Positions 1 through 64,000 of a stretch of 64,000 nucleotides of DNA are shown here, one piece after another. A program made the translations under genes and the position numbers. Below the pieces are notes generated by a model. That model was not told the origin of the DNA and did no database searches. It worked only from the letters and a program-made list of their open reading frames with translations. The DNA is from Squalus acanthias (lineage: Eukaryota): positions 106,704,001 to 106,768,000 of the forward strand of contig CM059431.1 of assembly GCA_030390025.1 (NCBI GenBank), in the 5' to 3' direction. Position 1 is the first letter of the stretch; each line of letters opens with the position of its first letter.

Positions 1-59
1 AAACTGAGTTGAATAGACAGCGCTCTTCCAGTAACTTCACCCATGTGTGTTCTTAGTTA

Positions 60-545
60 ACAGCAGCAGGCTACTGGAGCATGGGGTGCATCACGGCACA
101 GCTCTATTTTGCCTTCACCTCATACCAATTATATTTTTGACTGTTTAAGGGTTAATGATTAACATTCAAAGTCAGCAGTTGGATTCCAAATGCTCCTTCC
201 CATTTGTAACCATTTTGTTTCTGTTACTCCCAGTCTGTCTGAGGATTAAACTCTCCCACTTATAACTGCTTTTTTTCCACTTCCCCCAGTCTGTGTGAGG
301 ATTAAAGGTTGTCTTCACCTCACATCCGCACGCATTCACCTTCCAGTAAGAGTGATTGGATAGGCATCAGTCGAGGGAACCCCGATGGATGCTTCGTCTC
401 CTGAATCCAAGGTGCTGAGGTAAATTGTCCTACTCCTACTGTAGTCAGATCAACTAATTCAGCACAGACTTGGGATCGATCCTGGGGTCTTCCCAGCCTA
501 TATGGCCTTAGGCAGAGGGCAGAACAGTTATCAATTGAGCCATTG
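60..545 (-). mobile_element. Old, diverged tRNA-derived SINE-like element, interrupted at ~123-313
   Basis: Minus strand has an A-box-like TGGCTCAATTGA (~531-542) and a B-box-like GGATCGATCCC (472-482) at Pol III spacing. Boundaries are approximate. Confidence 0.4.
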
Positions 546-962
546 TCTCATGGCTATGTATTCTGCTGTCAAATCCACCCATTGTAGAGATATACTATTA
601 GACTACTGACTTTGGGAAAGCCATTACATTTTTGACTGTTTATGGGTTAATAATTAACATTCAAATATGCAGTTGGATTCCAAATGCTGATTCCATTGTT
701 TCCAAGACGCATAAACAATCTGTCGTAATAACTGACTCGTAACAGATTGACAATTTGAAGAAGTTTATTTATAAATATATACATATTCCCAGCTGCTGCA
801 AGCTTGGGATCAAAGCCAACTATTTTGTGCAGTTGAATTGTGTATATTAGATTTTGTTTAAATTGTCTCTGAAAAATTAGTTTAAAAACTGGACAACACT
901 AGGATTGGTTGGCACCATCAATCCCATGGCACTCGGTCACTGACTAAGAGAGGTTCACAGCC

Positions 963-1280
963 TTCGACAGCACCTCCCAAACCCGCGACCTCTACCACCT
1001 AGAAGGACAAGGGCAGCAGGCACTTGGGAACACCACCACCTCCAAGTTACCCTCCAAGACACACATCATCCTGACTTGGAAATATATCGCCATTCCTTCA
1101 TCGTCGCCGGGTCAAAATCCTGGAACTTCCTACCTAACAGCACTGTGGGAGTACCTTCACCACACGGACTGCAGCGGTTCAAGAAGGCGGCTCACCACCA
1201 CCTTCTCAAGGGCAGTTAGGGATGGGCAATAAATGCTGGCCTTGCCAGCGACGTTCACATCTCGTAAATGAATTTTTAAA
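963..1280 (+). mobile_element. 3' end of a CR1-group LINE (same family as 32750-33428)
   Basis: Near-identical to 33110-33425 (cagcacctcccaaacccgc...ctagaaggacaagggcagcagg...gggatgggcaat), which follows RT C-terminal coding sequence. Confidence 0.85.
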
Positions 1281-1612
1281 AACATAGAATGATACAGCAT
1301 AGAAGGAGGCCATTCGGCCCATCGTGTCTGTGCCGGTTCATTGAAAGAGCGATCCAATTAGTTCTACTCTCCCGCTCTTTCCCGGTAGCTCTGCAAATTT
1401 CTCCTTTTCAAGTATGTATCCAATACCATCTTGAAAATTACCATTGAATCTGCTTCCACTGCCCTTTCAGGCAGTGTGTTCCCGATCACAAAAACTCGCT
1501 TCGTGAAAAAAATTCTCCTCATCTGCACTGGATTTTTTTTTGCCAATTACCTTAAATCGGTTACTGGTCCCTTGGTTACTGACCCCCCTGCCGGAGAAAA
1601 CAGTTTCTCCGA
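1281..1612 (-). mobile_element. CR1 LINE 3' fragment
   Basis: Translates to a CR1 ORF2 C-terminus (RRIFFTKRV..GNTLPERAVEADS..FK..LDTYLK), followed by the CR1-type 3' end (catagaat...gaaggaggccattcggccc). Confidence 0.85.
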
Positions 1613-2130
1613 TTACCATTGCTAATAAACACGCATCCTATTAGTCTCAAACTTTGGTAATAAACACTGAAGGAATATTTAAGCAGTTACAATGACTGGT
1701 CAACACAAAAGAATGAAAAGTATTGTGTTATAATGAATGCAAATGGAATACAGCAGTTTGCCTTCCAGCATTGAACTGTCAGCTGAACTTAAAGAAAGAA
1801 ACTCACCTTCAAATGTAAAAATGTAAAAAATGTATTAACATGTGTTAGATAATAGTAAAACGTTCAATGATCCCCAGTCTAGTAAAAGGTTGTCGTGTTA
1901 ATGTGATCTATATTTGATGACATGTTAACTATAGCTATTATATTGATGGTAGAACAAGGAGAGCTTTCAGGCCCAACTTCAATGATGTCCCAAATCAAGC
2001 GCTTTGGGTTCTAAGCACATGCACAAAATAAACAAAAGCAAAATACGGTGGATACTGGAAACCTGAAATAAGAACAAAAAATGCTGTAAACACTCAGCGG
2101 GTCCGGCAGCATCTGTGGAGAGAGAAACAG

Positions 2131-2167
2131 AGTTAACGTTTCAGGTCGATGGCCCTTCGTCAGAACT
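2131..2167 (-). ncRNA. Minimal type-I hammerhead ribozyme motif in the PLE terminus
   Basis: Minus strand reads AGUU-CUGACGA-agggccaucgaccu-GAAA-CG-UU-AACU: conserved core boxes, stem I AGUU/AACU and a palindromic ACGU mini stem III. Confidence 0.7.
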
Positions 2168-2533
2168 GGAAAAAGTTAGAGATGTAACAGCTTTTAAGCA
2201 AATACAGAGGCAGGGAAAGGAGGGTGGGGACGAAAGAACAAAAGGGAAGGTCTGTGATAGGGTGGAAGGCAGGAGAGATTAAATGACAAAATGGATGATG
2301 GTGCGAGGCAGAAGGAGATGGTAATGGGACAAGTAAAGAAACAAAAGATGGGTCTAGAGGAGGTGTAAATGGAATAGAAGAATCATCAACAGCTGCCATC
2401 CGAAAAAATGGGGGCTGAGGTTATGATCTGAAATTGTTGAACTTGATGTTGAGTCCGGAAGGCTGTAGAGTGCCTAATCAAAAGATGAGGTGCTGTTCCT
2501 TGAGCTTACGTTGAGCTTCATTAGAACAGTGTA

Positions 2534-2787
2534 TCATAGAATCATAGAAATTTATGGCACAGAAGGAGGCCATTCAGCCCATCGTGTCTGTGCCAGCCAA
2601 AAAAGAGCCACCCAACCTAATCCCACTTTCCAGCTCTTGGTCCGTAGCCCTGTAGGTTAAGGCACTTCAAGTGCATATCCAAGTACTTTTTAAATGCGAT
2701 GAGGGTTTCTGCATCTACCACCCTTTTAGGCAGTGAGTTCCAGATCCCCACCACCCTCTGGGTGAAAGAAATTCTCCTCAGCTCTCC
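2534..2787 (-). mobile_element. CR1 LINE 3' fragment inserted in the PLE
   Basis: Peptide RRISFTQRVVGIWNSLPKRVVDAETLIAFKKYLDMHLK with a (catagaat)n tail. PLE sequence resumes in register on both sides. Confidence 0.9.
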
Positions 2788-2909
2788 GAGGAGGCAGAGG
2801 ACAGAGAGGTCAGAGTGAGAGTGGAGCAAAGAATTAAAGTGACAGGCAACCGGAAGCTCGGAGTCACGCTTGTGGACTGAACGGAGGTGTTCCGCAAAGT
2901 AGTCACTCT

Positions 2910-4623
2910 GGCCAGAATTTTGCGAGGGTCAGCGGGCACAATTGGTGGTGGGTCGGGTGAGAAAGTGTTTTTTTTTCACAGCGGGTCGGGATTCCACTGT
3001 GAACCAGCCACCACGCGCCTTTCCCAATGTCGGGTCTGTCAGCACTGAGCAGACCCGACACACAGCGGCAGGGGACCCAATTCAGATAATTAGTGGCTTG
3101 TTTAGAGCCACTTAAGAATGATTTTCAGCTTTCCTTTTGCATTTGACAGCTCATCCATGGGGTCCACACTGGTCGTGGACCATGTCTCTGAAGCTGAGGC
3201 AGGAGTTCAGTGGCCATTGAATCAGCTGTTGAGTTGACAGCTTCAAATGTAATGTAAAAGCTCCCACCTTACAGAGATATCTTCCCTCAGCCACAAACTG
3301 TTGCTCAGTCCATTTCCAGCACAGATTCACCATGCTGCAAGTCTTTACATAAGTCTCCATCCAGTCTCACCTCATCACCTCTCTCACCATTGACAGATCG
3401 CTTCTGTCATCTCTACTTCACCTGCCATCTATTCCATCAGCATGGGTGTCCTTTATACTCTCTCACCTTGGTCCTCAGAATCCCACCACCATCAGCCCCA
3501 ACACCAGCAGCACCAGGCACACCTGCAGCACCAACAACAATACCAAACTTCTGCGCAATCAACTGATGCTGCACAGGACACAGGGCATCAACACCCGACC
3601 ACATTGATGCCTGGGAGGCCAGGGATGGCCTCACCATGGCCAGATTTACTTCACTTGATGCTGTACATCCTGGCTGCCACATGATGCACCAGGTTGGCAC
3701 CACCCCACACCAACACCCTAAAGCATCCCTACAATGCCCAAGCAATTCCTTTCACACTCATCACCATTGCGGGGGGTACCGTTATGTCTCACCATTCACT
3801 GCAACTCAATAAGCCACTTCCAAAGGTGCACATGAATCTATCCAAGAATGCAAAGTGTTGAAAATAAAGGTTTCAATGCTTGACAGCATATTAACAGAAA
3901 CTTTACATGAGCATTGCGTAAAACATCCAAGTGCCTACCCTTGTGTGTTGTTAGTTGGTATGATTGCACTAGGATGAGGGTGAGTGTGTGGGGTGGCTAA
4001 TGAGATGGGGATGTGATAATGTAGATAGAGAGGGATGGGTGGAGGTGCAAGGCAAGTTGGTGTGAGTAAGGATGTGCAGGAGTAGGGTAGGGAAGGCAGA
4101 GTGATGGGGATCTGCTGAGAGGCACAGCAGGATGAGGTTCAGTGTGGCTTTGTACTAACGTTTCGTGATCGTCTGAGATCATTGAAAGGTTTGTGGCACT
4201 GCACCCAGATTCTCCTGACCACATCCCTGCTTGTGCCCTCCTCTGCAATGTGCAACCAGGCTGTGTTAATCTCCTGGGGAGGTCTCTTCCACCCATATGT
4301 GCTGTGGAGGGAGTCTTGGGAGAACCTGGGTGCAGCCCTGTGCCTTTGTGCAGTCATTGTCAGTGTTTGCAGCACCTCAATGCGGTAGAACACTGACAGC
4401 ACAAATGTCAAAATAAATTTGGACATGGTCCCTTTAAGGAAACCGGCTTTAAGGACGTCACCAGACCCGCTTCCTCTAATTGGCCGGGAAACATGCTGGG
4501 CGGGCTTAACAAGCCCAATCTCGGGAAATTCACTTCACAGAGTGGGATGGAGCCAGCAGCAGGGTCGGGACACACCACCAACATTGCTCGCCATGGATCC
4601 ACCGAGGTGAACAAAATCGCAGC
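2910..4623. mobile_element. PIF/Harbinger-type DNA transposon, deleted and decayed, inserted in the PLE
   Basis: Splits the PLE sequence gtcac|ccaatctgc. Has degenerate inverted ends (ggccagaattttg / caaaatcgcagc), a subterminal inverted match (2933-2952 vs 4571-4590) and an internal Myb/SANT-like remnant. Confidence 0.7.
4160..4360 (-). pseudogene. Harbinger Myb/SANT-like (trihelix) DNA-binding protein remnant
   Basis: RAAPRFS...KRPP...AWLHIAEEGTSRDVVRRIWVQCHKPFNDLRRS fits the W..IA.....R...QC.K.F.DL pattern of Harbinger Myb-like (NAIF1-type) proteins. Confidence 0.7.
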
Positions 4624-6449
4624 TCCAATCTGCATTGGTCCCCCCAGTGTAGAGGAGACCGCATCGTGAGCAGCGAATACAGTATACTAAATTGAAAGAA
4701 GTACAAGTAAATTGCGGTTTCACCTGGAAGGAGTGTTTGGGGCCCTGATAGTGGGAAGGGAGGAGGTAAAAGGGTAGGTGTTGCATCTCCTGCACTTGCA
4801 TGGGAAGGTGCCGGGCGAAGGGGAAGGGGTGTTGGAGGTGATTGAGGAGTGGACCAGGGTGTCGTGGAGGGAGCGGTCCCTTCGGAATGCTGAAAGAGGA
4901 GGTGAGGGGAAGATTTGTTTGGTGGTGGGATCACACTGGAGGTGGCGGAATGGCGGAGGATGATCCTTCGAATGTGGAGGCTGTTGGGGTGAATGGTGAG
5001 GACAAGGGGAACCCTATTGTGGTTCTGGGAGGGAGAGGAAAGGGTGAGGGCTGAAGTGCGGGAAATGGAACGGAAACGGTCGAGGGCCCTGTCAACCACG
5101 GTGGAGGGGAATCCTCGGTTGAGAAAAAGGAAGACATATTGGAAACACTGGTATGGAACGTGGCATTGTCAGAACAGATGCGACGCAGATGGAGAAACTG
5201 GGAGAATGGAACAGAGTCTGTACAAGAAGCCGCGTGGGAGGAAGTGTAGTCAAGGTAGCTGTGGGAGTTAGTGGGCTTATAGTGGATGTTGGTCGATAGC
5301 CTATTCCCAGAAATGGAGACAGAGAAGTCGAGGAAGGGAAGGAATGAGTCAGCAGTGGACCATGTGAAGGTGAGGGAAGGGTAGAAATTAGAAGCAAAGT
5401 GAATAAAATTTTCCAGTTCAGGGCGAGAGCAGGAAAGCACACCGAAAAAGAGGTGAGGGAGGCGACCTGAGTAGGACTGGACCAAAGAATGTTCCACATA
5501 TTGCACAAAAAAGGCAGGAATAGCTAGGACCCATGCAGCTTCCTATAGCAACACCTTTTATTTGGAGGAAGTGAGCGGAGTTAAAGGAGAAGTTGTTCAA
5601 TGTGAGAACAAATTCAGCCAGGCGGAGGAGGGTGGTGGTGGATGGGGACTGTTTAGGCCTCTGTTCAAGGAAGAAGTGGAGTGCGCTCAGGCCATCCTGT
5701 TGGGGGATGGAGGTGTAGAGGGATTGGGCATCTATGGTGTAAAGGAAATGGTTAGGGCCAGGAAACTGGAAACTGTTGAAGTGGCGGACGGCGTCAGTAG
5801 AGTCGCGGATGTAGCTGGGAAAACACTGGACAAGGGGAGAACAAAATAGAGTTGAGATAGGAAGAAATCAGTTCCATGGGGCAAGAACAGGCTGAAACGA
5901 TGGGTCTATCAGGGCAGTCCTGTTTGTGGATCTTGGGGAGGAGATAGAAATTGGAGTACGGGGTTGGGGGACTATGAGGTTGGCGGCCATGGAGGGAAGA
6001 TCTCCAGAGGAGATGAGGTCAGTGAAAGTCTTGGAAACGGTGGCTTGATGTTTGGTCATGGGTTCATGGTCCAGGGGGAGGTAGGAGGAGGTGTCGGAGA
6101 GTTGGCGTTCAGCCTCCACACGGTAGAGGTCAGTTCGCCAAACAACAACAGCGCCACCCTTGCCAGCAGGTTTAATGACAGTGTTAGGGTTGGATCTGAG
6201 AGAACGGAGTGCTGCAAGTTCAGAAGGAGGTAGGTTAGAGTCAGTGAGGGGAGCAGAGAAATTGAGATGGCCGATGTCATGCCGACAGTTCCCAATGAAA
6301 CGATCTAGAGAGGGTAAGAGGCCAGAGGGAGGGGCCCAGGTGGAACGAGAATTCTGAAGGTGAGACAGAACTCCTGGCCAAAGAAGTGGGCACGGAGGCG
6401 AAAGCGACGAAAGAAGAGCTCAGCGTCGTGCCGAGCTCAAAATTCATCG

Positions 6450-6588
6450 AGGTGTTCCCCGTAATTCTATTTTATGTGCGCAGCCCCTTTAAAGGGCTGC
6501 GTGGCCCATTTACAGTTTTGCGCAAAAATTTAACATTGAAAAAGCTGCTCCTGGGCTGCGCGGGACCGGCAGAGAGGTGGGAATGTTG
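6450..6588. mobile_element. ~140-bp MITE-like insertion in the PLE ORF
   Basis: Interrupts the PLE peptide FIPLRPH|NEF.ARHDAELF. Ends gtgttccc...gggaatgttg are loosely inverted, and there is an internal palindrome gcagcccctttaaagggctgc (6480-6500). Confidence 0.55.
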
Positions 6589-7337
6589 GTGGGGGCGTAA
6601 GGGGATGAAGCTGGGGCCTTTGCTGAGGACTGATCGCTCGGGGTCAGAGGGGGGAAGGTCAGAGGGGAATAGTGAAAACACCACCAGGGGGGAGACTGGA
6701 AGAAGGGATGGGGTCAGAGGAAACTGAAGGGGTAGAAGGTCCCGGAGCGGGGTTGGTTAGGGGTTGATTTTAGCTCAGGTCCTGCTGGGGAGAAGAAGAA
6801 GCCACGAAAGGTAAGATTTACACTTTCCTTCACGGGGGTGCAGGAGGAGCAAGATTGCTTCTTCAGACCCTGCACAAGGACATTGTAGACCTCCCTTTGC
6901 TCGCGGAATCCCTGAACTTTTTCTGCCACCATTCCCCTTAGTGATACATTACCTATTTGTATAAGTGGCTCTGTCTGAAATTCAAGCACTTTTACTAAAT
7001 TGAAAAACACAGCCATGCACTATGTTTTCATGTGACTTCATATATTAAAGTCTGTTCAGCTTCCTGAAAAGGCTTTGAGCTATCAGTAAATTGTGTACAT
7101 CTTTTTAGATTTAGCGAAGCATTTTAATACAGGGTGACCACATTTTCTAAACCGAATCCCGTGACACACGAGGTGGGGGTGCAGCAAAGTAGCCAGGATG
7201 GAAAATATAGGTTGCAAAAGTTTTTAGCAGCCTTTGTTTTAACAGTTGCACATATACACCACGAATGCAAAACAAACGTGCATATAATTATTGATGTGAC
7301 GCCACAGTATTGAAGCACATTCAGACACCCGAGCCCA

Positions 7338-8140
7338 CCCCAGTGACTGAGGTCACACCTGACCCCTCCCCCCCAGTGACTGAGGTCACACCTGACCCCT
7401 CCCCCCCAGTGACTGAGGTCACACCTGATCCCTCCCCCCCAGTGACTGAAATCACACCTGATCCCTCCCCCCCAGTGACTGAGCTCACACCTGACCCCTC
7501 CCCCCCGTGACTGAGGTCACACCTGACCCCTCCCACCCAGTGACTGAGGTCACACCTGACCCCTCCCCCCCAGTGACTGAGGTCACACCTGACCCCGCCC
7601 CAACTGTGAGTGTGGTCACACCTGACCCCTCCCCCCCAGTGACTGAGGTCACACCTGACCCCTCCCCCCCAGTGACTGATGTCACACCTGATCCCTCCCC
7701 CCCCAGTGATTGAGGTCACACCTGACCCCTCCCCCACAGTGACTGAGGTCACACCTGACCCCTCCACCCCAGTGACTGAGGTCACAGCTGACCCCTCCCC
7801 CCCAGTGACTGAGGTCACACCTGACCTCTCCCCCCCAGTGACTGAGGTCACACCTGACCCCTCCCCCCCAGTGACTGAGGTCACACCTGACCCCTCCCAC
7901 CCCAACAGTGACTGAGGTCACACCTGACCACTCCCCAAGTGGGACTGAGGTCACACCTGACCCCTCCCCCCCCAGTGACTGAGGTCACACCTGACCCCTC
8001 CCCCCCAGTGACTGAGGTCACACCTGACCCCTCCCCCCCAGTGACTGAGGTCACACCTGACCACTCCCCAAGTGGGACTGAGGTCACACCTGACCCCTCC
8101 CCCCCAGTGACTGAGGTCACACTTCACCCCCCCACCCACA
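7338..8140. repeat. 33-bp minisatellite (cagtgactgaggtcacacctgacccctcccccc), ~24 copies
   Basis: Directly visible tandem array with a period of 33 (7341, 7374, ...). Confidence 0.97.
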
Positions 8141-8410
8141 GTGGCTAGGATTGGCCAGCTCTCGCCCCCCCTTCCCCCGGTGACCGGGTCCTCCCTAGCA
8201 GCCTCTCACTCACCCGCTCCGGTTGCCGTGTTCACAGGCACTTCCAACACCGACAATCCAGCAGCATGAGCCGGGCCGGAATCTCAAAAACAGCAACCGG
8301 CACGTGCACAGAAAGAGCGCCCAGTCGCACATGCGCGGTGAGTCACTCTGGCCATCGTACAAGTTGTTGTTTAATTTAGTCTTAGAGACACAAACTGACA
8401 GCTGAGGGGT

Positions 8411-11400
8411 GGGGGGGACAATCACTGCCCGGGGGGACACTCACTGCCCAGGGGTACACTCACTGCCCAGGGGTACACTCACTGCCCAGGGGTACACTCA
8501 CTGCCCGGGGGGTACACTCACTGCCCAGGGGTACACTCACTGCCCAGGGGTACACTCACTGCCCGGGGGGTACACTCACTGTCCAGGGGGTACAGTCACT
8601 GCCCAGGGGGTACACTCACTGCCAGGGGGTACACTCACTGCCCAGGGGTACACTCACTGCCCAGGGGTACACTCACTGCCCAGGGGTACACTCACTGCCC
8701 GGGGGGTACACTCACTGCCCAGGGGTACACTCACTGCCCAGGGGTACACTCACTGCCCAGGGGTACACTCACTGCCCGGGGGGTACACTCACTGCCCAGG
8801 GGTACACTCACTGCCCGGGGGGACACTCACTGCCCAGTGGGGTACACTCACTTCCTGGGGGGTACACTCACTGCCCGGGGGTACACTCACTGCCCGGGGG
8901 GTACACTCACTGCCCGGGGGTACACTCACTGCCCGGGGGGTACACTAACTGCCCAGGGGGTATACTCACTGTCCGGGGGTACACTCACTGCCCAGGGGGT
9001 ACACTCACTGTCTGGGGGTACACTCACTGCCCAGGGGTACACTCACTGCCCAGGGGGTACAGTCACTGCCAGGGGGTACACTCACTGCCCAGGGGGTACA
9101 CTCACTGTCCAGGGGGTACACTCACTGCCAGGGGGTACACTCACTGCCCAGGAGTACACTCACTGCCAGGGGGTACACTCACTGCCCAGGGGTACACTCA
9201 CTGCCATGGGGGTACACTCACTGTCCAGGGGGTACAGTCACTGCCCAGGGGGTACACTCACTGCCAGGGGGTACACTCACTGCCCAGGGGGTACAGTCAC
9301 TGCCCAGGGGGTACAATCACTGCCCGGGGGGACACTCACTGCCCAGGGGGTACACTCACTGCCCAGGGGTACACTCACTGCCCAGGGGGTACAGTCACTG
9401 CCAGGGGGTACACTCACTGCCCAGGGGGTACAGTCACTGCCCAGGGGGTACACTCACTGCCAGGGGGTACACTCACTGCCCAGGAGTACACTCACTGCCA
9501 GGGGGTACACTCACTGCCCAGGGGTACACTCACTGCCCAGGGGGTACACTCACTGTCCAGGGGGTACAGTCACTGCCCAGGGGGTACACTCACTGCCAGG
9601 GGGTACACTCACTGCCCAGGGGGTACAGTCACTGCCCAGGGGGTACACTCACTGCCCAGGGGGTACAGTCACTGCCCAGGGGGTACAATCACTGCCCGGG
9701 GGGACACTCACTGCCCAGGGGGTACACTCACTGCCAGGGGGTACACTCACTGCCCAGGGGGTACACTCACTGCCCAGGAGTACACTCACTGCCCAGGGGT
9801 ACACTCACTGTCCGGGGGGTACGCTCACTGCCCAGTGGGGTACACTCACTGCCCGGGGGTACACTCACTGCCATGGGGGTACACTCACTGCCCAGGGGGT
9901 ACACTCACTGCCCGGGGGTACACTCACTGCCCAGGGGGTACACTCACTGTCCAGGGGGTACAGTCACTGCCCAGGGGGTACACTCACTGCCAGGGGGTAC
10001 ACTCACTGCCCAGGGGTACACTCACTGCCCAGGGGGTACACTCACTGCCCAGGAGTACACTCACTGCCCGGGGGTACACTCACTGCCCAGGGGGTACACT
10101 CACTGCCCAGGAGTACACTCACTGTCCGGGGGGTACACTCACTGCCCAGGGGTACACTCACTGCCCGGGGGTACACTCACTGCCCGGGGGGTACACTCAC
10201 TGCCCAGGGGTACACTCACTGCCCAGGGGGTACACTCACTGCCCGGGGGTACACTCACTGCCATGGGGGTACACTCACTGCCCAGGGGTACACTCACTGC
10301 CCAGGGGTACACTCACTGCCCAGGGGGTATACTCACTGTCCGGGGGTACACTAACTGTCCGGGGGTACACTCACTGCCCAGGGGTACACTCACTGCCCAG
10401 TGGGTACACTCACTGCCATGGGGGTACACTCACTGCCCAGGGGGTATACTCACTGTCCGGGGGTACACTAACTGTCCGGGGGTACACTCACTGCCCAGGG
10501 GTACACTCACTGCCCGGGGGTACACTCACTGCCCAGGGGTACACTCACTGCCCAGGTGTACACTCACTGCCCAGTGGGGTACACTCACTGCCCAGGGGTA
10601 CACTCACTGCCCAGGGGGTACACTCACTGCCCGGGGGTACACTCACTGCCCAGGGGTACACTCACTGCCCAGGGGTACACTCACTGCCCAGTGGGGTACA
10701 CTCACTGCCCAGGGGTACACTCACTGCCCAGTGGGGTACACTCACTGCCCAGTGGGGTACACTCACTGCCCAGGGGGTACACTCACTGTCCAGGGGTACA
10801 CTCACTGCCCAGTGGGGTACACTCACTGCCCAGGGGGTACACTCACTGTCCGGGGGTACACTAACTGTCCGGGGGTACACTCACTGCCCAGGGGTACACT
10901 CACTGCCCAGGGGGTACACTCACTGCCCAGGGGTACACTCACTGCCCAGTGGGGTACACTCACTGCCCAGGGGGTACACTCACTGTCCGGGGGTACACTA
11001 ACTGTCCGGGGGTACACTCACTGCCATGGGGGTACACTCACTGCCCAGTGGGGTACACTCACTGCCATGGGGGTACACTCACTGCCATGGGGGTACACTC
11101 ACTGCCCAGGGGTACACTCACTGCCCAGTGGGGTACACTCACTGCCATGGGGGTACACTCACTGCCCAGGGGTACACTCACTGCCCAGTGGGGTACACTC
11201 ACTGCCATGGGGGTACACTCACTGCCCAGTGGGGTACACTCACTGCCATGGGGGTACACTCACTGCCATGGGGGTACACTCACTGCCATGGGGGTACACT
11301 CACTGCCCAGGGGTACACTCACTGCCCAGGGGTACATTCACTGTCCAGGGGTACACTCACTGCCCAGGGGTACACTCACTGTCCGGGGGGTACACTCACT

Positions 11401-13119
11401 GCCCAGGGGTACACTCACTGCCCGGGGGTACACTCACTGCCCAGGGGTACACTCACTGCCCAGGGGGTACACTCACTGCCCAGGGGTACACTCACTGCCC
11501 AGGGGTACACTCACTGCCCAGTGGGGTACACTCACTGCCCAGGGGTACACTCACTGCCCAGTGGGGTACACTCACTGCCCAGGGGTACACTCACTGCCCA
11601 GTGGGGTACACTCACTGCCCAGGGGGTACACTCACTGTCCGGGGGTACACTAACTGTCCGGGGGTACACTCACTGCCCAGGGGTACACTCACTGCCCGGG
11701 GGTACACTCACTGCCCAGGGGTACACTCACTGCCCAGTGGGGTACACTCACTGCCATGGGGGTACACTCACTGCCCAGGGGTACACTCACTGCCCAGTGG
11801 GGTACACTCACTGCCATGGGGGTACACTCACTGCCCAGTGGGGTACACTCACTGCCATGGGGGTACACTCACTGCCATGGGGGTACACTCACTGCCATGG
11901 GGGTACACTCACTGCCCAGGGGTACACTCACTGCCCAGGGGTACATTCACTGTCCAGGGGTACACTCACTGCCCAGGGGTACACTCACTGCCCAGGGGTA
12001 CACTCACTGCCCAGGGGGTACACTCACTGCCCGGGGGTACACTCACTGCCCAGGGGTACACTCACTGCCCAGGGGTACACTCACTGCCCAGGGGTACACT
12101 CACTGCCCAGGGGTACACTCACTGCCCAGGGGGTACACTCACTGCCCAGGGGTACACTCATTGCCCAGGGGGTACACTCATTGCCCAGGGGGTACACTGA
12201 TTGCCCAGGGGGACACTCACTGCCCAGGGGGTACACTCACTGCCCAGGGGTACACTCAAAGCCCGGGGGGTACACTCATTGCCCAGTGGGTATACTCACT
12301 GTCCGGGGGGTACACTCATTGCCCAGGGGGTATACTCACTGCCCAGGGGTACACTCATTGTCCGGGGGGTACACTCACTGCCCGGGGGTACACTCACTGC
12401 CCAGGAGGTACACTCACTGCCCAGGGGGTACACTCACTGCCCAGGGGTACACTCATTGTCCGGGGGGTACACTCACTGCCCAGGAGTACACTCACTGCCC
12501 AGGGGATACACTCACTGCCCTGGAGGTACACTCACTGCCCGGGGGTACACTCACTGCCCAGGGGGTACACTCACTGCCCGGGGGGTACACTCACTGCCCG
12601 GGGGGTACACTCACTGCCCGGGGGGGTACACTCACTGCCCGGGGGTACACTCACTGTCCGGGGGTACACTCACTGTCCGGGGGGTACACTCACTGCCCGG
12701 GGGGTACACTCACTGCCCGGGGGGTACACTCACTGCCCGGGGGGGTACACTCACTGCCCGGGGGTACACTCACTGTCCGGGGGTACACTCACTGTCCGGG
12801 GGGTACACCCAGTGCCCGGGGGTACTCTCACTGCCCAGGGGTACACTCACTGGCCGGGGGTACACTCACTGCCCAGGGGTACACTCACTGTCCGGGGGGT
12901 ACACCCAGTGCCCAGGGGGTTACACTCACTGTCCGGGGGGTACACCCAGTGCCCAGGGGGTTACACTCACTTCATGGGGGTACACTCATGCCTGGGGGTA
13001 CACTCACTGTCCAGGGGTACACTCACTGCCCTGGGGTACACTCACTGCCCAGGGGTACACTCACTGCCTCGGGGGTACACTCACTGCCCAGGGGTACACT
13101 CACTGCCCAGGGGTACACT
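8411..13119. repeat. 19-21-bp minisatellite (ggggtacactcactgccca), ~240 copies
   Basis: Directly visible tandem array with a variable G-run. Variant units (ccatggggg, ccagtgggg, ctaactgtcc) occur in clusters. Confidence 0.98.
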
Positions 13120-13744
13120 TCGGGGAAGATTTTTGTAAACCGGGGACACCTCCGGGGACGATTTTTGCCCGGGGACACAGTAGCTCATTCGAGGACTGTC
13201 CCCGGAAAAAGGGGACGGATGGTCACCCTGCTTTAATACTTTTTTTTTTGATTGATGACTGTAATATCTTACCTACCACGAGACCCCCCCCCCCCCACAA
13301 CACCCCCCCCCGAAACCCACTTCCCCACACTTACCTGAGTGGCTGCCTATTTTCTGGAGGCTGGGAGCCTCTTCTCGCCCATTCCGGGCATGGAGTGGAC
13401 CAGTGGCTTCTTACTGAGGCCTGGGAGTTAAACAACACGGGTCTGATCTCCTTTGCAACCATCCATCCGCCCAAAACCTGCCCAGAGTTAAAATCCCGAG
13501 CAATGGCCTTATTTAACTGAAGGCACCAGAAATCAATCATTTTATGTAATTTTCTCAGACAGCTGCCTAATATCCCTTTCACAGTAGCAAATGGAAGTTG
13601 GATTTCTATTGAAATAGAGCTTTCCTTTAACACAATCAATGACGTTAATCTTAACCAAGAACTCTGATAATAAATCAATATAAACTCCATGCATGTTGTT
13701 GTATGGTTATATTTACTGAGCTAATGTGAGTGAGGCAGACAATC

Positions 13745-14430
13745 TCTTACCTGCACTGGTTAGGTTGAACTTGCTGCAGACTCGGGCTTCCTTCGAAACT
13801 TCGTGTGTTGGTGCACGTGTCCAGGCACGCACGCGCTGCGTTATGTTGCGTGCACACCTGCGCGCGTGAAGCGGTCCTCCTGGGTTTTACAAGAAACATC
13901 CCACATTCCCCACCACCCACGTCCTCGCCAATCTTACTTGGCTCCCCAATGCATGGATTTCGGATTCCTCCCCGTCTCCGCAAACTCCTTCAGCCCCGTG
14001 CTCCAGCACGCGCCCGTTATCATTGGTTGGGCGAGGTGCCCGTCCCGCCTCCACCGGCGGCTCCTCCACTTTAAAAAAAGATCAAAATCTCGGCCGGGGC
14101 GAAAGGGTAGGTCCTGGGAGGGGGGGTGGGGGGGTGAAGCGGCAACGGGGGAGGGGAGGGGAGAGGGGTTGGGGGGAGACCAATCGGGATAAAGCAGAGT
14201 TGGGGGTGCACTCCTGATCCTTTTGGGAACGTATTAAAAATGTTATTGAAAAAAAACCTTTTGGTGATGGCCACCGTTTAGGCTGCAGTGGCCGCTGAAG
14301 AAACCAGAGCGGAGCAGACCCAGTCGCATTTCCAGTGAGGTAGAGGGGGCCACATGTTTTAGACGGGTGGAAGGAGGCCCAATATCTAACCCGTGATCCA
14401 CTGCAAACCGCAGCAGCGGTCGATGCAATC
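13745..14430. promoter_or_regulatory. CpG-rich, promoter-like island with a candidate first-exon donor on the minus strand
   Basis: Non-repetitive and CpG-dense. CCAAT/ATTGG at 13928, 13946, 14022 and 14180; E-box at 13814; GC-rich tracts; consensus minus-strand donor CAG|GTAAGAG at 13751/13750. Confidence 0.6.
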
Positions 14431-14479
14431 ACGCACACAGACAAGAAGGACTACAGCTTCAAGCCCCACAAGGATTGTT

Positions 14480-16044
14480 GTAATAAAAACAGAAAATGCT
14501 GGAAATACACTCAGCAGGTCAGGCAGCATCTGTGGAGAGAGAGAAACAGAGTTAGCGTTTCAGGTCCATGACCCTTCGTCAGAACTGGAAAAAGTTAGAG
14601 ATGTAACAGATTTTTTAAGCAAGTGCAGAGGCAGGGAAAGGTGGGAGGGGAGGATAGAACAAAAGGGAAGGTCTGCGATAGCGTGGAAGGCAGGAGAGGT
14701 TAAATGACAACAGGGATGATGGTACAAAGTAAAAGGAGATGGTAATGGGACAAGCAAATAAACAGTAGATGAGGCCAGAAGAGGTGTAAATGGGAATGGC
14801 AGAATCATCAACACGTGAAAAAATAGGGGCAGAGGTTATAGTCTGAAATTGTTGAACTCAATGTTGAATCCAGAAGGCTGTAAAGTGCCTAATCGAAAGA
14901 TGAGGTGCTGTTCCTCGAGCTTACGTTGAGCTTCATTGGAACAGTGTAAGAGGCCGAGGACAGAGAGGTCAGAGTGGGAGTGGAGTGCAGAATTAAAGTG
15001 ACAGGTGACCGGAAGCTCGGGGTCATGCTTACGGACTGAACGGAGGTGTTCCGCAAAGCAGTCACCCACTCTGCATTTGGTCTCCCCAATTTAGAGGAGA
15101 CTGCATCGTGAGCAGCGAATACAGTATACTAAATTGCAAGAAGTACAAGTAAATCGCTGTTTCACCTGGAAGGAGTGTTTGGGGCCTTGGACAGTGGGAA
15201 GGGAGGAGGTAAAAGGGCAGGTGTTGCATCTCCTGCGCTTACACCAGAAGGTGCCGTGGGAAGGGGAAGGGGTGTTGGCAGTGATTGAGGTGTGGACCAG
15301 GGTGTCGCGGAGGGAGCGGTCCCTTCGGAATGCTGAAAGGGGAGAGTAGGGGAAAATGTGTTTGGTGGTGGGATCACGCTGGAGGTGACGGAAGTGGTGA
15401 AGGATGATCCATTGACTGTGAAGGCTGGTGGGGTGAAAGGTGAGGACAAGGGGAACCCTATCGTGCTTCTGGGAGGGAGGGGAAGGGGTGAGAGCAGAAG
15501 TGCGGGAAATGGAACGGACATGGTCGAGGGCCATGTCAACCACGGTAGAGGGGAAGCCTCGGTTGAGGAAAAAGGAAGACATATCGGATGCACTAGTATG
15601 GAAGGTGGCATCATCAGAGCAGATGCGGCTGAGACGGAGAAACTGGGAGAATGGAATAGAGTCCTTACAGGAAGCGGGGTGGGAGGAAGTGTAGTCCAGG
15701 TAGCTGTGGGAGTCAGTGGGCTTATAGTAGATGTTTGTCTATAGCCTATCCTCAGAAATGGAGGCAGAGAAGTCGAGGAAGGGAAGTGAGGATTCGGAGA
15801 TGAAGCATGTGAAGGTGAGGGATGGGTGGAAATTGGAAGCAAAGTGAATGAAGTTTTTTAGTTCAGGGCGAGAGCATGAAATGGCACCGATACAGTCATC
15901 AGTGTACCAGGAAAAGACGTGAGGGAGGGGACATGAGTAGGACTGGAACAAAGAATGTTCCACGTATCCCACAAAAAGGCAGGCATAGCTAGGGCCCATG
16001 TGGGTTCCCATAGCCACACCTTTAATTTGGAGGAAGTGAGTGGA
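14480..16044 (-). mobile_element. Penelope-like element, 5'-truncated and decayed
   Basis: Peptides FLQIKGVAMGTHMGPSYACLF, YTDD (RT), CTSCNLVYCIRCSRC and FAEHLRSV...RLGTLQPSGFNIEF (GIY-YIG C-terminus), plus the terminal repeat with an HHR motif. Confidence 0.93.
14550..14586 (-). ncRNA. Hammerhead ribozyme motif, mutated copy
   Basis: Minus strand reads AGUU-CUGACGA-agggucauggaccu-GAAA-CG-CU-AACU; the conserved U16.1 position is a C. Confidence 0.55.
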
Positions 16045-16189
16045 TTGTTGTAAGTCAGGCAGGTGTAATAGAGGTAATTGAACAGCTATACAGCAAGGAG
16101 AAATGGCCAATAGTCAAATATAATAAGTGGCAAAAATAGACATTTCCCAGTTGTAGACTAGTCAAGCAAAATAGGGGTACACTGAAATA

Positions 16190-17345
16190 AAATGGTGCAT
16201 GCTATAGAAAATCAAGAGGAAGTTGTTTTAAATGAACCGTATATTAGTTTTGTATTGAAAATAGGAACTGTAGAACAGAATGATAATTGGGTTGCCGCCG
16301 TGATGGTCAATTTTAAGCTCGACACTGGTGCACAAGCCAATGCCATAACATGGGAGCAGTACAACACAACGCAGCTCGAGGACAAGTCACTTAGAGACAC
16401 CTAGCACAAAGTGATGTCAGACAGACAAAAGAAACTAGCTGTTGCCCACTGAGAGAAACGTATACATTCCGAAATTCCAAGTGGTGAACCTTGACACAAA
16501 AGCGATTCTTGATAAGAAAGCTTACGTGGAACTAAGCCTGATCAGAAGAGGCATAAAGATACATCGATTACCAAGACTGCGTCTATAAACACACTCAGTG
16601 ATGTGACTGATGGTTTGGGTTGCAGGTTGTGACTACAAAATGAAACAAAATCCAGAAATACCAGCAGTTGTTCATGCGCCTTGGACTGCACCACTAGCAT
16701 TATGTGGTCAAATAAAGAACTGGAAACTATAGGGAAAGTGAGCATAATTAAAATGTTAGTCGAAGCATGGTTGAGCTCTATGGTAGTGGTCATAAAGAAA
16801 AACTCATCAATCCCAAATGTGGAGGGAACAATTGAAAACATTATGCCCAAACTCACTGATGCATGGGTGTTCTCTACCCTTGACGTATAGTCAAGATTCC
16901 GGCAAATGGCTCTTGAAGAGAAAGGCAGTTAACTATCTCTTTAATAGCCTATTTGGACGATGGAGGTTCAGACGTACGCCATGAATCTAATGAGTGCAGG
17001 AAGTCTTTCAGCAACAAGTCTATGAAATTCCGGACCGACTTCAGGAGTCAAGGTGATCGTCAATGATATTTTCACGTTGAGGGAGATACAAGACACACAT
17101 GACAAAAACCTCAGATCACTGCTTCAAAGGTGTTAAGGGAACAGGCAAGTTACCGTTCCACAACTGATGTATTTTGGGCACGCAATTACTATTTGTAGCT
17201 TGAAACCAGATCCGAGGAAAGTCAAACTTGTTCAAAAAATATGAAGTCCCCAAAGATAAAAGCAGAGTTTGAGACAATTGTGGCTACGTTGAAATATCTG
17301 ATGAAATTTGTTTCAAGATGAATGCGAGTGATGGAAGCACCTTGG
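16190..17345 (+). mobile_element. Ty3/Gypsy-like LTR retrotransposon pol remnant (protease and RT)
   Basis: VNFKLDTGAQANAI (aspartic protease), then WLSSMVVVIKKN, IENIMPKLTDAWVFSTLDV, LFGRWRFRR and a degenerate VIVNDI catalytic motif. Many stops; no LTRs seen. Confidence 0.8.
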
Positions 17346-17354
17346 AATCCAATA

Positions 17355-17860
17355 AAGAAAGAAAGACTTGCATTTCTGTAGCGCCTTTCACGACCTCAGG
17401 ACGTCCCAAAGTGCTTTACAGCCAATAAAGTACTTTTTGAAGTGTAGTCACTGTTGTAATGTAGGAAACGCGACAGCCACAATGCGCACAGCAGGCTCCC
17501 ACAAACAGTAATGTGATAATGATCAGGTAACTCTCTTTTTCAGTGATGTTGGTTGAGGGATAAATATTGACCAGGGCACCGGGGAGAACGCACCTGCTTT
17601 TAGAATGGTTACAGCACAGATGGAGGCCATTCGGCCTGTTGAGCCCGTGCCGGCTCTCTGCTAGAGCACTTCAGCTAGCCCCACTCCCCCATTTTTCTTC
17701 GAAATCATGCCGTGGGATCTTTTATGCCCACCTGAGGGGGCAGATGGGGCCCTGGTTTAACGTCTTATCTGAAAGACGGCACCTCCGACAGTGCAGCACT
17801 CCCTCAGTACTGCACTGGAGTGTCCGCCTGGATTTTGTGCTCAAGTCTCTGGAGTGGGAG
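17355..17860 (-). mobile_element. DeuSINE (SacSINE1-like), with a ~90-bp CR1 3' fragment inserted at ~17600-17690
   Basis: Deu-domain-like sequence (gggatcttttatgcccacctgag...ggtttaacgtc) and an L2-like tail (gacttgcattt..agcgcctttc). Matches four other copies in the window. Confidence 0.85.
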
Positions 17861-18178
17861 TGACTGAAATACGAGACAAGACTGCTGAAGATTCTACGCT
17901 GTAAGAACTGATTTTGATGACAAAGTAAGGACCAGGGATGGCGTTTGCCTTTGCGAGGGGCCTGTACAAACGATTCGGTTTGGGGGGGCCCTGACATTTT
18001 TACTAGGCAATGATACTAAATACTACCGACTTAATCTGGTGTCAAATCAGAGCTGTGTCACCTGTTTATTTGCCAACGTTTAGTAAAAAAATAAAGACAA
18101 TCAGATGAGCTGAAAGAATAAATCGAGGTAAAAGGGAAACAAATGACACCTCGATCAGGATTTTCTCTGCAATATATT

Positions 18179-18925
18179 GGCCCAGATATTCCGATCCCTA
18201 CGGGTGAGTACGCGCTGTGTACCCACCCGTAGGGACATCGGAAATGCCGGTTTCAGGCATGCACAGCGCATGCGCTGAAAACAGGCATTTCCGATCTGTT
18301 AAGAATGCTCTTGACAGATCCTCCGGCTGCCCTGCAGAAGGGCCTCTGTGGGCGGATAGTTCCGCTTTTTGGAGACCCTCCGCCCGCAGAAAACACTTAC
18401 AATTCTTACGCCTGATAAAAGCAGGTGTAAGGCCTGCTCTTACCAGGATAAGAGTTGAAAAAAGTAAAACAAAAAAAATTCCCACTGATTTATCATTTAA
18501 AAATACTTTAAAAAAAGGTAAGTTTATTTTTAGCCTCGTAAAAAACTTCAATTATTTTTTTCAAAAATTACATTTTTGTTTAAAATACTTCATTTATTGT
18601 AATTTCAAGTCATTTTAAAAATGTGATTTTTTTAAAAAATGTATTTAAAGTTTTACTATGTTTTTGGGGGTGATCTCCATTCATATATTTGACAGGTCTT
18701 CCTGTCAAGTGAATGAAGGGAGATTCCCTTCTGTGATTGGCTCCCCATGGCCCACGGGATCCCAGGGACGCTGCAAACTACCTGCGCCTCTGGGATACGT
18801 GGGCCCTACGCACTTGCAGTTTGGAGAGGCCCAGGAGCGGAAGCGTGTGCGTCCCGAGAGCCCTCAGGTAAAGGCATAGATTTTCCAGATCGCAGACCTC
18901 CGCCCGCGATCAGAAAATACGGGCC
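18179..18925. mobile_element. Harbinger-type non-autonomous element (MITE), 747 bp
   Basis: TIRs ggcccagatattccgatc / gatcagaaaatacgggcc (14/18), 3-bp TSD ATT at 18176-18178 and 18926-18928, and internal palindromes. Confidence 0.8.
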
Positions 18926-19171
18926 ATTGAATTTAAATTGCCATTCTATGCGTTAGTATTTATATTCTACTGCTCAACTTTAGGGACTTCTATTCCATGT
19001 TCTTATTCAGCACCTGGGAAATGTGATTGTCAGATCCCAAGCATGTAGAATCACTTGGATATTTTATTCGGAAGTGTCAGTTAACAGATCAGAGGAGACA
19101 GTAAGTACACTTTTGCAACCCCATTACACTCATGGTAAAAAATAAGATTTTTTTTTTAAATAATAAGATGT

Positions 19172-19625
19172 ACATGGGATGATGGATTTTAGTTATGTGA
19201 AGAGACTAGAAAAGATGGCATTATTTTCCTTAGAGCAAAGAAGGTTAAGGGGAGATTTAATAGAGGTGTTCAAAACAATGAGGGGTTTTGTTGGAGTAAA
19301 TAAAGAGAAACTGTTTTCACTGGCAGGAGTGTCGGTAACCAGAGGACACAGATTTAAAATAATTGGCAAAAGAACCAGGGCGGAGATGAGGAGAATTATT
19401 ATTTTACTCAGCGAGTTGTTATGATCTGGAATGCGTTGCCTGAATGGGTGATGGCAGCAGATTCTATAGTAACTTTCAAAAGCAAACTGGATATATATTT
19501 AAAAAGGAAAATTTGCAGGGCTATGGGGAAAGAGCAGGGGAGTGGGCCTAATTGGTAGCTCTCTCAAAGAGCTGGCACAGGCACGATGGGCCGAATGGTC
19601 TCCTTCTGTGAGATATGACTCTATG
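19172..19625 (+). mobile_element. CR1 LINE 3' fragment
   Basis: Peptide FSYVKRLEKMALFSLEQRRLRGDLIEVFKTMRGF...TRGHRFK followed by a CR1 3' UTR. Confidence 0.9.
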
Positions 19626-19734
19626 TAACTTGGAGAGGTGTATGCTCTTGAGAGTCGCCTATGGGAGAGGAGTGGCATCAAAGAAAGGACCATCTGTATC
19701 CAAAACAGCGAGCTGGACAACAGAATTAAATATA

Positions 19735-19975
19735 AAAAGAAAGAAAGACTTGCATTTATATAGCGCCTTTCACGACCAGCAGGCGTCTCAAAACGCTTTA
19801 CAGCCAATGAAATACTTTTGAAGAGGAGTCACTGTTGTAATGTAGGAAATGCGGCAGCCAATTTGCGCACAGCAAGCTCCCACAAACAGCAATGTGATAA
19901 TGACCAGATGATCTGTTTTTTTTTGTTATGTTGGTTGAGGGATAAATATTGGCTGGGACGCCGGGGATAACTCCC
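19735..19975 (-). mobile_element. DeuSINE 3' half
   Basis: Highly similar to 17355-17590. Confidence 0.85.
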
Positions 19976-20379
19976 TAGTATACGAATATTAAGATCGGAA
20001 ATGTATGATCAGAGCATGCACGGTCTATGATTGTGGGTCAGGCTGGAATGCAGAGAGTGTTGGAGAAAGATGGGCACAGAATTGTTGCAACCCCAGCAGA
20101 CCTTTAAACACAGTTAAGGGAGGACAGCTATTGTCAGGAGCAGTCAGTGATTCCTTCATTATGACTTAAATTGAAGGGCTTTGGTTTGCTCAGAGAAAAT
20201 TTACCGGGTTAGGAAAATAATTAGACACAAACCTACTTCATTATCAAAAGGGACAGGTGCCAGTGACTGGTTTTGTGTTTATTTGCTCCGAGTAGCATGT
20301 TATCATTGTTTTGAGACGTGAAAAATTATTGTTTTGATTTGCAAAATGGCGTTCATGCTTGAAATCAAATAGAGCAAGG

Positions 20380-20652
20380 GAAAAGAAAGACATTTCATTT
20401 ATATAGCACCTTTTATGACCTCAGGACGTCGCAACGTGCTTTACAACCAATGAAGTACTTTTGAAGTGTAGTCACTGTTGTAATGTAGGAAATGTGACAG
20501 TCAATTTGCGCACAGCAAGCTCCCACAAACAGCAATGAGATAAAGACCAGGTATTCTGTTTTAGTGATGTTGGTTAAGGGATAAATATTGGCCAGGAGTA
20601 CTCCCCTGCTCTTCTTCGAAATAGTGCCACGGGATCTTTTACGTCCACCTGG
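20380..20652 (-). mobile_element. DeuSINE 3' part
   Basis: Same tail and Deu-domain sequence as the other copies. Confidence 0.85.
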
Positions 20653-20689
20653 AAGAATTTCCACTATCTTGCACAGATTCTGTTAAAGA

Positions 20690-21108
20690 AGAAAAAAAGA
20701 CTTGCATTTATATAGCGCCTTTCACGACCATTGGACATTTCAAAGCGCTTTACAGTGAAGTACTTTTTGAAGTGTAGTCACTGTTGTAATGTAGGAAATG
20801 TGGCAGCTCCCACAAACAGCAATGTGATAAAGACCAGATCATTTGCTTCAGTGATGTTGGTTCAGGGATAAATATCGGCCAGGAGAACTCCCCATCTCTT
20901 CTTCAGAATAGTACCCTGGGATCTTTTACATCCACCTGAGAGGGCAGACGGGCTTTGGTTTAACGTCTCATCCATAAGACAGCACCTCCAACAGTGCAGC
21001 TCTCCTGCAGTGTTAGTCTAGATTAGGTGTTCAAGTTTGTGGAGTGGGAGGTGAATCCTCAACCTTCTGATTCAGAGGAGAGAGTGCTACCCACTGAGCC
21101 AAAGATGA
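20690..21108 (-). mobile_element. DeuSINE, near full length
   Basis: Tail, Deu domain and tRNA-like head (minus-strand A box TGGCTCAGTGGG at ~21090-21101). Confidence 0.85.
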
Positions 21109-21221
21109 CCAAAAAACTCGGTTGTGCCCATTGGCATTTCCACAATGAACTGTCTGTGGAAAGTGACACTACCCTCAAAGATAAAAACACTATTATACCA
21201 AAGTCCACGAGACCAGAGATC

Positions 21222-21650
21222 CACAACAACAACAACTTGTATTTATATAGCGCCTTTAACGTAGTAAAACATCCCAAGGCGCTTCACAGGAGTATTATAA
21301 GACAAAAAAATTTGACACTGAGCCACAAAGGGAGAAATTAGGGCAGATGACTAAAAACTTGGTCAAAGAGGTAGGTTTTAATGAGCATCTTAAAGGAGGA
21401 GAGAGAGGCGGAGAGGTTTAGGGAGGGAATTCCAGAGCTTAGGGCCTAGGCAACAGAAGGCACGGCCACCAATGGTTGAGCAATTATAATCAAGGCTGCT
21501 CAAGAGGGCAGAATTAGAGGAGCGCAGATATCTCGGGAGGAGGGGGGGGGGTGTTGTGGGACTGGAGGAGATTACAGAGATAGGGAGGGGCGAGGCCATG
21601 GAGGGATTTGAAACCATTGATGAGAATTTTGAAATCGAGGTGTTGCTTAT
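21222..21650 (-). mobile_element. L2 LINE 3' end
   Basis: Peptide HLDFKILI..FKSLHGLAPPYLCNLL..LRSS..TIGGRAFCCLGPKLWNSLP with a (ttg)n tail. Confidence 0.9.
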
Positions 21651-22419
21651 CCTGCAGAAAACACATGCATGGCCCTATGCAAAATAAAGGTAGGCACTTC
21701 ATGTTGTGATACCATGTACAAGCAGTCAATGTGTGTAGATGACAGAACCTTAAGCATGAGTTACCTAAAGAGAATATAATTCTGAATATACATATGGGTA
21801 CTAGCTCTGCTTGAAGTGTTTGTAATGCACATAGAAGCTACATACACATGTGTACTTGCTGAAAAACAAGTTATACAGTGAAATAAATATTAGAGGCATT
21901 AGGAACCAGTATAAATGTGGGAACTCTTTGCATTCTGTTGCTGTTAATACAAGTGGGGTGTAATTGTAATTTTATAACATGATGGCAGAGATTAAATTAT
22001 TTAGTAGCTGGAAAACAGTCTGAAAATTTGTATGCTACTTGGTGACCTCAAAGTAAGCACTCTATAGAGTTGGGAGTCCCCTAACGATGATGGTATGAAA
22101 TCATCTAATTGGCCTTTTGGGATGAGTAGCCACGTGTTTGACCTCAGGTAACAGTGCTTCTCTTTGTTGTGTGTGTTGTTCTTTGATATTCTTAATACCA
22201 TGAATGACAGTTCATGAGTAATTGCTCTGTTCTTCGTGAGTGCTACAAGAATCCAGAAAGAACAAAAGAACCATGGAAGGTCTGGAATACAAGAAATGAT
22301 CAGCACAAACCTTATCTGTGACCTTACAGATTAACTGATATTGTCATGTTACTTAGAGATTAGTTAGATTTATGCTTTTGATCTTCTTACACTGGACCAT
22401 TTCACATTGCTTTGATGCT

Positions 22420-23364
22420 CTTCTTCTTAGGCAGTCCCTCGGAACCGAGGATGACTTGCTTCCACATTAAAAATGAGTTCTCAGGTGACTGATGAGTCCA
22501 ATGCGGGACCTACAGTCTCTGTCACAGGTGGGACAGACGGTGGTTGAAGGGGCGGGAGGGTGGGGTGCTTGGGTTGACGTGCGCTCCTTGCGCTGCTTGT
22601 GCTTGGCTTCCGCTTGCTCCCGGCGAAGAGACTCAAGGTGTTCGGCGCCTTCCCGGATGCTTCTCCTCCAATTTGTGCGGTCTTGGGCCAGGGATTCCCA
22701 GGTGTCGGTGGGGATGTTGCACTTTTTCAAGGAGGCTTTGAGGGTGTCCTTGAAGCATTTCCTCTGCCCACCTGGGGCTCTCTTGCCGTGTTGGCGCTCC
22801 GAGTAGAGCGCTTGTTTTGGGAGTCTCATATCGGGCATGCGGACGATGTGACCCATCCATCAGAGCTGATCAAGCGTGGTCAAAGCTTCGATGCTGGGGA
22901 TGTTGGCCTGAGCAAGAACACTGATGTTGGTGCACCTATCCTGCTAATGGATTTGCAGGATCTTGCGGAGGCAGCGTTGGTGGTACCTCTCCAGTGCTTT
23001 GAGGTGCCTGCTGTACATGGTCCATGTCTCTGAGGCATACAGGAGGGCGGGTATCACTACTGCTCTGTAGACCATGAGCTTGGTGCCGGGTTTGAGGTCC
23101 TGGTCTTCAAACACTCTCTTCCTCATGCGACCGAAGGCTGCACTGGCATACTGAAGGTGGTGTTGGACTTCGTCATCGACGTCTGCCTTTGTTGACAGTA
23201 GGCTCCCGAGGTATGGAAAGTGGTCCACGTTGTCCAAGGCCTTGTCTTGGATTTTGATAATCGGGAGGCAGTACTGTGTGGCAGGGGCACGTTGGTAGAG
23301 GACCTTTGTCTTACGGATGTTTAGTGTAAGGCCCATGCTCTCGTACACTTCGGTGAATCGGTGA
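22420..23364 (-). mobile_element. RTE-clade (BovB-like) LINE, 5'-truncated
   Basis: Peptides GLTLNIRKTKV..FPYLGS..TKLMVYRAVVIPALLYASETW..GHIVRM..RLPKQALY and a C-terminal CPTC..HLRTH zinc finger; one in-frame stop; (gaa)n tail. Confidence 0.92.
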
Positions 23365-23610
23365 ATAAGAACATAAGAACATAAGAACATAAGAAATAGG
23401 AGCAGGAGTAGGCCAATCGGCCCCTCGAGCCTGCTCCGCCATTCAATAAGATCATGGCTGATCTGATCCTAACCGCCAATCTACTATCTATCACAGAACC
23501 ATCTCCTGCATCTAACAGAATTGCACACACGAAATAGGAGCAGAATCAGGCTACACAGTCCCTGGGCCCGCTCCACTACCCACAGGGCCATGAACGATCC
23601 GAACCTAGAC

Positions 23611-26562
23611 TCATGTCCAAATTCCTGCCCGCTCCCCGTAACCCTTAATGCCCTTTACTTCTAGGAAACTGTCTATTTCTGTTTTAAATTTAATTAATGT
23701 TGTAGCTTCTACAGCTTTTTGTGGCAGCATATTCCATGGACCTACCACCCTCTGAGTGAAGTAGTTCCTCCTCATCTCAGTTTTGAAAGAGCAGCCCCTT
23801 ATTCTAAGACTATGTCCCCTAGTTCTCGTCTCACCCGTCATCGGGAACATCCTCCCCGCATCCACCCGATCCAACCCCTTCACAATCTTATATGTTTCAA
23901 TAAGATCGCCTCTCATTCTTCTGAACTCCAATGAGTAGAGTCCCAATCTACCCAACCTCTCCTCATATGACCACCCCCTCATCCCCGGGATTAACCGAGT
24001 GAACCTTTTTTGCACTGCCTCGAGAGCAAGGATGTCTTTCCTTAAGTAAGGACACCAAAACTGTATGCAGTATTCCAGGTGCGGTCTCACCAATACCTTG
24101 TACAACTGAAGCAATACCTCCCTATTTTTATATTCTATCCCCCTAGCAATGAAAGCCAACATTCCATTTGCCTTCTTAATCACTTGCTGCACCTGCATAC
24201 TAACCTTTTGAGTTTCGTGCACCAGGACCCCCAGATCCCTTTGCACTTCAGTACTCTCCAGTTTCTTGCCATTAAGATAATAAATTGCTCTAGGATTTTT
24301 CCTGCCAAAGTGCATCACCTCACACTTTCCAGTGTTGTATTCCATCTGCCAAATCTCTGCCCACTTACTTAGCCTGTCTATGTCCCCTTGCAGGTTTTTT
24401 ATGTCCTCCTCACTCACTACTTTCCCTCCCATCTTTGTATCATCTGCAAATTTTGATATGTTACACTTGGTCCTTTCCTCCAAATCGTTAATATAGATTG
24501 TGAAGAGTTGGGGACCCAGCACTGACCCCTGTGGAACACCACTAGTTACTGATTGCCAGTCTGAGAATGAACCATTTATCCCAACTCTTTGCTTTCTGTT
24601 AGATAGCCAATCCTCTATCCATGCCAGAATATTACCCCCAATCCCGTGATTTTTTACCTTAAGCAATAATCTTTTGTGTGGCACCTTGTCAAATGCCTTT
24701 TGGAAGTCTAAATACACTACGTCCACTGGTTCCCCTTTATCCACTCTATATGTTACTTCCTCAAAGAACTCCAGCAAATTTGTCAAACATGACTTCCCCT
24801 TCGTAAAACCATGCTGACTTTGTCCTATTAAATTATGATTATCCAAATGTCCTGTTACTGTTTCCTTAATAATGGACTCCAAAATTTTACCTACCACAGA
24901 TGTTAGGCTAACCGGTCTATAGTTACCAGCCTTCTGTCTACTGCCCTTTTTAAATAAGGGTGTTACATTAGCAGTTTTCCAGTCTGCCGGGACCTTAGCG
25001 GAATCCAGGGAGTTTTGAAAAATTATTACCAATGCATCTACAATCTCTACCGCCACTTCCTTCAAGACTCTAGGATGTAAGCCATCAGGTCCAGGTGATT
25101 TATCCGCCTTGAGTCCCATTATTTTACCGAGTACCACTTCCTTAGTGATTTTGATCGTGTTTAGCTCCTCTCCCCCTATAGCCCCCTGTTTGTCCAGTGT
25201 TGGGATATTCTTAGTGTCCTCTACTGTAAAGACTGATACAAAATATTCATTCAGTGTTTTTGCCATCTCCATATTTCCCACCATTAATTTCCCGGTCTCA
25301 TCCTCTAAGGGACCAACATTTACTTTAGCCACCCTTTTTCTTTTTATATAACTATAAAAACTCTTACTATCTGTTTTTATATTTTTTGCTAATTTACTTT
25401 CATAATCTATCTTCCCTTTCTTAATCAATCTTTTTGTTATTTTTTGCTGCCTTTTAAAGTTTTCCCAATCCTCTGTCCTCCCATTAGATTTCGCTACCTT
25501 ATATGCCCTTGTTTTTAGTCGAATACTATCCTTAATTTCTTTACTTAGCCACGGATGACTGTCCTTTCTTTTACACCCTTTTCTTTTCAGTGGAATATAT
25601 TTTTTTTGGAAGTTGTAAAATAACTCCTTGAATGTACACCACTGATCATGTGTCGTCTTACCCTTTAATCTATTTTCCCAATCCACTCTACTCAATTCCG
25701 CTCGCATACCTTCATAGTCTCCTTTATTCAAGCTTAGCACGCTTGTTTGAGATCCAACCTTCTCACCCTCTAATTGAATATGGAATTCAACCATGTTATG
25801 GTCACTCATTCCAAGGGGATCCTTTACTAGGACATTTTTAATTAATCCTGTCTCGTTACACAGGACCAGATCTAAGGTTGCTTGCCCCCTGGTCGGTTCA
25901 GTTACATACTGCTCAAGAAACCCATCCCTAATACACTCAATGAACTCATCCTCAAGGCAGCCCTGCCCCATTTGATTTGTCCAATTAATGTGATAGTTAA
26001 AATCCCCCATAATTATAGATGTTCCCTTATTACATGCCTCAACTATTTCCTGATTGATACTCCGTCCAATAGAGTTGCAACTGTTCGGAGGCCTATAGAC
26101 TACGCCCACTAATGTTTTTTTCCCCTTATTATTCCTTATCTCCACCCAAACTGTTTCATTATCATGATTTTTTGACCCAATATCATTACTCTGTATTACA
26201 GTGATTCCTTCCTTTATTAACATAGCCACCCCACCTCCCCTTCCTTCCTGCCTGTCCTTCCTGATCGTTAAATAACCTGGTATGTTTAATTCCCAGGCAT
26301 TGTCACCCTGCAGCCATGTTTCTGTAATGGCCACAATATCATAACCATATGTAGTTATTTGTGCCATTAACTCGTCTATTTTGTTACGAATGCTACGTGC
26401 ATTCAGATAGAGAACTTTCAAATATGCTTTGTGGCACTTAGTTCCTGCTTTTTCACTTTTTACCAGTTTACCTTTTACTCCACACACTCTGTCCCTTCCT
26501 GCCACGCTCTGATTTGTGATTCCCCTACTGCTACCTATGTCTATGACCCTCTCTGTTGTCAT
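23611..26562 (-). CDS. CR1 ORF2: apurinic endonuclease + reverse transcriptase (983 aa)
   Basis: APE motifs YLNARS, AITETWL, VYRPP, MGDFN, LDLVL, SDH. RT motifs KSPGPDG, NYRPVSLTS, QHGF, YLDFQKAFDKV, GVPQGSVLGP, FADD. No stops or frameshifts. Confidence 0.97.
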   Translation of the reverse strand: MTTERVIDIGSSRGITNQSVAGRDRVCGVKGKLVKSEKAGTKCHKAYLKVLYLNARSIRNKIDELMAQITTYGYDIVAITETWLQGDNAWELNIPGYLTIRKDRQEGRGGGVAMLIKEGITVIQSNDIGSKNHDNETVWVEIRNNKGKKTLVGVVYRPPNSCNSIGRSINQEIVEACNKGTSIIMGDFNYHINWTNQMGQGCLEDEFIECIRDGFLEQYVTEPTRGQATLDLVLCNETGLIKNVLVKDPLGMSDHNMVEFHIQLEGEKVGSQTSVLSLNKGDYEGMRAELSRVDWENRLKGKTTHDQWCTFKELFYNFQKKYIPLKRKGCKRKDSHPWLSKEIKDSIRLKTRAYKVAKSNGRTEDWENFKRQQKITKRLIKKGKIDYESKLAKNIKTDSKSFYSYIKRKRVAKVNVGPLEDETGKLMVGNMEMAKTLNEYFVSVFTVEDTKNIPTLDKQGAIGGEELNTIKITKEVVLGKIMGLKADKSPGPDGLHPRVLKEVAVEIVDALVIIFQNSLDSAKVPADWKTANVTPLFKKGSRQKAGNYRPVSLTSVVGKILESIIKETVTGHLDNHNLIGQSQHGFTKGKSCLTNLLEFFEEVTYRVDKGEPVDVVYLDFQKAFDKVPHKRLLLKVKNHGIGGNILAWIEDWLSNRKQRVGINGSFSDWQSVTSGVPQGSVLGPQLFTIYINDLEERTKCNISKFADDTKMGGKVVSEEDIKNLQGDIDRLSKWAEIWQMEYNTGKCEVMHFGRKNPRAIYYLNGKKLESTEVQRDLGVLVHETQKVSMQVQQVIKKANGMLAFIARGIEYKNREVLLQLYKVLVRPHLEYCIQFWCPYLRKDILALEAVQKRFTRLIPGMRGWSYEERLGRLGLYSLEFRRMRGDLIETYKIVKGLDRVDAGRMFPMTGETRTRGHSLRIRGCSFKTEMRRNYFTQRVVGPWNMLPQKAVEATTLIKFKTEIDSFLEVKGIKGYGERAGIWT

Positions 26563-26600
26563 TTTTATTTTTTGCTCTCTTGAAACCTCCCCCCCACTAA

Positions 26601-27557
26601 TTAGTTTAAAGCCCTCTCCACAGCCCTAGTTATTCGATTCGCCAGGACACTAGTCCCAGCACTGGCCAAGTGAAGTCCGTCCCAACGGAACAGCTCTCTC
26701 CTGCCCCAGTACTGGTGCCAGTGTCCCAAGAAGCAAAACCCATTTTTCCCACACCAGTCTTTGAGCCACGCATTCAACTCCCTGATTTTATTTACCCTAG
26801 CCAAATTTGCTCGTGGCTCAGGTAGTAATCCAGAGATTATTACCCTCGAGGTTCTGCTTTTTAATTTGGCCCCTAGCTGCTCAAACTCCCTCAGCAGAAC
26901 CTCTTTCCTTGTCCTATCTATGTCATTGGTACCAACATGGACCACGACAACTGGATCCTCCCCCTCCCACTCCAAGTTTCTCTCCAGCCCAGAGGAGATG
27001 TCCTTAACCCTGGCACCGGGCAGGCAACACAGCCTTCGGGACTCTCGCTCTTGGCTGCAAAGAACCCTATCTATCCCCCTAATGATACTATCCCCTACCA
27101 CTACAACATTTCTTTTTACTCCCCCCACTTGAATGGCCCCCCTTACCACGGTGCTGTGGCCAGGTTGCTCATCCTCCCTGCAGTCCCCGCTCCTATCCAC
27201 ACAGGGAGTAAGAGCCTCGAACCTGTTGGACAAGAGCAAGGGCTGCGGCTCCTCCAACACTACCTCCTGGATCCCTGTACCTGCCTCACTCGTAGTCACA
27301 CCTTCCTGTCCCTGACCACGGGCTACTTCTGAATTAGTTACTCTAATTGGTGTGACTACCTCCTGAAACACGGAGTCCAGGTAACTCTCCCCCTCCCTGA
27401 TGTGTCGCAGTGTTTGAAGCTCGGACTCCAGCTCATCAACACGGAGCCGGAGTTCCTCGAGCAGCCAACACTTACTGCAAATGTGTTCACCGTGAACATC
27501 AATGGTGTCCACCAGCTCCCACATATTGCAGCAGTAACACATCACCTGCTCTCCCAT
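26601..27557 (-). CDS. CR1 ORF1: zinc-finger-like N-terminus, coiled coil and SGNH/GDSL esterase domain (318 aa)
   Basis: CYCC...CSKC motif, leucine heptads, and esterase blocks VVVVGDSIIRG, LPGA, VHVGTND and DGLHL. Confidence 0.93.
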   Translation of the reverse strand: MGEQVMCYCCNMWELVDTIDVHGEHICSKCWLLEELRLRVDELESELQTLRHIREGESYLDSVFQEVVTPIRVTNSEVARGQGQEGVTTSEAGTGIQEVVLEEPQPLLLSNRFEALTPCVDRSGDCREDEQPGHSTVVRGAIQVGGVKRNVVVVGDSIIRGIDRVLCSQERESRRLCCLPGARVKDISSGLERNLEWEGEDPVVVVHVGTNDIDRTRKEVLLREFEQLGAKLKSRTSRVIISGLLPEPRANLARVNKIRELNAWLKDWCGKNGFCFLGHWHQYWGRRELFRWDGLHLASAGTSVLANRITRAVERALN

Positions 27558-28009
27558 TCTATGTAATTAATTAAAAATGTATTATTTATCCTTCAGTTAA
27601 TTTATGCCAGCAGTCTCTGCTACACCACAGATACCCGAGAAACAATAAAATTGAAGTTTTGTATAAAAAAAAAGAGAAATACTCACCAACCAATCACTTA
27701 CCTGCTTTCTGGTGACGTCACACTTCGATTATTTTTTACCTCTCTCCTGCTCTCGGCTTGGTGAAAGCCTACCTGGTCGCTGCCGCCTTTTACCGCCGCC
27801 GCCTCGCCGCTGTTGCTCCACCCAGGTCCGCCGCCTCTATAAATGTAGCAGCAACCCCAGTATAGATTCAGTTGATTCCACCAAGTTTGACCAAAGACAA
27901 TGGTCTTGTGTTAACTCCAATCTAACACCAGGAGCTACAACAATACTCTAGTATCCAATGCAGGCCTTGATGTCACGTAACCATGTTGCATATCGACGCT
28001 GTGCTGTAC

Positions 28010-28255
28010 CCCAATTTCCTTCGCCCCACCATTGGTGGCCGTGCCTTCTGTTGCCAAGGCCCTTAGCTCTGGCATTCCCTCCCTGAACCTCTCCGCCTCT
28101 CTACCTCTCTGTCTTCCTTGAGGACACCTCTTAAAACCTATCTCTTTGACCAAGCTTTTGGTTACCAGTCCTAATATCTCCTTATGTGGTTTGATGTCAA
28201 ATTCTGTCTGATAACGCTCCTGTGAAGCACCTTGGGCCATTTTACTACATTAAAA
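28010..28255 (+). mobile_element. L2 LINE 3' end
   Basis: Reverse-complement match to 21240-21480 (ccaccattggtggccgtgccttc...ctctttgaccaagcttttgg). Confidence 0.85.
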
Positions 28256-28262
28256 TCATGTA

Positions 28263-28640
28263 GTGTCAGCTGTGGCTCAGTTAGTAGCACCCTTGCCTTC
28301 TAAGACAGAAGGTTGCTGGGTTCAAGTCCCACTCCAGGGACTTGAACATACTAAAGCTAGGTTTACACTCCAGTGTAGTACTAAGGGAGTGCTGCACTGT
28401 CGGAGGTGCCCTCTTTCAGATGGGTTGTTAAACCAAGGCCGTGGATGTGAAAGATCCCATGTAATTATTTCGAAGAAGACCAGGGGTGTTCTCCCCAGTG
28501 TCCTGGCCAATATTTATCCCTAAATGAACATAACAAAAAAAACCACAGATTATCTGGTCATTATCACATTGCTGTTTGTGGGAGCTTGCTGTGCACAAAT
28601 TTGGCTGCCACATTACAACAGTGACTCCTCTTCAAAAATC
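28263..28640 (+). mobile_element. DeuSINE with tRNA-derived head
   Basis: A box TGGCTCAGTTAG (~28273), B box GGTTCAAGTCC (~28319) and Deu domain gtggatgtgaaagatcccat...gtgtcctggccaatatttatccc. Confidence 0.88.
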
Positions 28641-28689
28641 AATTTATTTATTTCTTTTCTTTTTTTTCTCTCTCTCCCATATGGCAGCT

Positions 28690-29058
28690 GTCTTTCATTC
28701 TGCCAGCACCATTCACACTTCATCTAGAGCCATCTTTTGTTTCTTAACTTGTCCCATTACCATCTCCTTTTGCCTTGCACCATCTCTTAATCTCTCATAA
28801 TGTCTCTTAATCGCTCCTGCCTTCCATCCTATCACAGACCTTCCCTTTTGTTCTTTCCTCCCCTCCCCACTTTCCCTGCCCCTGCACTTGCTTAAAAACC
28901 TGTTCCATCTCCAGCTTTTTCCAGTTCTGACGAAGGGTCATCGACCTGAAACGTTGACTCTGTTTCTCTCTCCACAGATGCTGCCTGACCTGCTGAGTAT
29001 TTCCAGCACTTTCTGTTTTTATTTCAGATTTCCAGCATCCGCAGTATTTTGCTTTTGT
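28690..29058 (+). mobile_element. Solo Penelope-like terminal repeat
   Basis: Reverse complement of 2031-2390 and 14480-14810; no coding part attached. Confidence 0.88.
28923..28959 (+). ncRNA. Minimal type-I hammerhead ribozyme motif
   Basis: Reads AGUU-CUGACGA-agggucaucgaccu-GAAA-CG-UU-GACU; stem I is kept via a U-G wobble. Confidence 0.72.
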
Positions 29059-29532
29059 CGCTGTATACACAAGTCAGGTTCATTTGGAGACAGCGGCTCT
29101 CTTGCTCAATGTGGCTCCTACTGCTGTTCATAAGGCAGAAGGAAACAGCAGACCTCTCAAATCAGCACACACCAAACATCCTTGCATATTCTTGAAAGTA
29201 CCTTTGCAGTTCTCTCCAGGACATTGTTGATAATTCACAAATCCTTAATGATCACGGCCAAATCACATGTCATTGAAAGAACCGCCCAGTGTTGCTATGG
29301 CATCATCGTCCCAATAGTAATGGATTTATTGAGCCCAACTCGCTACAGTGTCTTTCTGAAACAGCGTTCCCACAAGCGGTGATAATCCTGGCCTCAATGC
29401 AGCAAATTGACCCTCACTGCTCTTTTCAATATGGGGAAGGGATCTGAGCTTGCATTGCAATCCTTTCCAGGTTTCAGCCATTGGTTCCAGCGAAGCAGCC
29501 CTAATTTCACGGCAAATTATGGCCTTTCCTAA

Positions 29533-29745
29533 GATCATAAGAAAGGAGTCGGCCATACGGCCCCCTTGAACCTGCTTCGCCATTCAATAAGGTCATGGCT
29601 GATCTTCGACCTCAACTCCACTTTCCCGCCCGAACCCCATATCCCTTGATTCCTCTCGAGTCCAAAAATCTAACGACCTGAGTCTTGAGTGTACTCAACG
29701 CCTGAGCATCCACAGCCCTCTGGGGTAGAGAATTCCATAGATTCA
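29533..29745 (-). mobile_element. CR1 LINE 3' fragment
   Basis: Similar to the 3' end of the full-length CR1 (cataagaaaggag..ggccatacggccc..ccattcaataag). Confidence 0.8.
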
Positions 29746-30287
29746 CTCATGACATAATTGCCTGGGACTGTAGTGGCATGAGTAACAGAGTTCACCGCTA
29801 TTTCATCGTTACTATGGCGCTACGGCCTAGCAAATTCCCGGCCATAGTTACAGTACACTCCATATTGTGCGCCAATAAAACCTTACTCTGGTGCAGAATA
29901 TGACAACCCTTGCAGAATGGGTCGTTCCTAATTCTTTTGGGAATTAACGATAGCCAACGACTGTTATATTTCAACATAGAGCATGTGTTGATTTTAACCG
30001 CCGTGATCAACTATTCAATCAAATTATGAGGAAAAAATGAAAAAAAGTAGCAGGTTTATCACATTAATCTTCCACAGGGAACATGGTGTACAAAATGGAT
30101 TAAAAATGTATAAGGGTTGAAAATGTGTGAGTTCTAGAAGCACAGTGCTGACAAAATTCTGGCAGGTGGCCATAAATCCATCAGGCTTGCACTCCATTAA
30201 TCGCCTTCAGGAATTGTGCTCCAGGGGGAGTGGGCATTATTCCCAGCCCAATTACATTGCTCCAGCAATCTGGGGATGTTCCTGGTC

Positions 30288-30553
30288 TCATAGAATCATA
30301 CAGCACAGGAGGAGGCCTTTCGGCCCATTGAGCCTGTGCCAGCTCTTGCTAGAGCTCTTCAATTGATACCACTCCCCCTGCTATTTCCCCATATCCCTAT
30401 AACATTTCCTTTTCAAGTAAATACCCAATTCCCTATAGAAAATTACTATTGAATCTGCTTCCACCACCCTCTCCCCACTGGTTCTTTTACCAATCACCTT
30501 AAATCTGTGTCCTCTGGTTACCGACCTTTCTGGCAGTGGAAACAGCTTCTCCT
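30288..30553 (-). mobile_element. CR1 LINE 3' fragment
   Basis: catagaatcatacagcacaggaggaggcc tail; similar to 1281-1612. Confidence 0.82.
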
Positions 30554-30565
30554 TATAGAGTCATA

Positions 30566-31458
30566 GGGGGAAAAATTCAGTTGGTTGCGCCTCCCGTTAG
30601 CACCTTAAGAGGGCGCTAATGGGGCGCAAAGCATCTAGCGCCCAGGCGCGGCGAAGTTTGCGCCGCTTGCGAAATTAACTAGACATTTTGCGGCGGCGCT
30701 AAACACTACCGCCACGATCTCCTGCGCCGGCAGATCATGACGTCACTCGAGTGCGCAACGCCCCGGTATCGCCCCGGAGCGGATATTGAGTGGCGCCCCC
30801 TGCCTTACCGCCTGACGCTAGCAACGACAGGTTGAGGGGAGCGTTCTGCAGTCGTGAAGGGAAAGGGGGAGCGCTATTTAAAGGTGACCGCTTCCTGCCT
30901 TTTATTGTTGGTGCCATTTTTGAACTATGCATTCTGAGAGAGAGAGGGAGAGACTTCTGGAGAGATTCAACGTTGTGTGAAGGAGTTTTGGGTACTGAGC
31001 AGCACTTTGCAGGTTCATTTTGATTTGCCATTCCTTGTATCGATTTAGCAGAGACTGTGGGGGCTGCACTCTCAGATCTTGGCCTGGTACTCTCCATTGT
31101 TCTTTCCAGCACATTTGATGTGCAGGTCTCTCCAGGCCGAGATTCAAGGCTGCAATGAGCAGGATGTGGATGGAAAGCAAGATTAACCATCCCCTTTAAG
31201 AACTGGCCCGTGCCATTGTGTGTGTGTTCCATTGCTGACTGACATTACATGAGCTTCGCCAGCGCTCTGAGGTAGCGCCTCGCTCCTCGGCCTTTGCGCC
31301 TTAAGACAGGTGTGAAGCACCTGATATAGCGCTGCAATCACCTCCAGGGGCGATAAAAGTCAAGTTTGCAGTCGGTGGCGATAATTAGCGACAGGCGCTA
31401 ATCTTTGCGCCCGGCCGATAATTGCGCCCCAAATGGGGTGATACTGAATTTCTCCCCC
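30566..31458. mobile_element. Harbinger-type non-autonomous element, 893 bp, inserted in a CR1 tail
   Basis: TIRs gggggaaaaattcagt / actgaatttctccccc (15/16), TSD ATA at 30563-30565 and 31459-31461, and GCGCC-rich subterminal regions. Confidence 0.88.
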
Positions 31459-32277
31459 ATAGAGTCACAACAGCACAGAAGGAGGCCATTTGGCCCATCG
31501 AGTCTGTGCCGGCTCTCTGAAGAGCAATCCAGTCAGTCCCATTCCCCCAGCTCTATCCCCGTAGCCCTTCAAGTTTATTTCCCTCAAGTGCCTATCCAGT
31601 CTGCCCTTGAAAACATTGAGTGTCTCCGCTTCCACCACTTCCGTCAGCAGCGAATTCCACGTCCTCACCACTCGTTGCGTAAAAAAGTTTTTCCTCACGT
31701 CCCCCCTGTATCTCTTGCCCAAAACCTTAAATCTGTGTCCCCTAGTCCTTGTACCATTAACTAGTGGGAACAGCCTTTCCCCGTCTAGCCTATCCAAACC
31801 CGTCATAATCTTGTACACCTCTATCAAATCACCCCACAACCTCCTTTGCTCGAATAAAAACAAATCCAGCTTCTCCGGCCTGTCCTTGTAGCTAAGATCC
31901 CCCATCCCCAGAAGCATTCTGGTAAATCTCCTCTGCACCCTCTCAAGGGCCTTCACATCCTTTCTAAAGTGTGGTGACCAGAACTGGACGCAATACTCCA
32001 TTTATGGCCAAACCAGCCCTTTATAAAATTTCAGCATAACTTCTCTACTTTTGTACTCAATACCTCAATTTATGAAGCCCAAGATCCCATATGCTTTGCT
32101 AACCACTCTCTCAATATGTCCCGCCACCTTCAGGGACCTATGCACATTAACTCCCAGGTCCCTCTGTCCCTGCGCACTCTTTAAAACTGAGCCATTAAGT
32201 GTATATTGCCTCTCCCTGTTCCTTCTGCCAAAATGCATCACCTCACACTTCTCTGTATTAAATTCCATCTGCCACAT
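31459..32277 (-). mobile_element. CR1 LINE 3' portion
   Basis: Peptides WQMEFNTEKCEVMHFG, EYCVQFWSPHFRKDVKALERVQRRFTRM and FFTQRVVRTWNSL. Confidence 0.92.
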
Positions 32278-32299
32278 TGGCAAATTTAGAAATTAAATT

Positions 32300-32540
32300 T
32301 ACTCTATCAAAGCCCTTTGTGATTTTGAACATCTCTATTAAATCTCCCCTTAACCTCTCTGCTCTAAGGAGAACAATCCCAGCTTCTCTAGTCGCTCCAC
32401 GTAACTGAAGTCCCTCATCCCTGATACCATTCTAATTAATCTCCTCTCCAAGGCCTTGACATCGTTCCTAAAGTGTGGGGCCCAGCATTGGCCACAATAC
32501 TCCAGCTGAGGCCTAACCAGTGTTTTATAAGGGTTTAGCC
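32300..32540 (-). mobile_element. CR1 LINE internal fragment
   Basis: Paralogous to ~31800-32035, more diverged. Confidence 0.75.
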
Positions 32541-32749
32541 CCTTAGGATTCTGACAAAATTATCGCTGATAGGTCTGGCTAGACCTACATCTGCTGAGAG
32601 CAGGCATGGGGCCTCATTATGGAAGTCCTAGCAAAGAAGAAGCAAATAGTAAACTACCCTAGTGGGATCGTTTAATGTTGCCAAGTTGTCTCCTCTGTTC
32701 CTCTGAGGGGAAACAAAAAAAAATTATGGTGATAAATTCCTTCAGCCCA

Positions 32750-33428
32750 ATTTCCTGGGGGTCAACATTGACCAGAAACTTAACTGGACCAGCCACATAA
32801 ACACTGTGACAACAAGAGCAGGTGAGAGGCTTGGTATTCTGCGGCGAGTGTCTCACCTCCTGACTCCACAAAGCCTTTCCACCATCTACAAGGCACAAGT
32901 CAGGAGTGTGATGGAATGCTCTCCACTTGCCTGGATGAGTGCAGCTCCAACAACACTCAAGAAGCTCGACACCATCCAAGACAAAGCAGCCTGCTTGATT
33001 GGCACCCCATCCACCACCTTAAACATTCACTCCCTCCACCACCAGCGTACTGTGGCTGCAGTGTGTACCGTCTACAAGATGCACTGCAGCAACTCGCCAA
33101 GGCTTCTTCAGCAGCACCTCCCAAACCCGCAACCTCTACCACCTAGAAGGACAAGGGCAGCAGGGTGCATGGGAACACCACCACCTCCAAGTTCCCCTCC
33201 AAGTCACACACCATCCTGACTTGGAAGTATATCGCCGTTCCTTCATCATCGCTGGGTCAAAATCCTGGAACTCCCTCCCTAACAGCACTGTGGGAGTACC
33301 TTCACCACACGGACTGCAGCGGTTCAAGAAGACGGCTCACCACCACCTTCTCAAGGGCAACTAGGGATGGGCAATAATTGCTGGCCTTGCCAGCGATGCC
33401 CACATCCCATGAACGAATAAAATAAAAA
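32750..33428 (+). mobile_element. CR1-group LINE (second family), 3' portion
   Basis: RT C-terminus RLGILRRVSHLL..STIYKAQVRSVMECSPLAW..LDTIQDKAACLI; same 3' end as 963-1280. Confidence 0.88.
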
Positions 33429-33934
33429 TTTGGGCCTCGGGATCACCCCTCTCAGAAGAACAGGTGCCCCTGTTGCGTGCTGGATGCACGGGCACCCACC
33501 CAATACTGACCCCATCTCCAGGATTGGGAGGGTCAACGTTAGTTGAAAATGGGTGGGTGGAAATCCTACACTGTTGCTCAAACGGAATTCACAGGGTATA
33601 GTATCTGGAAGTTGTAGACGTTCCTATGCAAAGCGAAAGTTTGGAGATTGTGAGTCAGTTTCAATGAAATTTCCAAAGTCTATTGTTTGTGGCTCTTTGA
33701 AGCTTAGGGGCAGTATTTGTTGTTTGAAATATTCTGATTGTCACCCGTGTTGAAAGTGCACTATGGAGTGGCAGGATATAGGACTTTGCTGTCACCATTT
33801 CCCACACAGTCAATTCCTAAACACATCCGGAATGGGTGTTGGGAGAAGTGCCAAGAGAGCCCAGGAATGCCCCCACAGAAAGGTAGGGAAACTCAGCAAC
33901 TGCTTCAACCCAATTATACGCAATCACCTCGGGA

Positions 33935-33990
33935 CAACGAGAACAACTTGCATTTATATAGCACCTTTAATGTAGTAAAGCGTCCCAAGG
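33935..33990 (-). mobile_element. L2 tail fragment abutting the satellite
   Basis: aacaacttgcatttatatagcacctttaatgtagtaaagcgtcccaagg matches 21231-21279. Confidence 0.8.
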
Positions 33991-34204
33991 TGTGATGCGG
34001 CGGTGTGACGGGGCGGGTGTGACGGGGCGGGTGTGATGGGTCGTGGGTGACTGGGCGGGTGTGATGGGGTGAGTGTGATGGGGTGGGTGTGACGGGGCGG
34101 GTGTGACGGGACGTGGGTGTGATGGGCCGGGTGTGACGGGCCAGGTGTGACGGGCCAGGTGTGATGGGCCGGGTGTGACAGGCCAGGTGTGATGGGCCGG
34201 GTGT
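33989..34204 (-). repeat. 14-bp satellite, left block (G-rich orientation)
   Basis: Units such as gtgacggggcgggt are the reverse complement of the central block. Confidence 0.95.
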
Positions 34205-37200
34205 CACACCCGCCTCATCACACCCGCCCCATCAAACCTATCCACTCACACCCGTCCAGTCATCCACGCCCCGTCACAGTCGCCCCGTCACACTCGCCCC
34301 GTCACACCCGCTTCATCACACCCGCCCAGTCATCCACGCCCCGTCACACTCGACCCATCACACTCGCCCCATCACACCCGCTCCGTCAAACACGCCCCAT
34401 CACACCTGCTCCGTCACACACGCCCCATCACACCCGCTCCGTCACACACGCCCCATCAAACCTGTCCCATCACACCCACCCAGTCACCCACGCCCTGTCA
34501 CATTCGCCCCATCACACCCGCTCCGTCACACCCGCCAAGTCACAGCCGCCCCATCACACCCGCTCCGTCACACCCGCTCCGTCACACCCGCCAAATCACA
34601 CCCGTCCCGTCACACTCGCCCCTTCAAACCCGCTCCGTCACACCCGCTCCGTCACACCCGCCAAGTCACAGCCGCCCCATCACACCCGCTCCGTCACACC
34701 CGCTCCGTCACACCCGCCAAATCACACCCGTCCCGTCACACTCGCCCCTTCAAACCGCCTCCGTCACACCCGCTCCGTCACACCCGCCCATCACACCCGC
34801 CCCATCACGTCACCCATCACACTCGCCCCATCACACTCGCCCCATCACACTCGCCCCATCACACCCGCCCCATCACACCCGCTCCGTCACACCCTCTCCG
34901 TCACACCCGCTCCGTCACACTCGCCCTATCACACCCGCCCCATCACACCCGCCCCATCACACCCGCCCCATCACACCCAACCCATCACACCCGCCCCATC
35001 ACACCCGCCCCATCACACCCACCCCAACACACCCGCCCCATCACACCCACTCCGTCACACCCGCTCCGTCACACCCGCTCCGTCACACCCGCCCCATCAC
35101 ACTCGCCCCATCACACTCGCCCCATCACACTCGCCCCATCACACCCGCCCCACCACACCCGCTCCGTCACACCCGCTCCGTCACACCCGCTCCGTCACAC
35201 CCGTCTCATCACACTCGCCCCATCACACTCACCCAATCACACATGCCCCATCACACCCACCCCGTCACACTCGCCCATCACACCCGCCCCATCACACCCG
35301 CCACATCACACCCGCCCCGTCACACCCGCCCCATCACACTCGCCACATCACACTCGCTCCGTCACACCCGCTCCGTCACACCCGTCTCATCACACTCGCC
35401 CCATCACACTCACCCCATCACACATGCCCCATCACACCCACCCCGTCACACTCGCCCATCACACCCGCCCCATCACACCCGCCACATCACACCCGCCCCG
35501 TCACACCCGCCCCATCACACTCGCCACATCAAACTCGCCCCATCACACCCGCCCCTTAACACCCGCCATTTCACACTCGTCCCATCACACTCGCCCCATC
35601 ACACTCGCCCCATCACACTCGCCCCATCACACTCGCCCCATCACACTCGCCACATCACACTCGCCCCATCACACCCGCTCCGTCACACTCGCCCCGTCAC
35701 ACCCGTCTCATCACACTCGCCCCATCACACACGCCCCATCACACTCGCCCCATCACACTCGCCCCATCACACTCGCCCCATCACACTCGCCCCATCACAC
35801 CCGTCTCATCACACTCGCCCCTTCACACCCGTCTCATCACACTCACCCCATCACACTCGCCCCATCACACTCGCCCCATCACACTCGCACCATCACACTC
35901 GCCCCATCACACCCGCCCCATCACACCCGCCCCATCACACTCGCCCCATCACGCTCACCCCATCACACTCGCCCCATCACACTCGCCCCATCACACTCGC
36001 CCCATCACACTCGCCCCACCACACTCGCCCCATCACACCCGCCCCATCACACTCGCCCGTCACACCCGTCCCGTCACACTCGCCCCTTCAAACTCGCCCC
36101 ATCACACTCGCCCGTCACACCCGTCCCGACACACTCGCCCCTTCACACTCGCCCCATCACACTCGCCCCATCACACTCGCCCCATCACACCCGTCTCATC
36201 ACACCCGCCCCATCACACTCGCCCCATCACACCCGCCCCATCACACTCGCCCCATCACACTCGCCCCATCACACCCATCTCATCACACTCGGCCATCACA
36301 CTCGCCACATCACACTCGCCCCATCACACCCGCCCCATCGCACTCGCCCCATCACACCCGCCCCATCACACTCGCCCCATCACACTCGCCCCATCACACT
36401 CGCCCCATCACACCCGCCCCATCACACTCGCCCCATCACACCCGCCCCATCACACTCGCCCCATCACACTCGCCCCATCACAGCCATCTCATCACACACG
36501 CCCCATCACACTCGCCCCATCACACTCGCCCCATCACACCCGCCCCATCACACTCGCCCCATCACACTCGCCCCATCACACTCGCCCGTCACACTCCCCC
36601 CATCACACCCACCCCATCACACCCGCCTCATCACACCCGCCCCATCACACCCGCCCCATCACACTCGCCCCATCACACTCGCCCCATCACACCCGCCCCA
36701 TCACACCCGCCTCATCACACCCGCCCCATCACACTCGCTCCATCACACTCGCCCCGTCACACGCGGCTCATCACACTCGCCCCATCACACTCGCCCCATC
36801 ACACCCGCCCCATCACACCCGCCCCATCACACTCGCCCCATCACACTCGCCCCATCACACTCTCACCGTCACACCCGCCCCATCACAGCCGCCTCTTCAC
36901 ACTCGCCCCATTACACTCGCCCCATCACACCCACCCCGTCACACCCGCCCCATCACACCCGCCTCATCACACTCGCCCCATCACACTCGCCCCATCACAC
37001 CCGCCTCATCACACTCGCCCCGTCACACTCGCCCCATCACACCTGCCCCATCACACCCGCCCCATCACACTCGCCCCATCACACTCGCCCCATCACACCC
37101 GTCTCATCACACTCTACCCATCACACTCGCCCCATCACACCCGCCCCATCACACTCGCCCCATCACACTCGCCCCATCACACTCGCCCCATCACACCCGC

Positions 37201-40200
37201 CCCGTCACACCCGCCCCATCACACCCGCCTCATCACACTCGCCCCACCACACTCGCCCCATCACATTCGCCCCATCACACCCGCCCCATCACACTCTACC
37301 CATCACACCCGCCCCATCACACTCGCCCCATCACACTCGCCCCATCACACCCGTCTCATCACACTCGCCCCATCACACTCGCCCCATCACACCCGTCTCA
37401 TCACACTCGCCCCATCACACTCGCCCCCTCACACCCGCCCCATCACACCCGCCCCATCACACTCTACCCATCACACTCGCCCCATCACACCCGTCTCATC
37501 ACACTCGCCCCATCACACTCGCCCCATCACACCCGCCCCAACACACTCGCCGCGTCACACCCACCCCATCACACCCGCCTCATCACACTCGCCCCATCAC
37601 ACTCGCCCCATCACACCCGCCCCGTCACACTCGCCCCGTCACACCCGCCCCGTCACACCCGTCTCATCACACTCGCCCCGTCACACTCGCCCCATCACAC
37701 CCGTCTCATCACACTCGCCCCATCACACCCGTCTCATCACACTCGCCCCGTCACACTCGCCCCATCACACCCGTCTCATTACACTCGCCCCATCACACTC
37801 GCCCCATCACACCCGTCTTATCACACTCGCCCCGTCACACCCGTCTTATCACACTCGCCCCGTCACACTCGCCCGTCACACCCGTCCCGTCACACTCGCC
37901 CCTTCACACTCGCCCCATCACACTCGCCCTTCAAACTCGCCCCATCACACTCGCCCGTCACACCCGTCCCGACACACTCGCCTCTTCACACTCGCCCCAT
38001 CACACTCGCCCCATCACACTCGCCCCATCACACCCGCCCCATCACACCCGTCTCATCACACCCGCCCCATCACACTCGCCTCATCACACCCGCCCCATCA
38101 CACTCGCCCCATCACACTCGCCCCATCACACCCATCTCATCACACTCGCCCATCACACTCGCCACATCACACTCGCCCCATCACACCCGCCTCATCGCAC
38201 TCGCCCCATCACACCGGCCCCATCACACTCGCCCCATCACACTCGCCCCATCACACTCGCCCCATCACACCCGCCCCATCACACTCGCCCCATCACACCC
38301 GCCCCATCACACTCGCCCCATCACACTCGCCCCATCACAGCCATCTCATCACACACACCCCATCACACTCGCCCCATCACACTCGCCCCATCACACCCGC
38401 CCCATCACACTCGCCCCATCACACTCGCCCCATCACACTCGCCCGTCACACTCCCCCCATCACACCCACCCCATCACACCCGACTCATCACACCCGCCCC
38501 ATCACACTCGCCCCATCACACCCGCCCCATCACAATCGCCCCATCACACTCGCCCCATCACACTCGCCCCCATCACACCCGCCTCATCACACCCGCCCCA
38601 TCACACTCGCCCCATCACACTCGCCCCATCACACCCGCCCCATCACACCCGCCTCATCACACCCGCCCCATCACACTCGCCCCCATTACACCCGCCCCAT
38701 CACACTCGCCCCGTCACACCCACCCCGTCACACCCGCCCCATCACACCCGCCTCATCACACTCGCCCATCACACTCGCCCCATCACACTCGCCCCATCAC
38801 ACCCGCCTCATCACACCCGCCCCATCACACTCGCCCCATTACACCCGCCCCATCACACCCACCCCGTCACACCCGCCCCATCACACCCGCCTCATCACAC
38901 TCGCCCCATCACACCCGCCCCATCACACTCGCCCCGTCACACTCGCCCCATCACACTCGCCCCATCACACCCGCCCCATCACACTCGCCCCATCACACTC
39001 GCCCCATCACACCCGTCTCATCACACTCGCCCCATCACACTCGCCCCATCACACCCGCCCCATCACACTCGCCCCATCACACCCGCCCCATCACACTCGC
39101 CCCATCACACTCGCCCCATCACAGCCATCTCATCACACACGCCCCATCACACTCGCCCCATCACACTCGCCCCATCACACCCGCCCCATCACACTCGCCC
39201 CATCACACTCGCCCCATCACACTCGCCCGTCACACTCCCCCCATCACACCCACCCCATCACACCCGCCTCATCACACCCGCCGCATCACACCCGCCCCAT
39301 CACACTCGCCCCATCACACTCGCCCCATCACACTCGCCCCATCACACCCGCCCCATCACACCCGCCTCATCACACCCGCCCCATCACACTCGCTCCATCA
39401 CACTCGCCCCGTCACACGCGGCTCATCACACTCGCCCCATCACACTCGCCCCATCACACCCGCCCCATCACACCCGTCTCATCACACTCTACCCATCACA
39501 CTCGCCCCATCACACCCGCCCCATCACACTCGCCCCATCACACTCGCCCCATCACACTCGCCCCATCACACCCGCCCCATCACACTCGCCCCATCACACT
39601 CGCCCCATCACACTCGCCCCATCACACTCGCCCCATCACACCCGTCTCATCACACTCTACCCATCACACTCGCCCCATCACACCCGCCCCATCACACTCG
39701 CCCCATCACACTCGCCCCATCACACTCGCCCCGTCACACTCGCCCCATCACACCCACCCCGTCACACCCGCCCCATCACACCCGCCTCATCACACTCGCC
39801 CCATCACACTCGCCCCATCACACCCGCCTCATCACACTCGCCCCGTCACACTCGCCCCATCACACCTGCCCCATCACACTCGCCCCATCTCACTCGCCCC
39901 ATCACACCCGTCTCATCACACTCTACCCATCATACTCACCCCATCACACCCGTCTCATCACACTCTACCCATCATACTCGCCCCATCACACCCGCCCCAT
40001 CACACTCGCCCCATCACACTCGCCCCATCACACTCGCCCCATCACACCCGCCCCATCACACCCGCCCCATCACACTCGCCCCATCACACTCGCCCCATCA
40101 CACTCGCCCCATCACACTCGCCCCATCACACCCGCCCCATCACACCCGCCCCATCACACTCGCCCCATCACACTCGCCCCATCACACCCGTCTCATCACA

Positions 40201-43200
40201 CTCTACCCATCACACTCGCCCCATCACACCCGCCCCATCACACTCGCCCCATCACACTCGCCCCATCACACTCGCCCCATCACACCCGCCCCATCACACC
40301 CGCCCCATCACACCCGCCCCGTCACACCCGGCCCCATCACACCCGCCTCATCACACTCGCCCCACCACACTCGCCCCATCACATTCGCCCCATCACACCC
40401 GCCCCATCACACTCTACCCATCACACCCGCCCCCATCACACTCGCCCCCATCACACTCGCCCCATCACACCCGTCCATCACACTCGCCCCATCACACTCG
40501 CCCCATCACACCCGCCCCATCACACCCGCCCCATCACACTCTACCCATCACACTCGCCCCATCACACCCGTCTCATCACACTCGCCCCATCACACTCGCC
40601 CCATCACACCCGTCTCATCACACTCGCCCCATCACACTCGCCCCATCACACCCGCCCCATCACACCCGCCCCATCACACTCTACCCATCACACTCGCCCC
40701 ATCACACCCGTCTCATCACACTCGCCCCATCACACTCGCCCCATCAACACCCGCCCCAACACACTCGCCGCGTCACACCCACCCCATCACACCCGCCTCA
40801 TCACACCCGCCTCATCGCACTCGCCCCAACACACTCGCCCCATCACACCCGCCCCGTCACACTCGCCCCGTCACACCCGCCCCGTCACACCCGTCTCATC
40901 ACACTCGCCCCGTCACACTCGCCCCATCACACCCGTCTCATCACACTCGCCCCATCACACCCGTCTTATCACACTCGCCCCGTCACACTCGCCCCATCAC
41001 ACCCGTCTCATTACACTCGCCCCATCACACTCGCCCGTCACACCCGTCCCGTCACACTCGCCCCTTCACACTCGCCCCATCACACTCGCCCTTCAAACTC
41101 GCCCCATCACACTCGCCCGTCACACCCGTCCCGACACACTCGCCCCTTCACACTCGCCCCATCACACTCGCCCCATCACACTCGCCCCATCACACCCGCC
41201 CCATCACACCCGTCTCATCACACCCGCCCCATCACACTCGCCTCATCACACCCGCCCCATCACACTCGCCCCATCACACTCGCCCCATCACACTCGCCCC
41301 CATCACACCCATCTCATCACACTCGCCATCACACTCGCCACATCACACTCGCCCCATCCACACCCGCCTCACTCGCACTCGCCCCATCACACCGGCCCCC
41401 ATCACACTCGCCCCATCACACTCGGCCCCATCACACTCGCCCCCATCACACTCGCCCCATCACACCCGCCCCATCACACTCGCCCCCATCACACCCGCCC
41501 CATCACACTGCCCCATCACACTCGCCCCATCACAGCCATCTCATCACACACGCCCCATCACACTCGCCCCATCACACCGCCCCATCACACTCGCCCCATC
41601 ACACTCGCCCCATCACACTCGCCCGTCACACTCCCCCCATCACACCCACCCCATCACACCCGCCTCATACACCCGCCCCCATCACACTCGCCCCATCACA
41701 CCCGCCCCATCACAATCGCCCCATCACACTCGCCCCATCACCTCGCCCCATCACACCCGCCTCATCACACCCGCCCCATCACACTCGCCCCATCACACTC
41801 GCCCCATCACACCCGCCCCATCACACCCGCCTCATCACACCCGCCCCATCACACTCGCCCCATTACACTCGCCCCATCACACTCGCCCGTCACACCCACC
41901 CCGTCACACCCGCCCATCACACCCGCCTCATCACACTCGCCCCATCACACTCGCCCCATCACATTCGCCCCATCACACCCGCCCCATCACACTCGCCCCG
42001 TCACACTCGCCCCATCACACCCGCCCCATCACACTCGCCCCATCACACTCGCCCCATCACACCCGTCTCATCACACTCGCCCCATCACACTCGCCCCATC
42101 ACACCCGCCCCATCACACTCGCCCCATCACACCCGCCCCCATCACACTCGCCCCATCACAGCCATCTCATCACACACGCCCCATCACACTCGCCCCATCA
42201 CACTCGCCCCATCACACCCGCCCCATCACACTCGCCCCATCACACTCGCCCCATCACACTCGCCCGTCACACTCCCCCCATCACACCCACCCCATCACAC
42301 CCGCCTCATCACACCCGCCCCATCACACCCGCCCCATCACACTCGCCCCATCACACTCGCCCCATCACACTCGCCCCATCACACCCGCCCCATCACACCC
42401 GCCTCATCACACCCGCCCCATCACACTCGCTCCATCACACTCGCCCCGTCACACGCGGCTCATCACACTCGCCCCATCACACTCGCCCCATCACACCCGC
42501 CCCATCACACTCGCCCCATTACACTCGCCCCATCACACCCACCCCGTCACACCCGCCCCATCACACCCGCCTCATCACACTCGCCCCATCACACTCGCCC
42601 CATCACACCCGCCTCATCACACTCGCCCCGTCACACTCGCCCCATCACACCTGCCCCATCACACCCGCCCCATCACACTCGCCCCATCACACTCGCCCCA
42701 TCACACCCGTCTCATCACACTCTACCCATCACACTCGCCCCATCACACCCGCCCCATCACACTCGCCCCATCACACTCGCCCCATCACACTCGCCCCATC
42801 ACACCCGCCCCGTCACACCCGCCCCATCACACCCGCCTCATCACACTCGCCCCACCACACTCGCCCCATCACATTCGCCCCATCACACCCGCCCCATCAC
42901 ACTCTACCCATCACACCCGCCCCATCACACTCGCCCCATCACACTCGCCCCATCATACCCGTCTCATCACACTCGCCCCATCACACTCGCCCCATCACAC
43001 CCGTCTCATCACACTCGCCCCATCACACTCGCCCCATCACACCCGCCCCATCACACCCGCCCCATCACACTCTACCCATCACACTCGCCCCATCACACCC
43101 GTCTCATCACACTCGCCCCATCACACTCGCCCCATCACACCCGCCCCAACACACTCGCCGCGTCACACCCGCCCCATCACACCCGCCTCATCACACTCGC

Positions 43201-46200
43201 CCCATCACACTCGCCCCATCACACCCGCCCCGTCACACTCGCCCCGTCACACCCGCCCCGTCACACCCGTCTCATCACACTCGCCCCGTCACACTCGCCC
43301 CATCACACCCGTCTCATCACACTCGCCCCATCACACCCGTCTTATCACACTCGCCCCGTCACACTCGCCCCATCACACCCGTCTCATTACACTCGCCCCA
43401 TCACACTCGCCCGTCACACCCGTCCCGTCACACTCGCCCCTTCACACTCGCCCCATCACACTCGCCCTTCAAACTCGCCCCATCACACTCGCCCGTCACA
43501 CCCGTCCCGACACACTCGCCCCTTCACACTCGCCCCATCACACTCTCCCCATCACACTCGCCCCATCACACCCGCCCCATCACACCCGTCTCATCACACC
43601 CGCCCCATCACACTCGCCTCATCACACCCGCCCCATCACACTCGCCCCATCACACTCGCCCCATCACACCCATCTCATCACACTCGCCCATCACACTCGC
43701 CACATCACACTCGCCCCATCACACCCGCCTCATCGCACTCGCCCCATCACACCGGCCCCATCACACTCGCCCCATCACACTCGCCCCATCACACTCGCCC
43801 CATCACACCCGCCCCATCACACTCGCCCCATCACACCCGCCCCATCACACTCGCCCCATCACACTCGCCCCATCACAGCCATCTCATCACACACGCCCCA
43901 TCACACTCGCCCCATCACACTCGCCCCATCACACCCGCCCCATCACACTCGCCCCATCACACTCGCCCCATCACACTCGCCCGTCACACTCCCCCCATCA
44001 CACCCACCCCATCACACCCGCCTCATCACACCCGCCCCATCACACTCGCCCCATCACACCCGCCCCATCACAATCGCCCCATCACACTCGCCCCATCACA
44101 CTCGCCCCATCACACCCGCCTCATCACACCCGCCCCATCACACTCGCCCCATCACACTCGCCCCATCACACCCGCCCCATCACACCCGCCTCATCACACC
44201 CGCCCCATCACACTCGCCCCATTACACCCGCCCCATCACACTCGCCCCGTCACACCCACCCCGTCACACCCGCCCCATCACACCCGCCTCATCACACTCG
44301 CCCCATCACACTCGCCCCCATCACATTCGACCCAGCACACTCGCCCCCATCACAGCCATCTCAACACACACGCCCCCATCACACCCGCCCCCATCCACAC
44401 TCGCCCCAGTCACACTCGCCTCATCACACACGCCCCATCACACCCCGCATCATCACACTCGCCCCATCACACTCGCCACATCACATTCGCCCCATCACAC
44501 CCGCCCCACACACCCGCCCACCCCCATCACACTCGCCCCATCACACTCGCCCATCACACCCGTCTCATCACACTCGCCCCATCACACTCGCCCCATCACA
44601 CCCGCCCCCATCATACCCGCCCATCACACTCGCCCCATCACACCGCCCCATCACACTCGCCCCATCACACCCGCCCCGTCACACCCGCCCCATCACACCC
44701 GCCTCCTCACACCTCGCCCCATCACATTCGCCCCATCACACCCGCCCCCATCACACTCTACCATCACACCCGCCCCATCACACTCCTACCACTCACACTC
44801 GCCCCCATCACACACGCCCCCATCACACCCGACCCATCACACTCGCCCCATCACACCCGCCCCATCACACCCGCCCCATCACACTCGCCCCATCACACTC
44901 GCCCCATCACACTCGCCCCATCACACTCGCCCCATCACACTCGCCCCATCACACTCGCCCCATCACACTCGCCCCGTCACACTCGCCCCATCACACTCGC
45001 CCCATCACACTCGCCCCATCACACCCGCCCCATCACACTCGCCCCGTCACACTCGCCCCATCACACCCGCCCCATCACACTCGCCCCGTCACACTCGCCC
45101 CATCACACTCGCCCGTCACACTCGCCCCATCACACTCGCCCTATCACACTCGCCCCATCACACCCGTCTCATCACACTCGCCCCATCACACCCGCCCCAT
45201 CACACTCGCCCCATCACACCCGTCTCATCACACTCGCCCCATCACACTCGCCCCATCACACCCGCCCCATCACACTCGCCCCGTCACACTCGCCCCATCA
45301 CACTCGCCCTATCACACTCGCCCCATCACACTCGCCCTATCACACTCGCCCCATCACACCCGTCTCATCACACTCGCCCCATCACACCCGTCTCATCACA
45401 CTCGCCCCATCACACCCATCCCATCACACTCGCCCCATCACACCCGTCTCATCACACCCGCCCCATCACACTCGCCCTATCACACTCGCCCCATCACACC
45501 CGTCTCATCACACTCGCCCCATCACACCCGTCTCATCACACTCGCCCCATCACACCCATCTCATCACACTCGCCCCATCACACCCATCTCATCACACTCG
45601 CCCCATCACACCCGCCCCATCACACTCGCCCATCACACCCGTCCCGTTACACTCGCCCGTCACACTCGCCCCATCACACTCGCCCCATCACACTCGCCCG
45701 TCACACTCGCCCCATCACACCCGCCCCATCACACCCGCCCCATCACACTCGCCCGTCACACACCCGTCCCGTCACACTCGCCCCTTCACACTCGCCCCAT
45801 CACACTCGCCCCATCACACTCGCCCCATGACACCCCGCCCCATCACACCCCGCCCGTCACACCCGCCCCATCACACTCGCCCCATCACACCCGCCCCCTC
45901 ACACCGCCCCTCACACCCGCTCCATCACACTCGCCCCATCACACCCGCTCATCACACTCGCCCCATCACACCCGCCCCATCACACTCGCCCATCACACTC
46001 GCCCCATCACACTCGCCCCATCACACTCCGCCCCATCACACTCGCCCCATCACACTCGCCCCATCACACTCCGCCCCATCACACTCGCCCCATCACACCC
46101 GCCCCATCACACTCGCCCCTCACACTCGCCCCATCACACTCGCCCCATCACACCCCGCCCCATCACACCCGCCCCATCACACTCGCCCCATCACACTCGC

Positions 46201-49200
46201 CCCATCACACCCGCCCCATCACACCCGCCCCATCACACTCGCCCCATCACACTCGCCCCATCACACTCGCCCCAACACACCCGCCCCATCACACTCGCCC
46301 CATCACACCCGCCCCATCACACTCGCCCCGTCACACCCGCTCCGTCACACCCGCCCAGTCACAGCTGCCCAGTCACACCCGCCCCCTCACACCCGTCCCG
46401 TCACACTCGCCCAATCAAACCATCCCCATCAAATCTGCCCCGTCACACCCGCCCCATCAAACCAGTCCCATCACACTCGCCCCATCACAACCGCCCCATC
46501 ACACCCACTCCGTCACACCCGCCCCGTCACACTCGCCCCATCACACCCACCCCATCACACTCGCCCCGTCACACTCGCCCCATCACACTCGCCACGTCAC
46601 ACTCGCCCCATCACACTCGCCCCATCACACTCGCCCCATCACACTCGCCCCGTCACACCCGCCCAGTCACACTCGCCCCATCACACCCGCCCCATCACAC
46701 CCGCCCCGTCACACTCGCCCCATCACACTCGCCACATCACACTCGCCCCATCACACCCGCCCCATCACACTCGCCCCATCACACCCGTCCCATCACACGC
46801 GCCCCATCACACTCGCCCCATCACACTCACCCCATCACACTCGCCCCATCACACCCGCCCCATCACACGCGCCCCATCACACCCGTCCCATCACACGCGC
46901 CCCATCACACTCGCCCCATCACACTCACCCCATCACACTCGCCCCATCACACCCGCCCCATCACACTCGCCCCAACACACTCGCCCAGTCACACTCGCCC
47001 CATCACACTCGTCCCATCACACTCGCCCCATCACACCCGCCCCATCACACCCGCCCCATCACACCCGCCCTATCACACTCGCCCCATCACACTCGCCCCA
47101 TCACAGTCGCCCGTCACACTCGCCCCATCACACTCGCCCCATCACACTCGCCCCATCACACCCGCCCCATCACACCCGCCCCATCACACTCGCCCCATCA
47201 CACTCGCCCCATCACACTCGCCCCATCACACTCGTCCCATCACACTCGCCCCATCACACCCGCCCCATCACACCCGCCCCATCACACCCGCCCTATCTCA
47301 CTCGCCCCATCACACCCGCCCCATCACACTCGCCCCATCACACTCGCCCCATCACACTCGTCCCATCACACTCGCCCCATCACACCCGCCCCATCACACC
47401 CGCCCCATCACACCCGCCCTATCACACTCGCCCCATCACACCCGCCCCATCACACTCGCCCCATCACACTCGCCCCATCACAGTCGCCCGTCACACTCCC
47501 CCCATCACAGCCGCCTCTTCACACTCGCCCCATTACACTCGCCCCATCACACCCACCCCATCACACTCGCCCCATCACACTCGCCCCATCACACTCGCCC
47601 CATCACACCCGCCCCGTCACACTCGCCCCATCACACCCGCCTCATCACACTCGCCCATCACACTCGCCCAATCACACTCGCCCCGTCACACTCGCCCCGT
47701 CACACTTGCCCCATCACAGTCGCCCCTTCACACTCGCCCCATCACACCCGCCTCATCACACTCGCCCCATCACACTCGCCCCGTCACACTCGCCCCGTCA
47801 CACTTGCCCCATCACAGTCGCCCCTTCACACTCGCCCCATCACACCCGCCCCATCACACTCACCCCATCACACTCGCCCCATCACACCCGCCCCATCACA
47901 CTCGACCCATCACAACCGCCCCATCACACTCGCCCCATCACACCCGCTCCGTCACACCCGCCCAGTCACAGCCGCCCAGTCACACCCGCCCCCTCACACC
48001 CGTCCCGTCACACTCGCCCCGTCACACTCGCCCCGTCACACCCGCCCAGTCACAGCCGCCCCATCACACCCGCCCAATCAAACCATCCCCATCAAAGCTG
48101 CCCCGTCACACCCACCCCATCAAACCAGTCCCATCACACTCGCCCCATCACACCCGCCCCATCACACCCACTCCGTACACCCGCCCCGTCACACTCGCCC
48201 CATCACACCCACCCCATCACACCCGTCCCATCACACCCGCCCCGTCACACTCGCCCCATCACACTCGCCACGTCACACCCACCCCATCACACCCGTCCCA
48301 TCACACCCGCCCCATCACACTCGCCCCATCACACTCGCCACGTCACACCCACCCCATCACACCCGTCCCATCACACCCGCCCCATCACACCCGCCCCGTC
48401 ACACTCGCCCCATCACACCCACCCCATCACACCCGTCCCATCACACCCGCCCCGTCACACTCGCCCATCACACTCGCCACGTCACACCCACCCCATCACA
48501 CCCGTCCCATCACAACCGCCCCGTCACACTCGCCCCATCACACTCGCCACGTCACACCCACCCCATCACACCCGTCCATCACACCCGCCCCATCACACTC
48601 GCCCATCACACTCGCCCCATCACACCCGTCCCATCACACTCGCCCCATCACACTCGCCCCATCACACCCGTCCCATCACACCCGCCCCATCACACTCGCC
48701 CCATCACACTCGCCCCGTCACACCCCGCCCAGTCACACTCGCCCCACTCACACTCGCCCCCATCACACTCGCCCCCATCACACCCCGTCCCATCACACCC
48801 GTCCCATCACACCCGCCCCATCACACTCGCCCCATCACACTCGCCCCATCACACCCGTCCCATCACACCCGCCCCATCACACTCGCCCCATCACACTCGC
48901 CCCGTCACACCCGCCCAGTCACACTCGCCCCATCACACTCGCCCCATCACACTCGCCCCATCACACCCGTCCCATCACACGCGCCCCATCACACCCGCCC
49001 CATCACACTCGCCCCATCACACTCGCCCCGTCACACCCGCCCAGTCACACTCGCCCCATCACACTCGCCCCATCACACTCGCCCCATCACACTCGCCCCG
49101 TCACACCCGCCCAGTCACACTCGCCCCATCACACTCGCCCCATCACACTCGCCCCATCACACCCGTCCCATCACACGCGCCCCATCACACCCGCCCCATC

Positions 49201-52200
49201 ACACTCGCCCCATCACACTCACCCCATCACACTCGCCCCATCACACCCGCCCCATCACACTCGCCCCAACACTCGCCCCGTCACACCCGCACAGTCACAC
49301 TTGCCCCATCACACTCGTCCCATCACACTCGCCCCATCACCCCCGCCCCATCACACCCGCCCCATCACACCCACCCCATCACACTCGCCCCAACACTCGC
49401 CCCGTCACACCCGCACAGTCACACTTGCCCCATCACACTTGCCCCATCACACTCGCCCCATCACCCCCGCCCCATCACCCCCGCCCCATCACACCCGCCC
49501 CATCACACCCGCCCTATCACACTCGCCCCATCACACTCGCCCCATCACACTCGCCCCATCACACTCGCCCCATCACACCCGCCCCATCACACTCGCCCCA
49601 TCACACTCGCCCCGTCAAACTTGCCCCATCACACCCGCCTCATCACACTCGCTCGTCACACTCGCCCAATCACACTCGCCCGTCACACTCGCCCCGTCAC
49701 ACTTGCCCCATCACACTCGCCCCATCACACCTGCCCCATCACACCCGCCTCATCACACCCGCCCCATCACACTCGCCCCATTACACCCGCCCCATCACAC
49801 TCGCCCCGTCACACCCACCCCGTCACACCCGCCCCATCACACCCGCCTCATCACACTCGCCCCATCACACTCGCCCCATCACATTCGCCCCATCACACCC
49901 GCCCCATCACACTCGCCCCGTCACACTCGCCCCATCACACCCGCCCCATCACACCCGCCCCATCACACTCGCCCCATCACACTCGCCCCATCACACCCGT
50001 CTCATCACACTCGCCCCATCACACTCGCCCCATCACACCCGCCCCATCACACCCGCCCCATCACACTCGCCCCATCACACTCGCCCCATCACACTCGCCC
50101 CATCACACCCGCCCCGTCACACCCGCCCCATCACACCCGCCTCATCACACTCGCCCCATCACATTCGCCCCATCACACCCGCCCCATCACACTCTACCCA
50201 TCACACCCGCCCCATCACACTCTACCCATCACACTCGCCCCATCACACCCGTCTCATCACACTCGCCCCATCACACCCGCCCCATCACACCCGCCCCATC
50301 ACACTCGCCCATCACACACACCCGCCCATCACACTCGCCCCGTCACACCCGGCCCATCACACCCGCCTCAGCACACTCGCCCCATCTCACTCGCCCCATC
50401 ACACCCACCACCCCGTCACACTCGCCCCGTCACCCCCCGCCCCGTCTCACCCGTCCTCATCACACTCGCCCTGTCACTCTCGCCCCCATCACACCCGTCC
50501 TCCTCACTCTCGCCCCCATCACTCCCGTCTTATCACACTATCGCCCACCACACAACACACCCGCCCATCACACTCGCCCCGTCACACCCGTCCCGTCTCA
50601 CCGCGCCCCATCACACTCCGCCCCATCGACACTCGACCCGTCTCACTCGCCACATCACACTCACCCGTCACACTCGCCCCATCACACTCGCCCTATCACA
50701 CTCGCCCCATCACACCCGTCTCATCCACTCCAGCCCCATCACACTCGCCCCATCCACACCCGCCCCATCACACTCGCCCATCACACCCGTCCCGTCACAC
50801 TCGCCACATCACACTCGCCCGTCACACTCGCCCCATCACACTCGCCCTATCACACTCGCCCCATCACACCCGTCTCATCACACTCGCCCCATCACACCCG
50901 CCCCATCACACCCGCCCCATCACACTCGCCCGTCACACCCGTCCCGTCACACTCGCCCCTTCACACTCGCCCCATCACACTCGCCCCATCACACTCGCCC
51001 CATGACACCCGCCCCATCACACCCGCCCGTCACACCCGCCCCATCACACCCGCCCCATCACACTCGCCCCATCACACCCGCCCCTCACACCCGCCCCTCA
51101 CACCCGCTCCATCACACTCGCCCCTCACACCCGCCCCATCACACTCGCCCCATCACACACGCTCCATCACACTCGCCCCATCACACTCGCCCCATCACAC
51201 TCGCCCCATCACACTCGCCCCATCACACCCGTCTCATCACACTCGCCCCATCACACCCGCCCCATCACACTCGCCCCATCACACTCGCCCCATCACACCC
51301 GCCCCATCACACCCGCCCCATCACACTCGCCCCATCACACTCGCCCCATCACACCCGCCCCATCACACCCGCCCCATCACACTCGCCCCATCACACTCGC
51401 CCCATCACACTCGCCCCAACACACCCGCCCCATCACACTCGCCCCATCACACTCGCCCCATCACACTCGCCCCATCACACCCGCTCCGTCACACCCGCCC
51501 AGTCACAGCTGCCCAGTCACACCCGCCTCCTCACACCCGTCCCGTCACACTCGCACCGTCACACTCGCCCCGTCACACCCGCCCAGTCACAGCCGCCCCA
51601 TCACACCCGCCCAATCAAACCATCCCCATCAAATCTGCCCCGTCACACCCGCCCCATCAAACCAGTCCCATCACACTCGCCCCATCACACCCACTCCGTC
51701 ACACCCGCCCCGTCACACTCGCCCCATCACACCCGCCCCATCACACCCGTCCCATCACACCCGCCCCGTCACACTCGCCCCATCACACTCGCCACATCAC
51801 ACTCGCCCCATCACACTCGCCCCATCACACTCGCCCCATCACACTCGCCCCGTCACACTCGCCCCGTCACACCCGCCCAGTCACACTCGCCCCATCACAC
51901 TCGCCCCATCACACTCGCCCCATCACACTCGCCCCATCACACTCGCCCCATCACACCCGTCCCATCACACGCGCCCCATCACACTCGCCCCATCACACTC
52001 ACCCCATCACACTCGCCCCATCACTCCCGCCCCATCACACTCGCCCCAACACACTCGCCCAGTCACACTCGCCCCATCACACTCGTCCCATCACACTCGC
52101 CCCATCACACCCGCCCCATCACACCCGCCCCATCACACCCGCCCTATCACACTCGCCCCATCACACTCGCCCCATCACACTCGCCCCATCACACCCGCCC

Positions 52201-55200
52201 CATCACACTCGCCCCAACACACTCGCCCAGTCACACTCGCCCCATCACACTCGTCCCATCACACTCGCCCCATCACACTCGCCCCATCACACCCGCCCCA
52301 TCACACCCGCCCCATCACACCCGCCCTATCACACTCGCCCCATCACACTCGCCCCATCACAGTCGCCCGTCACACTCGCCCCATCACACTCGCCCCATCA
52401 CACCCGCCCCATCACACTCGCCCCATCACACTCGTCCCATCACACTCGCCCCATCACACCCGCCCCATCACACCCGCCCCAACACACTCGCCCTATCACA
52501 CTCGCCCCATCACACTCGCCCCATCACAGTCGCCCGTCACACTCGCCCCATCACACTCGCCCCATCACACCCGCCCTATCACACTCGCCCCATCACACCC
52601 GCCCCATCACACTCGCCCCATCACACTCGCCCCATCACACTCGCCCCATCACACTCGCCCCATCACACCCGCCTCATCACACCCGCCCCATCACACTCGC
52701 CCCATCACACCCGCCCCATCACACTCGCCCCGTCACACCCGCCCAATCACACTCGCCCCGTCACACTCGCCCCGTCACACTTGCCCCATCACAGTCGCCC
52801 CTTCACACTCGCCCCATCACACCCGCCTCATCACACTCGCCCCATCACACTCGCCCCGTCACACTCGCCCCGTCACACTTGCCCCATCACAGTCGCCCCT
52901 TCACACTCGCCCTTCACACCCGCCCCACCACACCCGCCCCACCACACTCGCCCATCACACTCGCCCCATCACACTCGCCCCATCACACCCGCCCCATCAC
53001 ACTCGCCCCGTCACACCCGCTCCATCACACCCGCCCAGTCACAGCCGCCCAGTCACACCCGCCCCCTCACACCCGTCCCGTCACACTCGCCCCCGTCACA
53101 TCTCGCCCCGTCACACCCGCCCAGTCACAGCCCGCCCCATCACACCCGCCCAATCAAACCATCCCCATCAAAGCTGCCCCGTCACAACCCACCCCATCAA
53201 ACCTGTCCCATCACACTCGCCCCATCACAACCCGCCCCATCACACCAACTCCGTACACTCCGCCCCGTCACAACTCGCCCCATCACACCCACCCCATCAC
53301 ACCCGTCCCATCACACCCGCCCCGTCACACTCGCCCCATCACACTCGCCACGTCACACCCGCCCAGTCACAGCCGCCCAGTCACACCCGCCCCCTCACAC
53401 CCGTCCCGTCACACTCGCCCCGTCACACTCGCCCCATCACACCCGTCCCATCACACCCGCCCCGTCACACTCGCCCCGTCACACTCGCCCCATCACACCC
53501 GTCCCATCACACCCGTCCCATCACACCCGCCCCATCACACTCACCCCATCACACTCGCCCCGTCACACTCGCCCCGTCACACTCGCCCCATCACACCCGC
53601 CCCATCACACTCGCCCCGTCACACTCGCCCCATCACACTCGCCCCATCACACCCGTCCCGTCACACCCACCTCATCACACCCGTCCCATCACACCCGCCC
53701 CATCACACTCGCCCCATCACACTCGTCCCATCACACCCGCCCCGTCACACTCGCCCCATCACACTCGCCCCATCACACTCGCCCCATCACACCCACCCCA
53801 TCACACCCGCCCCATCACACTCGCCACGTCACACTCGCCCCATCACACTCGCCCCATCACACTCGCCCCATCACACTCGCCCCATCACACTCGCCCCATC
53901 ACACCCGCCCCATCACACTCGCCCCAACACTCGCCCCGTCACACCCGCACAGTCACACTTGCCCCATCACACTCGTCCCATCACACTCGCCCCATCACCC
54001 CCGCCCCATCACACCCGCCCCATCACACCCGCCCTATCACACTCGCCCCATCACACTCGCCCCGTCAAACTTGCCCCATCACACCCGCCTCATCACACTC
54101 GCTCGTCACACTCGCCCAATCACACTCGCCCCGTCACACTCGCCCCGTCACACTTGCCCCATCACAGTCGCCCCTTCACACTCGCCCCATCACACCCGCC
54201 TCATCACACTCGCCCCATCACACTCGCCCCATCACACCCGCCTCATCACACTCGCCCCATCACACTCGCCCCATCACACTCACCCCATCACACTCGCCCC
54301 ATCACACTCGCCCCGTCACACCCGCCCCGTCACACTCGCCCCATCACAACCGCCCCGTCACACTCGCCCCATCACACCCGTCCCGTCACACTCGCCCCAT
54401 CACACTCGCCCCGTCACACCCGCCCAGTCACAGCCGCCCAGTCACACCCGCCCCCTCACACCCGTCCCGTCACACTCGCCCCGTCACACTCGTCCCGTCA
54501 CACCCGCCCAGTCACAGCTGCCCCATCACACCCGCCCAATCAAACCATCCCCATCACAGCTGCCCCATCACAACCGCTCCGTCACACCCGCCCCGTCACA
54601 CCCGCCCCATCGAACCAGTCCCATCACACTCGCCCCATCACCGCCGCCCCATCAAACCCGTTCCGTCACATGCACTCCGTCACACCCGCCCCATCACACC
54701 CGTCCCATCACACCCGCCCCATCACACTCGCCCCATCACACTCGCCCCATCACACTCGCCCCATCACACTCGCCCCATCACACTCGCCCCCTCACACTCG
54801 CCCCGTCACACCCGCCCCATCACACCTGCCTCATCACACTCGCCCCATCACACTCGCCCCATCACACTCGCCCCATCACACTCGCCCCCTCACACTCGCC
54901 CCTCACACCCGTCCCATCACACCCGCCCCATCACACCCGCCCAGTCACACCCGCCCCCTCACACCCGCCCCATCACACTCGCCCCCTCACACTCGCCCCT
55001 CACACCCGTCCCATCACACCCGCCCCATCACACCCGCCCAGTCACACCCGCCCCCTCACACTCGCCCCATCACACTCGCCCCATCACACTCGCCCCATCA
55101 CACTCGTCCCATCACACTCGCCCCATCACACTCGCCCCATCACACCCGCCTCATCACACTCGTCCCATCACACCCGCCCCCTCACACCCGTCCCGTCACA

Positions 55201-58200
55201 CTCGCCCCGTCACACTCGCCCCATCACACTCGCCCCATCACACTTGCCCCATCACACACGCCCCGTCACACTCGCCCCTTCACACCCACCCCATCACACT
55301 CGCCCCATCTCACCCGCCCCATCACACTCGCCCCATCACACCCGTCCCATCACACCCGCCCCATTCACACCCGCCCCATCACACTTGGCCCATCACACTC
55401 GCCCCATCACACTCGCCCCTTCACACTCGCCCCATCACACCCGCCCCATCACACCCGCCCCGTCACACTCGCCCCGTCACACTCGCCCCATCACACTCGC
55501 CCCGTCACACCCGCCCCATCACACTCGCCCCATCACACCCGCCCCCTCACACCCGTCCCATCACACTCGCACCGTCACACCCGCCCAGTCACAGCCGCCC
55601 AGTCACACTCGCCCCGTCACACCCGCTCCGTCACACCTGCCCAGTCACAGCCGCCCAGTCACACCCGCCCCCTCACACCCGTCCCGTCACACTCGCCTCG
55701 TCACACTCGCCCCGTCACACCCGCCCGTCACACCCGCCCAGTCACAGCCGCCCCATCACACCCGCCCCATCAAAAAAGTCCCATCACACCCGCTCCGTCA
55801 CACCCACTCCGTCACACCCGCCCCGTCACACCCGCCCCTTAAAACCCGCCATTTCACACACGTCCCTTCACACCATCCCCGTCACACCCGCCCCGTCACA
55901 CCCGCACCGACACACCCGCCCCGTCACACCCGCCCCATCACACTCGCCCCGTCACACCCGCCCCGTCACACCCGCCCATCACACCCGCCCCGTCACACCC
56001 GCCCCATCACACCCGCCCCATCACACCCGCCCCATCACACTCGCCCCATCACACACGCCCCGTCACACTCGCCCCATCACACCCGCCCCCTCACACCCAT
56101 CCCGTCACACTCGCACCGTCACACCCGCTCCATCACACCCGCCCAGTCAAAGCCGCCCAGTCACACTCGCCCCGTCACACCCGCTCCGTCACACCCGCCC
56201 AGTCACAGCCGCCCAGTCACACCCGCCCCCTCACACCCGTCCCGTCACACTCGCCCTGTCACACTCGCCCCATCACACTCGCCCCGTCACACCCTGCCCG
56301 TCACACCCGCCCAGTCACAGCCGCCCAATCACACCCGCCCCATCAAACCAGTCCCATCACACCATCCCCATCACAGCCGCCCCATCACACCCGCTCCATC
56401 ACACCCACTCCATCACACCTGCCCCGTCACACCCGCCCCTTAAAACCCGCCCCGTCACACCCGCCCCGTCACACCCGCCACGTCACACCCGCCCCATCAC
56501 ACCCGCCCCGTCATACCCGCCCCGTCACACCCGCCCCATCACACCTGCCCCGTCACACCCGCCCCGTCACACCCGCCCCATCTCATGCGCCCCATTCCAC
56601 CCGCCCCATCACAACCGCCCCGTCACATCCGCCCCGTCACACCCGCCCCATCACACTCGCCCAATCACACCCGCCCCGTCACACTCGCCCCATCACACAC
56701 CCGCCCCGTCACACCCGCCCCGTCACACCCGCCCCATCACACCCGCCCCGTCACACCCTCCCCGTCACACCCGCCCCGTCACACCCGCCCCGTCACACCC
56801 GCCCCGTCACACCCGCCCCGTCACACCCGCCCCATCACACCTGCCCCATCACACCTGCCCCATCACACCCGCACCATCACACTTGCCCCGTCACACTCGC
56901 CACATCACACTCGCCCCATCACACTCGCCCCATCACACCCGCCCCATCACACCCGCCCCATCACAGCCGCCCCATCGCACTCGCCCCGTCACACTCGCCC
57001 CGTCACACCCGCCCCGTCACACCCGCCCGTCACACCCGCCCCGTCACACCCGCCAAGTCACACCCGCCCCATCACACCCGCCCCATCACACTCGCCCCAT
57101 CACACCCGCCCCATCACACCTGCCCATCACACCCGCCCGTCACACCCGCCCCATCACACTCACCCCATCACACCCGCCCCATCACATTTGCCCCATCACA
57201 CCCGCCCCAACACAATCGCCCCATCACACCCGTCCCGTCACACCCACCCCGTCACACCCGCACAGTCACACCCGCCCCGTCACACCCGCCCCATCACACC
57301 CGCCCCATCACACCCGCCTCATCACACCCGCCCCGTCACACTCGCCCCGTCACACCCGCCAGGTCACACCCGCCCCATCACACTCGCCCCATCACACTCG
57401 CCCCATCACACTCGCCCCATCACACTCGCCCCATCACACCCGCCCCATCACACCCGCCTCATCACACCCGCCCCGTCACACTCGCCCCGTCACACCCGCC
57501 AGGTCACACCCGCCCCATCACACTCGCCCCATCACACCCGCCAGTCACACTCGCCCCATCACACCCGCCCCATCACACTCGCCCCATCACACTCGCCCCA
57601 TCACACCCGCCCCATCACAGCCGCCCCATCACACTCGCCCCATCACACTCGCCCCGTCACACGCGCCCCGTCACACCCGCCCCAGCACACTCGCCCCATC
57701 ATACCCGCCCCATCACACCCGCCCGTCACACCCGCCCGTCACACCCGCCCCATCACACCCGCCCCATAACACCCGCCCCATCACACCCGTCCCTTCACAC
57801 CCGCCCCGTCACAGCCGCCCAGTCACACCCGCCCCCTCACACCCGTCCCGTCACACTCGCCCCGTCACACTCGACCCGTCACACCCACCCCATCACACTC
57901 GCCCCATCACACTCGCCCCGTCACACCCGCCCCATCAAACTCGCCCCATCACACCCGCCCCGTCACACTCGCCCCATCACACCCTCCCCGTCACACCCAC
58001 CCCATCACACTCGCTCCATCACACTCGCCCATCACACCCGCCGCCTCACACCCGTCCTGTCACACTCGCCCCGTCACACCCGCTCCGTTACACCCGCCCA
58101 GTCACAGCCGCCCAGTCACACTCGCCCCGTCACACCCGCCCAGTCACACTCGCCCCGTCACACCCGCCCCATCACACTCGCCCCATCACACTCGCCCCGT

Positions 58201-61200
58201 CACACCCGCCCCATCACTCTCGCCCCAACACACCCGTCCCATCACACTCGCCCCATCACACCCGCCCCATCACACTCGCCCCGTCACACCCGCTCCGTCA
58301 CACCCGCCCAGTCACAGCCGCCCAGTCACACCCGCCCCATCACACCCGCCCAATCAAACCATCCCCATCACAGCTGCCCCGTCACACCCGCCCCATCAAA
58401 CCAGTCCCATCACACTCGCCCCATCACACCCACCCCATCACACCCACTCCGTCACACCCGCCCCGTCACACCTGCCCCGTCACACCCGCCCCGTCACACC
58501 TGCCCCATCACACCTGCCCCATCACACCTGCCCCATCACACCCGCCCCATGACACTCGCCCCGTCACACCCGCCCCATCACACTCGCCCCATCACACTCG
58601 CCCCATCACACTCGCCCCATCACACCCGCCCCATCACACCCGCCCCATCACAGCCACCCCATCACACTCGCCCCGTCACACTCGCCCCATCACACCCGCC
58701 CGTCACACCCGCCCCGTCACACCCGCCCAGTCACACCCGCCCCATCACACCCGCCCCATCACACTCGCCCCATCACACCCGCCCCATCACACCCAACCCA
58801 TCACACTCGCCCCATCACAACTGTCCCGTCACACCCGCCCCGTCACACCCGCCCAGTCACACCCGTCCCATCACACTCGCCCCATCACACCCGCCCCGTC
58901 ACACCCGCCCCATCACACCCGCCCCATCACACCCGCCTCATCACACCCGCCCCATCACACCCGCCCCATCACACTCGCCCGTCACACCCGCCCCATCACA
59001 CCCGCCCGACACACCCGCCCGTCACACCCGCCCCATCACACTCGCCCCATCACACCCGCCCCATCACACTTGCCCCATCACACCCGCCCCATCACACTCG
59101 CCCCATCACACCCGCCCCATCACACCCGCCCAGTCACACCTGTCCCATCACACTCGCCCCACCACATCCGCCCCGTCACACCCGCCCCATCACACCCGCC
59201 CCATCACACCCGCCTCATCACACCCGCCCCATCACACCCGCCCCATCACACTCGCCCCATCACACCCGCCCCATCACACCCGCCCCTTCACACTCGCCCC
59301 ATCACACTTGCCCCATCACACTCGCCCCATCACACTCGCCCCATCACACTCGCCCCGTCACACCCGCCCCGTCACACTCGCCCCATCACACTCGCCCCAT
59401 CACACTCGCCCCAACACACTCGCCCCATCACACTCGCCCCATCACACTCGCCCCGTCACACTCGCCTCGTCACACTCGCCCCACCACACTCGCCCCATCA
59501 CACCCACCCCGTCACACTCGCCCCATCACCCCCGCCCCGTCACACCCGTCCCGTCACACTCGCCCCGTCACAGCCGCCCAGTCACACCCGCCCAGTCACA
59601 GCCGCCCAGTCACACCCGCCCCCTCACACCCATCCCGTCACACTCGCCCCGTCACACCCGCCCGTCACACCCGCCCAGTCACAGCCGCCCCATCACACCC
59701 GCCCCATCAAACCAGTCCCATCACACCATCCCCATCACAGCCGCCCCATCACACCCGCTCCGTCACACCCACTCCGTCACACCCGCCCCGTCACACCCGC
59801 CCCTTAACACCCGCCATTTCACACACGTCCCTTCACACCATCCCCGTCACACCCGCCCCGTCACACCCGCCCCGTCACACCCGCCCCGTCACACCCGCCC
59901 CGTCACACCCGCCCCGTCACACCTGCCCCATCACACCCGCCCCGTCACACCCGCCCCATCACACCCGCCCCGTCACACCCGCCCCATCACACTCGCGCCG
60001 TCACACCCTCCCCGTCACACCCGCCCCGTCACACCTGCCCCATCACACCTGCCCCATCACACATGCCCCATCACACCCGCCCCGTCACACTCGCCCCGTC
60101 ACACCCGTTCCATCACAACCGCCCCATCACACTCGCCCCATCACACCCGCCCAGTCACACTCGCCCCATCACACTCGCCCCATCACACTCGCCCCATCAC
60201 ACTCGCCCCATCACACTCGCCCCATCACACTCGCACCATCACACCCGCCACATCACACCCGCCCCATCACAGCCACCCCATCACACTCGCCCCGTCACAC
60301 TCGCCCCGTCACACCCGTACCGTCACACCCGCCCGTCACACCCGCCCCGTCACACCCGCCCAGTCACACCCGCCCCATCACACTCTCCCCATCACACCCG
60401 CCCCATCACACCCGCCCGTCACACCCGCCCGTCACACCCGCCCCATCACACTCGCCCCATCACACTCGCCCCATCACACCCGTCCCGTCACACCCGCCCA
60501 GTCACACCCGCCCCCTCACACCCGTCCCGTTACACTCGCCCCGTCACACTCGCCCTGTCACACCCGCCCGTCACACCCGCCCAGTCACAGCCGCCCCATC
60601 ACACCCGCCCCATCAAACCAGTCCCATCACACCCGCCCCATCCCACCCGCCCCATCAAACCAGTCCCATCACACCCGCCCCATCACACCCGCCCCGTCAC
60701 ACCCGCCCAGTCACACCCGCCCCATCACACCCGCCTCATCACACCCGCCCCATCACACTCGCCCCATCACACCCGCCCCATTACACTCCCCCATCACACT
60801 CGCCCCATCACACTCGCCCCGTCACACCCGCCCGTCACACTCGCCCCATCACACCCGCCCCGTCACACCCGCCCCGCCCCATCACACCCGCCCCGTCACA
60901 CTCGCCCCATCACACCCACCCCATCACACCCGCCCCATCACACTCGCCCCATCACACTCGCCCATCACACCTGCCCCCTCACACCCGTCCTGTCACACTC
61001 GCCCCATCACACCCGCTCCGTTACACCCGCCCAGTCACAACCGCCCAGTTACACTCGCCCCGTCACACCCGCTCCATCACACCCGCCCAGTCACAGCCGC
61101 CCAGTCACACCCGCCCCCTCACACCCGTCCCGTCACACTCGCCCCATCACACCCGCCCGTCACACCCGCCCAGTCACAGCCGCCCCATCACACCCGCCCC

Positions 61201-61778
61201 ATCAAACCAGTCCCATCACACCATCCCCATCACAGCCGCCCCATCACACCCGCTCCGTCTCACCCACTCCGTCACACCCGCCCCATCACACCCGCCCCTT
61301 AACACCCGCCATTTCACACACGTCCCTTCACAGCATCCCCGTCACACCCGCCCCGTCACACCCGCCCCGTCACACCCGGCCCCGTCACGCCTGCCCCGTC
61401 ACACCCGCCCCGTCACACCCGCCCCATCACACCCGCCCCGTCACACCCGCCCCGTCACACTCACCCCGTCACACCCGCCCGGTCACACCCGCCCCGTCAC
61501 ACCTGCCCCGTCACACCTGCCCCATCACACCTGCCCCATCACACCCACCCCATCACACTCGCCCCGTCACACCCGACCCATCACACTGGCCCCGTCACAC
61601 TCGCCCCATCACACCCGCCCAGTCACACTCGCCCCATCACACTCGCCCCATCACACCCGCCCAGTCACACCCGTCCCATCACACTCTCCCTATCACACCC
61701 GCCCCATCACACTCGCCCCATCACACTCGCCCCATCACACCCGCTCCGTCACACCCAGCCCAGCACACGTCATCCCAT
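34205..61778 (+). repeat. 14-bp satellite (ccccatcacacYcg), central block of ~27.6 kb, roughly 2000 units
   Basis: Directly visible tandem array with extreme C/A strand skew. Confidence 0.99.
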
Positions 61779-62966
61779 CGGGACGGGGCGGGTGTGTCTG
61801 TGCAGGTGTGACGGGGCGGGTGTGACGGGACGGGTGTGAGGGGGCGGGTGTGATGGGGCGGGTGAGACGGGGCAGGTGTGATTGGACGGGTGTGATGTGG
61901 CGGGTGTGAAATTGCGGGTGTGACAGGGCGGGTGTGACGGGACTGGTGTGACGGGGCGGGTGTGACTGGGCAGGTGTGACGGGGCGGGTATGACGGGACG
62001 GGTGTGACGGGGCGGGTGTGACGGGGCGGGGGTGATGGCGCTGGTGTGATGGGACGGGTGTGATGGGACGGGTGTGAAGGGACGGGTGTGACTGGGCAGG
62101 TGTGACGGGGCGGGTGTGATGGGACGGGTGTGACGGGGCGGGTGTGACGGGGCGGGGGTGATGGGGCGGGTGTGACTGGGCAGGTGTGACGGGGCGGGTA
62201 TGACGGGATGGGGGTGATGGCGCTGGTGTGATGGGACAGGTGTGATGGGACGGGTGTGATGTGGCGGGTGTGACTGGGTAGGTGTGACGGGGCGGGTATG
62301 ATGGGACAGGTGTGAGGGGGCGGGTGTGACGGGGCGGGTGTGACGGGTCGGGTGTGATGGGACGGGTGTGATGTGGCGGTGTGACGAGGCGGTGTGATGG
62401 GTCGGGTGTGATGGGTCGGGTGTGATGTGGCGGTGTGAAGAGGCGGTGTGAATGGTCGGGTGTGACGGGACGGGTGTGATGGGACGGGTGTGACTGGGCA
62501 GGTGTGACGGGGCGGGTGTGACGGGACGGGTGTGACGGGGCGGGTGTGACTGGGCAGGTGTGACGGGGCGGGTGTGGCGGGACGGATGTGACGGGGCAGG
62601 TGTGACGGGACGGGTGTGACGGGACGGGTGTGACGGGGCGGGTGTGACGGGGCGGGTGTGACGGGGCGGGTGTGACGGGGCGGGTGTGATGGGGCGGGTG
62701 TGACGGGGCGGGTGTGACGGGGCGGGTGTGAAGGGACGGGCGTGACGGGGCGGGTGTGACGGGGCGGGTGTGACGGGGCGGGTGTGACGGGACGGGTGTG
62801 ACGGGACGGGTGTGACGGGGCGGGTGTGACGGGGCGGGTGTGACGGGGCGGGTGTGATGGGACGGGTGTGACGGGGCGGGTGTGATGGGACGGGTGTGAT
62901 GTGGCGGTGTGAAGAGGCGGTGTGATGGGACGGGTGTGAAGAGGCGGTGTGAAGAGGCGGTGTGAT
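61779..62966 (-). repeat. 14-bp satellite, right block (G-rich orientation), ~1.2 kb
   Basis: Units ggggcgggtgtgac / gggacgggtgtgat are the reverse complement of the central block. Confidence 0.97.
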
Positions 62967-64000
62967 ATGATGGAACATATAGCCCACTTGTGTGCTTTTC
63001 TTTCGAAAAAAAGTCTGTGTCCTTCCCAACTACAGCTTGTAAAAGCCATGCTCATGTTTATTAAGGTACCGCATTGACTTTAAGCCACGGATACCCTTTT
63101 TGACAGCAATCATTTGAAATTACAAATATACCCATTCCACAACCTCCACGATCGCAAAGATTAAGGCCCGGACAAATTCCGTACTCAATCACAGTTATTT
63201 ACTCAAGTTCTTGTGTCTCGCCCTGTATCTCCCTTCCATCAAATCACACAGGGGGATTATTCTCTGTAAAGAAAACTTAATAGCAAATGAAAGATAAAAA
63301 GTGACATTGGTATAGTGACGAGGTGCAAACAATCGATTGCCCAAACCTTGCCATGTAGCCGTGCATGAGGTTACAGGCTTCAGCCCTGTCCTGTATCGAT
63401 CTGCTAATACTTTATTGTTTGCCTGCCGTGTCCTGCCAACTAATCTCATTTTACTTAATTTTGTGGTCTGGAATTCTCATTTTCTCTCGGCCAATTTTCT
63501 CTGGGACCTATTAAATCTCACTTTGTTGTGCAAACGGGCTTTGGAAATTAAGCTCGTCCGAAGCTCTTTCCAGTGCAAAGCAAATCTCTTTCGGTCTCTG
63601 GCAGCTTGTGCGTCAAGTGGTTTTGCATGCGGATAAGGGCGCCGTTGAAACAGCAGGTGCCATCAATCACCGTGACTTTTTGACGCACGCCATTTCACCT
63701 CTACCTGCATGAAGGACTGGCGAGATGGCAAAACAGCGGCCCTTGAGTGACGCGAGTCCTTTGCATCCAGCCCACCTCGGCGGTCCAGCTACACAGAAGC
63801 CAGCGAGGGGGTGGGGGGGGGTGCGTGGTACCAGGTCGCCATCAAGATATCAGGAGTGATTTATTTCCCCACCGCACCCCCACCTCTCCTGTTCCTCTGT
63901 AAGCACCAAGGGGCAAAGCAAAGCCTGCGTTCTTAAAAGGTTTTCACATGAATAACCACAGTGGGGCTCTTTAAAAAAAACAGTTCGCTGAGAGATGCCA

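Follow-up and report, generated by a model that had tools for sequence, protein, structure and literature searches.

A likely hAT-type DNA transposon filled by two minisatellites in Squalus acanthias, and where its arrays may have grown

Tandem repeats found inside a DNA transposon may have travelled with it or may have grown where it landed, and a locus of Squalus acanthias raises this question in a pronounced form. In the 64-kb stretch of DNA analyzed here (the window), the segment 7130–13230 spans 6,101 bp and is bounded by perfect 11-bp terminal inverted repeats (TIRs), located at 7130–7140 (CAGGGTGACCA, plus strand) and 13220–13230 (minus strand). Two minisatellite arrays of 806 and 4,708 bp, together 5,514 bp, fill ~90% of it and leave 587 bp of non-array DNA. 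An earlier note on this sequence had placed both arrays inside a single perfect pair of 11-bp TIRs and had put the unique sequence at ~600 bp, and both statements agree with the TIRs, with the arrays that Tandem Repeats Finder (TRF) delineates between them and with the counted 587 bp. The note had gone further, taking the segment for a hAT element, a ~0.6-kb MITE grown tenfold, whose family might seed or disperse minisatellites. It is thus to be asked whether the two ends belong to one mobile element, to which kind it belongs and where its arrays arose.

The two TIRs are the sole exact pair within the window. Immediately outside them lie TTTTAATA (7122–7129) and CTTTAATA (13231–13238), which are equal at 7 of 8 bases; the 8-bp flanking duplication (TSD) described earlier is therefore present, in imperfect form, and it is rare in simulations, as 60 first-order Markov simulations yielded one TIR+TSD-like match altogether (0.017 per window). 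Within the non-array DNA, just 1 of 90 inverted pairs of at least 11 bp within 10 kb has an outer direct repeat of at least 7/8, namely the pair at 7130–13230. The TIR word by itself is not rare in the window (three matches at up to one mismatch, 4.96 expected). Hence, it is the combination of TIR and flanking repeat, not the word, that stands out. In an alternative register, a perfect 8-bp repeat is found (7123–7130 and 13232–13239) at the cost of lopsided ends, and we prefer the symmetric register with its 7/8 duplication. Beyond repeat-derived frames the element has no coding capacity; the long open reading frames (ORFs) that run through the 19-bp array were rejected as frame artefacts of the repeat. 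Second copies of the left, middle or right unique part are absent elsewhere from the 64-kb window, and the unique spacer between the arrays (8144–8411, 268 bp, 59% GC, 16 CpG) shows no convincing terminal inverted repeat of a nested element.

Public sequencing runs allowed the left end to be viewed against its family. A search with 6880–7340 returned 14 runs from five studies, each with less than half of the 42 words, and the contigs of four of these runs (X1, X2, X6 and X7) were aligned to 6900–7345 at 80% likeness, so that the comparison concerns the left end only. Across the left TIR, summed contig depth, which is not the same as copy number, rises from 17 to 4,931 in X2 and from 7.5 to 5,837 in X6 (~290–780-fold); in the weaker runs it goes from 0.4 to 88 (X1) and from 2.3 to 8.3, with a peak of 178 further in (X7). 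Before position 7131, 32 contigs among those listed for X2 and 27 among those listed for X6 have unlike, AT-rich flanks that agree at levels of 0.42 and 0.41. A jump in depth combined with many distinct flanks is what is expected of a mobile family, and the left TIR is thus a real boundary of a high-copy transposon, whose common left end occupies 7141–7329 (plus strand). The same two observations provide, at the left end, the high copy number that is characteristic of MITEs. Among the contigs listed, none passes over the left junction into the right flank, as one from an empty site would. The flank at 6938–7097 is a separate multi-copy repeat.

How such ends are paired can be seen in unrelated elements. 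The exact 24-base left-end pattern gave no match in metagenome contigs and a degenerate right-end pattern none in viral contigs; with 40 of 64 parts scanned, the degenerate pattern identified 120 loci of unrelated elements (40 loci with short flanks only), which appear to be eukaryote host DNA. The base preceding the motif at these ends is T in 110 cases, C in four and another base in six, and both TIRs of the window begin with the rare C. For 22 of the 120 ends a partner end is present; the TSD is matched at 8/8 in four of these two-ended elements and at 7/8 in two, while the remaining 16 have none (15 at 5/8 or less, one without flank). When TSD lengths from 4 to 10 were tried, full matches occurred at 8 only. 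In one element with a perfect TSD, one tip is T while the opposite tip is C; a C at the TIR tip is thus tolerated. The partner ends constitute a second, distinct end type. The left end of the element at 7130–13230, which was not used in the scan, matches, beyond the TIR, a profile built from 17 partner ends that are not mutually independent (p=3e-4), but not the profile of the scanned ends (p=0.50). No fit to the partner profile is seen for the right end (p=0.77), and its agreement with the scanned ends is circular. GGACA/TGTCC motifs at the unrelated ends amount to 11.4 per kb inside as against 1.8 per kb outside, and several of the unrelated loci bear short tandem arrays with this motif.

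The hAT element Hermes has, according to the available text of PMC10368747, short TIRs, an 8-bp TSD and dissimilar ends with subterminal repeats, and its transposase binds AAG(T/C). Here too, an 8-bp TSD, short TIRs and dissimilar ends with short subterminal repeats, all of them hAT features, are found. Given the sharp, high-copy left boundary and the recurrence of 8-bp TSDs and of the same dissimilar ends in unrelated elements, the segment 7130–13230 fits, as far as its sequence goes, a non-autonomous hAT-type element. The earlier assignment to hAT thus stands in this qualified form, namely as non-autonomous and as a type defined by boundary, TSD length and two end types; no Pfam hAT match was obtained in 150 of the 163 inner ORFs (at least 70 aa) of the unrelated loci, the contigs of which are short, and two inner ORFs gave sub-threshold matches to unrelated families.

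Could the two ends nevertheless come from different insertions? Two neighboring insertions, or an element and host DNA captured in the spacer, may have been joined by a deletion, the 7/8 TSD being a chance match. The TSD is indeed imperfect and AT-rich and has a competing register, the left flank is another multi-copy repeat and, as described below, the sequence after 7329 is unlike that of many family copies. On the other hand, TIR and TSD coincided once in 60 simulations, the ends are of two complementary, dissimilar types that are paired in intact unrelated elements, and the rare C starts both of them. We thus consider a joining of foreign ends improbable and treat 7130–13230 as one element, likely of hAT type.

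This copy departs from the majority of its family in several respects. At 12 or more listed sites in 7131–7329 (6%), the family majority letter differs from that of the window copy; at those 12 listed sites the majority letters account for 81–99% of depth in X2 and for 84–98% in X6. With two of the majority letters in place, a subterminal CCGGGGACAC motif reappears ~30 bp in from the left terminus, and indels near 7215 and 7290 further separate the window copy from the majority. The changes of the window copy at the 12 listed sites run from AT to GC in seven cases and from GC to AT in three, and two are neither. Such differences look more like those of a minor subfamily than like decay. The 6% difference was for this reason rejected as a means of dating the insertion: the subfamily-like direction of the changes and the C-starting TIRs make its age unreadable from the majority differences.

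The copy departs from its family also where the left end meets the first array, at a degenerate partial 33-bp unit (7322–7342, plus strand). In the last bin (7335–7345), at the start of the 33-bp array, depth falls to 1.5% (X2) and 6.7% (X6) of that at 7305–7319 and to zero in X1 and X7, a drop to which an edge effect may also contribute. After 7329, seven X2 contigs among the matches listed pass into unrelated AT-rich sequence. Drop and divergence together argue that most family copies are devoid of the 33-bp array at the 7329–7345 junction, and the idea that the family seeds or disperses minisatellites thus finds no support for its bulk at this junction, as most copies stop matching by ~7329. 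Contigs that reach beyond 7345 number three in X2 (four over the ends minus one at the left) and five in X6, and they may represent this locus, its alleles or a few siblings.

These few contigs are compatible with a different history, which corresponds to the dispersal envisaged in the note and to the pattern of miDNA4 and DTC84: a small subfamily whose TIRs start with C would already have contained both minisatellites, as seeds or short arrays, and its transposition would have founded related minisatellite loci, each growing independently thereafter. Such a subfamily would account for the contigs extending beyond 7345 as well as for the 1–19% of summed depth that shows a non-majority letter at the 12 listed diagnostic sites; moreover, the direction in which the letters differ and the C that begins each TIR point to a distinct master element, and precedents exist for repeat-carrying MITEs. 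Most copies, however, cease to match by ~7329, and the contigs beyond 7345 are few enough to be this locus and its alleles. We regard dispersal of the seeds by a subfamily as rather doubtful and favor expansion of both arrays at this locus after insertion, with which the arrays themselves can be compared.

The first array is a 33-bp minisatellite at 7338–8143 (plus strand; 24.2 units by TRF, 90% matches). Both of its edges carry degenerate partial units, as expected of duplication in place. Candidate sources of the 33-mer among the SINEs of the window, a nearby array of a 14-mer and the unique parts of the element were rejected (none of eight comparisons at p<0.05), as was hairpin-driven expansion, given that a dimer folds no better than shuffles (z=-1.07). 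A word within the 33-mer that resembles the TIR (10 of 11 bases with one gap; p=0.009) was not accepted, since it was recognized after the fact and is in part also present in the unrelated 14-mer.

The second array occupies 8412–13119 (plus strand), where TRF reports 240.6 copies of a 19-bp unit; they were parsed into 239 units of 19–21 bp with 44 variants, many of which differ in the length of a G or C run only, and the 10-bp core of the unit is 2% off consensus. The array passes straight into the motif series of the right subterminal region (13118–13219, plus strand), which comprises three copies of CCGGGGAC in array orientation (13140, 13152 and 13169), one inverted copy (13197–13205) and an 18-bp imperfect direct repeat; the motif is absent from 1–7129 and 13231–33988. 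Aligned to the right subterminal module, the first unit of the array gives p=0.0045; of ten unit variants tested against the subterminal region, six reached p<0.05, the other four being no better than shuffles. Derivation of the 19-bp unit from the element’s own right subterminal GGGGAC module, which it resembles, is plausible, not proven. The alternatives considered for the 19-mer were rejected: comparisons with window SINEs, the 14-mer array and the unique parts of the element gave none of eight at p<0.05, and the unit folds worse than shuffles (z=+2.40), which speaks against hairpin-driven expansion.

The manner in which the second array grew is still visible. It contains an exact 293-bp block duplication, with copies 609 bp apart (11089–11990, plus strand, starts at 11089 and 11698), its longest repeated run comprises 14 units as compared to at most six in 200 shuffles, and its unit variants are grouped by position along the array. 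These features are those of an array that grew recently and stepwise in place, through duplication of single units and of blocks, and the internal tandem expansion that had been proposed earlier is borne out by the block duplication, the 14-unit run and the position-clustered variants. The ~0.6-kb ancestral MITE said to have grown tenfold has to be corrected accordingly: internal expansion holds for the 19-bp array, while 0.6 kb is the mere sum of non-array DNA in this copy (6,101 bp, 587 bp without arrays), and typical family copies differ after 7329. One might object that the element is real and that its array length, block duplications above all, has been inflated by assembly error, given that so many variants differ in G- or C-run length alone and that the exact 293-bp duplication could be a mis-join. 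Yet, some of the 44 variants carry substitutions, and these come back in an ordered fashion, clustered by position over 4.7 kb, a pattern that random read error would not produce. Inflation by assembly is thus very improbable, and we retain stepwise local growth.

Local growth also has to be viewed in its genomic setting. Retrotransposons are densely nested in the window, and their SINE and LINE repertoire looks like that of cartilaginous fish; one LINE is intact, its ORF1 being esterase-like and its ORF2 of the endonuclease/RT type. Tandem arrays occupy 54% of the window. At a distance of 21 kb from the element, a 29-kb minisatellite of the 14-mer starts inside a SINE; among five candidate inverted pairs around it, none combines TIR and TSD. 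In sharks, as stated in the available text of bioRxiv 2022.10.17.512540, simple tandem repeats are enriched on short chromosomes, and GC is enriched at chromosome ends. Array expansion was probably driven by the neighborhood rather than by the transposon.

Altogether, the likeness between 19-mer and subterminal region, the block duplications, the family majority devoid of the 33-mer junction and the nearby TIR-less 29-kb minisatellite indicate that the arrays most likely expanded locally and most likely ride along as passengers instead of being characteristic of the family. We thus think it probable that the locus holds a copy of a non-coding cut-and-paste element with high copy number, likely of hAT type, in which both minisatellites expanded after insertion. 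By analogy with established hAT biology, an autonomous partner elsewhere would have supplied a transposase that recognized the TIRs together with the GGGGAC-type subterminal motifs and inserted a short precursor at an AT-rich target of 8 bp. One right subterminal module may then have been duplicated to give the 19-bp unit, as its resemblance to that module suggests, and the 33-bp unit may go back to a different stretch, rich in C, at the inner limit of the left end. Slippage and unequal exchange would subsequently have multiplied units and multi-unit blocks, of which the block duplication is the visible trace, in surroundings where a 29-kb minisatellite devoid of transposon ends arose as well.

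On this explanation, the locus would be a clean single-locus case of minisatellite birth in a DNA transposon, in which ends, TSD and the probable seed motif can still be read, and such cases help to explain how large vertebrate genomes come by their GC-rich tandem repeats. If sibling copies carried arrays, a putative transposase-binding motif would be tied to a dispersed minisatellite family. A more far-reaching scenario, in which a subfamily amplified its own putative transposase-binding subterminal module ~240-fold and kept transposing, would turn a cis signal into a dispersed minisatellite family in cartilaginous fish, and array length might then tune the transposase loading of a copy; we judge this to be a long shot.

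Among known systems, the note had named hAT-Blackjack elements of the MER81/MER94 type, the consensus ends of which the TIR may resemble, and with these non-autonomous hAT elements, as with Hermes, the segment shares short TIRs, an 8-bp TSD, dissimilar ends and short subterminal repeats. It differs from the former in that its family comes without a linked transposase and from Hermes in its putative binding motif, which is GGGGAC as opposed to AAG(T/C). MER81, MER94 and Blackjack are classed as hAT in the available text of PMC5753468; the accessible portions of published texts, PMC9250109 among them, yielded none that gives this TIR under the three names.

The position of the arrays inside the TIRs is that known from the tandem-repeat-carrying MITEs miDNA4, DTC84 and Tetris. 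The MITE miDNA4 of Xenopus tropicalis (Scalvenzi and Pollet 2014, as summarized in the accessible parts of the reviews PMC12628747, PMC9659126 and PMC6947457) is likewise a vertebrate non-autonomous TIR element that encloses a satellite repeat and in which long arrays grow, some of its copies having a single monomer and others a variable array; it belongs, however, to Tc1/mariner and has one repeat as a family trait, whereas here the ends are hAT-type, the two units are unrelated and one array-bearing copy was seen. In Xmix/Xstir, also from Xenopus (Hikosaka and Kawahara 2004, via the same parts of the three reviews), tandem repeats arose from internal MITE sequence as here, yet the family is different, and our locus gives no sign of the joining of two neighboring elements through a stem-loop that has been proposed there. 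A Xenopus hAT element, hAT-N16_XT, has internal repeats according to the available text of PMC12676858. Tetris with its TIR-220 repeats in Drosophila virilis (available text of PMC4079207) resembles our case in that end-region repeats gave rise to kb-size arrays, favored by the genomic environment, but it is of the foldback type, its TIRs are long and its unit measures 220 bp, in contrast to the TIRs of 11 bp and the one-sided 19-bp unit found here. As far as the accessible text of PMC3879986 describes it, DTC84 of the clam Donax trunculus is, as here, a MITE cassette around tandem repeats of two kinds, while up to five core repeats, an AA duplication and multiple repeat-bearing copies set it apart from the one array-bearing copy seen here; the same difference in copies holds for the otherwise similar BrickBuilt of Porphyromonas gingivalis, a MITE cassette with a 23-bp minisatellite (available text of PMC4596501). 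Within literature judged mostly from titles and abstract openings, we found no shark element of this repeat-filled kind. Growth of MITE-internal repeats into arrays is thus already established in Xenopus, Drosophila, clams and bacteria, and what is particular to this locus is the 90% array fill, the presence of two unrelated units and a unit that resembles the element’s own subterminal motif.

The spacer that separates the two minisatellites of the hAT-type element (window 8144-8411) is CpG-rich, with 16 CpG per 268 bp and a GC content of 59%, and holds a 14-bp inverted repeat (8219-8232 / 8287-8300). This spacer could be a promoter-like remnant from an autonomous parent. In the 33-bp array, each unit carries a word resembling the right TIR of the element (e.g. 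window 7351-7361); in a post hoc comparison, 10 of the 11 bases agree once a single gap is allowed (p=0.009). The left flank of the element (window 6938-7097) is a multi-copy repeat itself, seen in all four of the public sequencing runs aligned, and after 7097 the copy in the window is seemingly ~15 bp shorter than the other copies.

Further along the window, a 14-bp unit forms an array of 29 kb (33989-62965), whose orientation switches twice, at ~34204 and at 61768-61782. The array starts abruptly within a SINE, where 33934-33988 matches 21223-21277 at 87%. We looked for a pair of TIRs with TSDs around this array (33989-62965) and found none. On the minus strand, window 23365-27566 is occupied by a LINE with two open ORFs, where ORF1 spans 321 codons from stop to stop and is GDSL esterase-like, while ORF2 comprises 1,004 codons and encodes endonuclease and RT. 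The LINE ends in an 8-bp tandem tail (23365-23395) and seems to split a fragment of an older LINE. Two more GC-rich inserts were noticed by eye, at window 18181-18930 and 30575-31460; judged in the same way, both read like candidate non-autonomous DNA elements with inverted ends.

Beyond the window, six metagenome-contig loci (L005, L017, L019, L035, L025 and L098) each hold a complete, non-coding element, 116-1,190 bp long, which shares the TIR type of the window element and is flanked by TSDs matching at 7/8 to 8/8 positions. Short tandem arrays occur in several related loci (L019, L046, L052, L067 and L071), built from 13-15-bp units with the GGACA motif.

Follow-up and report, generated by a model that had tools for sequence, protein, structure and literature searches.

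A 19-bp minisatellite carried beside the right end of a family of non-autonomous hAT-type transposons and its probable origin from the end motif

Architecture of the element

Within the 64-kb stretch of DNA analyzed here (the window), the segment 7130-13230 (6101 bp, no strand assigned) is a non-autonomous member of the hAT superfamily of DNA transposons, in which TIRs, an 8-bp TSD, a fixed boundary shared by multiple copies, and subterminal motifs were all observed. The left TIR (CAGGGTGACCA, 7130-7140) spans 11 bp and is the perfect inverse of the right TIR (13220-13230), and the element is flanked by the TSDs TTTTAATA (7122-7129) and CTTTAATA (13231-13238), all four features being given on the plus strand; the two TSDs agree at seven of eight positions and carry a central TA at positions 4-5. 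An 11-bp TIR is by itself a modest signal, since this length was also attained by 85 of 2906 pairs of 300-bp background segments, but the boundary of the element was set at 13229-13230 by public contigs. Each strand of the window contains the TIR core a single time.

Between these ends we found a unique left end (7141-7337), a 33-bp minisatellite (7338-8143), a unique spacer rich in CpG (8144-8410; CpG o/e 0.72), a 19-bp minisatellite on the plus strand (8411-13119), and the right subterminal region (13120-13219), no strand being assigned to the other four. Unique sequence makes up 208 bp at the left end, 267 bp in the spacer, and 111 bp at the right end, a total of 586 bp, so that the element is MITE-sized once its arrays are set aside, and a MITE in the strict sense, which usually measures up to 600 bp according to PMC3879986, was ruled out by the 6101 bp observed. 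No transposase ORF was seen in 7130-13230, where the ORFs are repeat translations or shorter than 80 aa; an Rfam scan of 6500-14500 gave no matches, and blastn with the left end, the spacer, the right end, and both repeat units revealed no second copy in the 64 kb.

The right end is a loose run of the motif CCGGGGAC plus a spacer of 4-12 bp. The motif is found in direct orientation at 13140, 13152, and 13169 and inverted at 13198, which amounts to four copies in the 111-bp right end versus none in 27.8 kb of flanking DNA, and the cluster is restricted to this end. The hexamer GGGGAC occurs five times in 99 bp, a count reached by none of 5000 dinucleotide shuffles; with the motif left unchosen and the most repeated 6-mer or 7-mer scored, the right-end value was reached by 135 and 115 of 5000 shuffles, respectively. 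The majority letters of other family copies restore the motif at 13121 (13121-13127) and at 13189 (13189-13196), the depth majorities in the public run X1 being 65% for A>C at 13127, 98% for T>C at 13189, and 95% for A>G at 13192, all of them per-site majorities and unphased. The typical right end of the family comprises five direct motifs at 12-20-bp spacing, one inverted, and one partial. All six motif coordinates proposed in an earlier, sequence-only reading of this DNA were correct, as was its placement of the array inside a hAT-type element with a cluster of subterminal motifs. The left-end site that it listed at 7158 does hold the motif, but as a single two-mismatch match, the sole one in 197 bp, near the background of ~6 per kb.

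The 33-bp minisatellite was detected by TRF with 24.2 copies, and 19 of its 24 units carry GGTCACACCTG, which differs from the inner TIR by a single inserted base (p 0.003 in 5000 unit shuffles); as one among ~15 comparisons, this likeness is suggestive of a relationship with the TIR. Comparisons of the 33-mer with the right end, the left end, or the spacer gave p values of 0.10-0.95, and no hairpin tendency was detected in this unit (z -0.45 and -0.04). On the minus strand, 49% of the windows of the 33-mer are G4-prone. Its length corresponds to 11 codons, yet 4 of 23 units break that length, and a coding role was rejected.

Structure and family-wide presence of the 19-bp array

TRF placed the 19-bp array at 8412-13119, with a period of 19 and 240.6 copies, and the ~240 units formerly estimated are thereby real. 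We parsed 241 unit cores, among which 201 are GGGGTACAC and 216 read GGGTACA, and distinguished 44 unit variants arranged in local blocks. These variant blocks, together with an exact 293-bp higher-order repeat located at 11089 and 11698, show that the array has turned over through blocks of variants and higher-order duplications. GGGGACA was read in 6 of the 241 units (8414, 8433, 8819, 9328, 9700, and 12209). The first two units do carry GAC, as had been pointed out, but four more such units lie inside the array, and a polarity read from the first two was accordingly rejected; none of the six equals the end motif because they contain five to seven Gs in a row.

At the CpG site, 157 units have CA and 23 have TG versus 60 with CG, meaning that 180 of 240 are of the CpG-decay type, and the CpG o/e is 0.13 in the array versus 0.89 in the right end. 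Units of the CG form, in which CCGGGG is kept, account for 18 of the last 30 units, compared with 42 among the remaining 210 (Fisher p 1e-5, a value that is overstated because array units are not independent). Words of the 19-mer are absent elsewhere in the window with the exception of one 9-letter match, and neither the 33-mer (p 0.12) nor the TIR (p 0.23) was supported as a relative of the 19-mer. Expansion driven by hairpins (z +2.25, +1.88, and -0.86) and expansion driven by G-quadruplexes (3% of windows over 1.2 versus 2% in the background) were likewise unsupported, and a coding role was rejected, since long ORFs in all three plus frames are expected of a stop-poor unit.

Eight public runs were listed, six of which (organisms A and B) hold part of the spacer, whose words were found in runs of both organisms. 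Four of the eight were aligned to 13075-13400 at 80% likeness, namely X1 and X6 (organism A), X5 (organism B), and X7 (organism C), with X2, X3, X4, and X8 left out; X1 is possibly the source sample and hence not independent. Compared with a single-copy flank depth of 7.9 in X1 and 15.8 in X6, the depth of the right end was ~7400 and ~6800 and that of the 19-mer unit 528,000 and 1,088,000, giving raw ratios of 939 and 432 for the ends and of ~67,000 and 69,000 for the units, which are to be taken as order-of-magnitude and upper-leaning values, contig depth being distinct from copy number and inflated by short overlapping contigs. At the right boundary, which is the one covered by this evidence, 90 contigs in X1 and 58 in X6 depart from the TIR at 13229, beyond which their flanks are unlike (agreement 0.39 and 0.38), with the next letter mostly A versus G in the window and with a flank consensus that has TA at positions 4-5 in both runs. 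Such departures reveal a dispersed family whose members share one fixed boundary and have a TA-centered 8-bp target.

Joins between the array and the right end were judged on 32 of 9377 pieces, among the matches listed. In X1 (records 1-4), X6 (records 17-20), and X5 (record 13), array units are joined to the right end by pieces that differ from the window copy by 13-26 letters and 0-3 gaps and, because of these differences, derive from other copies, while X1 record 6 and X6 record 22 represent the window locus itself. With X5, the junction is also present in a second species (organism B). Since other copies, including those of the second species, join the 19-mer to the same end, the 19-bp array is a family trait and not a one-off event. 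The earlier suggestion of a runaway expansion, understood as a local event, is unsupported, given that the two runs of organism A and the run of organism B show the same array in the same place in other copies. The ratio of unit depth to end depth was 71, 160, and 31, rough figures from inflated contig depth and of the order of 241, which makes a 241-unit array unexceptional for the family; contigs break inside the arrays.

Records 7 and 8 of X1 and 23 and 24 of X6 have their starts at 13119-13131 and give ambiguous information or none. In X7 (organism C), cover was observed on the poly-C tract of the flank only and none on the element, which is no proof of absence. The patterns of the 19-mer and those of the right end both gave zero matches in metagenome contigs and in viral contigs, where the host is not expected, so these searches are uninformative on distribution.

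Origin of the 19-bp unit

The junction between the array and the right end harbors a duplicated block of ~30 bp (13107-13167, plus strand), in which the last array unit along with 13121-13136 aligns to 13140-13167. The alignment of 13107-13136 with 13140-13167 has a score of 37 (shuffle mean 11, p 2e-4), which none of 5000 background 33-mers reached, and it is anchored by the unique halves (score 26). Once two single-base insertions are allowed for, the half belonging to the last unit agrees with the motif block in 11 of 12 letters (p 3e-4 in shuffles and 2e-4 against GC-matched background), the limits of the duplicated block having been picked post hoc. The majority letters of other copies, inspected by eye, retain this block likeness. 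When aligned freely with the right end, the dominant T-unit performed no better than chance (p 0.20 with unit shuffles and 0.076 with target shuffles), and the rare G-unit exhibited a modest match (p 0.021 and 0.013). In total, 10-12 of the 19 letters have a counterpart in the end, with two insertions required, and seven are without one.

These alignments, along with the concentration of CG-form units near the right end, indicate that the 19-mer is likely to be derived from the innermost block of that end. The proposal that the array arose from the subterminal motif is thus upheld for the last unit, which is homologous in register, but finds no such footing in the dominant unit (p 0.08-0.20), from which the perfect motif has been lost. 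The alternative that survives best, which we nonetheless regard as unlikely, is that a GC-rich minisatellite of separate origin entered the master element and that it resembles the motif through coincidence between G-run-rich words. The chance-level scores of the T-unit, the absence of the perfect motif from the array, and the seven letters without counterpart would all suit an unrelated cargo of this kind; against it, the array stops exactly where the duplicated block predicts a motif, with the 11 matching letters located there, the block likeness persists in the majority letters of other copies, and the 19-mer words are missing from the rest of the window apart from the single short match.

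Lower still in probability is a free-standing satellite, i.e., a 19-mer that resides mainly elsewhere in the genome and is held by only some members of the family. The unit depth exceeds that of the array-end junction by factors of 532, 1553, and 100, and X1 record 5 and X6 record 21, a candidate array-poor family member, align from 13110 only, with 244 and 210 letters upstream left unaligned, both of which would be in line with such a satellite. The junction depth, however, is cut by the 80% likeness floor because the window copy differs from most copies at at least 11 sites there, and relative to the better-covered end the ratio is 31-160. In addition, none of the loose ends, among those listed, passes from the end into DNA outside the array at 13110-13130.

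The explanation that we prefer is that of a passenger minisatellite, in which a family of non-autonomous hAT-type transposons would carry the 19-bp array as inherited cargo beside the right end. In an ancestral master element, the innermost motif-plus-spacer block would have gained two inserted bases and then undergone tandem duplication, the first duplication presumably arising by slippage or template switching in replication or gap repair. The arrays would then have lengthened and shortened in each copy through ordinary minisatellite turnover, with CpG decay carrying their units further from the end motif. A transposase encoded elsewhere may have mobilized the elements via the TIR and the intact end motifs. 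The array would be a neutral passenger and no functional binding platform. Taken as a whole, with family cargo, end-block origin, turnover, and neutrality combined, this explanation appears reasonably probable to us. As a counterpoint to neutrality, the array is kept in two subfamilies and two species and could be useful.

The binding-site reading and comparison with known systems

It had also been suggested that the array acts as a bank of near-cognate sites, titrating transposase in trans or altering mobility in cis, a reading to which we give very little credence. Its general premises have precedent, as hAT BED domains are described as binding short subterminal repeats, and doing so cooperatively (PMC10368747), and titration of transposase by non-autonomous copies is an old idea, already proposed in PMC3878927. 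Such titration requires no array. The array itself contributes 59 copies of the CCGGGG half (12.5 per kb versus 0.3 in the flank) and has been kept family-wide. Enrichment in the array is confined to this half and to two-mismatch sites, and for the end motif itself no enrichment over background was found. Neither CGGGGAC nor CCGGGGAC occurs in the array, versus four copies in the 111-bp right end; one-mismatch sites number 1 in 4709 bp (0.21 per kb versus 0.44 in the flank); and the 133 two-mismatch sites equal what ~22 kb of flank contains at its density of 6.0 per kb. These counts lend titration no support.

At the same background rate, the chromosome, with at least 11.6 Mb before and at least 31.8 Mb after the window, would hold ~260,000 two-mismatch sites, presumably more than all family arrays together. 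If the site of the transposase is CCGGGGAC, the array would offer no perfect target, and perfect sites are already supplied by hundreds of family ends. The 180 of 240 units without the CpG form also argue against a bank of binding sites, as does the case of Hermes, for which PMC10368747 describes that changing AAGT to AAGC abolishes binding at an isolated site, that context matters, and that one end binds no BED domain. In the same account, the true binding site of Hermes differed from the repeat first guessed from sequence. An effect in cis through the CCGGGG half survives as a possible reading, which family-wide retention would fit as well as it fits plain inheritance. As improbable as the site bank, in our judgment, is the broader proposal that each array amplifies a slightly modified recognition sequence of the element itself (for the 33-mer, the TIR plus one inserted base; for the 19-mer, the motif plus two), and that the arrays persist in different subfamilies and species because oligomeric hAT transposase would be gathered there by multivalent binding of low affinity, with array length tuning mobilization.

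Together, these observations point to the 19-bp array as a shared passenger of a gene-less multi-copy element rather than a transposase sponge, probably with its origin in the end motif. The locus would represent a minisatellite that arose from the end sequence of a transposon and was dispersed by it, with the junction still displaying the step from motif to unit. The family provides hundreds of loci for tracing, across two species, how a single minisatellite emerged, spread, and underwent CpG decay, and helps the annotation of an abundant repeat (up to ~7e4 unit equivalents, a raw depth ratio that is upper-leaning). The importance of the array would be much higher if its length altered mobilization, which the present data make unlikely.

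In the literature covered, which lacks most subscription papers, we found no paper on the family of the window element and none reporting that a subterminal motif of a hAT element had been amplified to form a minisatellite; the family may already be filed in Repbase or Dfam. The ends of the element may resemble those of hAT-Blackjack, which are of the (C/T)AGGGTGACC type and lead into motifs rich in GGGAC and a GGGAC/GTCCC palindrome. The short human elements MER81 and MER94 are not known to carry long arrays. hAT-Blackjack and the non-autonomous MER81/MER94 are named in PMC5753468; this paper, PMC12730594, and PMC9250109, as far as they cover these elements, give names but no end sequences. 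Elements of the Buster type have the target nnnTAnnn according to PMC3517528, and the window element resembles them in its 11-bp TIR starting with CAG/TAG, its motif cluster, and its 8-bp TSD with TA at positions 4-5, which is also the flank consensus of two runs; this agreement with the consensus is not unique proof of the subgroup. Similarly to Hermes as described in PMC10368747, the motifs of the window element are short and clustered near the TIR, one pair is palindromic, and the two ends are asymmetric. Unlike the AAGT of Hermes, the candidate binding motif is GC-rich and contains a CpG, and the array lies more than 110 bp from the tip and holds no perfect motif.

Tandem repeats are described as commonly originating in non-autonomous elements, from their TIRs and other repetitive stretches without coding function (PMC9659126). 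Array-bearing non-autonomous DNA transposons include Xmix/Xstir and miDNA4 of Xenopus and Tetris, with TIR-220, of Drosophila virilis (as cited in PMC9659126), along with DTC84 and pearl of bivalves (PMC3879986). With these, the window element shares a non-coding body, short TIRs with a TSD, and an internal array common to family members. As described in these sources, the known elements have variable array copy numbers, and in some the unit has been traced to the element's own repetitive ends. The window element differs from them in its hAT-type ends and in its two arrays (33 and 19 bp), and from DTC84, with its approximately five units, in having hundreds. It also stands apart from the array-bearing elements that these sources describe in that one unit would trace to a block of subterminal motifs and the second to the TIR.

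A possible subfamily and a candidate array-poor member at the transposon's right end

Across the last 110 bp of the hAT-type transposon (13121-13230), the window copy departs from the family majority at a minimum of 11 sites, yet it retains all eight of its CpGs in this stretch, at the letters of which 2-22% of the other copies carry C>T or G>A changes. Since it combines at least 11 differing sites with a full set of CpGs, the window copy looks like a member of a small separate subfamily rather than an old decayed copy. The direct and inverted copies of the GGGGAC-type motif in the right end (13120-13230) give this segment a single-stranded DNA fold that surpassed those of 199 of 200 shuffles (z -2.56).

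Among the contig pieces covering the right end in two public sets (X1 and X6), X1 record 5 and X6 record 21 represent one family copy, the match of which spans 13110-13223. Upstream of 13110, these records continue with 244 and 210 contiguous letters, respectively, that do not align to the 19-bp minisatellite units, and judging from these letters the copy is a candidate for a member without the array or with a heavily diverged one. In X1 record 8 and X6 record 24, the match begins at 13131, with 58 and 55 letters unaligned. In the right flank, the locus-specific contigs of both sets carry about 18-19 additional letters at 13341-13345 that are absent from the window, reflecting either another haplotype or an assembly difference.

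TIR likeness of the 33-bp minisatellite

In 19 of the 24 copies of the 33-bp unit (7338-8143), the sequence of the inner TIR recurs with a single extra base, in the orientation of the right end; this likeness obtained p 0.003 in unit shuffles, as one among about 15 comparisons. The unit also contains a GTGAC/GTCAC inverted repeat, and the minus strand of its array is G4-prone.

Satellite and retroelements in the window

The 14-bp satellite region (33989-62965) comprises a main array with 1970 copies over 27.6 kb and, on either side of it, a shorter array in which the unit is reversed (15 and 85 copies). Its CpG o/e is 1.56, 75% of its windows are G4-prone on the minus strand, and its start falls within a short dispersed repeat, another copy of which lies at 21223-21279.

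Two broken minus-strand retroelement copies lie on either side of the transposon region (4139-6419 and 15091-16113). Two pieces of these copies returned no Pfam match; motifs common to their frames relate them to each other. They may be Penelope-like. An apparently intact LINE on the minus strand (23611-27566) has two frames: the longer, of 1004 aa, contains endonuclease and reverse transcriptase domains, and the other, 321 aa in length and upstream of it, contains a GDSL esterase domain. This LINE is presumably CR1-like.
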